A stretch of DNA of 64,000 nt from Rhodospirillales bacterium (GCA_028823885.1 JAPPFK010000152.1:293-64292); one strand, 5' to 3'; positions 1 through 64,000 are shown, counted from the first letter of the stretch. Translations and numbers: made by a program. The notes: generated by a model not told the origin, from the letters alone.

Positions 1-62
1 CACAACATTAAATCCGCGTCACGGACGATTGCGGTCGGCCGTCAAAGGCGTTAAGGGGTCCC

Positions 63-1352
63 ATGCCCCGCCGCCTCGCCCTCGACGTCCTCGACGATAT
101 CCTGATCCGCAAGAAGTCCCTGGATGACGCGTTTGCGGAGGCCCGCCGCCTGAACGATCTGGCGCCGCGGGACCGGGGCCTCGCCCGGCGGCTGGTTTCC
201 GAGACCCTGCGCCGCCTGGGCCAACTCGATGACATCATCGACCGGCTCCTCGAGCGCCCGCTTCCCCGCAAGGTCCGGCCGGTGCGCCAGGTCCTGCGCC
301 TCGGCCTCAGTCAGCTTCTGTTTCTCGACACCCCCGCCCACGCGGCGGTCGACACCAGCGTCGAACTGGCCGCCGCCCGCGGGATGTTCGCCCACAAGGC
401 GCTGGTCAACGCCATCCTGCGCCGTGGGGCGCGGGAAGGAAGCGACCTCGTCGCCCGGCAGGACGCGGCGGTCCTCAACACCCCGGCCTGGCTGCGGGAA
501 AGGTGGGCGGCGGCCTACGGGGAGGCGGTATGCCGGGAGATCTGCCTTGCCCACCTGAATGAACCGCCGCTGGACGTCACCGCCAAGACCGACCCGGAAG
601 GCGTGGCCGAGGCGCTGGGCGGAGAGCTGCTGCCGGGCGGCACCGTCCGGCTGCGAAGCGCCGGGCCGGTATCCGATCTCCCCGGTTACGGGGACGGCGC
701 GTGGTGGGTTCAGGATGCGGCCGCCGCGCTGCCCGTCCGGCTGCTCGATCCCGAACCGGGCATGCATGTGGCCGACTTATGCGCGGCGCCGGGGGGCAAG
801 ACCGCCCAGCTGGCGGCGGCGGGCGCCCGGGTGACGGCCATCGACCGGTCGGAAAAGCGGCTCGGCACCGTGCGCGCCAATCTCGGCCGCCTCGGGTTGA
901 ACGCGGAGGTGATCTGCGCCGACGCCACGGACTGGCGGCCCGCCGAACCGGTGGACGCCGTGCTGGTCGATGCGCCGTGCAGTTCGACCGGGACAATTCG
1001 GCGTCACCCCGAACTCCCCTGGATCAAGACCGAAACCCAGATGGAGGGCGCGGCCGCCATCCAGCGCCGGTTGCTGGATCACGCCCTCCATATCGTTCGC
1101 CCCGGCGGCCGGGTGGTGTTCGCCACCTGCTCCCTGGAGCCGGCGGAAGGCCGGGACATCGTCTCCGCGGTCCTCGGCGAAGCCGGCGGGCCGCGCGTGC
1201 ATCCGGTGCGAACCGCGGTGCCCGGGGCAACCGAACAAATGATCACCGGCGACGGGATGCTGCGCACGCTTCCCTGTCACCTCGCCGATGTCGGCGGGAT
1301 GGACGGTTTTTTCGCGGCGCGGATCGAGCGAGTGCCGACAAACGACCGCTGA
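63..1352 (+). CDS. rsmB: 16S rRNA (cytosine-C5)-methyltransferase, RsmB/Sun family
   Basis: 429-aa ORF with a NusB-like N-terminus, then a Nop2/Sun methyltransferase core: SAM motif DLCAAPGGKT and the two catalytic-Cys motifs DAPCSSTG and ATCSLEPAEG. Confidence 0.9.
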   Translation: MPRRLALDVLDDILIRKKSLDDAFAEARRLNDLAPRDRGLARRLVSETLRRLGQLDDIIDRLLERPLPRKVRPVRQVLRLGLSQLLFLDTPAHAAVDTSVELAAARGMFAHKALVNAILRRGAREGSDLVARQDAAVLNTPAWLRERWAAAYGEAVCREICLAHLNEPPLDVTAKTDPEGVAEALGGELLPGGTVRLRSAGPVSDLPGYGDGAWWVQDAAAALPVRLLDPEPGMHVADLCAAPGGKTAQLAAAGARVTAIDRSEKRLGTVRANLGRLGLNAEVICADATDWRPAEPVDAVLVDAPCSSTGTIRRHPELPWIKTETQMEGAAAIQRRLLDHALHIVRPGGRVVFATCSLEPAEGRDIVSAVLGEAGGPRVHPVRTAVPGATEQMITGDGMLRTLPCHLADVGGMDGFFAARIERVPTNDR

Positions 1353-1447
1353 GGAGAAGGCCTTGTTCGGGACCGGCAAGGTCCGCATCGGTAACCTTAT
1401 CCTAACCAAAGCCGGCTAGGGTCCGGGTTCGAAGCTGAATTACGAGG

Positions 1448-3163
1448 ATGCGTTTGAACTGGACCAGCGGCCGCAAGGTTTTTGCCGCTCCAGCAGAGGC
1501 GCCTGAATTTGCGGTGAGCGACGGCATTGCAATAGGCACGAACGTGCGCGAGTCGTCCGGCGAGGGTCTGGCGGGATTCGTCAGGCGATCCCTCTATGGG
1601 TCGGGCGCCTACGATATATTCCTGAGAAGCGGGGCGCCGGAGAAGGTTCTGGGAACGCCGCCGGCTCTCCAGGCCGGCGATCCGGAGGCCGGACGGGCCA
1701 TTTTGAACGGCGCGCATACCCGCCACGGCAAGCACGTGCCCCTGCCCATGCTCGCGAAAGCCGACATTTCCGAAACCGGCGTCTCCCGTTACGCCCAGGA
1801 ATTCGGCTGGCTCGCCGACCTCAGGGCCTTGGGGACCGACGAAGCGCGTGAATTCGCCCGCCACGCAGTTGTCGATTGGCTGGATATTTTCGGGCGATGG
1901 CATCCCTATACATGGCGCGCCGAAATCGTCGGCAACCGGCTGGTCAATTGGCTGACCCATTACGGATTCTTTGGCTGGGCCGGGGACGACCTGGCCGCCC
2001 GGCGATTTCTCAAAGTCACCGGCAGCCAGGTCAGTCACCTCTCCAAATGCTACGGCGAGCCGCGGAGCGGTTACGGCCGCCTGGCGGCGGCGAAAGGCCT
2101 GATTTACGCCGGCATCGCACTGTCGGATTGCGGCCGGCACTTGGACACCGGACTGAACGCGATGCGCGAACAGCTCGAGGCGCAAATTCTTCCCGACGGC
2201 GGCCATATCAGCCGAAGCCCGGGCGTCCAGGCCCGGATTCTCGAGGACTTGATATCCATTCGCGACACCTTTCGGGCCGCGCACCTGGACCCGCCCGACT
2301 GGCTGCTCCGGCCGATACCCGAACTCGCGGCGGTGCTTCGGGCGCTGCGGCGGGCGGACGGGGCTCTCGCCGGGTTCAATGGCGGGCCGGCCATTTCCGT
2401 TTCGGAATCGAGCGCCATCCTGTCGGCCTCCAAGTCCCGGGCGGGCGCCGCGCCCGGCGAGCCCCATTCGGGCTTCCACCGTCTGGCGGCCGGCGACAGC
2501 CACCTCATCCTCGATGCCGGCGCGCCGCCGCCGGCTTACGCCCATCCCTGGGGCCACGCGGGCACGCTTGCGTTCGAGCTGGTCTCGGGCAAGGAACCGT
2601 TGATCGTCAACTGCGGGTCAGGCATGGACGGCGACCCGCACTGGCGGGAGGCGCTCAGAACCTCGGCCGCCCACTCCACCGTCATCGTCGATGAGACCAA
2701 CTCCTCCGAAATCGATTCCGCGGGAGGCTTCAGCCGCCGTTGCACGAATGTGTCGGCAAGCCGGCGGGAGGCCGGCAACCGCGTCATTCTGGAAGCTTCC
2801 CATGACGGCTATCTCCTTCCCTTCGGGCTGACCCATCGCCGGCTGATCATGATGGCGCCGTCGGGCGAAGACATCCGCGGCGAAGACAATCTGATCGGGG
2901 CCGGCGGAGAGACTTTCGCGGCGCGGTTTCACCTCCATCCCGGCGTTCAGGCTTCCATGCTGGCGAACGGCCGGAGCGTCCTGCTGAAGCTGCGGCGCAG
3001 CGGCTGGCGGTTCGATGCCTCGGAATATCCCGTGCGCCTCGAGGACAGCGTATTTCGAACGCCCGACGGCCGTACGCGGCGGTCACGGCAAGTCGTGATC
3101 CGAGGCGGTCTGGATGGAACCGGCGCAACAATTCGCTGGCGTCTGTCGCGGCTGGCCCGCTAA
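1448..3163 (+). CDS. heparinase II/III-family protein (copy 1)
   Basis: 571-aa ORF with ATG preceded by GAGG. The C-terminal half shows the heparinase II/III-like pattern (HAGTLAFELVSGKEPLIVNCGSG, AAHSTVIVDE). A paralog lies at 22983-24647. Confidence 0.7.
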   Translation: MRLNWTSGRKVFAAPAEAPEFAVSDGIAIGTNVRESSGEGLAGFVRRSLYGSGAYDIFLRSGAPEKVLGTPPALQAGDPEAGRAILNGAHTRHGKHVPLPMLAKADISETGVSRYAQEFGWLADLRALGTDEAREFARHAVVDWLDIFGRWHPYTWRAEIVGNRLVNWLTHYGFFGWAGDDLAARRFLKVTGSQVSHLSKCYGEPRSGYGRLAAAKGLIYAGIALSDCGRHLDTGLNAMREQLEAQILPDGGHISRSPGVQARILEDLISIRDTFRAAHLDPPDWLLRPIPELAAVLRALRRADGALAGFNGGPAISVSESSAILSASKSRAGAAPGEPHSGFHRLAAGDSHLILDAGAPPPAYAHPWGHAGTLAFELVSGKEPLIVNCGSGMDGDPHWREALRTSAAHSTVIVDETNSSEIDSAGGFSRRCTNVSASRREAGNRVILEASHDGYLLPFGLTHRRLIMMAPSGEDIRGEDNLIGAGGETFAARFHLHPGVQASMLANGRSVLLKLRRSGWRFDASEYPVRLEDSVFRTPDGRTRRSRQVVIRGGLDGTGATIRWRLSRLAR

Positions 3164-3207
3164 CATCCCGCGCGTCGTCCCCGCCATCAGCCGGCCGCAA
3201 TCCCCGC

Positions 3208-3507
3208 ATGAACCAAACCGCCGCCCAACTGCTGGAGAAGATCGAAAACCGCGGCGCGCGGGTCGGCGTCGTCGGAATGGGTTACGTCGGCCTGCCGCTG
3301 GCGCTCCTGTTCGCAAAGGCGGGCTTCAAGGTGGTGGGGCTCGACATCGACCAAGCCAAGGCGGACTCCCTCAATCGGGGGGAAAGCTACATCTCCCATA
3401 TTCCATCGGCGGAGATCGTCCGGCTGTTTGTCGACGGAACCGTGCCGTGGTTCCGTCAAAACACGACCCGATCTAGCCGGGAGCTTTTTTCTCCGGCGAT
3501 CGTTTGA
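3208..3507 (+). pseudogene. 5' remnant of a nucleotide-sugar dehydrogenase (UDP-glucose/GDP-mannose dehydrogenase family)
   Basis: Only 99 codons. The first ~70 aa are a typical N-terminal Rossmann fold (RVGVVGMGYVGLPLALLFAKAGFKVVGLDIDQAKADSLNRGESYISHI), then family-like sequence stops. The 3' end is overlapped by the converging gene at 3473-4756. Full-length members have ~400+ aa. Confidence 0.7.
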
Positions 3508-4756
3508 GACTAAACGCCATTGCCATGGCGCAAATCCACAATGTGCTCTGCCACCAATTTTGCCACGCGCCATAGGCGGTGAACGCGACAACCGCGCCGG
3601 ACACCAACATGCCCAGAAACAGATCCCGCGCGATTGGCGCCGCCGTCATCCGCCAAGCCGAAATCACCAACGCCGCGACCAGGCCGGAAAAGTACATCAG
3701 GCCGGCCAAGCCCAATTCGAGCCAAATCTGGAGGGCCATGTTATGGGGATGAAGCGGGAGGGGGTGGGCCAATCCTCGATAGACCATCTCGCCCCGTCGA
3801 TCGACCTCGACGACAGACGGGTCGAACCTCGCCCCGAGCGCGCGGGATGCGTCAAAACCATGACCAAGCAATGGCCGGTCCCGAATCAAGTCGCCGGCCG
3901 CATCCCAAATGATCAGCCGGTGATAGGCGGAACCGGACAACCTCGGAAACTCATCGACATGGCGCTGTAGCGGAGAGAACGAAATCATCAGCAGCGGCGC
4001 CGCCACGACGGCCAGCACGACCAATGTGGGAACCAACGCCGGGACCCATCTCCTCATCAATCGTGAAGCCAGGACGGCGCCGACGCCGATTGCGACGGCG
4101 GTGATGCCGACGTCGGCTTCGGCCAGGTAAACGGCGGCGATCAACAGGCCCGCCAAAAGGATCGTGGCGGCGGCCCTGCCGTCACGCACGGTCAGGCAGA
4201 CCGCCGGCCAGGTCAGCAGCGTCAGCACCGTGATCCCGTTGTTGAGCAGGCGTTTCGACGCTTCCCCGGTCAACTCGGCCGGATCGCCAACGAGCGCCCG
4301 AAGGTTCAAGCTGATCCAGGCGCCCGTCAGCAACTCGAATACGGCCAGCAGCAGCGCGGCCAACACGCCGATGACCAAAAACCGCTCCAGGGTTGCGGCG
4401 CCCTCCTGGTCGAGGCTGAGGCCGGCGCGAACCAGAACAATGCCTGCGAAAAACACGGCGAATATGGAGGGCACCGTCCGCAGGGTCCTCGCGGGCTCTA
4501 TCGCCCAGACGGCGCTGAGGGCGCAAAGGGCTGCAAACAGCAACAAATAGAGCGCCCATCCGTCCAGCCGGCCCATAAGAGGGCGCCGGGATTTCAGCGA
4601 CTCCCAGATCACCCCCACGGCAGCGACCGCCAACACGACCGTCAGGCCCTTTGGCGCAAACAAGCCGACGGGTCCCGCTAAAAGACAGGCCGCCGACAAG
4701 AAACCGCTGCGGTCCGGAAATTTCGCCCCCAGGAAGCGATGGGGTGGAGCCCTCAT
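3473..4756 (-). CDS. O-antigen ligase/polymerase family membrane protein (Wzy_C-type)
   Basis: 427-aa polytopic membrane ORF with the family loop motif HPHNMALQIWLELGLAGL. Confidence 0.75.
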   Translation of the reverse strand: MRAPPHRFLGAKFPDRSGFLSAACLLAGPVGLFAPKGLTVVLAVAAVGVIWESLKSRRPLMGRLDGWALYLLLFAALCALSAVWAIEPARTLRTVPSIFAVFFAGIVLVRAGLSLDQEGAATLERFLVIGVLAALLLAVFELLTGAWISLNLRALVGDPAELTGEASKRLLNNGITVLTLLTWPAVCLTVRDGRAAATILLAGLLIAAVYLAEADVGITAVAIGVGAVLASRLMRRWVPALVPTLVVLAVVAAPLLMISFSPLQRHVDEFPRLSGSAYHRLIIWDAAGDLIRDRPLLGHGFDASRALGARFDPSVVEVDRRGEMVYRGLAHPLPLHPHNMALQIWLELGLAGLMYFSGLVAALVISAWRMTAAPIARDLFLGMLVSGAVVAFTAYGAWQNWWQSTLWICAMAMAFSLKRSPEKKAPG

Positions 4757-5123
4757 GAAGCCTTACCCGAAACCAAAATCATCTCCATTTGCCTGCCGCC
4801 CGACGACGGCGGCGACGCCCTCTGTGATTGACCTGACGCTCGCTGGAGTACAGACCGCTTGTCACTCCACAACCACCGCCAAACGGTCCGCCGCCTTGAT
4901 GCTCGGGCAGCTAGGGACGGAGACCTCCGCACCGGTATTGATAGCTCAATCCAAACATGCGGGCAAACGGCGCCCCGGATTCCGGGGCAGCTGCAACAGC
5001 GGCCGCGCCGCCCGCAGTTCCATTTCGCCCGGCGCGGGCCGGGGCGGGCCGTCGGGTCTGTCCAGCCTCGAACGGATGAGCCTGAAAAATGCAGCAAGAT
5101 CAAGAACTAATCTCCAAGGGGCG

Positions 5124-5153
5124 TTGACGTTCACAATCTGAACAAGATATAGT
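5124..5153 (+). promoter_or_regulatory. candidate sigma70-type promoter upstream of the regulator/antiterminator pair
   Basis: TTGACG (5124-5129), 18 nt, TATAGT (5148-5153), in an AT-rich patch ~40 nt upstream of the 5191 start. Sequence pattern only. Confidence 0.3.
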
Positions 5154-5190
5154 TCACCAAATGAACACAAATTGATGTGGATTTGGTCCG

Positions 5191-5835
5191 GTGTCGCAAA
5201 ACCTAGACAACGAAGCTCCGGAGAACACGACCGTCACCCTTGGGGTGCTGAGCGCCGTCAGCGACAACAGCCGCGTAACTCAGCGCATGCTGGCGAACGA
5301 TCTGGGCATCGCACTGGGTTTGGTCAACTCCTACCTCAAACGCTGCGTCCGGAAGGGTTACATCAAAGTCCGGCAAGTCCCCAAGAATCGGTTCGCCTAT
5401 TACCTGACTCCCGAGGGGTTTTACGAGAAAAGCCGTTTGACGGCCGAGTTCCTTTCACAGTCTCTGAAATTCTATCGCATCGCCCGGAATCAGTGCACCG
5501 AACACCTCGAAGCCTGCGTCGCCAACGGTTGGCATTCGATCATCTTGGTTGGGTCGGGCGATCTTGCGGAAATCGCCGCCATCTGCGCCCAGAATTACCA
5601 GGTGGAGGTGCTTGGCGTGTTGTCCCCGGACGGCGCCGCAAGTGCCGTCCCCGGTCAGAAGGCTCTTTCGGATCTGGACGACCTGAAGAAAGCCGATGCG
5701 GTCATTTTCACCGATATGCAAGCCTCGCCTGATCTGCTGCGCGAGGTCGAGGCGCGGGTTTCAAGGGCGCGAATATTCGTTCCTCCGATTTTGAGTTTGC
5801 CGCTTGAGCAGATTCGCGGTCTGGACGATGCCTAG
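5191..5835 (+). CDS. winged-helix transcriptional regulator of the EPS-associated MarR-like type
   Basis: 214 aa. The N-terminal wHTH (VTQRMLANDLGIALGLVNSYLKRCVRKGYIKVRQVPKNRFAYYLTPEG) resembles regulators found at exopolysaccharide loci. Its stop overlaps the next gene's start (TAGTG). Confidence 0.6.
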   Translation: MSQNLDNEAPENTTVTLGVLSAVSDNSRVTQRMLANDLGIALGLVNSYLKRCVRKGYIKVRQVPKNRFAYYLTPEGFYEKSRLTAEFLSQSLKFYRIARNQCTEHLEACVANGWHSIILVGSGDLAEIAAICAQNYQVEVLGVLSPDGAASAVPGQKALSDLDDLKKADAVIFTDMQASPDLLREVEARVSRARIFVPPILSLPLEQIRGLDDA

Positions 5836-6341
5836 TGATGTCCAATTGGTACGCCATCTTCACCCACGCCCGTGCCGAGCAAAAGGCGCTGTTCAATCTC
5901 GAGCGGCAAGGGTTTCAATCGTTCTTTCCCAAATATCGCAAACGGCGGCGCCACGCCCGGCGCGTCGAAACGGTCTCGTCTCCGCTTTTTCCACGTTACG
6001 TTTTCGTTTGGCTGGATATCGATCGGCAGCCGTGGCGGTCAATCAATTCGACCTTGGGCGTTCAAGGAATTGTTTGCCAGGGTGAGAAACCCGCGCCGTT
6101 ACCAGAGGGAATCGTAGAGGAACTGATCTCCCGCCAGGACGAGCAGGGCTGTGTCGGCCTAAGCGGCAACACCTCGATCGCCCGAGGGCGGCCTGTGGAG
6201 ATCACCGACGGTCCATTTGCCGACTGCGTCGCCATCGTCGATCGGTTGCTGGACGAGGACAGGCTGGTCGTACTGCTCGATCTCCTGGGGCGTCGGGTCA
6301 AGGTGCAAGTTCAGGCCCGCGCGGTTATCGCCGCGGTTTGA
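5835..6341 (+). CDS. NusG-family transcription antiterminator, RfaH-like paralog
   Basis: 168 aa with an NGN domain (WYAIFTHARAEQKALFNLERQGFQSFFPKY, PLFPRYVFVWLD) and a KOW-like C-terminus (GRPVEITDGPFADCVAIVD). Start is GTG 5835 or ATG 5838. Confidence 0.75.
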   Translation: MMSNWYAIFTHARAEQKALFNLERQGFQSFFPKYRKRRRHARRVETVSSPLFPRYVFVWLDIDRQPWRSINSTLGVQGIVCQGEKPAPLPEGIVEELISRQDEQGCVGLSGNTSIARGRPVEITDGPFADCVAIVDRLLDEDRLVVLLDLLGRRVKVQVQARAVIAAV

Positions 6342-6360
6342 ACGTCGTGCACTGGGCGCG

Positions 6361-6397
6361 CTCCGGGTGAGCTTTTCACCCGGAGTGCGGTAGCGTG
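6361..6397 (+). promoter_or_regulatory. hairpin plus ops-like (RfaH recruitment/pause) element
   Basis: A perfect 10-bp stem, CTCCGGGTGA-gcttt-TCACCCGGAG (6361-6385), is followed directly by TGCGGTAGCGTG (6386-6397). That is 11/12 identical to E. coli ops GGCGGTAGCGTG, with the core GCGGTAGCG intact. It is in sense orientation, 20 nt after the RfaH-like gene's stop and 21 nt before the ATG at 6418. Confidence 0.45.
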
Positions 6398-6417
6398 GAA
6401 AAACCTCCCGGCCACAA

Positions 6418-6567
6418 ATGGATGCGACGGTGAGTCAAGATCCCGACGTTTCGGTGATCGTTCCGGTTCACAACCAGGGATGCAATGTACACCGATGTCT
6501 TCGTTCAGTCCTCGACCAACCCTCAACGCGGACGACTGCGTCCATCGGGAATATCCGGACACGCTGA
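6418..6567 (+). pseudogene. 5' remnant of a family-2 glycosyltransferase
   Basis: My own translation (49 codons, below the ORF-track cutoff): MDATVSQDPDVSVIVPVHNQGCNVHRCLRSVLDQPSTRTTASIGNIRTR*. The first ~35 aa match the canonical GT2 N-terminus (VSVIVPVxN, CLxSVLxQ). The expected DDGS(T)D segment is absent. Confidence 0.5.
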
Positions 6568-6610
6568 TGCCGCATCTGCGAAGCGATACAGCCGCGAGGA
6601 ACGAGTTTCC

Positions 6611-7294
6611 TTAAGCGGGAGGAATTACGAGATCCACGACCTCGGACAGCGAATCAATCCGGAAGTCCGCCATTTCCCGCTCGGATTCGTCTTTGGCATA
6701 CCCGTAGTTGACGCCGATTGACGGAACACCGGCGTCTCGGGCCGCGAGAAAATCGCTGCGGCTGTCACCGACAAATACACTCGAGTGAGCGGGCGTCTCC
6801 ATGAGTGACAGCGTCTCCAGGAGGTGGCGGCCGTCGGGTTTGGGGTAGGTGACATTGTCGCCGCCGGTAACGCCGCAAAACATATGGCTGAGCCCCAGCT
6901 CGCTGAGAACCACGAGGATCATCTCGTAGGGCTTGTTGGAACAGATGCCGAGCTTCAGTCCAGCCGACAAAAGCGCCCTCAGCGCCTCTTCGGCGGTTGG
7001 GTAAATCACCGTCTTCTCAACGGGCCGCGCCCGATACTGTTCGATGAACATGTCGACCGCGGCCTCCACTTGCCCGGCTGCCGCCTCCTCGCCCGTTGCG
7101 GTGAACGCACCCTCGATCATGTACCGAGCGCCATGCCCAACCAGCGCCCGAACCCCATCCAGCGCCAAAGCCGGCCGGTCAAACTCGGCCAGCATCCTAT
7201 TGAGCGCCGCGGCGACATCGGGAACACTGTCGACAAGGGTGCCGTCGAAATCAAAAACCACGGACGCGCGCGATCCAAGTGCCGGAATAGCCAT
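6611..7294 (-). CDS. gph: HAD-family phosphoglycolate phosphatase
   Basis: 227 aa with HAD motif I VVFDFDGTLVDS, then CSNKP and FVGDSRSDFLAARDAG. This is the intact copy of the repeated segment. Confidence 0.8.
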   Translation of the reverse strand: MAIPALGSRASVVFDFDGTLVDSVPDVAAALNRMLAEFDRPALALDGVRALVGHGARYMIEGAFTATGEEAAAGQVEAAVDMFIEQYRARPVEKTVIYPTAEEALRALLSAGLKLGICSNKPYEMILVVLSELGLSHMFCGVTGGDNVTYPKPDGRHLLETLSLMETPAHSSVFVGDSRSDFLAARDAGVPSIGVNYGYAKDESEREMADFRIDSLSEVVDLVIPPA

Positions 7295-7386
7295 TGCAAT
7301 CCTCAGCCTCCTGCTTATTCAGATGACAGATCGGTATCGAGCTTTCAAGCGGCGCAAGGCCGCCCAATCCGGAACCTCACTGATCG
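6724..7386. repeat. direct repeat, copy 1 (most of gph plus 92 bp upstream)
   Basis: 6963-7386 is identical base for base, by eye, to 31243-31666 (424 bp). 6724-6775 matches 31200-31251 with 4 mismatches. Copy 2 lacks 196 bp of copy 1, bounded by the 8-bp microhomology CCGACAAA at 6768-6775 and 6964-6971. Confidence 0.9.
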
Positions 7387-7490
7387 AGGTAACCGGAAGC
7401 CGAGACGTTCTGGAAGCAGCGATCCGATATTCAAGACCTGGGGCGCAAAGTGATTCTTGCGCCGGAATGGACTGAAGCAGGCGCCGCCTG

Positions 7491-9236
7491 ATGGTTGTCC
7501 ACGCCTTTTGCGTCAACGAGTTTTCCGTGTGGAGGATGCTGTGGTATCTGCTCCTCGGGCGGCGGGTCAGAATTCTAGCGGTTTTCGCAATCTACACGGC
7601 CTTCGATCGTCCGCTGCGGTGGCTGGTCGACCGCCTGACGGCGAAGGGCCGAATCGCACGGCTGGGCGATGACATCGAAGCGCTGGCGCCTCTGCAGGAC
7701 GATCCGGCCCGGGCGCTGCTCAGCGACTATTTCAACCGGATTGAACCGTGGCTCGAGAACTACTTCGGGTTCGGCGATCCGGATCCGGGCCACAGCGGCT
7801 ATCATCGCGCCTTTCAGCATCTGACGTGCAACTACATTGCGCTCCAGGCGGTCCAGATCGTTGCGCCGAGCATAGCGGCGGCGCGCTCTCCGGAAACGCA
7901 AGTCCGGTTTTACGGCTATCCAAGGGACATCGCGGCGGCGGCATGCGCGTTCGCGGGCCGGGACGCCCTGCCGCAAATTACCACGATGAGGCCGCCCGAT
8001 CGATTGCTCAACCTCCTGTTCAGTCTGGCGCTCGCCGCCTATTCCGCCGCCTGGCTGACGGTGCGCGTCCGGGCTTCACTGGCTCCGCCGGCCAGGATTT
8101 CGATGGCCTATGATTATCTTGATGATCCCACCCAGGCCGCCTTGTATCGGGAACTGGCCGGGTTGGGACCGTTTCTTCTGGTCCCGCGAAACAAGCCGCT
8201 GGCGCAAGAGGCGGAGCAACTCGACCTGCCGCCGCACAACCGGCGCACCATAACGGAGGGCCGATTCGGTTTTCTCGACGCGATCAAATGTTTCGGCGAA
8301 GCCGGACGGGACTGGCGGCAAATCCGGCGCCGTTACGGTTCCTGCTCCGCCCGCCATTTTCGTGAAGTAGCCGGTTTGGTTTACCGCCGCCTGGAGTATC
8401 GCGGCCTGTTTAATCTTTATGAGCCCAGGGTTTATTGGGGCCGGGACGGCTACTCGGCCGCGCACATTATCCGCCGCCAGGAACTCGCCCGGTTCGGCGG
8501 CGAGTCCTGGGGCGTATCTCATAGCTATTTTGCCCTTTCCGATTGCTATCCGGAATTTCGTTATTTGAACTTTGACCGCTACTACGTCATGGACCGGTCA
8601 ACAATTGAACGCTCATATGGCGAGAAATGGCCGGACTCCATGACGGTGGTCGGGGCTCAGCCGTTCAGGATGTCCCCGGCGCTAACCCGAGAAAGTCATT
8701 GTCCGAAACCGCCCGATATTCTTATCCTGTCGTCGGTTTCAATCTGGTCGCCGGCCTTTGTCCGGGCGGCGAGGGAAATCGCCGAGGCGTTCAGCGACCG
8801 GACCGTCAGGGTTCAGGTCAAACATAATCGCCAGCATCTGGACGCATGCCGGGAATTCCTCGACGCCGTCACCAAGGGTCTGGATCACACCGAAATTGTC
8901 ACCGAAAGGTCTCCCTACGCGCTATTTCCGCAATCCCGCTACACGGTCAGCGATCCGTCAACCGCGGCGGTAGAGTCGATCGTCAGCGGTTGCTACGGCT
9001 TCGTCTTGAACGTTGAGGAGGCCCAGTTGACCAACCCCTTGCGCCATCTGGACGGCGTTTGCGTAACGTCCGGGCCGGAAGCCGTTTCCCGGATCAAGGC
9101 GATCGAAAACGGGGAATGGGAGTATCCTTCCAAAGCCATTGCCGAGCATCTGGATATGTCCGGCACCGCTTTTCCGGACGTCATTCGCAGAGATTTCGGC
9201 CTGCCGCCCGCGGGTTTGGAGGCACGGCGATCATGA
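7491..9236 (+). CDS. hypothetical protein (581 aa), possible polysaccharide-biosynthesis enzyme
   Basis: Long ORF with an ATG start, first gene after the gph repeat. The C-terminal half has an alternating strand/helix Rossmann-like pattern (DILILSSVSIWSPAF, VRVQVKHN, SDPSTAAVESIVSGCYGFVL) reminiscent of GT-B or capsule-synthesis proteins. No diagnostic motif was recognised. Confidence 0.45.
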   Translation: MVVHAFCVNEFSVWRMLWYLLLGRRVRILAVFAIYTAFDRPLRWLVDRLTAKGRIARLGDDIEALAPLQDDPARALLSDYFNRIEPWLENYFGFGDPDPGHSGYHRAFQHLTCNYIALQAVQIVAPSIAAARSPETQVRFYGYPRDIAAAACAFAGRDALPQITTMRPPDRLLNLLFSLALAAYSAAWLTVRVRASLAPPARISMAYDYLDDPTQAALYRELAGLGPFLLVPRNKPLAQEAEQLDLPPHNRRTITEGRFGFLDAIKCFGEAGRDWRQIRRRYGSCSARHFREVAGLVYRRLEYRGLFNLYEPRVYWGRDGYSAAHIIRRQELARFGGESWGVSHSYFALSDCYPEFRYLNFDRYYVMDRSTIERSYGEKWPDSMTVVGAQPFRMSPALTRESHCPKPPDILILSSVSIWSPAFVRAAREIAEAFSDRTVRVQVKHNRQHLDACREFLDAVTKGLDHTEIVTERSPYALFPQSRYTVSDPSTAAVESIVSGCYGFVLNVEEAQLTNPLRHLDGVCVTSGPEAVSRIKAIENGEWEYPSKAIAEHLDMSGTAFPDVIRRDFGLPPAGLEARRS

Positions 9237-9395
9237 CGAGCTACGAGCACGAACGTGCAAGCGACCGTGTTGCCGAGGCGTGGCCCATTATCGCCAGCAT
9301 CCAACTCCTAACACGAAGGATCGCAAGGGCTTGATATTCATGAATTCATTGGCGAAAATACGTCTGTTCCGATACGCCGATTCGGGTCGGACTCT

Positions 9396-10127
9396 TTGAC
9401 CTCAGAGCCGAGAGGCCCATCCTTGTCGTCGCGTGATTCAGACCAAATCTATGTTTTTGTGGGATACGATCCGCGGGAAGCGGTCGCCTACCATGTCCTA
9501 TCGCATTCGATTCATCGTCGTGCCTCTAAACCCGTCTCCATTACCCCATTGATGCTTACACAACTGGACGGATTGATGTGGCGGGATCGACACAACCTGC
9601 AATCTACCGACTTCTCGTTCTCCCGTTTTCTAGTCCCCCATCTCCGTGAGTATCAGGGCTGGGCCATCTTCATGGATTGCGACATGTTGGTGCTCGACAA
9701 TTTGGCGGAGCTATGGGCGCTTCGTGACGATCAGTTCGCGGTGCAAGTGGTTAAACACGATCACCGGCCAAAGAAAGGCACCAAGTTCCTAGGGCAGCAA
9801 CAAACCACATACGAAAAAAAGAACTGGTCAAGTGTGATGCTGTTCAACTGTGCCCGATGCGCCGCATTAACGCCTGAATACGTCAATACGGCATCCGGGC
9901 TTGAACTGCATCGCTTCCATTGGCTAGGGGATGACGCGCTGATCGGGGAGATTCCGAATCGTTGGAATCATCTCGTCGACTATGATCCGGATTTACCGAC
10001 GGACGAAATCAGCAACCTGCACTTCACCACCGGCGGCCCTTATTTTGACGACTACAAGGATTGTGGCTATGCCGAGTTATGGTTCGCCGAGCGTGACCGC
10101 ATGTTGTACGCCGGACCGAACCACTAG
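9396..10127 (+). CDS. GT8-like glycosyltransferase (DxD type)
   Basis: 243 aa: IYVFVGYD, FSFSRFLVPHL, AIFMDCDMLVLDNLAELW (DxD), MLFNC. Lower G+C than the flanks by eye. The exact start (TTG 9396) is uncertain. Confidence 0.6.
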   Translation: MTSEPRGPSLSSRDSDQIYVFVGYDPREAVAYHVLSHSIHRRASKPVSITPLMLTQLDGLMWRDRHNLQSTDFSFSRFLVPHLREYQGWAIFMDCDMLVLDNLAELWALRDDQFAVQVVKHDHRPKKGTKFLGQQQTTYEKKNWSSVMLFNCARCAALTPEYVNTASGLELHRFHWLGDDALIGEIPNRWNHLVDYDPDLPTDEISNLHFTTGGPYFDDYKDCGYAELWFAERDRMLYAGPNH

Positions 10128-10233
10128 GTCACGAACGCTTGGACGGCATCAAAGCGCAGCCGAGCGCGATTTTTCGTTTGAGCAAATCGTTGCTTCCGAT
10201 AAATCGATTAGTTGACATTGCACACCGGAAATC

Positions 10234-11373
10234 ATGAGTTCACCAAAATCATTTGTCGTCAACGGATTACGTAGGAGCGGCACGACGCTTCTTGAGCGGG
10301 TGTTCGACTCGCAGCCGAACATCACGTGTTTTTCATTCAAGTTCGACATTTTGACCTTTATTGCGCAAGCCAAAGGGCTCGACGGTAAAGGGGCGGTGAT
10401 GTTCGAGGATTTTACGTCCGAGGAATTTTCGCTGTCGGAGCGGTCGATTGCCGAGTGGCGGCTATTTATGGCCGAATCTTTGACAGGCGCCCTTTTTGGC
10501 GAAGAACTTGCTTACGGAAAAATTAGCGAAAAGGCAACAGACCAAATCTACGGTATGTCGTTCGACAACTACATGAAGATCATTCGAGTGATAGAGGATG
10601 CTGATGATCCGGCGGACATTTCATCGATCCTCGGCGGAATCGCGGCCCACCTGAACAAAGCCGCCGTCGGCATTCATTGGACCTTCAGTCACCGCTATGC
10701 TCCGGTATTCCTGCGGTCGGACAATGCCTATTGGATTGAAATTATTCGTGATCCCTACGAAAGACGCATGTCTGACAAACTGCGGAGCGGAACCCACTTT
10801 TTGGACTTTATCCGCCACACTCAGGATGGCCTGAATTTTGCAACGGACTTCAAACACCCCCGGTTCATGTTCGTTCGTTTTGAGGATTTGATTGACGACA
10901 CCAAAACGACTTTGAAGAAGTTGTCGGATTTTCTGGATACGGAAATTGAAGAAACGGAACTGATACATCCAATGGGCGGGCCCTTCAAACCCAACACCTC
11001 TCTGAACACATTGGACGGCAAAAGTACAAATTATCAAAATGGGGACTACGGCAGCAGAATAGGCGCTCTGAGCCGCGACAAATGGGCCTCGAAGATGACG
11101 GATTACGAGCGTTCGCTAATCACCAGGTCCATAAATTTGAGAGGTTTGTATGAGGCTCGGCCAGGCACGGCAGGCTCGGGCGCCCGGGCCGCCGTCGCAT
11201 TGGCCGGTATGAAGTTCCGGCGAGGCCTCAAAATCTATTATAAAAAAATATGTAAATGGCGCTCTCGCCCAGTTGGGGTACAAAATCACCAAAACCAGCG
11301 TAGATCGCCTATAGATCAGAGTCGCCTTCCAATCAGGCAGGCCACGATCCATCGAAGTCCTCGTCCCGCATGA
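10234..11373 (+). CDS. sulfotransferase-family protein
   Basis: 5'-PSB loop GLRRSGTTLLERV near the N-terminus and a 3'-PB-like IIRDPYERRMSDKL. AT-richer than its neighbours. The low-complexity C-terminal tail suggests the true stop or frame may differ. Confidence 0.65.
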   Translation: MSSPKSFVVNGLRRSGTTLLERVFDSQPNITCFSFKFDILTFIAQAKGLDGKGAVMFEDFTSEEFSLSERSIAEWRLFMAESLTGALFGEELAYGKISEKATDQIYGMSFDNYMKIIRVIEDADDPADISSILGGIAAHLNKAAVGIHWTFSHRYAPVFLRSDNAYWIEIIRDPYERRMSDKLRSGTHFLDFIRHTQDGLNFATDFKHPRFMFVRFEDLIDDTKTTLKKLSDFLDTEIEETELIHPMGGPFKPNTSLNTLDGKSTNYQNGDYGSRIGALSRDKWASKMTDYERSLITRSINLRGLYEARPGTAGSGARAAVALAGMKFRRGLKIYYKKICKWRSRPVGVQNHQNQRRSPIDQSRLPIRQATIHRSPRPA

Positions 11374-11430
11374 GCGCCTGCCCGCACTCCTGCCGGCGCA
11401 GCCTGTCAAAACCTCGGTGCTGAGAATCTA

Positions 11431-12507
11431 ATGCCCGCGACCAAGGATGACGTCCAGCGGTTCTGGGGAGCGCTCCACGACTCCCTCCACGCGGGGGGCG
11501 GGGACGGGCCTGGCCGCGGGGACCTGCTCCGGAGCCTCGACGACCTGGAGGACATGTTCCGCCTCCGCCGCCACATGGCGGTCGTGGAGATGCCCCTGCA
11601 GGCGCTCGAGGGTCTGCGGGTTCTGGAGGTGGGCTCGGGCGCCGGCGGTCATTCGGCCCTGTTCGCCCGCCACGGGGCGCGGGTGACGGCGGTGGACCTG
11701 ACGGCGGCGCGGACGCGCGCGACCCGGGCCAAATTCGACGTCCTGGGCGAGTCCGCCGCGGGTTGCCTGGCGGTGCAGGCGGACGCGGAGCGGCTGCCTT
11801 TCGCGGAGGACAGCTTCGACATCGTCTATTCCAACGGCGTCCTTCACCACACGCCGGACACGGAGGCCGCCGTCGCCGAAGTCCGCCGCGTTCTCAAGCC
11901 CGGGGGGAAGGCCGTAATCATGCTCTACTGCAAGTCCTCCTGGCACTATTGGATCAACCTTTGGCTCTGCGTCGGCGTGCTCATGGGCAAGGCGTTCCGG
12001 GACCGCCACTGGCTGGGCAAGGCGACGGAGTGGGGCGGCGGCCACGCTCAGACGGTCGAGAACCCCGTCACCCGCTGCTACACCGCCGCCGGCATCCGCC
12101 GGTTGTTCGCGGGCTTCGCCGGGCTGAGCCTGCGCAAGAGCGAATTCTACTTCTACCTCATCCCGAAGCTCGGCCGGTTGTACCGGCGCTGGCAGGTGCG
12201 CCGCTACGGCACTCACCCGGGGGGCGTGCCGGTCTATGGGGAGCCGTGGCCGATCCAGTCGCCCCTGGAGTTCCTCCTCGGCCCGGTCATGGGCTGGGCC
12301 TGGTTCATCGCCGCCACGAAGCCGGCGCCGGGGCAAGGCGCCCTGGACGAACCGCCGCCGGCCGGGACCGCTTCGGACGGGTCATCCTTCATGCCTTCCC
12401 CGTCGCCGCCGCGACATGGAAGCAGCTCAAGCCAACAAAGGGGTTCCCCTTTCGACTCAAAACCGAGTCGTCCCGCACCAGGTCCGGTTCCCGTTCCATT
12501 GACATGA
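11431..12507 (+). CDS. class I SAM-dependent methyltransferase
   Basis: Motif I VLEVGSGAGGHSALFARHGARVTAVDL, motif II FDIVYSNGVLHH, and LKPGGKAVIM. The stop overlaps the next start (ATGA at 12504-12507). Confidence 0.75.
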   Translation: MPATKDDVQRFWGALHDSLHAGGGDGPGRGDLLRSLDDLEDMFRLRRHMAVVEMPLQALEGLRVLEVGSGAGGHSALFARHGARVTAVDLTAARTRATRAKFDVLGESAAGCLAVQADAERLPFAEDSFDIVYSNGVLHHTPDTEAAVAEVRRVLKPGGKAVIMLYCKSSWHYWINLWLCVGVLMGKAFRDRHWLGKATEWGGGHAQTVENPVTRCYTAAGIRRLFAGFAGLSLRKSEFYFYLIPKLGRLYRRWQVRRYGTHPGGVPVYGEPWPIQSPLEFLLGPVMGWAWFIAATKPAPGQGALDEPPPAGTASDGSSFMPSPSPPRHGSSSSQQRGSPFDSKPSRPAPGPVPVPLT

Positions 12508-14321
12508 TCGCCTCGGCAAGAAAACTCTACGATCTGATCGCACCGGCTTCGCGCGCCAGGATCCTGTTCCTGATAGTGCCGATGCTCATAACAGCCGTTC
12601 TCGAAATGGCGAGCATCGGAATGGTGCTTCCCGTGGTTCACATTTGGTTTGCGGGCGATACCGGTACCGGCCCCTTGGCAACGATCACCCGGTTCCTGCC
12701 GGACGCGTTGACGAAGAATTCCGGGGTCTGGCTGATCGTGCTCTTTGCAGCGCTCTTCGTCGTGAAGAACGTGATGGTTTTCGGCCTGACCCATCTCGTC
12801 AATCTGCTGGTTTACCTGGCGGCGGCGGATTTCATTTTCCGCCTGCATGGGGTCTATACCCGGCGCTCGCTGCTGTTCCATACCCGGAACAACAGCGCGG
12901 CGCTCCTCCGCAATCTCTTCGCCGGCGCCGGACAATCCTTTGAATGCATACGCATCTTCCTGCTGATGGTTCTCGATTTCCTATTGATGGCCGTGGTGAT
13001 AGCGCTGCTGCTGGCCGTGGAGCCCGTGGTGACGCTGCAACTGGCCGCCCTGATGCTGGTTGCCGGCCTGGTATTTTACAGGCTGGCCGCCCCGGCATTC
13101 CGACGGTGGGGCGAGAAGACAATGGAGCTCGAGGGCCACCTCATAAAATGGATCAACCAATCCTTCGACGGCATTCGCGACGTCAAAATCCTGAACGCCC
13201 ATGACCACGTCAATCGACACGTTGGAGACGTCGCCCGGGAGCGTGGAATTTTCCTGAGTTGGGCAACCTCGTCACTCCAGATACCCCGCCTGCTCATCGA
13301 AACGGTCGTGATAATCGGGTTCGTCCTGCTGGCAAGCTGGCTGGTGTCGGCGCGGGGCGCGACGGCCGAGGCGGTCAGCCTTCTGGGACTGTTCGGCATG
13401 GCCGCCTTGCGAATCATGCCGTCGGTCAATCGCATCTTGTCGAACGCGTCGAATCTGAAGAACCGCGCGGCCTACATCGATGCGGTCCACCACGATTACA
13501 CGATAGCCGAGGAAGCCGGCACGAACGAAGAACGGCAAATCGACCGGGCCGGGCTCGAGTTTAACCACGGGATCGTGCTCGACGGCGTGAACTTTCATTA
13601 TGACGAAACGGGAACGCCGGCCGTCGCGGACATTGATCTGACAATTCCCAAGGGGTTCAAGGTCGGCATTGTCGGTCCCTCCGGAGCCGGCAAGACAACG
13701 TTGGTCGATCTGTTTCTGGGGCTGCTCGCACCCCGGTCGGGCCGGCTATTGGTCGACGGAAAAGACATTCACGACAATCTTCGGGCATGGCAGGACCTGA
13801 TCGGCTACGTGCCCCAACAGCCGTTCTTGATTGATGACACCCTGCGCAGAAACATTGCCTTTGGCCTGGATGATGAGGATATCGACGAACACCGGTTGGA
13901 GATCGTCGTCGCTTCGGCCGACCTCGGCGGGGTCGTCGGGGATTTGGAGCATGGGCTCGATTCGGTGTTGGGCGAGAAAGGAGCGCGCATATCCGGCGGC
14001 CAACGGCAGAGAGTGGCGGTGGCGCGCGCTCTCTACCGCAACCCGGAGGTTCTGGTCTTCGACGAGCCGACATCCGCGCTCGACAATCAAAGCGAAGCCG
14101 AGTTCGTAAGCAACATCGAACGGCAAAGCGAGGCCGGAAAAACGATTTTGGTGGTCGCCCACCGGCTTAGCACCGTACGCCGTTGCGACTTGATCATATT
14201 CCTGAAGAACGGACGGATTGCCGGCCAAGGCAACCTGAACGAGCTTATGCAAAGCAACGACGAGTTCCGCGGCCTGGTGGAGATGGGCAATGTGGTGCAG
14301 CCGGTCGATCAGGATGGATGA
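12504..14321 (+). CDS. fused ABC transporter permease/ATPase (MsbA/PglK-like exporter or flippase)
   Basis: Internal ATG at 12504 (MIASARKLYDL) of the 852-aa ORF. Six-TM N-terminal domain, then Walker A GPSGAGKTT, signature ISGGQRQR and Walker B VLVFDEPTSALD. Confidence 0.85.
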   Translation: MIASARKLYDLIAPASRARILFLIVPMLITAVLEMASIGMVLPVVHIWFAGDTGTGPLATITRFLPDALTKNSGVWLIVLFAALFVVKNVMVFGLTHLVNLLVYLAAADFIFRLHGVYTRRSLLFHTRNNSAALLRNLFAGAGQSFECIRIFLLMVLDFLLMAVVIALLLAVEPVVTLQLAALMLVAGLVFYRLAAPAFRRWGEKTMELEGHLIKWINQSFDGIRDVKILNAHDHVNRHVGDVARERGIFLSWATSSLQIPRLLIETVVIIGFVLLASWLVSARGATAEAVSLLGLFGMAALRIMPSVNRILSNASNLKNRAAYIDAVHHDYTIAEEAGTNEERQIDRAGLEFNHGIVLDGVNFHYDETGTPAVADIDLTIPKGFKVGIVGPSGAGKTTLVDLFLGLLAPRSGRLLVDGKDIHDNLRAWQDLIGYVPQQPFLIDDTLRRNIAFGLDDEDIDEHRLEIVVASADLGGVVGDLEHGLDSVLGEKGARISGGQRQRVAVARALYRNPEVLVFDEPTSALDNQSEAEFVSNIERQSEAGKTILVVAHRLSTVRRCDLIIFLKNGRIAGQGNLNELMQSNDEFRGLVEMGNVVQPVDQDG

Positions 14322-14345
14322 ATTCCCGCGGGCCGACTTGACGAT

Positions 14346-16019
14346 GTGCCGGGAAATTTGGTGCCGGTCTCCCTAAGGCATTCGAGAAATGCGCGGCTGG
14401 CGGGCGGCCAAATGGTCTGGCTTGCGATCACCGGATCGTCGTGCCGGCTGCCGCCGGACCGGATGCTGCCCGAAGTCGGGCGACAACTCGAAGAGTCCTA
14501 CGAAGCGGTTTGTGGGCAGTGGATGTCGCTTGGCCGCAGGTTCTCCAAGGAACGCCGGGGTTGGTTGGCCGATATGCCCACGGCTGCCGTCGATATTTGT
14601 GATTTCGGCCTCATGCTGGCCTGGAGCGGCTTGGTCTCGGGACTCGCCCGGCAGGAGCGGGAAGTGCTCGTCGTATGCGACGACCCTTGGATGTTTCGGC
14701 ATCTGGGAACCTTGCCGGGCGTGACGGCGCATGGCGGCGTTGCATTATGGCGGCACCGGCTGAGGCTGCTCCTGCGCGGCTACGCTTCCCGTCTCAAAGT
14801 CTCACTGCGGGTAGCGCTGGCTGCGCTGCTCTACCGGTCGCAGCGGCGGCGGCATGTGATCAACCCCGGGGCCCCCGCGGTCGTCGCTTACGGTCACCCG
14901 TCCAGCCGGGGAGACGGATATGATGCATATTTCGGCGATCTCGTACTCCGTAATCCCCAAATCCTGCGAATACTGCACACGGACCTTATCGGCGATCGCA
15001 TACGGACCCTAACGACGGAGCGGCATTCGGCCAGTTTTCACGCCTGGGGAAATCCGCTCTTTGCGCTCACCCTGCCATTCGTTCGATGGAAGCCCCTGCT
15101 CGGTGAAGGCGACAAACCATATGCCTGGCTCGTCCGCCGGGCGGCCGAAACCGAGAATGGAGGCGGCGCTCTCGCCATGACCCGATGGCAAAATCACTGT
15201 CACGAGAATTGGCTCGAGAGCGTACGTCCGCGTTGCGTGGTTTGGCCCTGGGAGAATCACCCATGGGAACGGGATTTCGTTCGGCGATGCGATAACCTTG
15301 ATATCGAAACTCGAGGGTACCAGCACACGGTTGTCGGCCGGCACCGGCTCAACTTCAGCCCGAAAACGAATTTCGACGACGAGCGCAGTCTGCCGAACCG
15401 AATAATCTGCAACGGCCCGGCATATTTGGAACAACTGACCCAATTCGGTCTCGATCCCGCCCGGCTGATCGTCGGGGGCGCATTTCGATTTCCCTTGGTC
15501 GGCCATGACCATTACGACCCTGAAGGCCCGGTTTACGTGGCGCTGTCCCACGTCACCGGCATCGCGTCGCAAATGTTGGCCGCCATCGAATCCCTGCCGG
15601 CAAAATGCGCCAAATTCGTGGTCAAGAGCCATCCCATGTATCCCGTGGATTTTGACGAGAGTGAGAACATTAGCCGTACGCAGGCAACAATTCCGGAATT
15701 TCGAGGAATGCGGGCGGTACTGTACAGTACCGGGGCAACCGGACTTGAGGGGGCGATGATCGGGGTGCCGACCTGGCGGTTTCGTCCGGCTGACCGGATC
15801 GCTCCCGATATTCTGCCGAACAATGTGAGGTTGCCGTCGATAGCCAGGAGTGATATCGAATCCATCCTCGATCCACAGCCTGAATTCGCGCCGGTAGACT
15901 GGAATCAGGTCATGGCGCCGGTGGATATGGCGGTTTGGGCACGCGAGTTGGGCCTACCCGCTGTCCGGCAAGATGTCCGCGGGCCGGCTCACCTTGACGG
16001 TGCCGGCGGAGTTCCCTGA
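14346..16019 (+). CDS. hypothetical protein, possible GT-B-like/capsule-type enzyme
   Basis: 557-aa ORF (alternative ATG at 12 412 is not meant; the alternative ATG is at 14412). The C-terminal region (KFVVKSHPMYPVDFDE, AVLYSTGATGLEGAMIGVP) follows the same Rossmann-like pattern as the C-terminus of 7491-9236. No diagnostic motif. Confidence 0.4.
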   Translation: MPGNLVPVSLRHSRNARLAGGQMVWLAITGSSCRLPPDRMLPEVGRQLEESYEAVCGQWMSLGRRFSKERRGWLADMPTAAVDICDFGLMLAWSGLVSGLARQEREVLVVCDDPWMFRHLGTLPGVTAHGGVALWRHRLRLLLRGYASRLKVSLRVALAALLYRSQRRRHVINPGAPAVVAYGHPSSRGDGYDAYFGDLVLRNPQILRILHTDLIGDRIRTLTTERHSASFHAWGNPLFALTLPFVRWKPLLGEGDKPYAWLVRRAAETENGGGALAMTRWQNHCHENWLESVRPRCVVWPWENHPWERDFVRRCDNLDIETRGYQHTVVGRHRLNFSPKTNFDDERSLPNRIICNGPAYLEQLTQFGLDPARLIVGGAFRFPLVGHDHYDPEGPVYVALSHVTGIASQMLAAIESLPAKCAKFVVKSHPMYPVDFDESENISRTQATIPEFRGMRAVLYSTGATGLEGAMIGVPTWRFRPADRIAPDILPNNVRLPSIARSDIESILDPQPEFAPVDWNQVMAPVDMAVWARELGLPAVRQDVRGPAHLDGAGGVP

Positions 16020-16049
16020 TGATGCGGCGAATTGGTGGAATTACGGACG

Positions 16050-17255
16050 ATGAGTAAGTTTGTCTGCAAACACCCGTGGACTCATTTCGAGGTCAACAAC
16101 CCCAACGGCGATGTCACCATGTGCTGCAACAACGACATGGTCATGGGGAATGTGAACGAAGGTTCCATCGAGGAAATTTGGAACGGCGAGAAGTTTCAAG
16201 ATGCTCGTCGTCGGATGCGCGACGATGGCGCACTCTCGATGTGTCCGCATACCTGCCCGGTACTTCAAGGCGGCAAGAAGTACGAGAACATCGACTGGCT
16301 GGACAAGCTCAGCGAGGATGGCGAACCCCATAAGAACGCCGTCCTTAACGACGAGGAATACGATCGCGGCGATACGGCCCTTGAATCCACGCCAAGGTGG
16401 TTGCGATTCACCTACTCGTACGCGTGCAACCTGGATTGTTATCACTGTTACCAGCGTGAGGACGCAAAGATAAGAGCCAAGCTGCCGGACAAATTTATGG
16501 CGGAAATGGCCGAGTTCGCTGAACGGAGCCAGGTGGTGTTTCCGTTTGGCGGCGAACCGTTCTTTTTCAGTCCCGTCGTTGCCTTTCTCGAGAATTACAA
16601 TACCAACCTCGAAACCCGCTTCATGTTCATCACGAACGCGACCCTGCTCACCGATCGGATTTACGAGATTCTGGAGAAGTTGACCATCTCCGGTTTCGCC
16701 GTGTCCCTGGATGCAGCCTCCGAACCGAGCTTCGATTTACTCCGCGTCCGTGGCCGCAACGCCACATGGCAAGCGGTGATGGAGAACCTCAGGCGGTTGA
16801 GCGAGTTGAAACAACGAAAAGGCTTCAGCCTTACCCTCGGCATGACCGTCAACCGCGTCAACTGCCATGAAATCGAGGATTTCGTCGACCTGGCGTTGGA
16901 GCATGACAGCGAGCCGCTCCTTCTTTTGGTCTCAAATCCCTTTCAGACCGTCGATTTCCAAAAATCCTACCTGGTTTTCGACGACAAACAGCTGCAGGAC
17001 ATGTTTGCGCAAATTGAGCGCTCATTGGCCAAAGTCCGGCAGGCCGGCTTGGAAGATGCGGAGGTTCACTTGAAGCTCTTGCGAGCCAATCTCCGAAATC
17101 ACCAGCTCTCGGAAAACAACCCGGCCCTTTTTCGGGCCAAGTCAACGGCAAGAGCCGCCTACCACCAGTTGCCGGAATTTCTGCAACTGCCGATCCGCCG
17201 CGTGGTACAGGGAGCGCGCGGCAAGCGGCTCGCGGAGAATCTCCCCGATGACTAA
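16050..17255 (+). CDS. radical SAM protein with an N-terminal SPASM/twitch-like Cys-rich domain
   Basis: Radical SAM triad CNLDCYHC (CxxxCxxC) at ~aa 120. This is preceded, not followed, by a SPASM-like block: CKHPWTHFEVNNPNGDVTMCCNNDMVMGNVNEGSIEEIWNGEKFQDARRRM, then MCPHTC. ATG 16050 chosen; the ORF opens at 16032. Confidence 0.7.
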   Translation: MSKFVCKHPWTHFEVNNPNGDVTMCCNNDMVMGNVNEGSIEEIWNGEKFQDARRRMRDDGALSMCPHTCPVLQGGKKYENIDWLDKLSEDGEPHKNAVLNDEEYDRGDTALESTPRWLRFTYSYACNLDCYHCYQREDAKIRAKLPDKFMAEMAEFAERSQVVFPFGGEPFFFSPVVAFLENYNTNLETRFMFITNATLLTDRIYEILEKLTISGFAVSLDAASEPSFDLLRVRGRNATWQAVMENLRRLSELKQRKGFSLTLGMTVNRVNCHEIEDFVDLALEHDSEPLLLLVSNPFQTVDFQKSYLVFDDKQLQDMFAQIERSLAKVRQAGLEDAEVHLKLLRANLRNHQLSENNPALFRAKSTARAAYHQLPEFLQLPIRRVVQGARGKRLAENLPDD

Positions 17256-17308
17256 CCCGCGTCCCGGCAGCTGAATTGTGCATCCGTACGTAGGACAACC
17301 CCCCACCG

Positions 17309-18064
17309 ATGAATGAGCTGAAATCAAGAGTCCGGCGTGGTGAGGTTTGTGTCGGCGGCTGGCTCACCGCCGCCTCCGGGCAAGTCGCCGAAGCGCTGGC
17401 AAGTTGCGGTTTCGACTGGCTTGCCGTGGACATGGAACATGGTGCGGCGGGATTGACCGAGGTCGAATCCGCATTTGTCGCCTGTGAGCGTCATGGTGTT
17501 GCTCCCCTTGTGCGGCTGCCGTCCGGGGATCCGATTTTGGCGCGCCGGGTCCTGGACCTAGGCGCGCACGGTGTGATTGTGCCCCAGGTGGAAAATGCCG
17601 GTGAGTTAAACGACTTCATCGGTCAGCTGGTGTATCCCCCAAAGGGGCGCCGCGGCGTCGCCCTGGGCCGATTCAATGCATGGGGGGATCAATTTACCGA
17701 GTATTTTTCATTCGAACCGCTGATCGCCGCCCAGATCGAGTCCCCTACAGGCGTCGAACAATCCCATGAGATTGCCGCATTGGAAGCCGTCGATGTTCTG
17801 TTCCTTGGGCCCTATGATCTCTCTGCCGGCCTTGGCGTTCCAGGTGACTTCGATTCGGACCGCTATGCCGCCGCCGTCGAGAGGGTGCGCTCGGCCTGCC
17901 AACCGCACAACACCGCATTGGGCTTGCATCAGGTCACCCCTGACGGGGAAGAACTTCGGCAACGCATCGCCGAGGGCTTCCGTTTTCTCGCATACGGCAC
18001 CGACATGATCGCCCTTCGACATGCGTTGGGCGAGGTACGGCAACTCAGGAATGAACGCCGTTAA
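17309..18064 (+). CDS. HpcH/HpaI-family (class II, pyruvate-dependent) aldolase
   Basis: 251 aa: GGWLTAASGQVAEALASCGFDWLAVDMEHGA, VRLPSGDP, IVPQVENA, QIESPTGV, LFLGPYDLS. Its stop overlaps the next start (TAATG). Confidence 0.8.
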   Translation: MNELKSRVRRGEVCVGGWLTAASGQVAEALASCGFDWLAVDMEHGAAGLTEVESAFVACERHGVAPLVRLPSGDPILARRVLDLGAHGVIVPQVENAGELNDFIGQLVYPPKGRRGVALGRFNAWGDQFTEYFSFEPLIAAQIESPTGVEQSHEIAALEAVDVLFLGPYDLSAGLGVPGDFDSDRYAAAVERVRSACQPHNTALGLHQVTPDGEELRQRIAEGFRFLAYGTDMIALRHALGEVRQLRNERR

Positions 18065-18828
18065 TGCGGATATTCGGGGTGATTCCCGCCCGGATGGGCT
18101 CGTCCCGATTCCCCGGGAAGCCATTGGCGCCGCTCATGGCCATGCCAATCGTGTGTCATGTCTTTCATCGAAGCCGGATGTTCGGTGAATTCGAACGGCT
18201 CGTCGTTGCAACCTGCGACCAGGAGATCGAAGACGCCGCCACCGGTTGCGGTGCGGAAGCGGTCACCACATCCGACCGCCACGAACGCGCCACGGATCGT
18301 GTCGCCGAGGCAATCGCGGTGCTTGATCTTCGGCCCGCTCCGGACGACCTGATAGTCATGGTGCAGGGTGACGAAGTATTCGTGTCGCCTGAAATGATCG
18401 GGAATGTCGTCGCGGCATACAAACCAACCGACAATGTTGCGGTCGTCAACTTGGCGTCCCGCCTGTCCCGTCCGGAAGATTTCGCCGACGCCAATACGGT
18501 AAAAGTCGCTATCGCCCCGGACGGCCGGGCCCTGTACTTCTCGAGATCGCCGATCCCCTCCCAATCCCGCGAATCCGCCGCCCCGATCTATCAGCAGACC
18601 GGGCTAATGGCGTTCCCGGCGAAATTTCTGAGCGAATTCGCCAGGCTTCCTTCAACGCCATTGGAGCGGATCGAATCGGTCGACCTTCTCCGGCTTCTTG
18701 AAAACGGGCATCGGGTTCAGATGGTGAAGACCGAGATTGAAACGATCGGCATAGACACGCCGGAAGACCTGGCGCGCGCGGAAACAATGATGCGCCATGA
18801 TCCGTTGGTTTCGGAATATATAACCTGA
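18064..18828 (+). CDS. CMP-ulosonic-acid synthetase (KdsB / acylneuraminate cytidylyltransferase family)
   Basis: 254 aa with N-terminus MRIFGVIPARMGSSRFPGKPLAPL, typical of the CTP_transf_3 family. Also VMVQGDE and IGIDTPEDLARAE. Confidence 0.8.
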   Translation: MRIFGVIPARMGSSRFPGKPLAPLMAMPIVCHVFHRSRMFGEFERLVVATCDQEIEDAATGCGAEAVTTSDRHERATDRVAEAIAVLDLRPAPDDLIVMVQGDEVFVSPEMIGNVVAAYKPTDNVAVVNLASRLSRPEDFADANTVKVAIAPDGRALYFSRSPIPSQSRESAAPIYQQTGLMAFPAKFLSEFARLPSTPLERIESVDLLRLLENGHRVQMVKTEIETIGIDTPEDLARAETMMRHDPLVSEYIT

Positions 18829-18845
18829 ATAGTTGACCCGACCTC

Positions 18846-19721
18846 GTGCTGGCTGCAGCCATCAATCTAGCCAAATCCCTGGGCGTTGATACGCGCGCCG
18901 TTTATCACGGCATATCGCGCGCCAGTCTTGACGCCGCGATCAAGGAGCAAAAACTCGATCTGCTTCGAGATCGATTGCGGGAGATCGTACCGGATCTGAG
19001 CCGACAATATACCGGCGGACAGGATGCGGAAGAGTACCGGCGCTACTGGGAAATCAAGCTCCGCGGCCTGCACGCCTTTCAGGTCCACGGAATCCTGGAC
19101 GCGTTGGACACGATTGGCGGCGGACCCCTCGATATCGTGGACATAGGTGATTCGTCGGGAAATCACGGCAAATACGTCAAGGCTCTCTCGGGAGACAGCC
19201 GCGTCGCAAGGTTTACCAGTGTAAACGTCGACCCGGCAGCAGTAGAGAAAATCAAGCGGCAAGGCGGCGACGCCCACCTAGCCAAGGCCGAAGAGTTCGA
19301 CTATTCCGCCGTGCCGTCCGATTTATATCTGTGCCTTGAGACGTTGGAGCATTTGACGGATCCGACGCGGTTTCTTCACAAATTGGCGGAGGAAGGCGTG
19401 GCGGATCATTTGCTCATAACCGTTCCTTACCGCCGCCAAAGCCGTTTCGGCGGCAGCCTGCTGGACCAAATCGATACCGATCCGGCTGCTGCGTTAACTC
19501 CCGAAAGCGTTCATATTTTCGAACTTTCCCCAACGGATTGGCGGCGGCTAGCCAGGTTTGCCGGCTACCGCACGGTCTTCGAACGCATCTATCTGCAGTA
19601 CCCGCTCCGCGGGTTGATGCGGATAACGGCGCCACTGTGGAGAAAATTGGATTTCGAGGGATTTCTAATGCTCCTGCTCGCCCGCGACCTCCGCGTCGCG
19701 AAACGATACACCGGGTGGTAG
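18846..19721 (+). CDS. probable class I methyltransferase-fold protein
   Basis: LDIVDIGDSSGNHG (motif I-like), SVNVDP (acidic post-I), LYLCLETLEHLTDPTRFLHKLAEEG (motif II/III-like). Weak assignment. Confidence 0.5.
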   Translation: MLAAAINLAKSLGVDTRAVYHGISRASLDAAIKEQKLDLLRDRLREIVPDLSRQYTGGQDAEEYRRYWEIKLRGLHAFQVHGILDALDTIGGGPLDIVDIGDSSGNHGKYVKALSGDSRVARFTSVNVDPAAVEKIKRQGGDAHLAKAEEFDYSAVPSDLYLCLETLEHLTDPTRFLHKLAEEGVADHLLITVPYRRQSRFGGSLLDQIDTDPAAALTPESVHIFELSPTDWRRLARFAGYRTVFERIYLQYPLRGLMRITAPLWRKLDFEGFLMLLLARDLRVAKRYTGW

Positions 19722-19728
19722 GGGCCGA

Positions 19729-20772
19729 ATGACCAAACTCCGGATCGGCATCGCGGGTTTCGGCGTGGTCGGCAAAAGGCGGCGCAAGTTCATAGACGCT
19801 CATCCCGATCTGACGACTGTCGCCGTCTGCGACCGCACGTTCGAGCGCCAGCAGACGGCGGATGACGGTCTTGATTCCTTTTCGGACTACCGGCGGCTGC
19901 TGGAAAAGGAACTTGATGCCCTGTTCGTCTGCATGACCAATGACATGGCGGCCGAAGTGACCATTGCCGGCCTGGAGCGCGGCCTGAACGTGTTCTGCGA
20001 AAAACCGCCGGGCCGCGACCTCGAAGATATCGCAAGGGTCATTGCCGTCGAGAGAAACCGCCCCGGGCAAAAATTGATGTACGGCTTCAATCATCGCCAC
20101 CACGATTCGGTACGCGATGCCCTCGAACTCGTCAGGTCCAATGACCTCGGCAGGATCATCAACCTGCGGGGCGTATACGGGAAATCCAAAATAATCAATT
20201 TTGAAACCGATTGGCGCACGCAGAGAGCAATCGCGGGGGGCGGCATTCTGCTCGACCAGGGCATTCACATGGTCGACTTGCTGCGGCTGTTTGCCGGGGA
20301 GTTCGTGGACGTCAAAAGCTTCGTTTCAAACGATCACTGGGGCCACGATGTCGAGGACAATGCCTATGCGCTGTTGCGCACGGGCGATGGTGTGGTCGCC
20401 ATGCTGCATTCCTCGGCGACCCAATGGCAGCACAGATTCAGCTTGGAGATCGCCCTGGAGCACGGCGCGATCATCCTGTCCGGCCTCCTGACAAGCTCCA
20501 AGAGTTACGGCGCCGAAACCCTGACCGTCTTCAACAAGACCCCGGCCGATCGAGGGGACCCCGAAGGCATAACCACCGCCTATGATGCCGACCCGTCCTG
20601 GGCGGCGGAAATATCCGACTTCGCCGATGCCGTGCTGAATGACGCTCCGATGAAGTTCGGAACCTCGCGCGACGCCTGGGAGACCATGAAACTCGTGAGC
20701 CGAATCTACTGTGCGGACGCCGAGTGGAAAGGGCGCTGGAATTTGACCGACGATGCAGCCTTGCCAGGTTGA
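19729..20772 (+). CDS. Gfo/Idh/MocA-family NAD(P)-dependent oxidoreductase
   Basis: 347 aa with N-terminal Rossmann LRIGIAGFGVVGKRRRKFIDAHPDL, then CEKPPG and GFNHRHH. Confidence 0.85.
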   Translation: MTKLRIGIAGFGVVGKRRRKFIDAHPDLTTVAVCDRTFERQQTADDGLDSFSDYRRLLEKELDALFVCMTNDMAAEVTIAGLERGLNVFCEKPPGRDLEDIARVIAVERNRPGQKLMYGFNHRHHDSVRDALELVRSNDLGRIINLRGVYGKSKIINFETDWRTQRAIAGGGILLDQGIHMVDLLRLFAGEFVDVKSFVSNDHWGHDVEDNAYALLRTGDGVVAMLHSSATQWQHRFSLEIALEHGAIILSGLLTSSKSYGAETLTVFNKTPADRGDPEGITTAYDADPSWAAEISDFADAVLNDAPMKFGTSRDAWETMKLVSRIYCADAEWKGRWNLTDDAALPG

Positions 20773-20773
20773 T

Positions 20774-22690
20774 CTAGTTCGACAGGCGGCGTTCCAGTTC
20801 GGCGATGACGGACGGCCCGTCATAGACCGCCGTGATGACCCCGGCGAAGACCGGTTCGAGAGAATCGATGACGGGCTTCAGGTACAAACCAAACCGCACT
20901 TTTGAATAATCGATCTCGACCGTCTCGGTGGCTGCATTCGGATTCTGCGACCGGGTCAGTTGCACGGTCGAGACCAGGAAATACCGAAACTTGAGCTGCT
21001 TGGCGCGCCGGACGTACTCCTCGATGGACATCGCCGGCGGACTGGATTGCCGCAGCCACCAATCGCCTTCATCGTCGAAATAAGTCCTGACGACGTTTTG
21101 ATGCGGACAATAGAACGAATGAAAATCGACCGTTGCCGAGTAATAGTATTCGCCGGAACGCAGATTTTGCCTGAGAAAGTTGCAGGTCAGGAAGTGGTTC
21201 AGCCTCATCGTGGGCGTCGTGGATTGATATTCGGAAGGGCTCATGATCCCCAGGGCGACAGGCAGGCGGATCGCCGCGTAGGCGCCAATAAACATTCCCT
21301 GAACTGCCGCGTAAACGAGAGCAACGGCCAGAAAGGCCGGCAACAGGACTTTCCGCCCCCGCATCAGGCCCCAAGCCCACGTCATGCCGTCGGCCGCCAT
21401 CCCGGCGACGAACGGAAGCACCGGAATGAGAAACCGCACCTGTTGGGAAAACAGGAAAAACCAAAGTACGAAGTAAATCGCGACGACAATTCCGGGGATC
21501 ACCCACCGCCGGCGCCGATCCTGGTCGAGCAGGATCAAAGGGAACAGCGCGAGCAGGTATGGCGCGCCAAGCATCATGCCGTCAAAATAATGCATGGGGA
21601 ATACGGACATCATCCAAGGCGCCAGCAGGAGGTCGAGCGCGTTCCTGCCCGTGCCAAACGAATCCGCAACGTCCGAAAGAAAATGCGGACCATCCGGGTT
21701 CAGGAGTGAGACGAACAGAGGGTAGACGGGATTTCCGGTGATCACGGCGTTGCGCGCCAGGAATGGAAATAGAACCGCAACGCCGCCGGCCGTCACGGCG
21801 GCGAGCTCCCGCCATTTTTTTTGCCGGCCCAGTTCAAAGAGAACGATGGGCGCGAAGGCGAGGGCAATCCCGAAACCATGGTACTTGGTGAGAATCGACC
21901 CGCCGAGCACCACGCCGAACAAAATCGACAGACGCGCCTCCGGCGATTTCCTGAGCGCCAGATAAACCAGCATGGAGGAGACGACGAACGCCGCGACGAC
22001 CGTGTCCGTTTCCGCCGTCGCCATTTGCCAAATGACGGCACGAATACTCAGGAAGAATATTCCGGCGATGATCGACGCGGCGGTGGCCGCCCCCAGCCGG
22101 CGTGCCACCAGGCCTGCGCCGACGGCGGCGGCAAGATCAAAAAAACCGTGAAGTATTTGCGCGGCGCCCGGACCTGCCAAGACCAGGGAATATCGGGAGA
22201 TATTCGTGCCGAAATTGGGATAAAAGGACTGCGGCAGATGATGGGCCCACGGGATTTCAACAAATCCCCGCGCGACGTCCATGGCCGGAACCGTCAGATG
22301 ATAGGTCATGCTGTCGTAGTCGCTCGGCGGCGCAAGCCCTTGCAGCAACGTCAAAACGGCAACGACGCCGGCAACGGCGAGCAGGCCAAGCTGAAACGGT
22401 TCGCCCGCCGGGAAGCAGGATTTGACGATGAGACGCCAATTTATGCGCCGCAGGCCCGGCACGGCGGCGGCCATCGCAACAATGGTCAGACCCCCCATGG
22501 ACGGCAGGTCCAAACGCCATGAGGAAACCGCGAAAATCCCGAAATAAAAGAGGATCGCTCCGACGATAAACGAGAGCAGCAGATTTTCGTGGTCCGTCAA
22601 CCTGCGCGCCCTATCGAACCAGGCGAGCGCGGCGGCTCCAAGTCCGATAGTGGTCGCCAGATAGACCGCTACGACGGCAAGATCAATCAT
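20774..22690 (-). CDS. GT-C-type (ArnT/PMT-like) polytopic membrane glycosyltransferase candidate
   Basis: 638 aa with more than 10 predicted TM segments and a ~170-aa soluble C-terminus. The first external loop, APPSDYDSMTYHL, resembles the acidic D/E-x-x-Y loop of ArnT/PMT enzymes. It is the only minus-strand gene inside the cluster. Confidence 0.5.
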   Translation of the reverse strand: MIDLAVVAVYLATTIGLGAAALAWFDRARRLTDHENLLLSFIVGAILFYFGIFAVSSWRLDLPSMGGLTIVAMAAAVPGLRRINWRLIVKSCFPAGEPFQLGLLAVAGVVAVLTLLQGLAPPSDYDSMTYHLTVPAMDVARGFVEIPWAHHLPQSFYPNFGTNISRYSLVLAGPGAAQILHGFFDLAAAVGAGLVARRLGAATAASIIAGIFFLSIRAVIWQMATAETDTVVAAFVVSSMLVYLALRKSPEARLSILFGVVLGGSILTKYHGFGIALAFAPIVLFELGRQKKWRELAAVTAGGVAVLFPFLARNAVITGNPVYPLFVSLLNPDGPHFLSDVADSFGTGRNALDLLLAPWMMSVFPMHYFDGMMLGAPYLLALFPLILLDQDRRRRWVIPGIVVAIYFVLWFFLFSQQVRFLIPVLPFVAGMAADGMTWAWGLMRGRKVLLPAFLAVALVYAAVQGMFIGAYAAIRLPVALGIMSPSEYQSTTPTMRLNHFLTCNFLRQNLRSGEYYYSATVDFHSFYCPHQNVVRTYFDDEGDWWLRQSSPPAMSIEEYVRRAKQLKFRYFLVSTVQLTRSQNPNAATETVEIDYSKVRFGLYLKPVIDSLEPVFAGVITAVYDGPSVIAELERRLSN

Positions 22691-22693
22691 CGA

Positions 22694-22792
22694 TCAGAAG
22701 AGAGACGGCAACAGGAAGGAACCGAAGCGGGCGAACTGGGTCTCAAAGTAACCCAAATTGACGAACAGATAGGAAGACAAGACGGCGATCAT
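22694..22792 (-). CDS. possible mini-ORF encoding a single TM helix, coupled to the GT-C gene
   Basis: My own translation: MIAVLSSYLFVNLGYFETQFARFGSFLLPSLF*. It is extendable to TTG starts at 22810, 22828 or 22861, giving LDSAKALAVLAWMIAVLSSYLFVNLGYF. Its TGA lies 3 nt before the ATG at 22690. Below the ORF-track cutoff and speculative. Confidence 0.25.
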   Translation of the reverse strand: MIAVLSSYLFVNLGYFETQFARFGSFLLPSLF

Positions 22793-22982
22793 CCAAGCCA
22801 GTACGGCCAAGGCTTTTGCGCTATCCAAATTCTCTGTCCTCCCGGAGACCGCGACGTACAAGCTGCCGCATGATAACCATGGCCACGTTCGAAGTTAAGA
22901 CCGCCGGCTCGGCCCAATGACCATTGTTCACCGTCACCTAGCACATCGCCGCGGTGATTCAAGACAACATTAGCCACTCAGG

Positions 22983-24647
22983 ATGTTGAACTCAGCAACC
23001 GGGACCATCGTCCGGCGGGCGCGTCAGATCGCGGCCGACCCGGTGCTGCGGCGATGGCTGGTCAGGCGGGCCTTGCGGCTTACGCCGGGCGCCCCCGGCT
23101 ACACGCCCCACCAACCGCCCTATCTGACGGATCGCCTCCCGATTCGCACGGGGCCTCCCGACCCCTCGCCGCCATTCCTGGAATTGCCTCCGGATGCCCC
23201 CACGTCGTCATTGAAGCTCAGTTTGGCCAGCCGGACCATCGAGGTGGAACCCGGTGACGAGACCCAACTCTTCGAACGCCGATTTCCCGATCTGGAAGAT
23301 CATTTGGCCTTGCACCGTTTCTCCTGGCTGCCCTTGGCGAAGAACATCGACCCTGCTTGGGTGAGCGCCATATTCGGCGTTTGGCGGGAGTTCATCCGAC
23401 GTTCGAGCGATCCTTGGATCTGGCATCCTTATACGGCGGCGGAGCGCGCCGTGAATTTGCTGGAATTCGGCCGGGCCCACGGCCTCCCCGCCCCCCTGGC
23501 GGACACCCTGGACCTGCTCGCGGATCATGCCGCGCGTATCGGCAACGCGCTCGAGTATTTTGGCCGGCACAACACATCCAACCACCTGGCCAACAACGGC
23601 CGCGGACTGTATCTGCTGGGCCTTGAACTCGGTCTCGCCGAGGCCCGGGAGATCGGCCGTATCATTCTCATGAAGGAAGCGGAGCGGGTGTTCATGCCGT
23701 CAGGGGTCCTGCGGGAGGGGTCCAGCCACTACCATCTGCTTCTAGCTCGCAACTATTTTCAGGTTGCCAACGCCGCCGCGGCCCGAAACCGCCCGGAGGC
23801 AGCCGGCCTCTCGGCGATTGCCGAAAGGTCGCTGCGAGCCGCCGCGGCACTCGTTCTTCCAGGCGGTTTGCCGTTGATCGGGGACATTTCACCCGATTGT
23901 CCGCCTTCGGACCTGATGGCGGCGCTCCCCGGCCAGCCGCCCGCACCGCCGGACATATTGGATCGGATGGCCGCCGACGGCTGGCTCCGATTTGCCGGCG
24001 GCTCGTGGACCGGCCTCTGGTACGTGCCGCCCGACGGATGGCCGCCCATGCCCGGGCATGGTCACAACGACTGTGGATCGTTCGAGCTGCATTTCGGCGA
24101 TCAACCCATATTCGTCGATCCGGGCCGGGGCCGGTATTGCGAAACGGCCGAAGCCGCCCATTATCGGTCCGGCGCCGCGCACAATGGCCTCGGCATCGAT
24201 GGCCTCGACGCCTACCCCGCCAACAGGCCCTATTATTCGGAGGAATTTCGCCGGATCGTTTGCGGAGGTCCGCCGGACCTGACCCATACGGCCGACAGCG
24301 TGAGCCTGCGGTTCGAAGGATTTAAGCGGCGGCGCGGTCTAGGCGCCGTGGAGCGGCATTGGCGGTTTGCCGGAGCCGATGTCGTGATCGCCGATACCGT
24401 CGAGGGTTCAGGCAGACACAAGATCACCCGCCGAATCGCCACGCCATTATCGGCGGAACTCTTCGACAACGAGGTCAAGCTCTCATCTTCGGCGGAAAAT
24501 TGGTCCGTCAGTATGCCGGGCGACGTGTCTCTTCAATCCATCACAAGATGGCGCGCCTATGGGCGCGGGACGCCGATGTCTCAAATCGTCATTGAGGAGA
24601 CGGCGGCGCTTCCGTGGCGGGGCGAGATACGGGTCCGGGCCATATGA
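22983..24647 (+). CDS. heparinase II/III-family protein (copy 2)
   Basis: 554 aa with PGHGHNDCGSFELHFGDQPIFVDPGRGRY and AAHNGLGIDG, typical of the heparinase II/III-like C-terminal domain. Its stop overlaps the next start (ATGA). Confidence 0.7.
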   Translation: MLNSATGTIVRRARQIAADPVLRRWLVRRALRLTPGAPGYTPHQPPYLTDRLPIRTGPPDPSPPFLELPPDAPTSSLKLSLASRTIEVEPGDETQLFERRFPDLEDHLALHRFSWLPLAKNIDPAWVSAIFGVWREFIRRSSDPWIWHPYTAAERAVNLLEFGRAHGLPAPLADTLDLLADHAARIGNALEYFGRHNTSNHLANNGRGLYLLGLELGLAEAREIGRIILMKEAERVFMPSGVLREGSSHYHLLLARNYFQVANAAAARNRPEAAGLSAIAERSLRAAAALVLPGGLPLIGDISPDCPPSDLMAALPGQPPAPPDILDRMAADGWLRFAGGSWTGLWYVPPDGWPPMPGHGHNDCGSFELHFGDQPIFVDPGRGRYCETAEAAHYRSGAAHNGLGIDGLDAYPANRPYYSEEFRRIVCGGPPDLTHTADSVSLRFEGFKRRRGLGAVERHWRFAGADVVIADTVEGSGRHKITRRIATPLSAELFDNEVKLSSSAENWSVSMPGDVSLQSITRWRAYGRGTPMSQIVIEETAALPWRGEIRVRAI

Positions 24648-25603
24648 GCCCGGCACCCTCCCGGTCCGATAAGGCTCGCTTCGCGGACGTGAGCGTCGTG
24701 ATCCCGGCCTACCGTGCCGCCGACACCGTCGGGCGGGCGATACGCAGCGTCGCCGCCGGCACGGTTCAGCCCAAGGAAATAATTGTCGTAAACGATGGGG
24801 ATGACCCGGACACCGCCGCCGCCGCGGAGGAAGCCTCGAGAGCCCTGACAAACATCGAAGTAGCGGTCGTCGGCCAACCCCAGGCCGGCGCGGGCGCCGC
24901 CCGCAACCGCGGCCTTTCCGGCGCCACGGGTGAATTCGTCGCCTTCCTGGACGCCGACGACGAGTGGATGCCCGGCAAACTGGAACGCAGCATGGGGTGG
25001 GTGGCTCAGGGCGGTCTGGATTTGGTGGCCCACGATTACATCCGGGTGGACCGGGACAACGAGCAGGTCGTCTCCTGTGCCAGGCATTTTCGGGGCGGCG
25101 AAGACCCTTACGTTTCGCTCTACAAGCGCGGTTATATCGCGACGAGCACGGTTGTCGCGCGGCGGCAATCATTGATGCGGGCCGGCGGGTTCGACACGAC
25201 TCTCCAAAATGCCCAGGATTTCGAGCTGTGGCTTCGGCTGCTGGCGGAAAACGATGTCACCTACGCCGTCTTCGACGAACCCCTGCTCCGCTACCATGTC
25301 TCGCCATCGGGCATCACCAGCCATACGGACCGGCGCCTGGCCTGCTGCCTCATCGTGGCCCGGCGTCATTACCCCAAAGTTGCGCTCCATAGTGCTGTTC
25401 CCCTCCTGACGCTGTGGTACCGGATAGCCGCGGTCCACAAGGAAGCGATGGACTCGCACCGGCGGAAGTCGAACTGGATGAGGCTTCTGCGGACAGCGGT
25501 CGGATTTCCAATCGCCCTGGCAGCGCTGACACTCGCCACCCGGGCGCGGTCGGCCCGCAATCGAAGATCGTGGCGCGCGCCGACAAAAACGAGAACAAGA
25601 TGA
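24644..25603 (+). CDS. family-2 glycosyltransferase
   Basis: VSVVIPAYRAADTVGRAIRSVAAGTVQPKEIIVVNDGDDPDT, then FLDADDEW (DxD). ATG 24644 chosen for the ATGA coupling. Confidence 0.85.
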   Translation: MSPAPSRSDKARFADVSVVIPAYRAADTVGRAIRSVAAGTVQPKEIIVVNDGDDPDTAAAAEEASRALTNIEVAVVGQPQAGAGAARNRGLSGATGEFVAFLDADDEWMPGKLERSMGWVAQGGLDLVAHDYIRVDRDNEQVVSCARHFRGGEDPYVSLYKRGYIATSTVVARRQSLMRAGGFDTTLQNAQDFELWLRLLAENDVTYAVFDEPLLRYHVSPSGITSHTDRRLACCLIVARRHYPKVALHSAVPLLTLWYRIAAVHKEAMDSHRRKSNWMRLLRTAVGFPIALAALTLATRARSARNRRSWRAPTKTRTR

Positions 25604-25607
25604 GGCC

Positions 25608-25970
25608 GTGCCGGCGTCGGCCAGGTATCCGGCCGCATCCTTTTGGGCCGCCGATCGACGGGTTTCCGTTTCACCGGATACCATCGAGCGATATCTCACC
25701 GCCCCCGGCCGTCCTCGATTCGATGCGGTGGTTATGGTCAATGTTCTCGAGCACATTCAAGACGATGCCGCCTGTCTCACCCAACTGCACGGGGCATTTC
25801 ATCCCAGCGGGAGGCTATTACTTTTCGTCCCGGCCATGGAGTTTCTTTTCAGCAAACTTGACCGGGAATTCGGCCGGACCTACAAGGATGGAGAGAAAAT
25901 TCGTGCACACCACCTATTCGGAATCATCGGCGCCATGTTTTCGACATTAGTGCGGAGTCGGCGCTCATGA
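25608..25970 (+). pseudogene. C-terminal fragment of a class I SAM methyltransferase
   Basis: 120 codons containing only the distal motifs (FDAVVMVNVLEHIQDDAACLTQLHGAFHPSGRLLLFVP). No glycine-rich SAM motif I lies upstream in any obvious frame. Confidence 0.45.
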
Positions 25971-27076
25971 TTCCGCTTGTCGACCTCGCCCAGCAGCATG
26001 CGGCCCTCAAAGAGGAAATCGATGCCGCCATTGACGAAACCGTCACCAAATCCGCGTTCATCCGCGGCGAGGCGCTGGAACGGTTCGAGTCGGCCTTTGC
26101 CGAGGTGATTGGAGTTTCCCACGCGCTCGGCGCGGGTTCCGGGACCGACGCTCTCAATTTAGCGGTCCGAGCCCTTGATCTTGGTCCGGAGGACGAAGTC
26201 ATTACCGTCGACAATACGTGGATATCAACGGCGTTTGCCGCCACGTTGGCCGGCGCCCGGCTTGTCCTTGTCGATATAGACCCCGCGACCTATCAGATGG
26301 ACCTGAACTCGTTGGAGCGCGCGATAACGCCACGCACCAAGGCTGTCATTCCGGTCCACCTTTTTGGTCATCCCGCCCCGATGCCGGAGATTGTCCGGCT
26401 TTGCCGTTCGCGCGGAATTCACATCATAGAAGATGTGGCTCAAGCGCCGCTTGCGGAAATTGACGGGCAGCAGGCGGGCACGTTCGGCGATGTCGCCTGC
26501 TACAGCTTCTATCCATCGAAAAATCTCGGCGCCATGGGCGATGGCGGCGCCGTCGTAACCAACAACGACACGCTGGCGCGGAAGATTCGCCGGTTGGCGG
26601 ATTACGGCCAGGATACCCGCTATCACCACGCCGACATCGGCTTCAATTCCCGCCTAGATACCGTTCAGGCCGCCATACTCAACGTCAAGCTGAAGCACCT
26701 CCGGGATTGGACCGGCAAACGGCGGCGGAACGCCGAAATTTACAATGATCTGCTTTCGGACCTGCCCGTAAAACGACCGTCAGAGGACGCTCGGGCCAGC
26801 GCCGTCTACCATCTTTATGTCATCGAAGTCGACGACCGGGACAGGTGTCTCGAATATCTCCGGTCACAAGGCGTGATGGCCCAAGTCCACTACTCGTCAC
26901 TCATTCACGCTCAGCCCTGTTACGAAGATCTCGGCTATACGGACGACGATTTTCCGGCGGCCAGCCGGGCCGTCAAGCGGATACTGTCTCTCCCCATGTA
27001 CGCAGAACTGCGGGCTCAGCAGATGGAATCCGTTGTAGCAACACTGGCACGGTTCATTTCTTCAAATCGACCGTGA
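25967..27076 (+). CDS. DegT/DnrJ/EryC1/StrS-family PLP-dependent sugar aminotransferase
   Basis: 369 aa: IPLVDLAQQHAALKEEIDAAI, GAGSGTDALNLA, SFYPSKNLGAMGDGGAVVTN (PLP lysine region). Confidence 0.9.
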   Translation: MIPLVDLAQQHAALKEEIDAAIDETVTKSAFIRGEALERFESAFAEVIGVSHALGAGSGTDALNLAVRALDLGPEDEVITVDNTWISTAFAATLAGARLVLVDIDPATYQMDLNSLERAITPRTKAVIPVHLFGHPAPMPEIVRLCRSRGIHIIEDVAQAPLAEIDGQQAGTFGDVACYSFYPSKNLGAMGDGGAVVTNNDTLARKIRRLADYGQDTRYHHADIGFNSRLDTVQAAILNVKLKHLRDWTGKRRRNAEIYNDLLSDLPVKRPSEDARASAVYHLYVIEVDDRDRCLEYLRSQGVMAQVHYSSLIHAQPCYEDLGYTDDDFPAASRAVKRILSLPMYAELRAQQMESVVATLARFISSNRP

Positions 27077-27093
27077 TTCCTGATCAATCTTGA

Positions 27094-27840
27094 GCTTCTT
27101 GGGAGACGCCAATCTATAAGGGCCGGCGAATAATTCTCATCGCACCGGCATTTGACGAAGCCGGAAAGATCGAGAAGGTCGCGGAAGCGGTTCCCTACGA
27201 CATCGTCGATACATTTCTCGTCGTCGATGACGGTTCCACGGACGATACCGCGGCATTGGCCCGAGCGGCCGGAGCGCGCGTGATTTCCCACGACAGGCCG
27301 CTCGGCGTGGGAACGGCAATCAAACGCGGCTACCGCGTGGCGCTTGAAGAGAACTTTGATATCGCGGTGGTTATCGCAGGAAACAACAAAGACGACCCGC
27401 GTGAGGTTACACGGCTGCTCGACCCGATCTGTTCCGGAGATTCCGAGTTTGTCATGGGTTCGAGGTATCTGCCCGGGGGGTCATTCGGCGGTGACATGCC
27501 GGCGTATCGCGTGTTTGCAACCAGGTACATCCATCCGCTTATCGTCCGGCTCCTCACCGGCGCGAAGGTCACCGAGACATCCAACGGATACCGGGCAATT
27601 GCCACCAAGGCCCTCCGGGATCCTCGCATACGGTTGGAACAATCATGGTTAAAGGACTATCAGCTGGAAATGTACCTCATCATGAAGGTGCTGATGCTCG
27701 ACGGAATCCGGACCACGGAGGTTCCGATCTCAAAAATCTATCCACCAAAAGAAATCGGCTATACAAAAATGACTCCTGTTATTGGGTGGTGGAAAATGCT
27801 TTATCCCCTATTCCTGATTGGTCTTGGGATTCGAAGGTAG
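27094..27840 (+). CDS. family-2 glycosyltransferase, polyprenyl-phosphate sugar synthase type (DPM1/ArnC/GtrB-like), with start-codon problem
   Basis: The ORF track starts it at TTG 27256. The same frame upstream, however, encodes the GT2 N-terminus RIILIAPAFDEAGKIEKVAEAVPYDIVDTFLVVDDGSTDDTAAL. Codons 27094-27255 contain no ATG, GTG, TTG or CTG. A GTG at 27073 (GTGA overlap with the degT-like stop) is followed by an in-frame TGA at 27091. There is a C-terminal TM helix (VIGWWKMLYPLFLIGLGI). Confidence 0.65.
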   Translation, partial: ASWETPIYKGRRIILIAPAFDEAGKIEKVAEAVPYDIVDTFLVVDDGSTDDTAALARAAGARVISHDRPLGVGTAIKRGYRVALEENFDIAVVIAGNNKDDPREVTRLLDPICSGDSEFVMGSRYLPGGSFGGDMPAYRVFATRYIHPLIVRLLTGAKVTETSNGYRAIATKALRDPRIRLEQSWLKDYQLEMYLIMKVLMLDGIRTTEVPISKIYPPKEIGYTKMTPVIGWWKMLYPLFLIGLGIRR

Positions 27841-28365
27841 GTGGCGGTGGCGGAAGCAAACTTCAGAGATATTGGCATTGTCGATGTGGAATTCGGCGAT
27901 CGGGTCAATGTGGTCCGGCCGGTGAATCTCTATGGCTGCCGAATTGGAGACGACAGCTTCATTGGGCCATTCGTCGAAATCCAACGCAACGCGACGATCG
28001 GGAAGCGGACGCGGGTGCAATCGCACTGTTTCATCTGCGAACTGGTCACCATAGGTGACGACTGTTTCATTGGTCACGGCGTAATGTTCATCAACGACTG
28101 GTTCGATACAGGCAAGCCGGCGTTCAATCAGCCGGAGCTATGGGCGGAAACGATCATCGGCAATACGGTCAGCATTGGCTCAAACGCAACGATCCTGCCG
28201 GTTCATATCTGCGATCATGTCGTGGTTGGCGCCGGTTCGGTGGTAACCCGCGATATCACCGAGCCGGGAATCTATCACGGCAGCCCCGCAAAATTGGTCC
28301 GAACGCTCGACCCGGAAACCGAGACCGCCAACCTGAACTTTTCCCGCCGTCTCAGGCAACAGTAG
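27841..28365 (+). CDS. left-handed beta-helix (hexapeptide-repeat) sugar N/O-acyltransferase
   Basis: 174 aa of imperfect hexapeptide repeats (IGDDSFIGPFVEIQ, IGDDCFIGHGVMF, IGNTVSIGSNATI, VVVGAGSVV). Confidence 0.8.
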   Translation: MAVAEANFRDIGIVDVEFGDRVNVVRPVNLYGCRIGDDSFIGPFVEIQRNATIGKRTRVQSHCFICELVTIGDDCFIGHGVMFINDWFDTGKPAFNQPELWAETIIGNTVSIGSNATILPVHICDHVVVGAGSVVTRDITEPGIYHGSPAKLVRTLDPETETANLNFSRRLRQQ

Positions 28366-28418
28366 GTCCCAATAGGCTTTTGCCGCGGCGCCCGGCCTGG
28401 GGCGCGAGGAGATTGTAT

Positions 28419-28862
28419 ATGACCCGGACCGATCATCCCGACATCGAACCCCTGACCGAAGAGGAGGTGCGGAAATGGCCCAAGGAGGTCATCGTCGCCC
28501 TCACCGAGAAGTTCGAGGATGACCGCGGGGAAATCGTGCCGCTCGTCGACTTGGCGATGAAAAGCGCGGTCTGGATCACCTCCAAGAAAGGCAGCGTCCG
28601 CGCCAACCATTATCATAAGTCCGACTGGCACTTCTGTTATGTGGTCAGCGGCTCCATCGAGTATTACCACCGCCCGCACGGCAGCGGCCAGGAGCCGGAA
28701 ATGGTCCTGGTGAACAAGGGCGAGCTGTTCTTCACGCCGCCGATGGTCGATCACGCCATGGTATTTCCCGAGGATACGGTATTTCTCACCCTCGGACGCA
28801 ACTCACGCAGACAGGAGGTCTATGAGGCGGACGTGGAGCGTATCGACCCGATCAACCCGTGA
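28419..28862 (+). CDS. cupin-fold sugar isomerase/epimerase-like protein (FdtA/WxcM/RmlC-like)
   Basis: Internal ATG 28419 with AGGAG 8 nt upstream. 147 aa with DDRGEIVPL, ANHYHKSDWHFCYVVSGSIEY and the cupin His pattern. Confidence 0.6.
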   Translation: MTRTDHPDIEPLTEEEVRKWPKEVIVALTEKFEDDRGEIVPLVDLAMKSAVWITSKKGSVRANHYHKSDWHFCYVVSGSIEYYHRPHGSGQEPEMVLVNKGELFFTPPMVDHAMVFPEDTVFLTLGRNSRRQEVYEADVERIDPINP

Positions 28863-30121
28863 TCCAGCCGGTTTCCGTGACTTCGAAACACCATAGACGC
28901 GAGACCTGCCGGCTTTGCGGCAGCCGGAATCTGGAACAGGTTCTCTCGCTTGCCCCGACCCCGCCCGCAAACGCGTTCGTTTCCCGCGATGAACTGGGCG
29001 CCGAGCAGCCCTGCTACCCGCTCGACCTGCATTTTTGCAATGCGTGCACGCACGTGCAGCTGCTGGATGTCGTCGATCCCGGGGAACTGTTTTCGAACTA
29101 CGTCTATGTTTCGGGCACGTCGCCGGTATTCGTGGAGCATTTCGAAGAATATGCGATGAACGTCACCAAACGATTTGGCTCCGTCGACGGCCGCCTGGTG
29201 GTGGAAATAGGCTCAAATGACGGAACCCTGCTCGGGTTTTTTCGCGGCCACGGGGCGGAGATACTGGGCATCGACCCGGCGAGGCGGATTGCCGCGCAAG
29301 CCAACGCAAACGGCGTCAAGACACTCGCCGAATTCTTCACCCCCGGCCTGGCCCGGACAATCCGCCGGGAACATGGCGCGGCAAAAGTCGTCGCGGCCAA
29401 CAATGTCCTCGCCCACGCGGACGATCTCGCAGCCATCATCGACGGCGTCGCAACGCTGCTGGCCGATGACGGTGTGCTGGTATTCGAAGTGTCGTACCTG
29501 GCCGATGTCTATCGGCACCTACTGTTCGACACCATCTACCACGAGCATCTGGACTATCATTCCGTCAAACCGCTGGTGCCGTTCCTTGATGCCCGCGGTC
29601 TGTGCCTGACCCGTGTCGAGCGGGTGGCGTCCCATGGCGGCAGCATCCGTTGCTATGCGCAGCCCAAGGCCGCGGGACCCGCCATCCATGCTTCGGTCCG
29701 CCGGTGCATAACGGCCGAGGAAGATCTTGGTTTGGACCGGGCCGGGACCTTCCGGCAATTTGGAGAGCGGATCACCGGCCTCGGATCGCGGCTCCGGTCC
29801 GAGCTCAAATCCATAAGCGCGGCGGGCAAAACCATCGCCGCCTACGGCGCCCCGGCCAAGGCGACGACGTTGATGTATCACTTTCAACTGAGCGCGGCCC
29901 AAATCGAATTCATCGTTGACGACAGCGAATGGAAGCAAGGTTTGTATTCACCCGGATTGCATATTCCGGTCGTGGCAAGCAGTGAGATTTACCGGCAACG
30001 TCCGGACTACCTTCTTGTCCTGGCCTGGAACTTCGCCGATCCGATCATATCCAAGCATCAGGCCTTCCGCGATGCGGGGGGGACCTTTATCGTGCCGCTG
30101 CCGGAAATGAGGCTTATTTGA
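28859..30121 (+). CDS. NDP-sugar C-methyltransferase (TylCIII/NovU-like)
   Basis: 420 aa. N-terminal Zn-ribbon CRLCGS then CNACTHVQL, a class I MT core VVEIGSNDGTLL, and the C-methyltransferase C-terminal domain. GTGA overlap with the upstream gene. Confidence 0.75.
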   Translation: MIQPVSVTSKHHRRETCRLCGSRNLEQVLSLAPTPPANAFVSRDELGAEQPCYPLDLHFCNACTHVQLLDVVDPGELFSNYVYVSGTSPVFVEHFEEYAMNVTKRFGSVDGRLVVEIGSNDGTLLGFFRGHGAEILGIDPARRIAAQANANGVKTLAEFFTPGLARTIRREHGAAKVVAANNVLAHADDLAAIIDGVATLLADDGVLVFEVSYLADVYRHLLFDTIYHEHLDYHSVKPLVPFLDARGLCLTRVERVASHGGSIRCYAQPKAAGPAIHASVRRCITAEEDLGLDRAGTFRQFGERITGLGSRLRSELKSISAAGKTIAAYGAPAKATTLMYHFQLSAAQIEFIVDDSEWKQGLYSPGLHIPVVASSEIYRQRPDYLLVLAWNFADPIISKHQAFRDAGGTFIVPLPEMRLI

Positions 30122-30123
30122 TC

Positions 30124-31185
30124 ATGTCCAGTCATCTTCCAAAATCCGATATACGGGAAATCGTCGACCGGCTTGGTCCCGTCGCCGGGAGCTTTTCCGG
30201 CAAGACGGTATTGCTGACCGGGGGACGGGGTTTTCTCGGCCGCTATTTCTCGGAAGTCTTCAACCGGCTGAACCAGTCGGTTCTCGAGAAGCCGGCAAAT
30301 CTCGTCATCCTGGACAACCTCATTACCGCAGGCGAGGCCGGCCAATCCATGAAAGGCGGCGAGCACGTTCAATTGATCCGGCATGACGTCATCGAGCCTT
30401 TCGAGTTCGACGGCCCAATCGACTACGTGATTCACGCCGCCGGAATCGCCAGCCCGTTCTATTACCGCGCCTATCCCCTGGAAACGCTTGAAGTCGCGAT
30501 CGCCGGCACCCGCAACATGCTGCAACTCGCCGAAGACAACGGAGCGAGATTTACCTTTTTCTCGTCAAGCGAGATCTATGGCGACCCCGATCCCAAACAT
30601 GTTCCCATGGCGGAGAGCTACCGCGGCAACGTCTCCTGCCAGGGGCCTCGAGCGTGCTACGACGAGAGCAAGCGGGTCGGCGAGACCTTGTGTTACATAT
30701 TTCACAACATGCATGGCACCGAAACCAACACCATCCGCCCGTTCAACGTTTTTGGGCCGGGCATGCAGGAGACGGATTACCGGGTGTTGCCCAATTTCGC
30801 CAGCCGGATCAAAGGCGGACTGCCGTTGAACGTTTACGGATCGGGCAATCAGACCCGGACCTTCTGCTATATCACCGACGCCATGGTCGGCTTCCTGCTG
30901 GTGGTCCTCAAGGGCGTGCCCGGCGAGGCCTACAACATCGGAAATCCGGAACCGGAAGTTTCGATGATTGATCTGGTTGAGCGTCTGAAGGGCATTGTCG
31001 GCGAGAGCATAGAGTACAATCTGATCGAGTACCCCGACAGCTACCCCGCCGATGAACCCATGCGCCGCAGCCCGGACATCCGGAAGGCGCGGCTCCAGCT
31101 CGGCTTCAATCCCGAGGTCAGCCTCGACGAGGGGTTGAAGCGTTTTTTCGCATGGACCGATGGGGCCTACACCGGCGGACAATAG
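30124..31185 (+). CDS. extended-SDR NAD-dependent epimerase/dehydratase (UDP-glucuronate decarboxylase-like)
   Basis: VLLTGGRGFLGRYF (GxxGxxG) and catalytic YDESKRVGE (YxxxK). ATG 30124 preferred over TTG 30118. Confidence 0.8.
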   Translation: MSSHLPKSDIREIVDRLGPVAGSFSGKTVLLTGGRGFLGRYFSEVFNRLNQSVLEKPANLVILDNLITAGEAGQSMKGGEHVQLIRHDVIEPFEFDGPIDYVIHAAGIASPFYYRAYPLETLEVAIAGTRNMLQLAEDNGARFTFFSSSEIYGDPDPKHVPMAESYRGNVSCQGPRACYDESKRVGETLCYIFHNMHGTETNTIRPFNVFGPGMQETDYRVLPNFASRIKGGLPLNVYGSGNQTRTFCYITDAMVGFLLVVLKGVPGEAYNIGNPEPEVSMIDLVERLKGIVGESIEYNLIEYPDSYPADEPMRRSPDIRKARLQLGFNPEVSLDEGLKRFFAWTDGAYTGGQ

Positions 31186-31193
31186 TGCGAGAT

Positions 31194-31574
31194 TTATACG
31201 AACGCCGGCGTCTCGGGCCGCGAGAAAATCGCTGCGACTATCGCCGACAAAAGCGCCCTCAGCGCCTCTTCGGCGGTTGGGTAAATCACCGTCTTCTCAA
31301 CGGGCCGCGCCCGATACTGTTCGATGAACATGTCGACCGCGGCCTCCACTTGCCCGGCTGCCGCCTCCTCGCCCGTTGCGGTGAACGCACCCTCGATCAT
31401 GTACCGAGCGCCATGCCCAACCAGCGCCCGAACCCCATCCAGCGCCAAAGCCGGCCGGTCAAACTCGGCCAGCATCCTATTGAGCGCCGCGGCGACATCG
31501 GGAACACTGTCGACAAGGGTGCCGTCGAAATCAAAAACCACGGACGCGCGCGATCCAAGTGCCGGAATAGCCAT
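31194..31574 (-). pseudogene. frameshifted, 3'-truncated duplicate of gph
   Basis: The first 110 aa are identical to gph (6611-7294). The 196-bp deletion then shifts the frame (tail IVAAIFSRPETPAFV), and the last ~38 codons of gph are absent. Confidence 0.85.
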
Positions 31575-31666
31575 TGCAATCCTCAGCCTCCTGCTTATTC
31601 AGATGACAGATCGGTATCGAGCTTTCAAGCGGCGCAAGGCCGCCCAATCCGGAACCTCACTGATCG
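31200..31666. repeat. direct repeat, copy 2 (gph 5' part plus upstream region, 196-bp internal deletion)
   Basis: See copy 1. 31243-31666 is identical to 6963-7386, and 31200-31251 is about 92% identical to 6724-6775. Confidence 0.9.
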
Positions 31667-31700
31667 CTGACCGGTCCATCATTTCAACTGCAGCCTTACG

Positions 31701-32705
31701 ATGATGGCGCTTGGTATCGGATTATTCATTGCCGCCCTCGCCGCCACCTGGTTGGCGACCGGCCTTGTGATAAGGCTACTCAATCGACAGTCGATCCTTG
31801 ATCATCCGACCAATCGCTCGAGCCATACCGTACCGACACCGCGAGGGGGCGGTTTGGCGGTGGTGCCAATCGTTGTCGTGACTTGGTTGATCGCCGTCTG
31901 GATTCTCGGTGACAAATCGCCCGGACCATCGGTTCTGTGGGCCCTGGCCGGCGGTGTTTTACTCGGCTGGGTCTCGTGGCGGGATGATATCCATGGATTA
32001 CCGGTTATCTGGCGCCTGGCGGTCCACATACTTGTTGTCGCGTTGGTACTTTTCTCAACCGAATTTTCCGCATCCTTTACTCGGGGACTGTTGCCGCTTT
32101 GGTTGGAGTATCCGCTTGCCGCGTTCTTACTGCTATGGTTCCTCAACCTGTTCAATTTCATGGACGGTATCGACGGCATATCAGGAATAGAGACGACGTG
32201 TGTGGGCCTTGGCTGCGCGGGCGTCGCTTGGGCTAGCGGAAATCATGAGTGGATTGGCGTCCTTGGTCTCTCCATTGCCGGCGCGGGTATCGGTTTCCTG
32301 AGATGGAATTGGCAACCGGCAAAAATTTTTCTTGGCGACGTTGGCAGCATCCCCCTCGGGTTTTTGCTGGCATGGTTGTTGTTGGCGCTCGCTGCCGAGG
32401 GCGCCTGGGCGGCGGCGCTGATTCTTCCGCTCTATTACCTGGGTGATGCGACGGTAACGATCGTCCGCCGAGCAACCCGCGGCGAACGAATCTGGGAAGC
32501 GCATCGGGAGCACTTCTATCAGCAGGCGGCGCGGCGGGATGGAGGGCATGCGCGGGTTTCCATCGCTGTGGCGATAGCCAACCTGGTATTGATCGGCCTC
32601 GCTATCTGGTCACTGGACAAACCGCTGCCGGCGGTCGCCGCGGCAATCCTCGTCGTCGCGTTGTTTCTCATATACCTTGCCAAATCAGGCCGGCCGGCTC
32701 AGTGA
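31701..32705 (+). CDS. polyprenyl-phosphate HexNAc-1-phosphate transferase (WecA/MraY family), initiating enzyme
   Basis: 334 aa, about 10 TM segments, NLFNFMDGIDGISG motif, HTVPTPRGGG loop. Confidence 0.85.
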   Translation: MMALGIGLFIAALAATWLATGLVIRLLNRQSILDHPTNRSSHTVPTPRGGGLAVVPIVVVTWLIAVWILGDKSPGPSVLWALAGGVLLGWVSWRDDIHGLPVIWRLAVHILVVALVLFSTEFSASFTRGLLPLWLEYPLAAFLLLWFLNLFNFMDGIDGISGIETTCVGLGCAGVAWASGNHEWIGVLGLSIAGAGIGFLRWNWQPAKIFLGDVGSIPLGFLLAWLLLALAAEGAWAAALILPLYYLGDATVTIVRRATRGERIWEAHREHFYQQAARRDGGHARVSIAVAIANLVLIGLAIWSLDKPLPAVAAAILVVALFLIYLAKSGRPAQ

Positions 32706-33940
32706 ATATCCTCTTTCTCACCGAGAATTTTCCTCCTGAAACGAACGCCGCCGCGACGCGGGTCTACGAGCGCGCCGTATACTGGGCTGAATGGGGTCAC
32801 GACGTCACCGTCATAACCTGCGCGCCCAACTTTCCCCACGGCAAGCTGTTCGACGGCTATGCCAACCGTTGGCGGCAGGTCGAGGACATGGACGGCATCC
32901 GGGTCGTCCGGGTCAAGACCTACATTGCCGCGAACCGCGGCGTGGTTCGGCGAACCCTCGATTTCCTGAGTTTCCTGGCGACCGGCACCATCGGCGCGCT
33001 CCGCGAGCCGAAGCCGGACGTCGTCACGGCCACGTCGCCCCAGTTTTTCGCCGCGGTCGCCGGCTGGCTGGTCGGGCTGCTCAAGCGGCGGCCCTTCGTC
33101 TTCGAGTTGGGCGACTTGTGGCCGGTGTCCATCGAGGCCGTCGGCGCAATGAAGCGGGGACCGGCAATCCGGACATTGGAGAAACTGGAGCTGTTTCTAT
33201 ACCGCCGATCGGCCGCCGTCATCGCGCTCACCCATTCGTTCGAGCAAAACCTCACCAGCCGGGGCATCGCGCCCGGGAAGATCAGCGTGATCGTCAACGG
33301 CGTCGATGCAAGCCGCTACCAACCGCGGGACCGCGACCAGGAGCTTGCCCGGGAATGGGGATTGGCCGGCAAGTTCGTCGTTGGCTATGTCGGCACCCAC
33401 GGCATGGCCCATGGTCTCGGCAATGTGCTCGACGCGGCGGAGCTTCTGGCGGACGCGGACGGGATCAGGCTGTTTCTCGCCGGGGCCGGCGCCGAACGCG
33501 ACGCGCTGATCGAGGACGCGAACCGGCGCGGTTTGAAGAATGTCGTGTTCATCCCGCCGCAACCGAAATCCGAGATGCCGCGAATCTGGAGCCTCTGCGA
33601 TATCGCCCTGGTCCACCTGAAAAACAACCCGGTCTTCGCGGGCGTCATTCCGTCGAAGATTTTCGAGGCAATGGCCATGGGACTGCCCATCCTGCTCGCC
33701 GCCCCCGGCGGCGAAGCCACCGCGATCGTCGAGGACAATGGCGCCGGAATATCCGTGCCCGCCGAGGACCCGGCCGCCCTCGCCGCGGCGGCCAGGCGCC
33801 TCGCCGCCGGGGAACAGGAGCGCATGGGCCTCGCCCGGGCCGCGCTGCGAGCCAGCGAGCGCTATAGCCGGGAACGGCAGGCCGCCGAGGTGCTGGAGGT
33901 TTACCGGGCGGTCGGCGCGAGCGGGCCGAACGGCCGGTGA
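32702..33940 (+). CDS. GT4-family (GT-B) glycosyltransferase, WbuB-like
   Basis: MNILFLTENFPPETNAAATRVYERAVYWAEWGHDVTVITCAPNFPHGK is the characteristic WbuB-type N-terminus. C-terminal EAMAMGLPIL (EX7E region). GTGA coupling at both ends. Confidence 0.8.
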   Translation: MNILFLTENFPPETNAAATRVYERAVYWAEWGHDVTVITCAPNFPHGKLFDGYANRWRQVEDMDGIRVVRVKTYIAANRGVVRRTLDFLSFLATGTIGALREPKPDVVTATSPQFFAAVAGWLVGLLKRRPFVFELGDLWPVSIEAVGAMKRGPAIRTLEKLELFLYRRSAAVIALTHSFEQNLTSRGIAPGKISVIVNGVDASRYQPRDRDQELAREWGLAGKFVVGYVGTHGMAHGLGNVLDAAELLADADGIRLFLAGAGAERDALIEDANRRGLKNVVFIPPQPKSEMPRIWSLCDIALVHLKNNPVFAGVIPSKIFEAMAMGLPILLAAPGGEATAIVEDNGAGISVPAEDPAALAAAARRLAAGEQERMGLARAALRASERYSRERQAAEVLEVYRAVGASGPNGR

Positions 33941-34899
33941 GCCGGGTTCTGATCACCGGCGCGTGCGGATTCGTCGGCACCGCGCTCTGCCGCGAACTGC
34001 GCGGCCGGGGACACCTTCTGTCCGGCACCACCCGCGACCCGGCGCGCAGGCAGAGCGGCGACGGCACGCCGCTCTATGTCATCCCGGACATGGACGGCGC
34101 CACGGACTGGTCCCGGGCGGTCAGCGGCGCGGAGGCCGTCATCCACCTCGCGGCCCGGACCCATGTGACCGGCGGGTCGGGCGCCAGGGCGCTCGATATC
34201 TACCGGCAAACCAATGTCGAAGGTTCCCACGCTCTCGCCGAAGCCGCGGCCGCGGCGGGCGTCCGGCAGTTCATCTTCCTGAGTTCCATCAAGGCGGCCG
34301 GCGAGCGGAGCGGCGGGGAAGGTCTCACCGAACAGGCCGAGCCGGCCCCGGAAGACGCCTATGGCCTGTCCAAGCTGGAAGCCGAAAAAGCCGTCCGGGC
34401 GGCGGCCGGCGGACGGATGTCATTGACCATCCTGCGCCCGCCACTGATCTACGGGCCGGGCGTGCGGGCGAACTTTCTCAGGCTATTGGACGCCTGCGAG
34501 GCCCGGCGGCCGCTGCCGCTGGCCGGAATCCAAAACCGGCGAAGCCTGGTTTTCGTCGGCAACCTCGCCCATGCCATCGCCGAATGCATCGACCGGCCCG
34601 AAGCGGCGACGGGGGTTTTTCACATCGCCGACAGCGAACCCATATCGACCACCGGCCTGATCCGGGCCATGGGAGACGCACTCGGCAGGCGGCAGCGGCT
34701 GTTTCCGGTCCCGAAAGCCGTTCTTCGGGCAGTGGGCTCGATCACGGCCCGGCGATCGGCTGTCGACCGTCTCCTGGGGTCGCTGGTCGTCGACGGTTCG
34801 CATTTTCGTTCGGCCCTTGGCTGGACCCCGCCGTACGATTTCGAAACGGGCCTGGCTGAAACCGCGGACTGGTACCGCCGCCGGGAAGCAACGCGTTAG
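33937..34899 (+). CDS. NAD-dependent sugar epimerase/dehydratase (extended SDR)
   Basis: VLITGACGFVGTAL (GxxGxxG), YGLSKLEAE (YxxxK), 320 aa. Confidence 0.8.
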   Translation: MSRVLITGACGFVGTALCRELRGRGHLLSGTTRDPARRQSGDGTPLYVIPDMDGATDWSRAVSGAEAVIHLAARTHVTGGSGARALDIYRQTNVEGSHALAEAAAAAGVRQFIFLSSIKAAGERSGGEGLTEQAEPAPEDAYGLSKLEAEKAVRAAAGGRMSLTILRPPLIYGPGVRANFLRLLDACEARRPLPLAGIQNRRSLVFVGNLAHAIAECIDRPEAATGVFHIADSEPISTTGLIRAMGDALGRRQRLFPVPKAVLRAVGSITARRSAVDRLLGSLVVDGSHFRSALGWTPPYDFETGLAETADWYRRREATR

Positions 34900-35009
34900 G
34901 CCAGTCATGCGAAGAACGGTTTTACTTCAGACTCAATGTGTTATGTATCCATTTGCAGTCGGGCGGACGAGCCTGCGAAGACAACCAATGATCGCCCGTT
35001 GTCGATAAG

Positions 35010-36908
35010 ATGAAGATCAACCGCGCGCATATCGCCTTCGGCCATGACGTCATCATGGCGGCGGCATCTTTTTTTCTGTCGCTGTTTCTGCGTCTCGGCG
35101 ACGACATCGTCTTCTATGACGGGATGACCCTCTATCTCAGTGCCGGGGTGTTCACCGTCGTTGCCGGTTCGGTGTTCTGGTCGATGCGGATGTATCGGGG
35201 CGTCTGGCGTTATGCATCGCTCAATGACCTGATGCTGATCACCAAATCGGCGACGCTCGCGATCTTGATCTTCCTGGTCATCATGTTCGTCGCCACCCGG
35301 CTGGAAGATCTGCCGCGATCCCTGCCGTTCATCAACTGGTTCGTCCTGATGGCGCTTTTGGGCGCACCCAGATTCATCTACCGGATTGCAAAGGACGGCC
35401 GATTCGAGCTGCGCCTCGATCCGGCCGCCGACAGCCGGGTGCCCGTGCTGCTGGCCGGCGCCGGCGACGGCGCCGAGATGTTCATCCGCGCCATGACGCG
35501 GCCCGACGCGAACTACCGGGTGGTCGGCATCGTGGCCCGGACACCCGGACGGGTCGGCCGGAATATCCACGACGTCGAGGTCATGGGAACCATCGGCGAA
35601 TTGGCCGGCGTCCACGCCACGCTCAAGTCCCGCGGCCCGGCGCCGCAGCGGCTGATCGTCGCCGAAGAGACCTTCGACGGCGAGCAGTTGCGCGGCCTCC
35701 TGGACGAGGCCGGGGCGTTGGGCATGGTGCTCGCCCGCCTCCCCTCGCTGACCGATTTTCACCAGGGCATCGAAACCAAAATCGAGGTCCGGCCCGTCGA
35801 CGTCGAGGATTTGCTGGGCCGGCCCCAGACCAGACTGGACCGGAAGCCCGTGGAAGAGCTGATTTCCGGCAGGCGGGTGCTGATCACCGGGGCCGGAGGA
35901 AGTATCGGCGCGGAACTCGTCCGGCAGGTCTCCGAATTGGGCCCGGTCCACCTGTCGCTGCTCGACAACTCGGAATACAACCTCTTCACCATCGACAGGC
36001 AATTGGCGGAGGCGCAACCCGAACTGCCGCGGGATGCATCCATCGCCGATGTCCGGGACCGGCCCGCGATCGAACGGCTTTTCGCCGAACTCCGGCCCGA
36101 CATCGTGTTTCATGCCGCGGCGCTGAAGCATGTTCCCATGGTCGAGGCCAATCCGCTGGAAGGATTAGCGACAAACGCCGTCGGCACGGCCAACGTGCTC
36201 GATGCCGGCCGCCGGGCCGGTGTCCGCGTTTTCGTCCAAATCTCGACCGACAAGGCGGTCAATCCGACCAATGTGATGGGGGCGTCGAAGCGCATCGCGG
36301 AGACCTATTGCCAGGCCACCGACCTGGAGGCCGCCGACGGCGACCCCGCGGTGGTCACCGTCCGGTTCGGCAACGTCCTCGGCTCCACCGGATCGGTCGT
36401 CGAGCTTTTCCGCCGGCAATTGGCTGGGGGCGGTCCGTTGACCGTCACCCACCCGGAGATGAAGCGGTATTTCATGACCGTCCAGGAGGCGGTCGAACTG
36501 GTTCTCCAGGCCGCCGCCCTGGGGCCCGAGGACGGCGCCAGGTCGGGGAAGATATATGTTCTCGACATGGGCGAGCCGGTCCGGATCGTCGATCTCGCCA
36601 ATCAAATGATCCGGCTTGCGGGATACACGCCGGGGGAACAGGTGAAGATCGAGTATTGCGGCGTCCGTCCCGGGGAAAAGCTGTTCGAGGAAATCTTCCA
36701 TGGCGCCGAGCCGCCCGTCCCGACATCCTGCGAGGGACTGCTGCTGGCCTCGCCCCGCGCCGTTCCATTGGCTGAGGTCCGCGGCGAACTCGGGAAATTG
36801 GAAGAGGCCTGCAGGAACGGAGAACTGGAGGCCGCCCGGGCGGTGGTCGGCCGGCTGGTGCCGGAATACGCGCCCACAGCCGCCGAGAACGTCGAAGCCG
36901 CCCAATAA
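35010..36908 (+). CDS. membrane-anchored UDP-HexNAc 4,6-dehydratase (CapD/WbpM/PglF family)
   Basis: 632 aa with four N-terminal TM helices, then two Rossmann regions (VLLAGAGDGAEMF; VLITGAGGSIGAEL) and the STDKAVNPTNVMGASKR motif. Confidence 0.85.
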   Translation: MKINRAHIAFGHDVIMAAASFFLSLFLRLGDDIVFYDGMTLYLSAGVFTVVAGSVFWSMRMYRGVWRYASLNDLMLITKSATLAILIFLVIMFVATRLEDLPRSLPFINWFVLMALLGAPRFIYRIAKDGRFELRLDPAADSRVPVLLAGAGDGAEMFIRAMTRPDANYRVVGIVARTPGRVGRNIHDVEVMGTIGELAGVHATLKSRGPAPQRLIVAEETFDGEQLRGLLDEAGALGMVLARLPSLTDFHQGIETKIEVRPVDVEDLLGRPQTRLDRKPVEELISGRRVLITGAGGSIGAELVRQVSELGPVHLSLLDNSEYNLFTIDRQLAEAQPELPRDASIADVRDRPAIERLFAELRPDIVFHAAALKHVPMVEANPLEGLATNAVGTANVLDAGRRAGVRVFVQISTDKAVNPTNVMGASKRIAETYCQATDLEAADGDPAVVTVRFGNVLGSTGSVVELFRRQLAGGGPLTVTHPEMKRYFMTVQEAVELVLQAAALGPEDGARSGKIYVLDMGEPVRIVDLANQMIRLAGYTPGEQVKIEYCGVRPGEKLFEEIFHGAEPPVPTSCEGLLLASPRAVPLAEVRGELGKLEEACRNGELEAARAVVGRLVPEYAPTAAENVEAAQ

Positions 36909-37002
36909 TCGGCACCCTCGGTGAGGTTCCCGCTGGCCGCCGAAAGGCGGCTTTGCTATACCCCCATCGTCCCTCACCACTCCTCCCCGGAGTATCCATT
37001 TC

Positions 37003-38574
<1,572 letters not shown>

Positions 38575-38600
38575 CCGGCCCCGACGCCCAGTTCAGCGAG

Positions 38601-38627
38601 GAGCCGCCGCCGGGCGGCTCTTTTTTT
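38601..38627 (+). terminator. rho-independent terminator of purH
   Basis: GAGCCGCC-gccg-GGCGGCTC (8-bp GC stem) followed by TTTTTTT, 27 nt after the purH stop. Confidence 0.7.
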
Positions 38628-38757
38628 GCGTTTTTGCGCAAAAACAGCGCCCGGGCGCGGCGCGGTTCCCTCTAACCTATTGAAATATAGTAATTATTTG
38701 AATCCCGGCCAAACGGGCCGGGGATCGAATTATTTTGCGCTTTTTGCGGACCGGCGC

Positions 38758-39378
38758 CTAAAACTTCCGGTCCTGGACCAATTCCTCGCTCATCCTGCCC
38801 TGGCGGAGGTATTGGCCCAGCAGATGCATCAGCGCCTGATGGGTGTCTTCGATCACCCCGTAATTGTCGGCATCCACGTGCAGGTTGACGTCGGCCAGCC
38901 CGGCGGACCGGCCGCCGGAGAACCCGGTCATGGAGATGACCTCGAGCCCGTTGTCCTTCGCCCACTGGACGGCGCGCACGACGTTTTCGGAATCGCCGGA
39001 TGAACTGACGGTGATCAGCGCATCCCCAGCCCGGGCATTGAGAGACAACTGATGGGAAAACACCTCGGCATAGTCGATGTCGTTCGCGATCGCCGTGATC
39101 ACGGGGATGTTCGTCGTCAGGGAATGAACATGGGGAAGCAGGCCCGTATCCTGCGCCAGGAGCTTGCCGTGATCGGCAACCAGATGATTGGCGATGGCCG
39201 CCGAGCCGCCGTTGCCGCACACCCAGAGGGTGCCGCCCCGCTCGTGCAGGCCGGCGAGAATTTCCGCCGCTTCGGCGAGTTTGTCGCGGTCGACGCTGGC
39301 CGCCGCCTTCCGCCATTCGGCGAAATAGGCGTCGGCAAAACCGCCGATATCGGAGAACTTCCTGTCCGGAAACGTCAT
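38758..39378 (-). CDS. SIS-domain sugar-phosphate isomerase (GmhA/DiaA-like)
   Basis: 206 aa: LWVCGNGGSAAIANHLVADH, ALITVSSSGDSENV, typical SIS motifs. Confidence 0.75.
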   Translation of the reverse strand: MTFPDRKFSDIGGFADAYFAEWRKAAASVDRDKLAEAAEILAGLHERGGTLWVCGNGGSAAIANHLVADHGKLLAQDTGLLPHVHSLTTNIPVITAIANDIDYAEVFSHQLSLNARAGDALITVSSSGDSENVVRAVQWAKDNGLEVISMTGFSGGRSAGLADVNLHVDADNYGVIEDTHQALMHLLGQYLRQGRMSEELVQDRKF

Positions 39379-39445
39379 GGGCGGTGTATCCCTCGATCGG
39401 CCTCTCTCATCAACGGCTGCTTCAACCGGAGTTCCAATGGCAGCC

Positions 39446-40684
39446 TCACCTCCTGGCGTCCGTCACCGTCACCAGCAGCGCAGCGCCGACGGCGAAAAAC
39501 ACGATGATGGTCGCCATGCCCCAGCGCTGGCTTTCGGTCAGCGCGGTGACGAGGCCGAACAGGAACGGCCCCAGAAATGCGGTCGCCTTGCCGGAAAAGG
39601 CGTACAGGCCGAACATCTCCGTCCGCATGCCCTCCGGCGCCAAGTGCGCCATCATCGACCGGCTGGCTGCCTGCGCCGGCCCGACGAACAGGCCGAGCAC
39701 CGCGCCCAGAACCAGGAACACGGTCTTGTCGGTGACCGCCAGCACGACCGCGCCGGTGACGATCAGGCCGGCCAGCGAGATCAAGATGGTTCGTTTGGGC
39801 CCGATCCAGTCGTCGATCCACGCGAACGCCGCCGCGCCCAGGCCCGCCGTCACGTTGATGGCGACGGCGAACTGCAGGACCTCGGCGGTGCTCATTCCGA
39901 AGGCGCCGGCGGCGAACACGCCGCCCATGGCGAACAGGGTCACGAGGCCGTCATTGTAGATCAGCCGGGCGATCAGGAACCGGAGGATGTCCCCGTATTT
40001 CCCGATGCCCTTGAGGGTCGTCCACAGCAGCGCGAGCCCGTCGCGCACGGCCCGGCCCATGGGCAGCCCCTGCGCCGGCACATCCGGCGTAAACAGGAAC
40101 AGGGGAATGGAAAACACCCCGAACCATGCGGCGACGAGCACCGAGGTCGCCCGGATCTGCTCGATGGAAGAGGTATCGAAACCGGCGAGGATGACCACCA
40201 GACAGGCGAGCCCGCCGACATAGCCGAGCCCCCACGCCCACCCGGAGACCCGGCCGATCATCCCCTTGGGCGCCAGGTCCGGCAGCATGGCGTTGTAGAA
40301 GACAATCGCCATTTCGAAGCCGATATTGGCGAGCACCACCAGACTGAGCGCCGCCAGAATGAACGCCGCGTCGGGCTCGATGAACCACAACAGCGCGGTC
40401 GCGGCGACCGACAGATAGGTAAACCCGAAGATCCAGGGCTTTCGCCGCCCGCCCTTGTCGGCGATGGCGCCCAGGACCGGCGCCAGGATGGCGATGGCCA
40501 GCCCCGAGGCCGAAATGGCGAAGCCCCACTGGGCGGTGCCGGATACCTCGTCGACGGCCACCGACTTGGCGAAGTAGGTGGCGAAAACGAAAGTGATGAT
40601 GATCGTGGTGAAGGCCGAGTTGGCCCAATCGTAAAAACACCACGCCGCGATGCCGCGTTTGCCAGAAGAATACGGACTATTCAC
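39446..40684 (-). CDS. MFS transporter (UMF1/Atg22-like family)
   Basis: 412 aa, about 12 TM segments, family-typical N-terminus AAWCFYDWANSAFTT. Confidence 0.8.
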   Translation of the reverse strand: MNSPYSSGKRGIAAWCFYDWANSAFTTIIITFVFATYFAKSVAVDEVSGTAQWGFAISASGLAIAILAPVLGAIADKGGRRKPWIFGFTYLSVAATALLWFIEPDAAFILAALSLVVLANIGFEMAIVFYNAMLPDLAPKGMIGRVSGWAWGLGYVGGLACLVVILAGFDTSSIEQIRATSVLVAAWFGVFSIPLFLFTPDVPAQGLPMGRAVRDGLALLWTTLKGIGKYGDILRFLIARLIYNDGLVTLFAMGGVFAAGAFGMSTAEVLQFAVAINVTAGLGAAAFAWIDDWIGPKRTILISLAGLIVTGAVVLAVTDKTVFLVLGAVLGLFVGPAQAASRSMMAHLAPEGMRTEMFGLYAFSGKATAFLGPFLFGLVTALTESQRWGMATIIVFFAVGAALLVTVTDARR

Positions 40685-40766
40685 CTGAGTATCCTGACCA
40701 CTTCATCGTCAACCCATAGTCTATAATCCACCTAAAAACTCCTCCTTCAATTAGCAAGAATCGTTT

Positions 40767-42119
40767 ATGCATCTTAATCGGGGGTTTTCACCGATGAATG
40801 TGAATAAATATGTCGAGCTGGCTGTCGCGACTGATCGCCTTGATACCACAGGTCTAAATGCCAAGACCATGCCATTGCTTGGCTTGGCAGCAGAAATTGG
40901 TCTCCTGCTCGCAGAAATGCAAAAGGAGGTGCAAGTCTTGAGTGGTGCTAGTGGAACGAAGGGACTGTCGCCAAACCTTATGATCCAAGGCGAAGTTAAG
41001 AAAAAGCTCGGAAATATTATCTGGCACGTGGTTGCAATTGCTAGACGCGCAGGATTGGATTTCCAGAAGGACATACTACTAGGCAACTTGAACAAACTGG
41101 CCGGCAAACCCCCGGTGGTATCTACGGTTCCACGAGAGGCATTTGTTCGCCGGCAAAAATTGGTCAAGCTGTTGAACCGATCCGGTGATGATGCCGCCGC
41201 GACATTCAATCGCTACCAAGCCTGCGCCTGGGCCACGTCCAAGTACAAAACGAAATCCCGCGCGCTGGTTTACTTGGTCCAAATTTCACAAAATGGCAGC
41301 GAGTTAATCTCACGACTCGATTTGGCCCGACCACGTTTCGATGCCAATCAAAGATCCATAACCGCGGACAGCCTAGGCGACGTCATGTGGTACGTGGCCG
41401 CAATTGCACGAGTGTATTCCTTGCAATTGAACGATGTAGTCGCCGACAACATCAAACTTATCTACTCTCGGTGGCCGCCCAGGAAACACCGTAAACCCTC
41501 CGGGCTTTATGATTCCGAAGCTCCTGAACTTCAACAAATTCCTCGAAAATTCACTGTTGAATTCATTGACTGGGCCGTGGGCACAAAGATGCCCCGCAAG
41601 GCGATTATGTTGATTGACGGCGTGGTCGTTGGAGACCAGCTAACTGACAATTCGTACGATGATGATGGGTATCGCTTTCATGACGCTCTCCATCTAGCCA
41701 ATCTCGCTATTCTTGGTTGGTCCCCGGTCTTTCGGTCACTGCTTAAGCGAAAACGAAAATATGATCCTCAAATTGATGAGGTTGAAGATGGGGCGCGGGC
41801 TCAAATTGTTGAAGAAGCGATAGTGAAAATAACGCACTCCTATGCGTCCAAAATTGGTGGTGAGAATCTCTTAAACAATCAGAAGAATGTTCGATTTGAG
41901 CTTCTGAAGTGGATTCGTGAGCTTGCAGAGGGTCATGAAGTCGCTGGAGCTGATGGGAGGACCCACCCCTGCGAATATTGGGAGTGGGAAAGGGCGATTC
42001 TAGAGGGATTTAGGGTCTACGGCCTGTTACGAGCGAATGGGGGAGGGCGAGTAAGTGTGAATTTGGAACAACGATCAATTAAGTTCCGGCGGCACCGGAA
42101 AAAAGCCGTTAGAATTTAG
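40767..42119 (+). CDS. tandem MazG/HisE-like NTP pyrophosphohydrolase-fold protein with extra C-terminal domain
   Basis: 450 aa (alternative ATG 40794 with GGGGG upstream). Repeat 1 is LGLAAEIGLLLAEMQKE, then KLGNIIWHVVAIARRAGLDF. Repeat 2 is NGSELISRL, then SLGDVMWYVAAIARVYSLQLNDVVADNIKLIYSRW. The C-terminal ~160 aa include GYRFHDALHLANLAILGW. AT-richer DNA than the flanks. Confidence 0.55.
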   Translation: MHLNRGFSPMNVNKYVELAVATDRLDTTGLNAKTMPLLGLAAEIGLLLAEMQKEVQVLSGASGTKGLSPNLMIQGEVKKKLGNIIWHVVAIARRAGLDFQKDILLGNLNKLAGKPPVVSTVPREAFVRRQKLVKLLNRSGDDAAATFNRYQACAWATSKYKTKSRALVYLVQISQNGSELISRLDLARPRFDANQRSITADSLGDVMWYVAAIARVYSLQLNDVVADNIKLIYSRWPPRKHRKPSGLYDSEAPELQQIPRKFTVEFIDWAVGTKMPRKAIMLIDGVVVGDQLTDNSYDDDGYRFHDALHLANLAILGWSPVFRSLLKRKRKYDPQIDEVEDGARAQIVEEAIVKITHSYASKIGGENLLNNQKNVRFELLKWIRELAEGHEVAGADGRTHPCEYWEWERAILEGFRVYGLLRANGGGRVSVNLEQRSIKFRRHRKKAVRI

Positions 42120-42182
42120 TCCAGTAGGCGCAAGTCCAACTAACTATACCCTCCCCTCATTGACTGAGTTTGAGAATCCAGA

Positions 42183-43268
42183 ATGAGCAAAAAAAAACAA
42201 CTAACGTTTGCGAACATGTCGCCGAACCCGCTGGAAATCAATTCTGCTGGCAAATCGGAAACCAGGAGTTCTTCTTCAAGACCTACAACTCTACGTTCGA
42301 GACGACCGAGATCTACGCAGGTCTTCGAAACTTACTGGAAGTTTGCTGCGAAGCGACAGGAACTTTTTTTTGCAAGAATTGAGCACCCGAACCAGGGCTT
42401 TTGGACCGATGACCCCATTCTCCAAGAGCACAAATTTACAAATGCATATCGTGCCTCGGATCGCGTTAGCCAGTATTTGATTCGACAGGTGATTTATGGC
42501 GGAGACTTCGATCTCCAAGATACGGTCTTCCGAATCCTGCTGTTCAAGTTCTTCAACAAAATCGAGACCTGGGAGCACCTGGAACGTCAACTCGGGCCTA
42601 TAACTTGGTCAAGCTATGATTATTCGGCATATGACAGTGCGTTGACAAAATTGCTCGATCGAAAACAAACGATCTACTCCGCTGCCTACATAATGGCATC
42701 CGGTCGGTCAGCCTTCGGAGAATCTAGAAAGCATCGGAACCACCTGAAAATAATTCAAAAAATGATGGACGATCGACTTCCAGACCGAATTTACCAGTCC
42801 CCAAACTTGAAATATGTCTACGAGACTCTAATCGAATTTCCAGCAGTCGGGCCCTTCTTTGGCTTCCAACTGACTATCGACTTGAACTACTCAGAAATTC
42901 TCCAATTCGATGAGAACGATTTTGTAGTAGCTGGTCCTGGCGCATTAGACGGCATTAGGAAGTGCTTCGAGGACACTGGAGATATGTCCGCTCCAGACAT
43001 CATTCGATTTGCCACTGACTATCAACACCAAGCATTTGATGATCTCGACATTGATTTTCGAGATTTATGGGGAAGGCCTCTACATTTAATCGACTGTCAG
43101 AATTTGTTCTGCGAGGTCGACAAGTATGCGCGAGTAGCGCATCCGGAGTTCACCGGGAAGAGTGGACGAAAGCGTATAAAGCAAAAATTCAGACCGAATC
43201 TGCGCCCAATCAGCTATTGGTATCCGCCAAAGTGGGGACTAAACGAGAAAATTGCCGGAACGGCCTAG
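42183..43268 (+). CDS. aGPT-pyrophosphorylase-like protein (predicted DNA base hypermodification family)
   Basis: 361 aa. The block FETYWKFAAKRQELFFAR, then WTDDPILQEHKFTNAYRASDRVSQYLIRQVIY, then RILLFKFFNKIETW is recognised from memory as the signature of that family. Needs profile confirmation. Confidence 0.5.
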   Translation: MSKKKQLTFANMSPNPLEINSAGKSETRSSSSRPTTLRSRRPRSTQVFETYWKFAAKRQELFFARIEHPNQGFWTDDPILQEHKFTNAYRASDRVSQYLIRQVIYGGDFDLQDTVFRILLFKFFNKIETWEHLERQLGPITWSSYDYSAYDSALTKLLDRKQTIYSAAYIMASGRSAFGESRKHRNHLKIIQKMMDDRLPDRIYQSPNLKYVYETLIEFPAVGPFFGFQLTIDLNYSEILQFDENDFVVAGPGALDGIRKCFEDTGDMSAPDIIRFATDYQHQAFDDLDIDFRDLWGRPLHLIDCQNLFCEVDKYARVAHPEFTGKSGRKRIKQKFRPNLRPISYWYPPKWGLNEKIAGTA

Positions 43269-43273
43269 TATGG

Positions 43274-44050
43274 CTATTCGGCTAGCGCTCTACATTCTGC
43301 AAGCAATGCATTTACGGCCGCCCGATTTGCGTTGGCTGGTGTATCTATAATTGCGTGTGTGGAAATCACCGTTAGTCCACCTAAGTCAACGCCCGTCTCA
43401 TCACCGACAAATTTCATCAGCCAACCCAAGCCAAGCAAGTTCCCATACAGGCGCTGGATATAGTAGTGATTTCGATAGACCGCGGTTAGTTCCAAGGTAG
43501 TCTTATTTACCAGCTTGAAACTGAGATGACTTAGGCACGGTCCTCCAATTAGCCGATTTTCATCCCTCCCTGCATCGTAGGTTGAGATATCCGCGTCCAC
43601 ACCAGTGATCGGCAGTTCCAATGCGTTCCCATGAGTAGCATCTGCCGCCGCTTCTCTAGCAATTTTGTCAACAAGATTGTTGAGCCGATTTTCGCCGTGA
43701 CCAACCGTTGAGCCGGTCATCATTCGATTAAAATACGTCCCCCACGAACCTCGCTTAAGGCGGGGAAAAGCCCTCTCGTACCGCGCATAGAATTCAGGAT
43801 TTCCATACCTTGCATAGATATTCTGGGGAAAAATCAGATTTGCCGTCGATCGCGTGTCCTTCAGCCCGCTGGCAACCAAAAATTTGTCAAGGAGGTCTCG
43901 CGCCGCTTTGTCAGTTTCCGACTCCACAATCGGGTCTACGACTTCGATGACGATATTCCGAGATTGGCGGCCGTCCTGGGCATCCACGTGGTTTACAGCT
44001 CTGAGCCAAGCGTCGCCATTGCTGGTGCATGATCCAATGATTGCTGACAC
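43274..44050 (-). CDS. divergent thymidylate-synthase/pyrimidine-hydroxymethylase-fold protein
   Basis: 258 aa, GTG start 20 nt after the gdh stop. Collinear with ThyA landmarks by eye: WGTYFNRM, NRLNNLVDKI, GGPCLSHLSFKLV (nucleophile Cys), LELTAVYRNHYYIQRLYGNLLGLGWLMKFV, ISTHAII. Confidence 0.45.
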   Translation of the reverse strand: MSAIIGSCTSNGDAWLRAVNHVDAQDGRQSRNIVIEVVDPIVESETDKAARDLLDKFLVASGLKDTRSTANLIFPQNIYARYGNPEFYARYERAFPRLKRGSWGTYFNRMMTGSTVGHGENRLNNLVDKIAREAAADATHGNALELPITGVDADISTYDAGRDENRLIGGPCLSHLSFKLVNKTTLELTAVYRNHYYIQRLYGNLLGLGWLMKFVGDETGVDLGGLTVISTHAIIDTPANANRAAVNALLAECRALAE

Positions 44051-44069
44051 GCGGCCCCCGCTCCCGCCA

Positions 44070-47000
44070 CTACCCCGGCTGGGCGATGGCCGCCAGACGG
44101 CGGCTCGCCACGGCGAGCATGGAGAGATCGACGCTTTCCGCCGATTCGAGCTCGGCCAGCATCGCCCGGGTCTGGTTCATCGCCGCGCCGTGGCTCTCGG
44201 TCCAGTCGGCAAGCGCCTCATCGGGCTTCAGCCCGCCGCCCTTCCTGCCGTTCCGGCCGTTGACCATATTGAGCGTGATGCCCTTCTGGTGCGCATAGAG
44301 TTCCTCGATCACCGCATCCGCCGCCAGTTTCTGCCAGTGGCTGTCGGCGGGAAGCCTCTCCGCGTGGTGGCGGAGCCAGCCCAGTCCGAAAGTCTCGCCG
44401 ATCCGGAAATACAGCTCGGCCACCCGCCCCGCCGCCTGCCTGCAGTTCCGTGACGCGCGAACGATGTCGAGGGCCGAGACCAGCAGCAGCAGATAGGCGA
44501 CCCGGCGGGCGAGGTCCTTCGGAATGCCCTCCGAGCGGTAGCGCTCGACGCGGATACCGATCCGTTCGGTCACTTCCGCCGGAACGATCTTTTCGATCTC
44601 CGCCGCCAGGACCTCGATGGGGCCGGCGAATTCGCCGACGATTTCGCCGACGTCGATGGGCCGGGCGGCATTCCTCAGCAACCACAGGGTGGCCCGCTCG
44701 ATGAGCTGGTTGATGTCGAGGATCAAGGTCATTTGGATCCGCGCCGGCACCTTGTTGTCCAGCGCTTCGATCCGGTCCCAGATCGCCGCAATGCCGAAGG
44801 AGTCGCGCACCGCGAGGAACGCCCGGGCGATTTCGGCGACGCCGGCCCCGGTCTTCTCCATCATGTTGAAAACGAACGAGCCGCCGACCCGGTTCAGCAG
44901 GTCGTTAGTGACGATTGTGGCGATGAGTTCGCGGCGCAACTGGTGACCGCAGATTTCGGCCCGGTACTTCTTGCGGAGCGGGGTCGGGAAGTAATCGATC
45001 AGGTCGTCCTGAAGTTCCGGCGCATCCGGCAGGTCGCTGGCCAGGATCTCGTCATAGACCCAGAGCTTGGCGTAACTGAGCACGACCGAAATTTCGGGCC
45101 GGGTAAGCCCGAGACGCGCCCGTTCGCGCTCATTCAGCGCCTCTTCATCGGGCAGGAACTCCACATCCCGGACGAGCCCGGCCTCTTTCTCGAGGGTCCG
45201 GATCAGGCGTATCTGGAGATCCAGCAAATCGGCGCCGACCGTCCGGAACATGGTGATCGCCTGGGTCTGCAAATAGTTGTCCCGCAGCACGAGTTCGGCG
45301 ACCTCGCCGGTCATGTCCTCGAGCAGCTTGTTGCGCGCCGCCTGGGTGAGTTTGCCCTTGGCAACCGCGGAATCGAGCAGAATCTTGATGTTCACCTCGT
45401 GATCCGAGCAGTCGACGCCGGCCGAATTGTCGATGAAGTCCGCATTGAGCCGCCCGCCCTTCAGCGCGTACTCGATTCGTCCCAACTGGGTGACGCCGAG
45501 ATTGGCGCCCTCGCCGACGACCCGGCAATTCAGCTCCCGGGCATCGATCCGGACCGCGTCATTGGTCCGGTCGTCGGCATCGGCGTGCCCCTCGTCGGAC
45601 GATTTGACGAAGGTCCCGATGCCGCCGAACCACAGAAGCTCGACCTCGGCCCGGAGAATCGCCTGGATCAACTCGTTGGGCGTGACCCGGGACTTGGCAA
45701 TCCCCAGGGCATTGCGGATTTCGGCGGTGAGGGGGATGGATTTCGCGCTCCGCTCGAAGACGCCGCCGCCCTTCGAGATGAGCTTTTTGTCATAGTCCGT
45801 CCACGACGAGCGGGCGAGTTTGAACAGCCGCCTGCGTTCGGCGAACGATTTCGCCGGATCGGGATCGGGATCGACGAAAATGTGCAGGTGATTGAACGCG
45901 GCGATCAGCTTGATGTGCTTGCTGCGCAGCATGCCGTTGCCGAACACGTCTCCCGACATGTCGCCGACGCCGGCGCAAGTGAAGTCCTCGGCCTGGATGT
46001 CCTTCCCCGCCTCGCGGAAGTGCCGCTTGACCGATTCCCAGGCGCCGCGGGCCGTGATGCCCATCTTCTTGTGGTCGTACCCGACGCTGCCGCCCGACGC
46101 ATAGGCATCGCCGAGCCAGAAGCCGTAATCCATGGCGACCCCGTTGGCGATATCCGAGAACGTCGCGGTTCCCTTGTCGGCGGCGACCACCAGATAGGGG
46201 TCGTCGCCGTCGGCGCGCACCACGCGCCTGGGCGCGACGATTCCCCGCTCGGCGATATTGTCGGTGATGTCGAGGAGGCCCGACATGAAGGTCTTGTAGC
46301 AGGCGATGCCTTCCTCGATGTACGCCTCGCGGCCGCCGCCGGCGGGCGGGCGCTTGACGACGAATCCGCCCTTCGACCCGACCGGCACGATGACCGTGTT
46401 CTTGACCATCTGGGCCTTCATCAGGCCCAGAATCTCGGTTCGGAAATCCTCCGGCCGGTCGGACCAGCGCAAGCCGCCGCGGGCGACCATGCCGCCGCGC
46501 AGGTGGACCGCCTCGACCCGCGGCGAATAGACGAAAATCTCGCGCAGCGGCCGGGGCAGCGGCAGGTCATCGATGGCCCGGGAATCGTATTTGATGGAGA
46601 TGTACGGCTTGGGCTGGCCCTCGGCGTCGTACTGGTAGTAATTGGTACGGAGCGCCGCCTCCACCAGATTGACGAATCGCCGGAGGATGCGGTCTTCGTC
46701 GGCGCTCGCCACCTCTTCCAGCCGGTCCATGATGTCCCGCTTGAGCCTGGCCAGCCTCCGGGCCCGGCCCTTGTCCCGGTCCGGATCGAATTTGGCCTGG
46801 AACAGCCTGATGATGCGTTCGGCGATCACCGGGTTGTTGCGCAGCGTCGCCACCATGTAATCCTGGGAAAACGGAATGGCGGCCTGCCGGAGGTATTTGG
46901 CGAAGGCCCGGATGATGCTGATTTCCCGCCAGGTCAGCTTCGCGGTCAGGACCAGCGCGTTGAAGCCGTCGGACTCCATCTCGCCGTTCCAGATGCGGCG

Positions 47001-48917
47001 GAACGCCTCGTGGAATATCTCCCGGGTGGCGTCCAGGTCCACCTTGTCCGTATCGCGCGCCACCAGGCCGAAGTCGTGCAGCATGACCAATCCCGGATCA
47101 TCTTGCGCGACCTCGATGTTATGGGGCACCTCGTCGATCACCTTGAGGCCCAAATCCTCGAGTATCGGCAGGACGTCCGATAACGGCAACGGCTCCCTGG
47201 GATGGAAAACCTTGAACCTGACCTCGTTGTCGGCGGCGCCCTCGGGCCGGTAGAAATCCAGATTCAAGCCGCCTCGCTGCACCACGTGCTGGAGCAGCTC
47301 GATGTCGGAGAGCGCCGCTTCGGCGCCGAACTTCTCCGTATAGCTGACCGGAAACGCATCGCCGTAGGTGCCGAGCAGTTGGAAGCCGCGCTCCTCGCCA
47401 TGTCTGTCCACCAGCGCCGCGCGCAAATGATCCGACCAGGACCGGGAGGCCGACGAAAGCTCGGCCTCGACCGCTTCGTGGTCGTAGCTCGGCTTTTTCC
47501 CCGGCGTCGTCGTGATGATGACGTGCAGCCGGGCCAGGGGCGAATCGCCGATTTCGGTGTTGAACCCGCTGACTTCGCCGTCGAACACCCGGCACAAGAT
47601 CCGCTGAACCTGGACCCCGAGGCCGGTCGTGTAGCGTTCGCGCGGGATGTAGACCAGGCACGAAACGAACCGGTTGAAATCGTCCCGGCGGACGAACAGG
47701 GCCACCCGCTGGCGTTCCTGCAACTGGAGGATTCCCATGGATATTTCCATGAGATCCTCGTCGCGAATCTGGAACAGCTCGTCCCGGGGATAGGTCTCCA
47801 GAATGTGCATCAGCGCCTTGCCGGCGTGACCGGTCGCCGGCAATCCGGCCTTGGCGATGGTCTTGTCCAGTTTGCGGCGCAGGAGCGGAATGCCGCGCGG
47901 GCTCGACGAATAGGCGACGGAGGTGAACAGGCCGACGAACAAGCGCTCGCCGGCCACCTTGCCGTTGTCGTCGAACCGCTTGATCCCGATGGCGTCGAGG
48001 CGCACCGGCCGGTGCACGGTCGCCCGCGAGTCGGCCTTCGAGACCACCACCGGATCGCGCCGCCGGACGAACCGGCGGACGTCCGCCGGCATCTTGTCGA
48101 GGTGGCGCAGCTCGTTGAACACCAGACGGCCCGAGTCCCGCAGGATACCGAGGCCCGTCTTGCGGTTGACCAGGACCTTGGCGTTGGCGCCCGAGCCCTT
48201 GAAATCGTGATCCCGGTACCCCAGGAAGGTGAAATTGTCGTCGTGCAGCCACTGCAGGAAATCCTGCGCCTCGGCCACCTCGGCCGCGGCGCCCTCGGCG
48301 TAGCGAAGCTTCATTTCGTCGATGATCTCGCGAATTCGCCGCCGCATGTGGTGCCAGTCCTCGACCGCGCTGCGCACGTCCCGGAGCACCACCGACACGG
48401 TTTTCTCGATGGCCGCCAGGTGCTTCGGATCGCGCTGCCGGGTGATGTCGAAGGATATGAAGGATTCGCGCAGCACGTTGTCGCCGGTTTCCTCGTGGGG
48501 CAGCAGCGCCTTCAGGTTGCCGGCGCCGTCCCGCCGGACCGAAAGCACGGGATGGATGACCAAATGCACCTCGATCCCCTGCCGCGAGAGCTCGGAGGTC
48601 ACCGAGTCGACCAGGAACGGCATGTCGTCGTTGACGATTTCGATGATCGTGTGAGCGCTTGTCCAGCCGTCCTTCGCCGGATCCGGGTTGTAGACCCGGA
48701 GCTTCATCTCCCGCCGGCGGCGCTTGGCGGCCAAGGCGCAAATCGATCCGGCCGAACCGGCCATGTTCGCCGCGCCCCGTTCGTTCAGGTCGGGGAGCGA
48801 AATATGGGCGTAGAAGCTCCGCATGAAGTCGCCGACCATCCGGCGGTTGCGCCCCTTGAGCGCCCCGGCCGCTTCCCGCAACAGGGCCGCGCGCCGCCTA
48901 TCGGTGGATGTGCTCAC
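44070..48917 (-). CDS. gdhB: NAD-specific glutamate dehydrogenase, large (~180 kDa) type
   Basis: 1615-aa single ORF, GTG start. Its size and central catalytic region (VPVGSKGGFV, VVAADKGTATFSD, GGSVGYDHKKMGITARGAWE) are characteristic of the Bac_GDH family. Confidence 0.9.
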   Translation of the reverse strand: MSTSTDRRRAALLREAAGALKGRNRRMVGDFMRSFYAHISLPDLNERGAANMAGSAGSICALAAKRRRREMKLRVYNPDPAKDGWTSAHTIIEIVNDDMPFLVDSVTSELSRQGIEVHLVIHPVLSVRRDGAGNLKALLPHEETGDNVLRESFISFDITRQRDPKHLAAIEKTVSVVLRDVRSAVEDWHHMRRRIREIIDEMKLRYAEGAAAEVAEAQDFLQWLHDDNFTFLGYRDHDFKGSGANAKVLVNRKTGLGILRDSGRLVFNELRHLDKMPADVRRFVRRRDPVVVSKADSRATVHRPVRLDAIGIKRFDDNGKVAGERLFVGLFTSVAYSSSPRGIPLLRRKLDKTIAKAGLPATGHAGKALMHILETYPRDELFQIRDEDLMEISMGILQLQERQRVALFVRRDDFNRFVSCLVYIPRERYTTGLGVQVQRILCRVFDGEVSGFNTEIGDSPLARLHVIITTTPGKKPSYDHEAVEAELSSASRSWSDHLRAALVDRHGEERGFQLLGTYGDAFPVSYTEKFGAEAALSDIELLQHVVQRGGLNLDFYRPEGAADNEVRFKVFHPREPLPLSDVLPILEDLGLKVIDEVPHNIEVAQDDPGLVMLHDFGLVARDTDKVDLDATREIFHEAFRRIWNGEMESDGFNALVLTAKLTWREISIIRAFAKYLRQAAIPFSQDYMVATLRNNPVIAERIIRLFQAKFDPDRDKGRARRLARLKRDIMDRLEEVASADEDRILRRFVNLVEAALRTNYYQYDAEGQPKPYISIKYDSRAIDDLPLPRPLREIFVYSPRVEAVHLRGGMVARGGLRWSDRPEDFRTEILGLMKAQMVKNTVIVPVGSKGGFVVKRPPAGGGREAYIEEGIACYKTFMSGLLDITDNIAERGIVAPRRVVRADGDDPYLVVAADKGTATFSDIANGVAMDYGFWLGDAYASGGSVGYDHKKMGITARGAWESVKRHFREAGKDIQAEDFTCAGVGDMSGDVFGNGMLRSKHIKLIAAFNHLHIFVDPDPDPAKSFAERRRLFKLARSSWTDYDKKLISKGGGVFERSAKSIPLTAEIRNALGIAKSRVTPNELIQAILRAEVELLWFGGIGTFVKSSDEGHADADDRTNDAVRIDARELNCRVVGEGANLGVTQLGRIEYALKGGRLNADFIDNSAGVDCSDHEVNIKILLDSAVAKGKLTQAARNKLLEDMTGEVAELVLRDNYLQTQAITMFRTVGADLLDLQIRLIRTLEKEAGLVRDVEFLPDEEALNERERARLGLTRPEISVVLSYAKLWVYDEILASDLPDAPELQDDLIDYFPTPLRKKYRAEICGHQLRRELIATIVTNDLLNRVGGSFVFNMMEKTGAGVAEIARAFLAVRDSFGIAAIWDRIEALDNKVPARIQMTLILDINQLIERATLWLLRNAARPIDVGEIVGEFAGPIEVLAAEIEKIVPAEVTERIGIRVERYRSEGIPKDLARRVAYLLLLVSALDIVRASRNCRQAAGRVAELYFRIGETFGLGWLRHHAERLPADSHWQKLAADAVIEELYAHQKGITLNMVNGRNGRKGGGLKPDEALADWTESHGAAMNQTRAMLAELESAESVDLSMLAVASRRLAAIAQPG

Positions 48918-49087
48918 GATCGTCCCCAGGGTCCGTCTCCGCCATGCCGCCCCGATGGCCGTTCTCCGGCTCGGATTTTGGGGGGCGAACGCCCCGATTC
49001 AACAGGTTTTTTCGAAAGCATAGTGTATCACAAGCCCTAACCGGCCGGTATCCGGGCCTTCGGCCTTATCGCCGGGAGAAATCCGGG

Positions 49088-49492
49088 CTAGCCGCAGCTG
49101 AGATCGAACGCCGCCAGCCCCTCGTCGAGATAGTCCGGCAACAGGGGCATGCCGAGAAGATACTCCGCGGTCCGGTCGTTGTGCTCGTCGGTCGCCATGC
49201 GCAGCGCCTCGTCCCAGTCCTCGGCGGTGAAGTCGCCGCGGCCCACCCAGGCCAGCGCCACGATTTGACACTGGTCGTCATGGCTCATGGCGTTGATCCA
49301 CGCCTTGATTTCATCCCCGGTGGAATCAGCGGTCTCTTCGTGATGGTGGGCGTCGGAAATATCCTCGATGTTGTCGATGTGCTCTTCCGGTTCGTCGGCC
49401 TCGTACTCGTCCTCGCCGACGGGCGTTTGGGACTCGAACTCCCGCGCCTTGGCGACGATGAAACACACTTTTTCGATATCGATTTCCAACAT
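49088..49492 (-). CDS. DUF3775-family protein
   Basis: Internal ATG (MLEIDIEKVCFIVAKAREFE) gives 134 aa with an acidic middle and C-terminal LLGMPLLPDYLEEG-type ending, typical of DUF3775. The upstream part of the 200-aa ORF looks non-coding. Confidence 0.65.
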   Translation of the reverse strand: MLEIDIEKVCFIVAKAREFESQTPVGEDEYEADEPEEHIDNIEDISDAHHHEETADSTGDEIKAWINAMSHDDQCQIVALAWVGRGDFTAEDWDEALRMATDEHNDRTAEYLLGMPLLPDYLDEGLAAFDLSCG

Positions 49493-49557
49493 GGGCGTAC
49501 TCCGGAACTTTGTCCTCCTACCGTCCCGAACCGGGGTCCGGCAAGCCTTGACGAACG

Positions 49558-50460
49558 TCAACCCTCCTCGATGCCTTCCGGCGCGTAGACCCGGACGGCG
49601 TTGCCGTGGAGCATGCTCTGCTGGTCGGCTTCGCTGAATCCGGCCAGCGCCCGGCGGAACGCGCCGATCAACGGCCCGTATCCGGTCCACAATTTCTCGA
49701 TCGGAAAGTTGCTGCCGTAGATGCAGCGCCCGGCGCCGAATATCTCCACCGTTTGGGGCACGATGTCCGCGATGAAGGCCGGGTCGTTGCGGCGGATGAA
49801 CGTCCCGAGGCCCGACAGCTTGTTCATCACGTTGGGCTCATCGGCGAGCCGCTTCATGCCGTCCCGCCACGCCGTCATGCCTGCTTGGGAGGTGTCGTCC
49901 GGCATGCCGCAATGCTGCAGCACCATGGTGGTCTCCGGGAAATCGGCGGCCAGCCGGGCCGCATCCTCCATTTGGGAGGCGAACACCTGCAGTTCGAACA
50001 TCAATCCATAAGTCCGCAGGTGGGCGAAGCCCCGGCGCCACGACGCGTCGTTCATCACGTCCGCGCGCGGCTGAAACCGGCAAAGCTCGTTCTCGTGCCA
50101 ATGAAGCTGCTGGCGGACCCCGCGCACCCGGGGAATGCCGGCGAGCGCCCTGAGGGTTTCGTCCACGTCGTCGGCGTGAAAATCGGCAAAGCCGACGATG
50201 GCATGGGGCCACCCGGACGCATCGGCCACCGACTGGACCCAACGGGATTCGTCGACCGCCCGCCTGGCCGGCCAGTTGGCCTGGACATAGACCGAACCCG
50301 CCACCCCATGGCCTTCGAGATCGGCGCGGAACTCGCCGATGGGATAGTCCCGCTTGATGGGCGTGTAGTCGCCGAAAATGCGCGGCTCGTTGGGGCCGTT
50401 GAGCCACGGCAGGTCGGCCTGGCGCCAGATGTGGTGGTGGGCGTCGATCGCCGGAATCAT
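49558..50460 (-). CDS. amidohydrolase-2 (TIM-barrel metal-dependent hydrolase) family protein
   Basis: 300 aa, N-terminal IDAHHHIW metal motif, NWPA, HCGMP. Confidence 0.8.
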   Translation of the reverse strand: MIPAIDAHHHIWRQADLPWLNGPNEPRIFGDYTPIKRDYPIGEFRADLEGHGVAGSVYVQANWPARRAVDESRWVQSVADASGWPHAIVGFADFHADDVDETLRALAGIPRVRGVRQQLHWHENELCRFQPRADVMNDASWRRGFAHLRTYGLMFELQVFASQMEDAARLAADFPETTMVLQHCGMPDDTSQAGMTAWRDGMKRLADEPNVMNKLSGLGTFIRRNDPAFIADIVPQTVEIFGAGRCIYGSNFPIEKLWTGYGPLIGAFRRALAGFSEADQQSMLHGNAVRVYAPEGIEEG

Positions 50461-50475
50461 CCCGCTCCTCTCCGT

Positions 50476-51513
50476 CTAGCCGTCCGCCACCCGGATGACC
50501 GCGCGGCCCGTCACGTCGCCGGCTTCCACCAGGTCGTGGAGTTCGTTGGCCTCTTCCATGGGCCGGACCTCGGTCACCAGGGGCCACACCTCGCCCCGGC
50601 CGGCCAGTTCGAGGGCGCTCGCCAATTCGCCCTTGGTGCAGAACCGGCTGCCCAGCACCTCCCGTTCGCCGGCGAGGAACGACATGGCGTTGACCTCGAA
50701 ATCCTGTCCGGCGCCGCCGAGGGTGACGAGACGCCCGCCGACGCCGAGGGACTTGAACCCCGCCTCCAACGTCTGGCGCGACGAGACATAGTCGATGGCC
50801 ACGTCGGCGCCGCCGCCCGACGCCTCGACGATCGCCTCGACGACATCGTTGCGGCCGCCGTCGATGCAGATCTCGGCGCCGGCCTTTTCGCAGGCGGCGA
50901 ATTTTTCGGGCTTGGTGTCGACGGCGATCACCCGGGCATTGGCGTAGGCCCCCATCATCACCTGATGGATGCCGACCCCGCCGCCGGCGCCGAACACCGC
51001 GACCCACTCGCCGGGCCGGACCCGGGCGCGGCGCAGCACCTTGACCGGCGTTGCCAGGGCATCGGCGGCCACGCCGGCTTCCGCGGGATGCGCCTTGTAA
51101 TCGAGGCTTTCGGGAAACTTCACGAAGGACCGCGCCGGCAGCTTGATGTATTCGGCATACCCGCCGTCGACCGCGCGGCCGATGACGCCGGGCGAGTTTT
51201 CGCACAGGCTCTCCCGGTCCGCGAGGCACCAGCGGCAATGGCCGCAGGTGAGATAGAAATGCGCGGTGACCCCGTCGCCGACGGCGAGGCCGTAATCGTG
51301 GCCGGGCCCGATCTCGACGATCTCGGCGGCGATTTCATGGCCGATGATCAGCGGATAGTTGGCCGGCACCCGCCCCGCCTTGACGTGCTGGATGGTCAGC
51401 CCCGCGCCGCAGGTGATCACCCGCGCGACCGCCTCGCCCGGCCCGGCCGCGGGGTCCGGCACGTCCTTGAGATCGAACGGCCGGTTGGGGCCTTCCAGGA
51501 CCAGCGCCTTCAT
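50476..51513 (-). CDS. zinc-dependent alcohol dehydrogenase family protein
   Basis: 345 aa: GHEIAAEIVEIG, structural-Zn Cys cluster CGHCRWCLADRESLC, NAD motif VFGAGGGVG. Confidence 0.85.
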   Translation of the reverse strand: MKALVLEGPNRPFDLKDVPDPAAGPGEAVARVITCGAGLTIQHVKAGRVPANYPLIIGHEIAAEIVEIGPGHDYGLAVGDGVTAHFYLTCGHCRWCLADRESLCENSPGVIGRAVDGGYAEYIKLPARSFVKFPESLDYKAHPAEAGVAADALATPVKVLRRARVRPGEWVAVFGAGGGVGIHQVMMGAYANARVIAVDTKPEKFAACEKAGAEICIDGGRNDVVEAIVEASGGGADVAIDYVSSRQTLEAGFKSLGVGGRLVTLGGAGQDFEVNAMSFLAGEREVLGSRFCTKGELASALELAGRGEVWPLVTEVRPMEEANELHDLVEAGDVTGRAVIRVADG

Positions 51514-51607
51514 GCCATGCCTCCCTTGGTTCCATGAATTGTTATCAGGTCTTTTGCCGAATTAGACCAGATACGGGCGCCCAGAAAAGCCAAAAAATCG
51601 CCGCGCG

Positions 51608-52765
51608 CTACACGGCCGCCCCGGTGCCGAAAATGGCCGTGACCTGAGACGACAGCTTGCCGCCGTTGCCGTTGCAGAGCGCGATCTCCGCGCCCTCGAC
51701 CTGGCGGCCCTCGGCCTCGCCCCTCAGTTGCTCGACCGCCTCGGCGACGGTGAACAGGCCGTACATGCCCGGATGGACGCAGCTCAGTCCGCCGCCGTTG
51801 GTGTTGACCGGCAGGCGGCCGCCGGGGGCGATGGCGCCCGATTCCACCAGCGCGCCCCCCTCGCCCTTGGCGCAAAAGCCCAAATCTTCGAGGAACAGGA
51901 TCGTGTTGATGGTGAAGGCGTCATAGAACTCCATCACGTCGATGTCGCCCCGGGAAACCTCCGCCATCTCGAACGCCCGGGGCGCGGCCTTGGCGACCGC
52001 GGTCACCGTAATGTCCGGCATCTGGGCGATCTGGTCGTGGGTCATGGCCATGCCGATGCCGAGGAGGTAAACCGGCGGCTTCGGGAAGTCCCCGGCCCGC
52101 TCGGACCGGACCATGACGATTGCCGCCCCGCCGTCCGAAACCAGGCAGCAATCGAGCACGGTGAACGGATCGCAGATCATCCGGGCATTGGCCACGTCCT
52201 CGACGGTGATGGGCTCCCGCATCTCGGCGCGGGGATTTTTCGCCGCCCATGCCCGGGCCGAGACGGCGACCGAGGAAAGCTGGTCCCGGGTGGTGCCGAA
52301 TTCGTGCATGTGGCGCGCCGCCGCCATGGCATACGATCCGATGGGGTTGCGGGGCCGGTAGACGTCTTCGTAGGGCGTCCGGACCTGCGGTCCCCGTCCC
52401 TGTCCGGCGCGCCCGCCCGACCGCGCCGTCGAGCCGTAGGCGATCAACGCGACGTTGCAGACCCCGGTGGCCAGCGCCATGGCCGCGGCCTGGACATGGC
52501 TGACGAATGTCGAGCCGCCGATATTGGTGCTGTCGAGAACCGCCGGGTCGATCCCCAGATACTCCGCCGACTGGAGCGCCAGGAACGGGCTCGCGAAATT
52601 GGAGACGAACAGCCCGTCGACATCCTTGACGGTCAGGCCGGCATCGGAGAGCGCCCCGTGGGACGCCTCCGCCATCACCTCCAGATGAGAGCGTTCGGGC
52701 AGGGTGCCGAACTCGGTGAGGCCAAGCCCGACAACGGCCGCGGCGCCCCGCAACATGTGCGCCAT
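51608..52765 (-). CDS. thiolase-fold protein (SCP-x/DUF35-partner type)
   Basis: Start at internal ATG 52765 (MAHMLRGAAAVVGLGLTEFG), 385 aa, with C-terminal NTNGGGLS and GMYGL motifs. ATGA overlap with the upstream DUF35 gene. Confidence 0.8.
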   Translation of the reverse strand: MAHMLRGAAAVVGLGLTEFGTLPERSHLEVMAEASHGALSDAGLTVKDVDGLFVSNFASPFLALQSAEYLGIDPAVLDSTNIGGSTFVSHVQAAAMALATGVCNVALIAYGSTARSGGRAGQGRGPQVRTPYEDVYRPRNPIGSYAMAAARHMHEFGTTRDQLSSVAVSARAWAAKNPRAEMREPITVEDVANARMICDPFTVLDCCLVSDGGAAIVMVRSERAGDFPKPPVYLLGIGMAMTHDQIAQMPDITVTAVAKAAPRAFEMAEVSRGDIDVMEFYDAFTINTILFLEDLGFCAKGEGGALVESGAIAPGGRLPVNTNGGGLSCVHPGMYGLFTVAEAVEQLRGEAEGRQVEGAEIALCNGNGGKLSSQVTAIFGTGAAV

Positions 52766-53160
52766 CAGCCGGCCTCCGCCAACCGGAACAGGACGACCCT
52801 CTCCTCGTCCAGTTCGCCGATGAAGGCTTCCACCGGCCGGCCGATCCGGACCTCCTCGGGAGGCGCGTCCACGACCCGGCTGATGAGCCGCGGCCCTTCC
52901 TCCAGGTCGACGAGACAGATGTTGTAATCGCCGCCCCTCTCCGGCTTCTGCCGGACGATCGTGGTCGAATAGACGGTGCCCTTGCCGGACGCCGTCACCC
53001 AGCCGAGGTCCGTCGAGCCGCACGCGGGGCAGATCGCCCGGGGATAGAAGATGTGGGCCCCGCAGCCGCCGCACTTCTGGATTCGGAACGCGCCGTTCTC
53101 CAGCGCCGCCCGGTAAACCGAGTCGGGACCCGGGCTGTCGAAGGTCCGGTTGCCGCTCAT
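52765..53160 (-). CDS. Zn-ribbon/OB-fold protein (DUF35 family)
   Basis: Only the last 131 codons of the 466-aa ORF look real: CGGCGAHIFYPRAICPACGS Zn ribbon, then an OB fold (GKGTVYSTTIV). Confidence 0.8.
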   Translation of the reverse strand: MSGNRTFDSPGPDSVYRAALENGAFRIQKCGGCGAHIFYPRAICPACGSTDLGWVTASGKGTVYSTTIVRQKPERGGDYNICLVDLEEGPRLISRVVDAPPEEVRIGRPVEAFIGELDEERVVLFRLAEAG

Positions 53161-53238
53161 GTCCGCCTCCCCTTTGGCGGCCGGAGTTGACTCGACCGCC
53201 CGCCATGGCCAACGTTCTCCCGACAGGGTCCAAAAAAA

Positions 53239-53919
53239 ATGATCGATAAGCAATGCAAGAGTGCGGCGGAAGCCGTCGAGGGGATCGAGGACGGCGCCGT
53301 CATCCTGGTCGGCGGCTTCGGCCAGACGGGCGAGCCCATGGACCTCCTCGACGCCATCGCCGCCAAGGGCCTGAAGGACCTCACCATCGTCGCCAACGGC
53401 GGCGGATCGGGCGAGCACGGCATCGGCCGGCTGTTGGCCGGCGGCTGTGTGCGGAAGCTGGTGTGCTCGTTTCCGCGGGTGCCGGGCTCCGTCGCCTTCG
53501 AGGAACTGTACGAACAGCGGGCGATCGAACTGGAGATCGTCCCCCAAGGGACTATCGCCGAACGGGTCCGGGCGGGCGGCGCCGGCATTCCCGCCTTCTA
53601 CGTGCCGACCGGCGCCGGCACCGAACTCGGCGAAGGCAAGGAACATCGCGAATTCGAGGGCCGGGCGTTCGTCATGGAACACGCCATCAAGGGCGACGTG
53701 GCGGTGATCAAGGCCGAGCGCGCCGACCGCTGGGGAAATCTGAGCTACAGGCTGTCGGCGCGGAATTTCAATCCGGTCATGGCCATGGGCGCGGAGTTGA
53801 CCATCGCCCAGGTGGAGGAGTGCGTGCCCCTGGGCGGGATGGACCCGGAAACCATCGTTACGCCCAGCATCTTCGTCGACCGGGTGGTGGAAATTCCGGA
53901 CGGGGTATCCAATGGCTGA
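53239..53919 (+). CDS. 3-oxoacid CoA-transferase subunit A
   Basis: 226 aa: AVILVGGFGQTGEP, VPQGTIAERVRAGGAGIPAFY. Confidence 0.9.
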   Translation: MIDKQCKSAAEAVEGIEDGAVILVGGFGQTGEPMDLLDAIAAKGLKDLTIVANGGGSGEHGIGRLLAGGCVRKLVCSFPRVPGSVAFEELYEQRAIELEIVPQGTIAERVRAGGAGIPAFYVPTGAGTELGEGKEHREFEGRAFVMEHAIKGDVAVIKAERADRWGNLSYRLSARNFNPVMAMGAELTIAQVEECVPLGGMDPETIVTPSIFVDRVVEIPDGVSNG

Positions 53920-54589
53920 CGGCTTGACGCGCAACCAGATGGCCTGGCGCCTCGGCCGGGATATTGCCGAGGGGTCGTACGTGAATTTGGGCGTCGGCAT
54001 CCCGCTGCTGGTGCTCGACCATGCGCCGGCCGGCCGCGAGATCATCTTCCATTCGGAAAACGGCGTGCTCGGCATGAAGCCCAAGGACGAGGCCGACGGC
54101 ATCAGGCCGGACGACCTCACCAATGCGGGCAAGCAGCCCGTGTCGCTGGTGCCCGGCGCGGCCATGTTTCACCACGCCGACAGCTTCATCATGATCCGCG
54201 GCGGGCATCTGGATATCGCGGTTCTCGGCGCCTATCAGGTGGCCGAGAACGGCGATTTGGCCAACTGGCGGCTCTCCGGCGCCCCCACCGCGCCCGCCGT
54301 CGGCGGCGCCATGGACCTCGCCGCCGGCGCCAGGAACGTCTGGGCCATATGCGAGCACAACGGCAGGGACGGCGCGCCCAAGATCGTCCGCGAGTGCACG
54401 CTCCCCCTCACCGGGCCCCGGTCGGTGAACCGCATCTACACCGATCTCGCCATCATCGACGTCACCCCGGACGGCCTCGTGGTGCGGGAGAAGATCGAGG
54501 ACCTGTCCCTGGAGGGCCTGCAGGCCCGCACCGCCGCCCCGCTGAGCCTGGCCAACGACTGGCGGCCCCTGGAGGCGCCGGAGCTATGA
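53912..54589 (+). CDS. 3-oxoacid CoA-transferase subunit B
   Basis: 225 aa with FHSENGVLG (catalytic Glu motif). Overlaps subunit A by 8 nt. Confidence 0.9.
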   Translation: MADGLTRNQMAWRLGRDIAEGSYVNLGVGIPLLVLDHAPAGREIIFHSENGVLGMKPKDEADGIRPDDLTNAGKQPVSLVPGAAMFHHADSFIMIRGGHLDIAVLGAYQVAENGDLANWRLSGAPTAPAVGGAMDLAAGARNVWAICEHNGRDGAPKIVRECTLPLTGPRSVNRIYTDLAIIDVTPDGLVVREKIEDLSLEGLQARTAAPLSLANDWRPLEAPEL

Positions 54590-54654
54590 TGACCGGCGCC
54601 AACGGCAGTTGACGAGGCTGATATTTTCGACGATGCGGATCGGGCCCTGGGACA

Positions 54655-54833
54655 CCCCCTCACCCTGACCCTCTCCCCCTGAAGAAGGGGGAGAGGGAAC
54701 ACCACCGAAACTCCCTCGCCCCCAATCATGGGGGAGAGGGATGCGGAGGCTTGGCGAGTTAGGGCACAAAGCGAAGCGACTGCCCAAGCGAGCCTTAGCC
54801 GTAGCTGGGTGAGGGGGAAAGGGTTAGGGGGGG
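54655..54833. repeat. nested-palindrome intergenic repeat, copy A
   Basis: CCCCTCACCCTGACCC at the left end. Perfect 11-bp hairpin CCCTCTCCCCC-tgaagaa-GGGGGAGAGGG (54669-54697). Second hairpin CCCTCGCCCCC-aatcat-GGGGGAGAGGG (54713-54740). The right end GGGTGAGGGGGAAAGGGTTAGGGG is complementary to the left end. Lies between convergent genes. Confidence 0.85.
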
Positions 54834-56356
54834 CCGTCTGCCACGAGGCCGCGCAGCTCGTACTTGAGAATCTTGCCCATGGCGTTGCGCGGGAATTCGT
54901 CGACGAAGACCACGTCCTTGGGGTGCTTGAAGCGCGCCAGCACGCCGTCGAACCGCCCGGCCACCGTCTCCTTGTCCAGGGCCGCGCCGTCGCGGAGCGC
55001 GATCACCGCCACCGGCACCTCGCCCCATTTCTCGTCCGGGCGGCCGACCACCGAGGCGTCCTCCACCTCGTCCATGTCGTACAGCACCTGCTCCACTTCG
55101 GCCGGGTAGATGTTCTCGCCGCCGGAAATAATCACGTCCTTCAGGCGGTCGTTGACCCAGTAGTCGCCGTCCTCGTCCCGATAGCCCACGTCGCCGGTAT
55201 GGAACCAGCCGTCCCGGATGGCCTCCCGGGTCGCTTCCTCGTTGCCCCAATATTCGTAGAGGATGCTCTTGCCCTTGATGAGGATTTCGCCGGATTCGCC
55301 GGGCGTCACGTCGGCGCCGTCCTCGCCGACGATCCGCGCTTCGCAGTGAAGGGCCGGCTTGCCGATGGAGCCCGGCTTGCGGTAGCCGTCGGCGGCCAGC
55401 TGGTAGATGGCGCCGGGCGCCGTTTCGGTGGTGCCGTAAAGCTGGCAGACGGCCATGCCCCGGTCGAGGAACGGCTGGATCATCGCCACCGGCACGATGG
55501 TCGAGCCCGTGGTCATCTGCCGGAGCGACGACAGATCGGCGCTCTCCCAGCCGGGATGCCCCCTCATCGCCTGCATGACCGCCGGCACCGCGATCATCAG
55601 GGTGATCCGGTCGTCCTCGATGCTCCGCAGGGCGTCACCGGGATCGAACCGCTCGTGCAAGACGATGGATGCCCCGCAATAGAGCCCCGGGGTCAGCATG
55701 ATGTTGAGACCGCCGACATGAAACAGGGGGATACTCACCAGGATCCTGTCGTCGCTCCGAATGTCGGCGGCGTGAATGCAGTTGAGGGCGTTGTAATGGA
55801 TGGCCTCCTGGGTCAGCACCGCGCCCTTGGGCCGGCCGGTCGTGCCCGAGGTATAGACCAGCAGAAACGGCGCGTCGGCGCCCACATGGGGGTTGTGGTC
55901 GTCGCCCTCGGCCAGGGACAGCTCTTCGTCCAGACGGCGCCAGCCGAAGCGGGATGCGGCGCCGCGGCAGTCGACGAAGGCGGTATCCGGGAAATCGATC
56001 CTGAACCCCTCGGCGTGATCGAGATACTCGTCGTCGCAGAACACCGCCTTGGCGCCCGAGTCCCTGAGAATGTACGCATGCTCCCCCGCCGCCAGACGCC
56101 AGTTGAGCGGCAGGAACATGGCCCCCAGCCGGGCGGCGGCGAAGAACAGGAACAAATATTCGGCGGTGTTGGGGCCGAGATAGGCGATCCGGTCGCCGCG
56201 GCCGACGCCGAGGCGGTGCTTGAGCATCCGGGCATAGGTCCGGGCCTGACCGGCGAACTCGGCGTAGGTCACCTCGCCCCGCGCATGCTCGAAGGCGACC
56301 TTGTCGGGCGTGAATCCGGCGTGGGTCTCGATCCAGCCGGAGATGTCGTCGCTCAC
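54824..56356 (-). CDS. AMP-dependent acyl-CoA synthetase/ligase
   Basis: GTG 56356 (VSDDISGWIETH) in a GTGA overlap with the upstream ACAD stop, 510 aa. AMP motif LVYTSGTTGRPKGAVL, plus GWFHTGDVGYRDEDGDYW and GGENIYPAEVE. Confidence 0.85.
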   Translation of the reverse strand: MSDDISGWIETHAGFTPDKVAFEHARGEVTYAEFAGQARTYARMLKHRLGVGRGDRIAYLGPNTAEYLFLFFAAARLGAMFLPLNWRLAAGEHAYILRDSGAKAVFCDDEYLDHAEGFRIDFPDTAFVDCRGAASRFGWRRLDEELSLAEGDDHNPHVGADAPFLLVYTSGTTGRPKGAVLTQEAIHYNALNCIHAADIRSDDRILVSIPLFHVGGLNIMLTPGLYCGASIVLHERFDPGDALRSIEDDRITLMIAVPAVMQAMRGHPGWESADLSSLRQMTTGSTIVPVAMIQPFLDRGMAVCQLYGTTETAPGAIYQLAADGYRKPGSIGKPALHCEARIVGEDGADVTPGESGEILIKGKSILYEYWGNEEATREAIRDGWFHTGDVGYRDEDGDYWVNDRLKDVIISGGENIYPAEVEQVLYDMDEVEDASVVGRPDEKWGEVPVAVIALRDGAALDKETVAGRFDGVLARFKHPKDVVFVDEFPRNAMGKILKYELRGLVADGPP

Positions 56357-57609
56357 TCGTCCTCCTCGCCCCTGTTGTAGAGGGCTTCGCGGCCGAGGCG
56401 GTCCTGGCAAATCTCCGCCGTCCACGGCAGCATCAGGGCGCCGCAGCGGCTGTCCCGGTAGAGCCGCTCCAGCGGCAGGCTCTTGAGCATGGATTGGCCG
56501 CCGCAGGTGCGGATCGCCATCCGGCACAGTTCGTTGGAATTCTCCATCACCGCATATTGCGCCGTATAGGCCCTGAGCACCTGCTCCTTGCTCGGGTTGG
56601 GGCCGGCCTCGGCAATCGCCTGGAACCACACCGACTTGGTCTGCTCCAGCATCATGTGCATGTTGGCCACCGCCAGCTGCTTGGTCGGGTACATTCGCCG
56701 CTTCACCGGCGGCGTGCCCGGCGCTTCGCCGCGCAGGTACTTGACGGTGAAATCATAGGCCGCCTGGGCGATGCCCATGTAGGTGGGCGTCAGGGTCAGG
56801 AACATGTGCGGCCAGCTGGTCGCCGCCGCGAAATAGATCCCCTTGGGCATCAGCTGTTCGTCGTTGCTGACGAACACGTTGTCGAACAGGAGATTGCGGC
56901 TGACGGTTCCGCGCATGCCCAGGGGATCCCAGTCGCCGACTACGCTGACCCCTTCGGCGTCCGCCGGCACCGCCACGTACATGGTGTCCCGCCGGGACAG
57001 GTTCTGTTTCTTCTCGGTGCACAGCACGCCGTAATAGTCGGCGGAGCCCGCCAGCGACGCGAAGATCTTCTTGCCGTTGATCAGCCAGCCGCCGTCGGTC
57101 TTGGTCGCGGTGGTGCCGAACGGCGCCGTCCCGGCCGCCGCCGCGCCGCCCTCGGAAAACGGCTGGGCGTAGATGGCGCCGTCCTTGACGATCCGCTTGT
57201 AGTGGATGGCCCGGCGGCGGTTATGGGTCTTGCGCTGGGCCGCCGTCATCTTGAGGTCGTCGGCGAGGTCGCCGGTCCACAGGCAGGAGCTGACGTGCAT
57301 GTTCCAGGTCAGCGACGTGGTGCCGCAATAGCGCCCGATCTCGGCGGCGGTCAGCATGTAGGTCATGTAGTCGGCGCCGATGCCGCCGTTCCTGGACGGC
57401 ACGCAGATGCCCAGCAGCTTCGACTTGTGGAGGTCCTTGTAGTTCTCCATCGGGAAGATGGCGTCCCGGTCCCACTTGTCGGCCCGGGCGGCGAATTTCT
57501 CCTGGCCCAGTTTCCGCGCCTGCGCCGTCAGGTCCGCCTGCTTTTTGTTCAGCCGCCACGCCTTGGGATCGTACATGGGGGCGTCGAGTCGGTCGTTCGC
57601 GGTCGCCAT
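56353..57609 (-). CDS. acyl-CoA dehydrogenase-family flavoprotein
   Basis: 418 aa with the three-domain ACAD pattern (GGIGADYMTYMLTAAEIGRYC, then C-terminal LERLYRDSRCGALMLP). Confidence 0.8.
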   Translation of the reverse strand: MATANDRLDAPMYDPKAWRLNKKQADLTAQARKLGQEKFAARADKWDRDAIFPMENYKDLHKSKLLGICVPSRNGGIGADYMTYMLTAAEIGRYCGTTSLTWNMHVSSCLWTGDLADDLKMTAAQRKTHNRRRAIHYKRIVKDGAIYAQPFSEGGAAAAGTAPFGTTATKTDGGWLINGKKIFASLAGSADYYGVLCTEKKQNLSRRDTMYVAVPADAEGVSVVGDWDPLGMRGTVSRNLLFDNVFVSNDEQLMPKGIYFAAATSWPHMFLTLTPTYMGIAQAAYDFTVKYLRGEAPGTPPVKRRMYPTKQLAVANMHMMLEQTKSVWFQAIAEAGPNPSKEQVLRAYTAQYAVMENSNELCRMAIRTCGGQSMLKSLPLERLYRDSRCGALMLPWTAEICQDRLGREALYNRGEEDE

Positions 57610-57621
57610 TGGGGACCCTCC

Positions 57622-58413
57622 CTAGATCTGGTCGAGAAATTGCTGGATCGCCCCGTTGAACAGGCCGGGGCATTGGAGATTGGCCAGGTGGTTGGCGCCG
57701 GGCATGCAGTGATATTTGGCGCCGGGAATCCTGCCGGCCATTTTTTCCATCATGCCGGCGGGCGCGTTGGCGTCCTTCTCGCCCGCCAATACCAGGGTGG
57801 GCGCGCCGATCCGGCCGAGGTTGTCGCGCCGGTCGAAGGTGACCAGGCATTGGACCACCGCCCGGTAGGTGTCTTCGGGCACCGCCGCCATGGCGTCCCG
57901 GGCGAGGCGGACGGCTTCTGGGTCGGCGCCGGTTGGAAACATGGTCCGGATCACCTCGCCGGCGATGTCCTCCATGCCCCGGCCTTCGTCCAGCGGGCCC
58001 AGCCGGTCGGCGACGAACTTCTTCTGGAAATCCCCGTCGGGGCGCCCGAACGCCGGGCTGGTCTGGGCGAGCACCAGGCTTGCGATCCGGTCGGGATGCA
58101 TGGCGGCCATTTCCTGGGCGACCATGCCGCCGATGGAATGGCCGACGAGATGGGCGGTCTCCATGCCGAGATGGTCGAGCAGCGCCGCCAGGGCGGCGGC
58201 GAGGCCGGGGAACGTCACCGGGTCGATGGCCGCCGAGCCCCGGTAGCCGGGCATGTTCCACGCCACCGAATGGTAGGCGGCGGCGAAGTGTTCGAGCTGA
58301 AATTGGAAGGCGTCCGCGTCGCCGCCGATCCCGTGCAGGAAGATCAGCCCGGGCCGGCCCTCGGAATCGGCGCCGGCTTCGCTGTAGGTGATGGGGAAAG
58401 GCGCGTCGCTCAT
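57622..58413 (-). CDS. alpha/beta-fold hydrolase
   Basis: ATG 58413 ([10 protein letters not shown]), 263 aa. [14 protein letters not shown], nucleophile elbow GHSIGG, C-terminal ANHLANLQ. Confidence 0.8.
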
Positions 58414-58420
58414 GTCGGGT

Positions 58421-59479
58421 CTATTCGGCGGCCTCCGCGAACTCGCCGGCAAGCTCGCCCTTCTCGACCACGTTCTCGCCGTCCAGCGCCACCGTGCAGT
58501 TCCGCACCGGGATATCGAAGTGGCCCAGCGTGTGGCGCTTGGCGAACTCGTTGGCGCCGGTGGAATAGAGGAAGTTGCCGGCGAAGGCGCGGAGTTCGGT
58601 GCCCTGGAAATCCCGCTGGTCGTACATGGTCATGGCCTCGTAGCGGGCCGCCGGGTTCAGGCCCCAGCCCACATGGGAGACGCCGTAGGCGTTCCTGTCG
58701 TCCCAGGCCGCCATGTAGCGCCGGAACAGCTCGGCATCGGTGCCCGCACCCTCGATCCCGGTGACGAAGTCGTTCTCGATGGTCAGCGTGACCGGATCCT
58801 GCAGGTAGCGCTTGAAGGTCAGGTTCACGTCGCCGACGTCGAGCACCAGCGTGCCGTTCACCGAATTCGCCGGCGGGAAGGCGACGACGATGCCGCCCGG
58901 CCAGTGGGCGACGGTCTTGGGCCGGTCGCAATAACCCCACACCCCGGCGCTCGGCGCTCCCTCGATGGCGATCTGGAGATCGGTCCCGGCATCGGAATGG
59001 ACGGTCATTTCCTTGGCGCCCCGGATCTTCTTCACCGCCGCCTTGACCTTTTCGGTCAGAACCGGATCGGGCAGCAGCCGCTCGAGGGCGTCCGGGTGTT
59101 CGTTCGAGACCATGAACAGCCGCGCCCCGTTTTCGATGATCCCCGGCAATTCGGGCGCATGCAGCATGCCCTCGACGGTGAGATCGACCACCATGGTGCA
59201 TTCGGACAGGGCCTTGACCACCGGGCCCAGCCCCTGAACCACGTTGGACGCGCCCGTGGAGCGCACCGGCACCGGCGCCGATTGGGGCGGGGTCGGCATG
59301 ACCACGTGGAACGGCCTGGCGCCGAGCCGCAGCAGCGCCAGTTCGGTCAGGTGGACGTTGAGCTCCCGGGATTGGGTTTCCGACAGGATGGCGACCTCCT
59401 CGCCCGCCTCGACCTTGCAATATTCCAGCGCCGTGACGAAGGTCTCGACCCACCGGTGTTCGACGCGATCCCTGAACAT
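58421..59479 (-). CDS. NicX-like (2,5-dihydroxypyridine 5,6-dioxygenase / M29 aminopeptidase-fold) protein
   Basis: 352 aa. [26 protein letters not shown] and [10 protein letters not shown] fit my recollection of the NicX His/Ser/His-x-Asp iron-ligand blocks. Needs profile confirmation. Confidence 0.55.
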
Positions 59480-59622
59480 GCTATCTCCCCCATATCATCC
59501 GCCGGTCATATCCGTAAGCCGGAGCAATAGTGGTGAACGCCCGAAGGGAATGCAAGGCGCGCAAACGGCGCGCCATAAGCAGGCTAGAACCTCGCCTCGA
59601 GACGGGAATTCAAGCCTCTCCG

Positions 59623-59817
59623 GTCATGCCCCGACTTGTTCGGGGCATCCAGGATATTCACCACGGAGACACAGAGGTCACTGAGGAGGAATGGTTAACT
59701 CCTGCTATCTCACTGTCTCTGTGGTTCAAAAGGCCGTCATGCCCGTGCTTGACACGGGCATCCACGCTAGGCGGTCGGCGCACCACGTGGATGGCCGGGT
59801 CCGAGCCCGGCCATGAC
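59623..59817. repeat. cluster of REP-like hairpin units (GTCATGCCCG...CGGGCATCCACG type)
   Basis: Unit 1: ATGCCCCGA-cttgt-TCGGGGCAT (59626-59648). Unit 2: ATGCCCGTG-cttga-CACGGGCAT (59739-59761). Unit 3, inverted: ATGGCCGGG-tccgag-CCCGGCCAT (59791-59814). Units 2 and 3 face each other (CATCCACG ... CGTGGATG), forming an ~82-bp composite palindrome at 59736-59817. Confidence 0.75.
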
Positions 59818-59906
59818 GCTCTTCATTTAGCACCGGGTGAAGGGGATGTTGTGTCGTCGCCACGACAAGGGAATCCCCTTTCGATTCATAATCGAGTCAT
59901 CTCGCC

Positions 59907-60344
59907 CTACCGCCAGATGCCCCGCCGCGCCGCGCGGGCTTCGGATTGGGCCGCCGCCGGATCGCCGCCGAGATCGGTCCGCGCCCAGCCCAGGCGCAGC
60001 ATCTCCAGCGCCACGTCCGCATCGTCCCGCCTGCAGACGGCCTCCGCATCGCCCCGCGTCTCCGTCCTGACCGCGCATTCGAGCCCCCGCCTGTCGATCA
60101 GCCGCGAGAGCGCGTACGCCGCCTCCCGGCCGCAGGGCCAGTCGCCGGTCTCCGCCGCCCCCGGGCAGGTTTCGTCCAGGGGGAACGGCCTGATGCCTTC
60201 GAGCCGAAGCCGCCTGCCGTCCATCACCACCGTCGCGCCGTCGATCACCCGGGCCATGCCCTTGAGGGTGCCGTCGTCCCGGGTGGCGATCACCAGCGCC
60301 AGCAGGACGGCGAACAGGGCCAGCGGGAAAAGATAGCGAGACAA
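59907..60344 (-). CDS. thermonuclease (SNase)-family protein with N-terminal signal/anchor
   Basis: 145 aa. Hydrophobic N-terminus LFPLALFAVLLALVIA, then VIDGATVVMDGRRLRLEGI, then ARAARRGIW, typical of SNase-like proteins. Confidence 0.7.
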   Translation of the reverse strand: MSRYLFPLALFAVLLALVIATRDDGTLKGMARVIDGATVVMDGRRLRLEGIRPFPLDETCPGAAETGDWPCGREAAYALSRLIDRRGLECAVRTETRGDAEAVCRRDDADVALEMLRLGWARTDLGGDPAAAQSEARAARRGIWR

Positions 60345-60347
60345 AGC

Positions 60348-62693
60348 CTATGCGCCTTCGTTTCCGTCCCGCAGCGCCGCCCAGACCCGGGCCGGGGTCG
60401 CCGGCATGTCCATGCCCTCGACGCCCGCCTGGCGGAGCGCGTCGACGACCGCGTTCATGCCGGCGGGCAGCGCGCCGCAGGTCCCCGCCTCGCCCGCGCC
60501 CTTGACGCCGAGGGGATTGTTCCCGGTCGGCACCGGGTTGCCGCCGATCCGGGTCTCGGCCAGGTCGTCGGCCCGCGGCATGGCGTAGTCCTGGAACGAG
60601 CCGGTCATCAGCTGGCCGCTGTCCGGATCGTAGACCACCTGCTCCATCAGCACCTGTCCCAGGCCCTGGGCGATGCCGCCGTGGATCTGGCCCTTCAGGG
60701 TGACCGGATTGATCACCGTGCCGACGTCGTCGACGATGGCATATCCCGCCACCTCCACCTTGCCGGTCTCGGGATCGATCTCCACCTCGCAGGCGTGACA
60801 GCCGTTGGGAAAGGTGTAGTCGGGCGTGCGGAAGGTGCCGGTTTCGTAGAGGCCGGGCTCCATCCCCGGCGGCAGCCTGGGCGGCTGGAAGGCCGCCTTG
60901 GCCGCCTCCTTGAACGGGATCGACTTGTCGGTGCCAGCGACGGTGAACCGCCCGTCCGCGAGTTCGATGTCGGCCTCGGCCGCTTCCAGGATGTGCGCGG
61001 CGATCCTGGCCGCCTTTTCGGCCACCTTGCCGGCCGCGATGTGGGCCGCCGATCCGCCCATCACCGCCGACCGCGAGCCCATGGTGCCGGCGCCGAACGC
61101 CACCTTGTCCGTATCGCCGTCCATCACCTTGATGTCCTCAGGCTCGATGCCCAAGCGATCGGAAACGATCTGCTTGTACATGGTCTCGTGCCCCTGGCCC
61201 TGGGACTTGGTGCCCATGAGGACCAGCGCGGTCCCCGACGGATTGAACCGGATTTCGCAGAATTCGAGGCCGGGGCCCGCCGCCTGCTCGATGGAATTGG
61301 CGATCCCCAGCCCCCGCAGCCTGCCGCGGGATCTGGCCTCGGCGCGGCGCGCCTCGAACCCGTCCATGTCGGCGAGGCGGTAGAGCTTGTCCATGTTGGC
61401 GGCGAAGTCGCCGCAGTCATAGGTGAAGGTGAGCGCCGTCCTGTAGGGGAAGGCGTCGGGCGCGATCAGGTTCCGCCGCCTGAGGGAAAAGGCGTCGAGG
61501 CCGAGCGCGCCGCCCAGTTCCCGCGCCGCCTCGCTCATCATCCGCTCGATGACGTAGTTGGCTTCGGGCCGCCCGGCGCCGCGGTAGGGCGCCGTCGCCT
61601 GGGTGTTGGTCTGAACCGCCTTGACGTGCACATGGGCCGCCGGGATGTCGTAGACCCCGGCGAGCAGGCCGGTGGAGCCGAACACCGACAGGAAGTTCCG
61701 GACCGACGACACGTAGGCCCCCACATTGGCCAGCGTCCTCACCCGGAGACCGAGAATTTTGCCCTCGGCGTCGAAGGCCAGTTCGGCCTCGCTCACGTTG
61801 TCCCGGCCGTGCTCGTCGGCCTGCAGGGCCTCGGAGCGCTCGCACGACCATTTGACCGGGCGGCCCAGTTTTTTCGCCGCCCACAGGGTCAGCCGGTGCT
61901 CCACGTACTGCCAGCCCTTGGTGCCGAAGCCGCCGCCCACGTCGCCGGCGATGATCCGCACGTCCTGCTCCGGCACCTTGAGGATGTCCTCGGCCAGCAC
62001 GTTCCTGAGCCGGTGGGGATATTGGACGTCCACATGGAGCACGTAGCGCCGCTCCCGGGCGTCGTAATGGCCGAGCGTCCCCCGGGGCTCCATGTACTGG
62101 GCGTGGAGCCGGGAAATGACGAAGCGCCGCCTGACGATGTGTTGGGCCGCCGCGAAGGCCGCCTCGACGGCGTCCGCGTCGCCGGAGCGGAACTCGCCCG
62201 CGACATTGCCCGGGTTCTCGTCCCACAATTGGGGGCAGCCGGGCTCGACGGCGCGGGCCGTCTCCACGTTGGCGGGCAGCGGGTTGAAATCGATCCCGAT
62301 CAGTTCGGCGGCGTCCTTGGCCTGATCGACGGTCTCGGCGATCACCAGGGCGACGGGATCGCCCACATAACGGACCCGTCCCCGGGCGAGGCCCGGATGG
62401 GGGCAGTGAAAGGCCGGCGCGCCCCCTTTCCGCCGCAAGGGCCCTTCCATCCTCGGCCAGCCGATCCCGTCGGCGGCCACGTCGTCCCCGGTGTAGACCG
62501 CGACAACCCCGGGCGCGGCGGCCGCGGCGGACGTGTCGATGGAGACGATCTCGGCGTGGGCGTGGGGAGAGCGCAGCAGATAGGCGTGGGCCTGGCCGGG
62601 CAGGTTGTGATCGTCGACATAGCGGCCGTCGCCGACCAGCAGCCGGGGGTCCTCCTCCCGGGTTACCGCCTGTCCGATGCCGAATGGTCCCAT
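60348..62693 (-). CDS. xanthine dehydrogenase/aldehyde oxidase-family molybdopterin-binding large subunit (CoxL-like)
   Basis: ATG 62693 with GGAG upstream (MGPFGIGQAVTREEDPRLLVGDGRYVDD), 781 aa. a/b-hammerhead then MoCo-binding domains (GGGFG, YRGAGRPEA, GQGHET, GEAG). Confidence 0.85.
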   Translation of the reverse strand: MGPFGIGQAVTREEDPRLLVGDGRYVDDHNLPGQAHAYLLRSPHAHAEIVSIDTSAAAAAPGVVAVYTGDDVAADGIGWPRMEGPLRRKGGAPAFHCPHPGLARGRVRYVGDPVALVIAETVDQAKDAAELIGIDFNPLPANVETARAVEPGCPQLWDENPGNVAGEFRSGDADAVEAAFAAAQHIVRRRFVISRLHAQYMEPRGTLGHYDARERRYVLHVDVQYPHRLRNVLAEDILKVPEQDVRIIAGDVGGGFGTKGWQYVEHRLTLWAAKKLGRPVKWSCERSEALQADEHGRDNVSEAELAFDAEGKILGLRVRTLANVGAYVSSVRNFLSVFGSTGLLAGVYDIPAAHVHVKAVQTNTQATAPYRGAGRPEANYVIERMMSEAARELGGALGLDAFSLRRRNLIAPDAFPYRTALTFTYDCGDFAANMDKLYRLADMDGFEARRAEARSRGRLRGLGIANSIEQAAGPGLEFCEIRFNPSGTALVLMGTKSQGQGHETMYKQIVSDRLGIEPEDIKVMDGDTDKVAFGAGTMGSRSAVMGGSAAHIAAGKVAEKAARIAAHILEAAEADIELADGRFTVAGTDKSIPFKEAAKAAFQPPRLPPGMEPGLYETGTFRTPDYTFPNGCHACEVEIDPETGKVEVAGYAIVDDVGTVINPVTLKGQIHGGIAQGLGQVLMEQVVYDPDSGQLMTGSFQDYAMPRADDLAETRIGGNPVPTGNNPLGVKGAGEAGTCGALPAGMNAVVDALRQAGVEGMDMPATPARVWAALRDGNEGA

Positions 62694-62797
62694 CTCCGTT
62701 CCTTCCCGTGTCCTTCCCGCGGGCGCGCCATGCCCGTGCAGAATTTGCATATCCGCAGGCCGTTGAAAAGCGGCAAGGCCGGAAATTCGGGCGAAAT

Positions 62798-62980
62798 TGC
62801 CCTCACCTCTTGTGACCCCCTCACTCTCATTTCTCTTATGACCCCCTCACCCTGACCCTCTCCCCCTGAAGAAGGGGGAGAGGGGACTCGATGCAAACCC
62901 TCGCCCCCCGAAGGGGGGAGAGGGATGCGAAGGCTTGGCGGGCGGCAGCCCGGCTTAGCCGTAGCTGGGTGAGGGGGGGG
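62798..62980. repeat. nested-palindrome intergenic repeat, copy B
   Basis: Shares with copy A the blocks CCCCTCACCCTGACCCTCTCCCCCTGAAGAAGGGGGAGAGGG, CCCTCGCCCC...GGGGAGAGGGATGCGnAGGCTTGGCG and CTTAGCCGTAGCTGGGTGAGGGGG. Its left extension, CTCTTATGACCCCCTCACCCT, is shared with copy C. Confidence 0.85.
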
Positions 62981-62997
62981 AAGCTGCGGGCGCCCCG

Positions 62998-63813
62998 CTA
63001 GGCGCGCGACGCGTTGTAGGCGCGCAACCGGTCCCTGGCCTCGCCGGCGAGCGCCAGCCCGGCCTTGGCGTGATCCGATGTGAGGTCGGCGGTGTGCCCT
63101 TCATATTCGTCGAGCCCGAGAACGCTCGGGCGGTTGCCGAGCGCTTCCCACCACCGCGCCACGTTGGGCCGGTCCTCGAACCAGACGTCCAGCCACTTGA
63201 TCATGTCGAGGACCTTGACCAGCGGCGCGTAGCAGGTCTCGGCGAGGGTGAATTGCTCGCCCATGATCCACGGCCGGCCGTCGGACAAGGCGGTCTCCAT
63301 CTTGCCGAAGATCCGGTCCCATCCGACGAGGCCGCGCAGCACCCACTCCGAATCCATGCCGTCCCGGATGACCGATTGCTGGCGCAGCGTCTTTTCGAGG
63401 TCGGGCTGCTTTTTCCACCGGCTCTCCAGCTTCTTGACGTCGATCACCGACCGGAACCGGGTCACGAAATTCAGGGCGGCGACGCCCGGAAAACCGACCT
63501 CGTCCGAATCCTTGATCCACTCGCGCATGTAGGTCCGCTCAAGCAGGCCGGCGGGCTTGAGGGCTGGCTCCGGCGTCAGCTCGTCGATGTAATCGCAGAT
63601 GATGGAGGATTCGCGGATCGGATTGCCGTCGTGGACCAGGGTCGGGACGACGGCCTTCGGATTGATCGCGAGATAGTCTTCGTCGAAGTGGTCTTCCTCG
63701 AGCAGCTTGATGTAGCGCGGCGTCCAGTCCTCGATCCCTTTTTCCATGAGCGTGACGACCGCCCGGTTCGAGCAGACGGAATCCGCTTCCTTCAGGTAAT
63801 AGAGTTCAAGCAT
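62998..63813 (-). CDS. glutathione S-transferase-family protein
   Basis: 271 aa. N-terminal thioredoxin-like GST domain (LELYYLKEADSVCSNRAVVTLMEKGI, VVPTLVHDGNPIRESSIICDYIDE). Confidence 0.85.
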   Translation of the reverse strand: MLELYYLKEADSVCSNRAVVTLMEKGIEDWTPRYIKLLEEDHFDEDYLAINPKAVVPTLVHDGNPIRESSIICDYIDELTPEPALKPAGLLERTYMREWIKDSDEVGFPGVAALNFVTRFRSVIDVKKLESRWKKQPDLEKTLRQQSVIRDGMDSEWVLRGLVGWDRIFGKMETALSDGRPWIMGEQFTLAETCYAPLVKVLDMIKWLDVWFEDRPNVARWWEALGNRPSVLGLDEYEGHTADLTSDHAKAGLALAGEARDRLRAYNASRA

Positions 63814-63912
63814 GGCGGCATTCTCCCCCGGCCGTCGCCCAATGGCATCGCCCGTATTCTACCCGGGCGGCCGCTCCGGGCAATCGGCGTGTTTGCCGCA
63901 ACGCGCCGCGGT

Positions 63913-64000
63913 TCACCCTCACCCTCCTCTTTTATGACCCCCTCACCCTAACCCTCTCCCCCTGAAGAAGGGGGAGAGGGGACAAGTGCTCCCTCGCCCC
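63913..64000. repeat. nested-palindrome intergenic repeat, copy C (cut by window end)
   Basis: TTCACCCTCACCCTCCTCTTTTATGACCCCCTCACCCTAACCCTCTCCCCCTGAAGAAGGGGGAGAGGGGA...CCCTCGCCCC, the same left half as copy B. Confidence 0.8.

Follow-up and report, generated by a model that had tools for sequence, protein, structure and literature searches.

We begin by considering the low-GC island that is flanked by an MFS transporter gene and by gdh in a 64,000-nucleotide stretch of Rhodospirillales DNA, which we call the window. The island (positions 40685-44069) has a GC content of 0.487, compared with 0.633 in the rest of the window, which corresponds to z = -3.8 against equal-sized windows and falls under the minimum of 539 such windows. 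It is filled by three intact open reading frames, ORF1 (40767..42119, + strand), ORF2 (42183..43268, + strand) and ORF3 (43274..44050, - strand), at exactly the positions given in a preliminary description of this DNA. The abrupt composition switch reported there is borne out (48.7% against 63.3% GC), and GC3 is 0.50-0.51 in the three ORFs as opposed to 0.82-0.89 in purH, SIS, MFS, gdh and the amidohydrolase gene. The A-run cited in its favor is present, at 42189-42197 rather than 42187-42195. The stops of ORF2 and ORF3 converge with 5 nt between them (43269-43273), as described.

The AT-rich intergenic segment that separates the MFS gene from the divergent ORF1 (40685..40766, + strand), read directly from the sequence, is a candidate promoter region for ORF1 and ORF2. 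It contains a perfect TATAAT hexamer (40722-40727); this site scored no higher than chance in a consensus promoter scan of the region, and the promoter role is therefore only presumed. At the other edge, ORF3 starts 19 nt past the gdh stop codon (44070-44072) on the same strand, and these 19 nt contain a GGGAG-like ribosome-binding site. The read-through from gdh proposed earlier is compatible with this spacing, and given the short gap and the shared strand ORF3 is probably co-transcribed with gdh.

ORF1 encodes a 450-residue protein with tandem MazG-like NTP pyrophosphohydrolase repeats followed by a MazG_C domain (Pfam, PHROG). Its true start is likely Met10 (ATG at 40794), which has GGGGG just before it and where the homologue alignments also begin. 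The MazG assignment of the preliminary description is upheld by the Pfam search, which finds MazG_C (E 1.9e-62) and MazG (E 5e-4, under the curated cutoff, residues 202-236), and PHROG 229 'MazG-like pyrophosphatase' matches with E 2e-23; the motifs quoted for the two repeats, of KLGN type in the first and SLGDVMWY in the second, are both found. The first repeat (40794..41081, + strand) keeps E43 and E50 and reads V-K78-K79-K80-L-G-N83 in place of the V-V-E-E-L-G-D of its relatives; three acidic residues of the first MazG site are gone with this change of EELGD to KKLGN (codons 41001-41015). Among 52 aligned cassette MazG homologues the substitution is common only to ORF1 and its L001 orthologue, the others carrying EELGD or a near variant; the orthologue from L002, split by an insertion sequence and left out of this alignment, reads EIKNKLGN. 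The second repeat (41214..41486, + strand; E179, D201-S-L-G-D205-VMWY) contains the Pfam MazG match and is, judged by these residues, the candidate for the surviving metal site. A similar second repeat occurs in locus L073, and the repeat is degenerate in most cassettes. The MazG of ORF1 falls in a tandem-repeat subclade with a mutated first site, and the MazG subtype tracks the type of partner (UDG-like or HMUDK_hel).

The MazG_C domain (residues 247-442; 41505..42092, + strand; Pfam PF18722, conservation profile) keeps all the conserved family motifs (LTDN, YRFHD..HLA, GWSPV, KRK and DE.EDGARA). An extra domain of about 160 aa had been described here; the domain is real, and its size as Pfam MazG_C is about 196 aa. 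Because MazG_C is termed a 'predicted nucleotide kinase' (PMC13092281), the earlier claim that the trio has no kinase becomes doubtful. In the related MAG L002 an IS630-family element splits ORF1, which suggests that ORF1 is dispensable.

ORF2 (361 aa) belongs to HMUDK_hel / aG/PT-PPlase clade 1, according to Pfam (PF18723, E 5e-105), its AF2 model and Foldseek. It carries WTDDPILQEHKFTNAYRASDRVSQYLIRQVIY, the motif on which the preliminary description based its aGPT-PPlase reading. The family is upheld by Pfam, Foldseek and hhalign, and the biochemically shown activity does not carry over, ORF2 being clade 1. The AF2 model (pLDDT 89.5) is all-helical, with a catalytic-looking domain after an N-tail (residues 1-40, nt 42183-42302) that is disordered, basic and rich in Ser and Thr (10 K+R and 15 S+T among 45 residues). 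In a Foldseek search of BFVD the model matches SP10 gp186 (E 3e-15, TM 0.76), PhiW-14 and proteins named 'Pplase1 clade 1', and reaches ADDT/Pplase2 with a probability of at least 0.99; hhalign gives 99% probability to M6-type gp55. As modeled, ORF2 has the fold common to the base-flipping amino-acid:DNA transferases; one of these, Pplase2, extrudes 5-hmdU from duplex DNA (PMC13458397). Against solved HhH glycosylases the model gives no significant match (best E 0.5), and a weak structural neighbor is QNG1/DUF2419, whose substrate is a nucleoside monophosphate.

The motif D304-x-Q306-N307-x-x-C310-E311-x-x-K314-Y315 (43092..43127, + strand) is invariant in 40 homologues and is the candidate active site of ORF2, with a Cys-Glu dyad at 43110-43115; the Cys-Glu motif is also found in M6-type gp55 (LCEHDKY) and in DS-4C (ACEIDK). 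By motif inspection only, the Cys motif parallels the E-T-x-x-C of the clade-2 enzyme Pplase2 (PMC13458397); the alignment of the ORF2 Cys region with Pplase2 is not significant. The possibility that ORF2 is a proven clade-2 amino-acid:DNA transferase was considered and rejected, as ORF2 groups with clade 1 (ViI gp160, M6 gp55, SP10 gp186C). According to PMC8989533, clade 1 is not required for in-vitro hypermodification, and M6 gp55 is dispensable in vitro for the glycinyl-thymidine intermediate. The nearest relatives of ORF2 adjoin TIR, Nmad2, Mrr, Vsr, integrase or relaxase genes, and HMUDK_hel is frequently fused to, or found beside, thymidylate or dNMP kinases.

ORF3 (258 aa, GTG start) is a divergent ThyA-fold enzyme. 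Its AF2 model (pLDDT 86, pTM 0.88) matches MilA, ThyA and AfhB in the PDB with a Foldseek probability of 1.0 and TM up to 0.58, so that the ThyA-like fold proposed earlier is confirmed at the level of the model. In profile searches it stays under the Pfam and NCBIfam TS thresholds, with only a local match to NCBIfam TIGR03283 (E 2e-8), and it belongs to a large family without a Pfam model. The catalytic core (PCLSHLSF...YRNHYY...GN; 43439..43537, - strand) is defined by conservation and by hhalign to E. coli ThyA, which equates Cys172 (43535-43537) with C146, Arg193 (43472-43474) with R166 and Asn204 (43439-43441) with N177. In a set made up of ORF3 and 144 relatives, each representing a cluster at 50% identity, Arg193 and Asn204 are each kept in 144/145 sequences and Cys172, the cysteine of the P-C motif described earlier (P171-C172), in 145/145. 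ORF3 keeps the nucleophilic Cys, the phosphate-binding Arg and the uracil-type Asn.

Next we consider the setting of these genes in other genomes. Relatives of ORF3 are encoded in 187 genomes, with a patchy, island-like spread over at least 9 phyla, and our gene-neighborhood counts refer to 80 fetched ORF3-related loci. MazG_C lies within about 2 kb of the ORF3-type gene in 72/80 loci, and MazG_C, HMUDK_hel and the ORF3-type gene occur together in 17/80, so the three families do recur together elsewhere. About 70 of the 80 loci contain a carrier-like protein, an HTH protein, an ImmA peptidase-chagasin fusion and a papain-like protease, then the ORF3-type gene. Facing this gene in convergent orientation is MazG/MazG_C, accompanied in 54 loci by a UDG-like gene and in 21 by HMUDK_hel. 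The last two are mutually exclusive alternatives in the sister cassettes (both in 0 loci, neither in 5; Fisher p = 6.5e-15). The cassette consists of 7-10 genes, with ACPS and DCD optional, and is mostly under HTH/ImmA control; extended versions add dCTP-deaminase-like and dTMP-kinase-like genes, a parallel to the phage pathway, which employs a dCMP deaminase, a dUMP hydroxymethylase and a dTTPase/dUTPase (PMC13458397). This cassette type is widespread in bacteria. It is probably the predicted system 'MazG + MazG-C + UDG + NMAD' (PMC13092281, Fig. 6F/S12B), matched by domain list only.

Compared with the 7-10-gene cassette, the window keeps the gene order, with ORF3 convergent against ORF1/ORF2, and both ORF3 and ORF1 are orthologous members (35-46% identity each). 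It has the minority third enzyme, HMUDK_hel (21/80 loci), and is without ACPS, DCD and the four upstream genes: carrier-like, HTH, ImmA(M78)-chagasin(I42) and papain-like C1. No remnants of the missing genes (four to six) are found within the window. The "stand-alone trio" of the preliminary description is not a natural unit but what one lineage has kept of a larger cassette, the third enzyme of which is more often UDG-like. The gene content suggests that the window lineage lost the regulator and protease genes and kept the enzymes. The lack of any regulator is unexpected if the effectors are potentially toxic, and L064, another regulator-free locus, is clearly truncated. In this Rhodospirillales lineage the last cassette gene, ORF3, now sits directly behind gdh.

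ORF1-ORF3 were acquired horizontally. Sister cassettes in other genomes are also GC-poorer than their flanks, by about 3.7%, in 90% of 49 loci. Two related MAGs carry the island at the same position, making one site in three genomes with the window. The island genes have dN/dS of 0.18-0.33 at dS of about 0.12-0.22 (0.20 for ORF1 against L001; 0.23-0.33 for ORF3), compared with 0.10-0.23 in flanking genes and 0.20-0.23 in gdh, and all three evolve under purifying selection. The island is not prophage scrap, because ORF1 and ORF3 have no BLAST-level relatives among 50,697 phage genomes.

Combining this information, we propose, with a probability of roughly one half, that these three genes form the enzymatic core of a mobile conflict cassette acting on pyrimidine nucleotides and DNA bases, probably against phage, that reuses the chemistry of phage thymidine hypermodification and has lost its regulatory/protease module. 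A role in modifying DNA or nucleotides, or in a dNTP-pool conflict, as put forward in the preliminary description, would be in keeping with this context. Both the anti-phage role and the mechanism of the trio we infer as follows. Cys172 of ORF3 would attack C6 of a uracil nucleotide (dUMP-like) and a group would be put on C5, in the manner of a hydroxymethylase. The MazG part of ORF1 would hydrolyze a competing (d)NTP, for example dTTP or dUTP, like the phage dTTPase/dUTPase, and MazG_C would phosphorylate the modified nucleotide or modified base. The analogue would then enter replicating DNA, where ORF2 would flip out the aberrant uracil and excise, tag or derivatize it, a step that would fall to the UDG-like enzyme in most sister cassettes. 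If this is true, replicating foreign DNA would be damaged or marked. Several observations count against the proposal: the missing regulators, the acidic residues lost from the first MazG site, the IS-split ORF1 of L002, the lack of a PADLOC match, the absence from ORF3 of the Arg126'/Arg127' pair of ThyA, and the non-significant matches of ORF2 to HhH glycosylases and of its Cys region to Pplase2. ORF3 may not be the hydroxymethylase-like step, because at locus L083 an ORF3-type gene occurs alongside a canonical TS.

Alternatively, the trio may act on the nucleotide pool only, by dUTP/dTTP/dCTP depletion or house-cleaning or by making a toxic or signaling nucleotide, with ORF2 working on a nucleotide. 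MazG proteins are NTP pyrophosphohydrolases, ThyA-fold enzymes act on mononucleotides, and the kinase partners of HMUDK_hel, the weak QNG1/DUF2419 neighbor, the dCTP-deaminase-like genes beside many cassettes and the nucleotide-depletion defense reported by Tal et al. 2022 all point this way. We nevertheless regard it as unlikely, because the significant structural relatives of ORF2 are Pplase1 and the DNA-flipping Pplase2, its basic disordered N-tail is typical of nucleic-acid binders, and it alternates with a DNA glycosylase family.

Placed just after it, and also improbable, is constitutive modification of the cell's own DNA. Here a 5-substituted deoxyuridine made by the trio would be placed or maintained in the bacterial chromosome, serving there as an epigenetic or protective mark like the hypermodified bases of phages, and invaders would not be the target. 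The trio lacks the 5-HMUDK P-loop kinase and the clade-2 transferase, both shown to be necessary for hypermodification, and no partner nuclease is present to read the mark; the sister-cassette equivalent of ORF2 is a UDG-like glycosylase, which implies base removal and not addition, and the HTH/ImmA control of most cassettes implies induction. These points outweigh, in our view, the absence of all regulators here, the possible read-through of ORF3 from a housekeeping gene, the purifying selection at one stable site, the work of ORF2 homologues inside phage DNA-modification clusters, and the bacterial homologues and possible cellular modifications raised by Lee et al. 2018 (PMC5889632).

There was also a concern whether the island is a decaying remnant, a cassette minus its 5' half with no coherent function left, given the four to six missing genes without remnants in the window, the acidic motif lost in repeat 1, the IS disruption in L002 and the truncation of L064. 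This is quite improbable: none of the three reading frames is broken in the window or in L001, the family-invariant residues are all kept in ORF2, ORF3 and MazG_C, the dN/dS values are comparable to those of gdh, and the junction with gdh is tidy, with a ribosome-binding site. Least probable is housekeeping pyrimidine metabolism, with ORF3 as an alternative thymidylate synthase (it has the fold with Cys, Arg and Asn, and some sources name its relatives 'thymidylate synthase') and ORF1 as a house-cleaning MazG, a view at odds with the TS thresholds, the absent Arg-Arg pair, the foreign composition, the patchy spread over at least 9 phyla with MazG_C and UDG or Pplase1, and the canonical TS beside the ORF3-type gene of L083.

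Returning to the conflict cassette, we compare its enzymes with known systems. ORF3 has the same fold as the ThyA/(d)NMP hydroxymethylase superfamily (ThyA, the CMP hydroxymethylase MilA, the dCMP hydroxylase AfhB of phage HY126, which uses flavin), at only 12-16% identity and in the different genomic setting of a conflict cassette. Relative to E. coli and L. casei ThyA it keeps the P-C Cys and the equivalents of Arg166 and Asn177 with ThyA-like spacing, but it has an invariant Y-E-L instead of the Arg126'/Arg127' pair, and His207 and Tyr209 are not conserved.

The phage pathway (M6, ViI, SP10, PhiW-14, PaMx11, SH-Ab 15599) brings together a ThyA-fold dUMP hydroxymethylase, a dTTP/dUTP pyrophosphatase and Pplase1 (Iyer et al. 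2013; Lee et al. 2018, 2021; PMC13458397). TS plus Pplase1 is a known recurrent phage pair (PMC9599517), also seen in an M6-like cluster, and ORF2 is homologous to the Pplase1 proteins M6 gp55, ViI gp160 and SP10 gp186C. A ViI-like phage has a gene annotated as MazG-like immediately upstream of Pplase1; its product is, however, unrelated in sequence to ORF1. Unlike the phage pathway, the trio sits in a cellular island, its ORF1 and ORF3 are without BLAST-level phage relatives, and it is missing the 5-HMUDK P-loop kinase, the clade-2 transferase (ADDT) and any tailoring enzyme of the PLP or radical-SAM type.

PADLOC gives no match on the window. The claim that no such trio had been characterized holds only in part, since the related E. 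coli system DS-4 ('NTTI'; TS, dNMP kinase, HMUDK_hel, TIR and Nmad2) was validated against phage in 2026 (DeWeirdt, Mahoney & Laub, Science, PMC13092281), where a MazG/MazG-C/UDG system is flagged as predicted defense. DS-4 is the only experimentally validated cellular system with HMUDK_hel and the closest validated relative of the trio. ORF2 is homologous over its full length to WP_087900470.1 of DS-4 (27% identity, E 3e-31, C-E-x-D-K kept), and its nearest relatives are encoded in DS-4-like loci, next to TS, TIR and Nmad2 genes. Both systems have a ThyA-fold enzyme and a nucleotide-phosphate enzyme, but the TS of DS-4 is canonical and not orthologous to ORF3 (hhalign probability 1.3%), a P-loop dNMP kinase stands where the trio has MazG/MazG_C, and the TIR and Nmad2 genes of DS-4 are absent from the trio.

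Finally, nucleotide depletion (dCTP deaminase, dGTPase) is reportedly an established defense strategy, and dNTP-pool editing is the theme that it has in common with the trio. DCD-family genes accompany many sister cassettes, though the window has none. The C5-modifying and DNA-base-flipping enzymes predicted in the trio would imply more than depletion.

We consider the island (window ~40685-44069) as it sits between its two flanking genes, an MFS transporter gene on the left (39446-40684, minus strand) and the gene for a 1,615-aa NAD-glutamate dehydrogenase (gdh; 44070-48917, minus strand) on the right. Exactly three ORFs lie between them, as the preliminary description had it: ORF1 (40767-42119, plus strand; MazG/MazG_C), ORF2 (42183-43268, plus strand; HMUDK_hel) and ORF3 (43274-44050, minus strand; ThyA fold), the last with a GTG start. 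The abrupt switch to AT-rich DNA described there is also borne out, the drop in GC (about 0.66 to 0.46-0.52) coinciding exactly with the island borders; the A-run cited as an example has to be moved to 42189-42197. The GC content of the island is 0.487 against 0.633 for the remaining window, below all 539 equal-sized windows, and GC3 is 0.50-0.51 in ORF1-3 against 0.82-0.89 in five neighbouring genes. Because both measures are depressed and the borders are sharp, we regard the island as foreign DNA. There are other low-GC stretches in the window (~9000-11000, ~15000-23000 and ~26000-32000; 0.52-0.60 versus ~0.65-0.69 elsewhere), which may be further acquired DNA.

The stops of ORF2 and ORF3 converge with 5 nt between them. 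The GTG of ORF3 follows the gdh stop by 19 nt and is preceded by a GGGAG-like ribosome-binding site, and ORF3 is now positioned for read-through from gdh. Translation of ORF1 probably starts at Met10 (40794). A perfect TATAAT hexamer (40722-40727), unscored by the consensus promoter scan, lies in the AT-rich divergent intergenic region 40 nt 5' of the annotated ORF1 start. Promoter and terminator scans gave nothing exceeding shuffled expectation.

The extra domain reported at the end of ORF1 is present, and its identity is now Pfam MazG_C (PF18722; residues 247-442, E 2e-62, 210.6 bits, cutoff 29.7), with all the conserved motifs of the family found in the alignment; the kinase activity of MazG_C is a prediction only (PMC13092281). 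Pfam MazG matches the second helical repeat weakly (20.7 bits, under the cutoff of 22), and PHROG 229, "MazG-like pyrophosphatase", also matches ORF1. The MazG metal-binding motif is E-x2-E ... E-x2-D, set in a four-helix repeat. An alignment with 52 cassette homologues confirms what had been read from the two repeats, K and N at usual metal-binding positions in the first and SLGD kept in the second. Repeat 1 retains its first acidic pair (E43, E50), and its second motif is KKLGN in place of EELGD, the form in almost all relatives; KKLGN is found in the window ORF1 and in its orthologue from L001, a related Rhodospirillales MAG. Repeat 2 has E179 and D201-x3-D205 (D-S-L-G-D). Judged by these residues, pyrophosphatase activity of ORF1 is plausible and not assured.

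ORF2 is matched by HMUDK_hel (PF18723) at E 5e-105 (351 bits, cutoff 25), a Pfam name that obscures the nature of the family. The same model matches the ViI-type phage protein called aG/PT-PPlase1 (gp160-like; 4e-81) and the M6-type gp55, to which ORF2 aligns with an hhalign probability of 99%. The AF2 model of ORF2 (pLDDT 89.5) resembles, in Foldseek, SP10 gp186 (TM 0.76), PhiW-14 and proteins named "Pplase1 clade 1"; SP10 gp186 is a kinase-PPlase1 fusion (PMC5889632, Table 3). Given the HMUDK_hel match and these structural matches to named members, we assign ORF2 to clade 1 of the aG/PT-PPlases (Pplase1). The model also matches, at a greater distance, the amino-acid:DNA transferases of clade 2 (Pplase2; probability >=0.99, E 8e-3 to 3e-2, TM 0.44-0.52). 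The family part of the earlier aGPT-Pplase assignment stands on PF18723 and the structures. ORF2 is not the biochemically proven clade-2 enzyme: the Pfam scan gives no aGPT-Pplase/ADDT (PF18724) match at E<=1, hhalign of the ORF2 family against an M6-type gp51 is not significant, and ORF2 has Q-N-x-x-C-E where clade 2 has E-T-x-x-C as its metal and catalytic motif.

Four residues of ORF2 (C310, E311, K314 and Y315) show no variation across 40 sequences; gp55 keeps C-E and D-K-Y, and DS-4C, the HMUDK_hel protein of the E. coli anti-phage system DS-4, keeps C-E and D-K without the Tyr. PMC8989533 and PMC13458397 describe the clade-2 Pplase as flipping 5-hmdU out of DNA with an essential Cys, to which the ORF2 Cys may be equivalent at the level of the motif only. 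The clade-1 protein M6 gp55 is dispensable for the in-vitro intermediate according to PMC8989533. Foldseek of ORF2 against the PDB returns no significant match, the top ones being OGG1, AGOG and QNG1 at E ~0.5; a HhH-glycosylase fold is only suggested by the model. The first ~40 residues of ORF2 (42183-42302) are predicted to be disordered and are absent from many homologues. With 10 K+R and 15 S+T in the first 45 residues, this basic Ser/Thr-rich tail might serve to bind nucleic acid or in regulation.

Hundreds of phages encode Pplase1, an enzyme first predicted in 2013, and its bacterial members number in the thousands; 428 relatives of ORF2 are found in phage (50,697 phage genomes). The nearest relatives (55-62% identity) adjoin canonical TS, DCD, TIR and Nmad2, MazG_C-ACPS fusions, Mrr, Vsr and integrases, surroundings that are DS-4-like and defence-island-like. 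Many bacterial HMUDK_hel proteins (e.g., P0158, P0173, P0221) carry a fused N-terminal thymidylate-kinase domain (PF02223), and across phages and bacteria HMUDK_hel is recurrently paired with a kinase (5-HMUDK, dNMP kinase, dTMP kinase or MazG_C).

We turn to ORF3. In ThyA-fold enzymes a Cys thiolate attacks C6 of a pyrimidine mononucleotide and a group goes to C5, and the residue at the position of ThyA N177 sets the base, Asn for uracil and Asp for cytosine. The AF2 model of ORF3 (pLDDT 86, pTM 0.88) has the ThyA alpha/beta fold, and Foldseek against the PDB gives probability 1.0 and E ~3e-8 to MilA, the L. casei and human ThyA, and AfhB (395 matches at E<=1e-3 in all). AfhB, among the top structural matches, is a flavin-dependent dCMP hydroxylase with the TS fold. 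In the hhalign alignment with E. coli ThyA, C172, R193 and N204 fall on C146, on R166, the phosphate-binding Arg, and on N177, with identical R193/N204 spacing. Over a set of 145 sequences (ORF3 and 144 diverse relatives), C172 and Y106 are kept in 145/145, and R109, R193 and N204 in 144/145 each. The ThyA-like enzyme with a Pro-Cys nucleophile that had been read from the sequence is therefore matched both in its fold and in its Cys. The Arg126'/Arg127' pair, which in ThyA comes from the dimer partner, is not present in the segment of ORF3 that hhalign places there (N-A-L-E145-L-P); the family consensus at this site is Y-E-L, and E145 is 97% conserved.

ORF3 has no Pfam match, including PF00303, to which 11 of 26 relatives show a weak match (best E 1.7e-4), and its sole NCBIfam match, to an archaeal TS, is local and weak (TIGR03283, 33.8 bits against a cutoff of 174). 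PDB sequence searches with ORF1-3 and their profiles gave nothing meaningful. Clustered at 50% identity, the family comprises about 1,160 representatives (E<=1e-10), and Pfam lacks a model for it. As an orthologue of the DS-4 TS, ORF3 is rejected, the family hhalign not being significant.

Do the three families recur together elsewhere? Scanning a single genome of each species yields 187 relatives of ORF3, for which 80 loci were fetched, from Alpha-, Beta- and Gammaproteobacteria, Acidobacteriota, Verrucomicrobiota, Planctomycetota, Gemmatimonadota, Nitrospirota, Chloroflexota and Myxococcota. MazG_C lies within ~2 kb in 72 of these loci and HMUDK_hel in 21, and all three families are together in 17/80, which answers the question in the affirmative. 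Clustering of the neighbouring ORFs and Pfam scans reveal a conserved cassette in ~70 of the 80 loci, spread over at least nine phyla. Its order is a small protein of ~115 aa, an XRE-type HTH protein, an ImmA/M78 peptidase-chagasin (I42) fusion, a papain-like C1 peptidase and the TS-like gene; converging on this operon is an opposing arm with a MazG/MazG_C gene and either a family-4-like UDG or HMUDK_hel. Full cassettes with ImmA-I42 and papain-like C1 are found, for example, at L087 7105-14511 (Mesorhizobium), L088 5522-12055 (Sorangium) and L089 7611-13260. Many cassettes also have ACPS/PPTase-like and dCTP-deaminase-like genes, and 9/80 loci a dTMP-kinase-like gene.

The two alternatives in the opposing arm exclude each other: 54 of the 80 loci have the UDG-like gene and 21 HMUDK_hel, none has both and five have neither (Fisher p = 6.5e-15), and the partner type is tracked by the MazG subtype. 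From this strict alternation in otherwise identical cassettes, Pplase1 is predicted to act on uracil-type bases in DNA, a testable function for an orphan family.

The small first protein has no Pfam match; the D-S of its IDSLxVV motif is invariant, and it also has GGY (e.g., L087 7621-7965, L070 7590-7925). Since its D-S aligns, weakly (hhalign E 4e-4), with the phosphopantetheine site of E. coli ACP and a PPTase-like gene is adjacent, a carrier protein is suggested. The ImmA-chagasin fusion beside a papain-like protease is apparently a built-in protease-inhibitor switch, and the HTH, ImmA-chagasin and papain-like module together has the look of a proteolytic switch that can be induced. The GC content of the cassette is ~3.7% under that of its flanks in 90% of 49 loci. 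Its surroundings are metabolic genes (e.g., L087 and L088), or AlpA, T4SS and relaxase genes, and once a plasmid (L057). Our literature search found no paper joining chagasin, ImmA, MazG and UDG, and no experimental or descriptive paper on the full cassette.

The gene arrangement in the window, TS-like convergent with MazG/MazG_C and HMUDK_hel, is that of the HMUDK_hel-type loci, and the trio represents the HMUDK_hel type of the larger cassette in reduced form; we put the probability of this family and cassette assignment at roughly 0.85. A tblastn search of the 64-kb window with representatives finds no remnant of the regulators (HTH, ImmA) or of the papain-like, UDG-like and carrier-like proteins (best E 0.47), and ORF1 and ORF3 have no relatives among the 50,697 phage genomes. 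On these two grounds, we see a cellular system cut down to its enzymes. A prophage remnant is rejected, as ORF1 and ORF3 are without phage relatives and no phage genes are nearby. The loss of the regulatory module implies constitutive or gdh-linked expression. L001 and L002, a second related MAG, share synteny with the window, and their nucleotide identity to it is 93-94% over the island and both flanks, so the island was acquired before the three genomes split. In L002 an IS630-family element of ~1 kb (12472-13421; HTH ORF 12502-12882, DDE ORF 12887-13450) splits the ORF1 orthologue at the equivalent of window ~41640. A Sphingomonadaceae locus (L064 9935-10675) was weighed as an independent regulator-less trio and set aside: its TS-like gene is N-terminally truncated and abuts a VirB10-like T4SS gene, and the locus is a decayed cassette.

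How might the reduced set work? In phage pathways a dUMP hydroxymethylase and a dTTP/dUTP pyrophosphatase bring 5-hmdUTP in place of dTTP, and the modified base is flipped out of DNA by Pplase2 (PMC13458397). By our proposal, ORF3 would make a C5-modified dUMP, ORF1 would take away the competing dNTP and its MazG_C could phosphorylate the product or base, the modified analogue would be incorporated into replicating DNA, and ORF2 would recognise and process it there, a role that the UDG-like enzyme would fill in most sister cassettes. This specific reaction order is tentative; an anti-phage role of the trio or cassette has about even odds.

Four other readings have to be weighed. That the trio edits or signals through the nucleotide pool only, we consider unlikely. 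Modification of the cell's own DNA, ranked next, is likewise unlikely: it would suit the loss of regulation in the window copy, but the 5-HMUDK and the clade-2 transferase are missing and sister cassettes use a UDG-like alternative. The trio genes evolve under purifying selection, with dN/dS of 0.18-0.33 (0.10-0.23 for MFS, SIS and gdh), and their ORFs are intact, both of which make it quite improbable that the island is a decaying remnant. Housekeeping thymidylate synthesis is very improbable, and the ORF3 family is not merely a replacement for canonical TS, since L083 (5838-10696) encodes both an ORF3-type gene (8295-9104, adjoining M78 and HTH) and a canonical TS-family gene (6898-7911, right after HMUDK_hel), along with ACPS and DCD.

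The make-incorporate-process pathway can be carried further, to a reading that is doubtful as a whole. Pplase1 would be a Cys-dependent base-flipping DNA enzyme that acts by recognising 5-substituted uracil and removing or derivatising it, and that is interchangeable with UDG in function; the trio would be a minimal, regulator-free version of the pathway, domesticated behind a housekeeping gene; and the full cassette would add the proteolytic switch and a phosphopantetheinyl carrier. If so, the trio would be an always-on immunity or the first cellular 5-substituted-uracil DNA modification system, the ImmA-chagasin inhibitor would guard the papain-like protease, and the carrier protein would point to thioester chemistry new to DNA-base modification. 

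A large unannotated ThyA-fold family with catalytic Cys, Arg and Asn is now delineated, and through it thymidylate-synthase-superfamily chemistry would reach into biological conflict. The cassette is a candidate defence system beyond defence islands with an unusual protease-inhibitor control module. The regulator-less window trio is the smallest set in nature from which the enzymology could be reconstituted, and it could also become a DNA-labelling tool, provided that it yields a modified nucleotide or DNA base.

We compare the trio with the known systems. As cited in PMC8989533 and PMC13092281, the Aravind group (Iyer 2013; Burroughs 2015) reportedly predicted conflict systems of the nucleotide- and base-modification kind that contain these domains. 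DefensePredictor validated DS-4, which is composed of TS, dNMP kinase, HMUDK_hel, TIR and Nmad2, and a MazG/MazG-C/UDG/NMAD system is predicted and unvalidated (PMC13092281). With HMUDK_hel as the sole homologous component (1/5), the trio is not a DS-4 member; the island is without the P-loop kinase, TIR and Nmad2, and its TS is not orthologous. PADLOC-DB v2 gives no match at E<=1 for ORF1, ORF2 or ORF3. Nor is the trio a phage hypermodification pathway, because two defining enzymes, 5-HMUDK (PF18748) and the clade-2 transferase, are absent from the island and the other scanned ORFs, whereas M6-like phages have both. In the ViI-like Klebsiella phage XDRKpn-1 (L081 4898-7044), an annotated "MazG-like pyrophosphatase" lies directly 5' of Pplase1, as in ORF1-ORF2. 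That protein has no Pfam match and no detectable similarity with ORF1, so the adjacency is an analogy and not common ancestry. The full cassette differs from the window in the upstream carrier-like, HTH, ImmA-I42 and papain-like C1 genes, which the window lacks, and shares with it the convergent TS-like arrangement.
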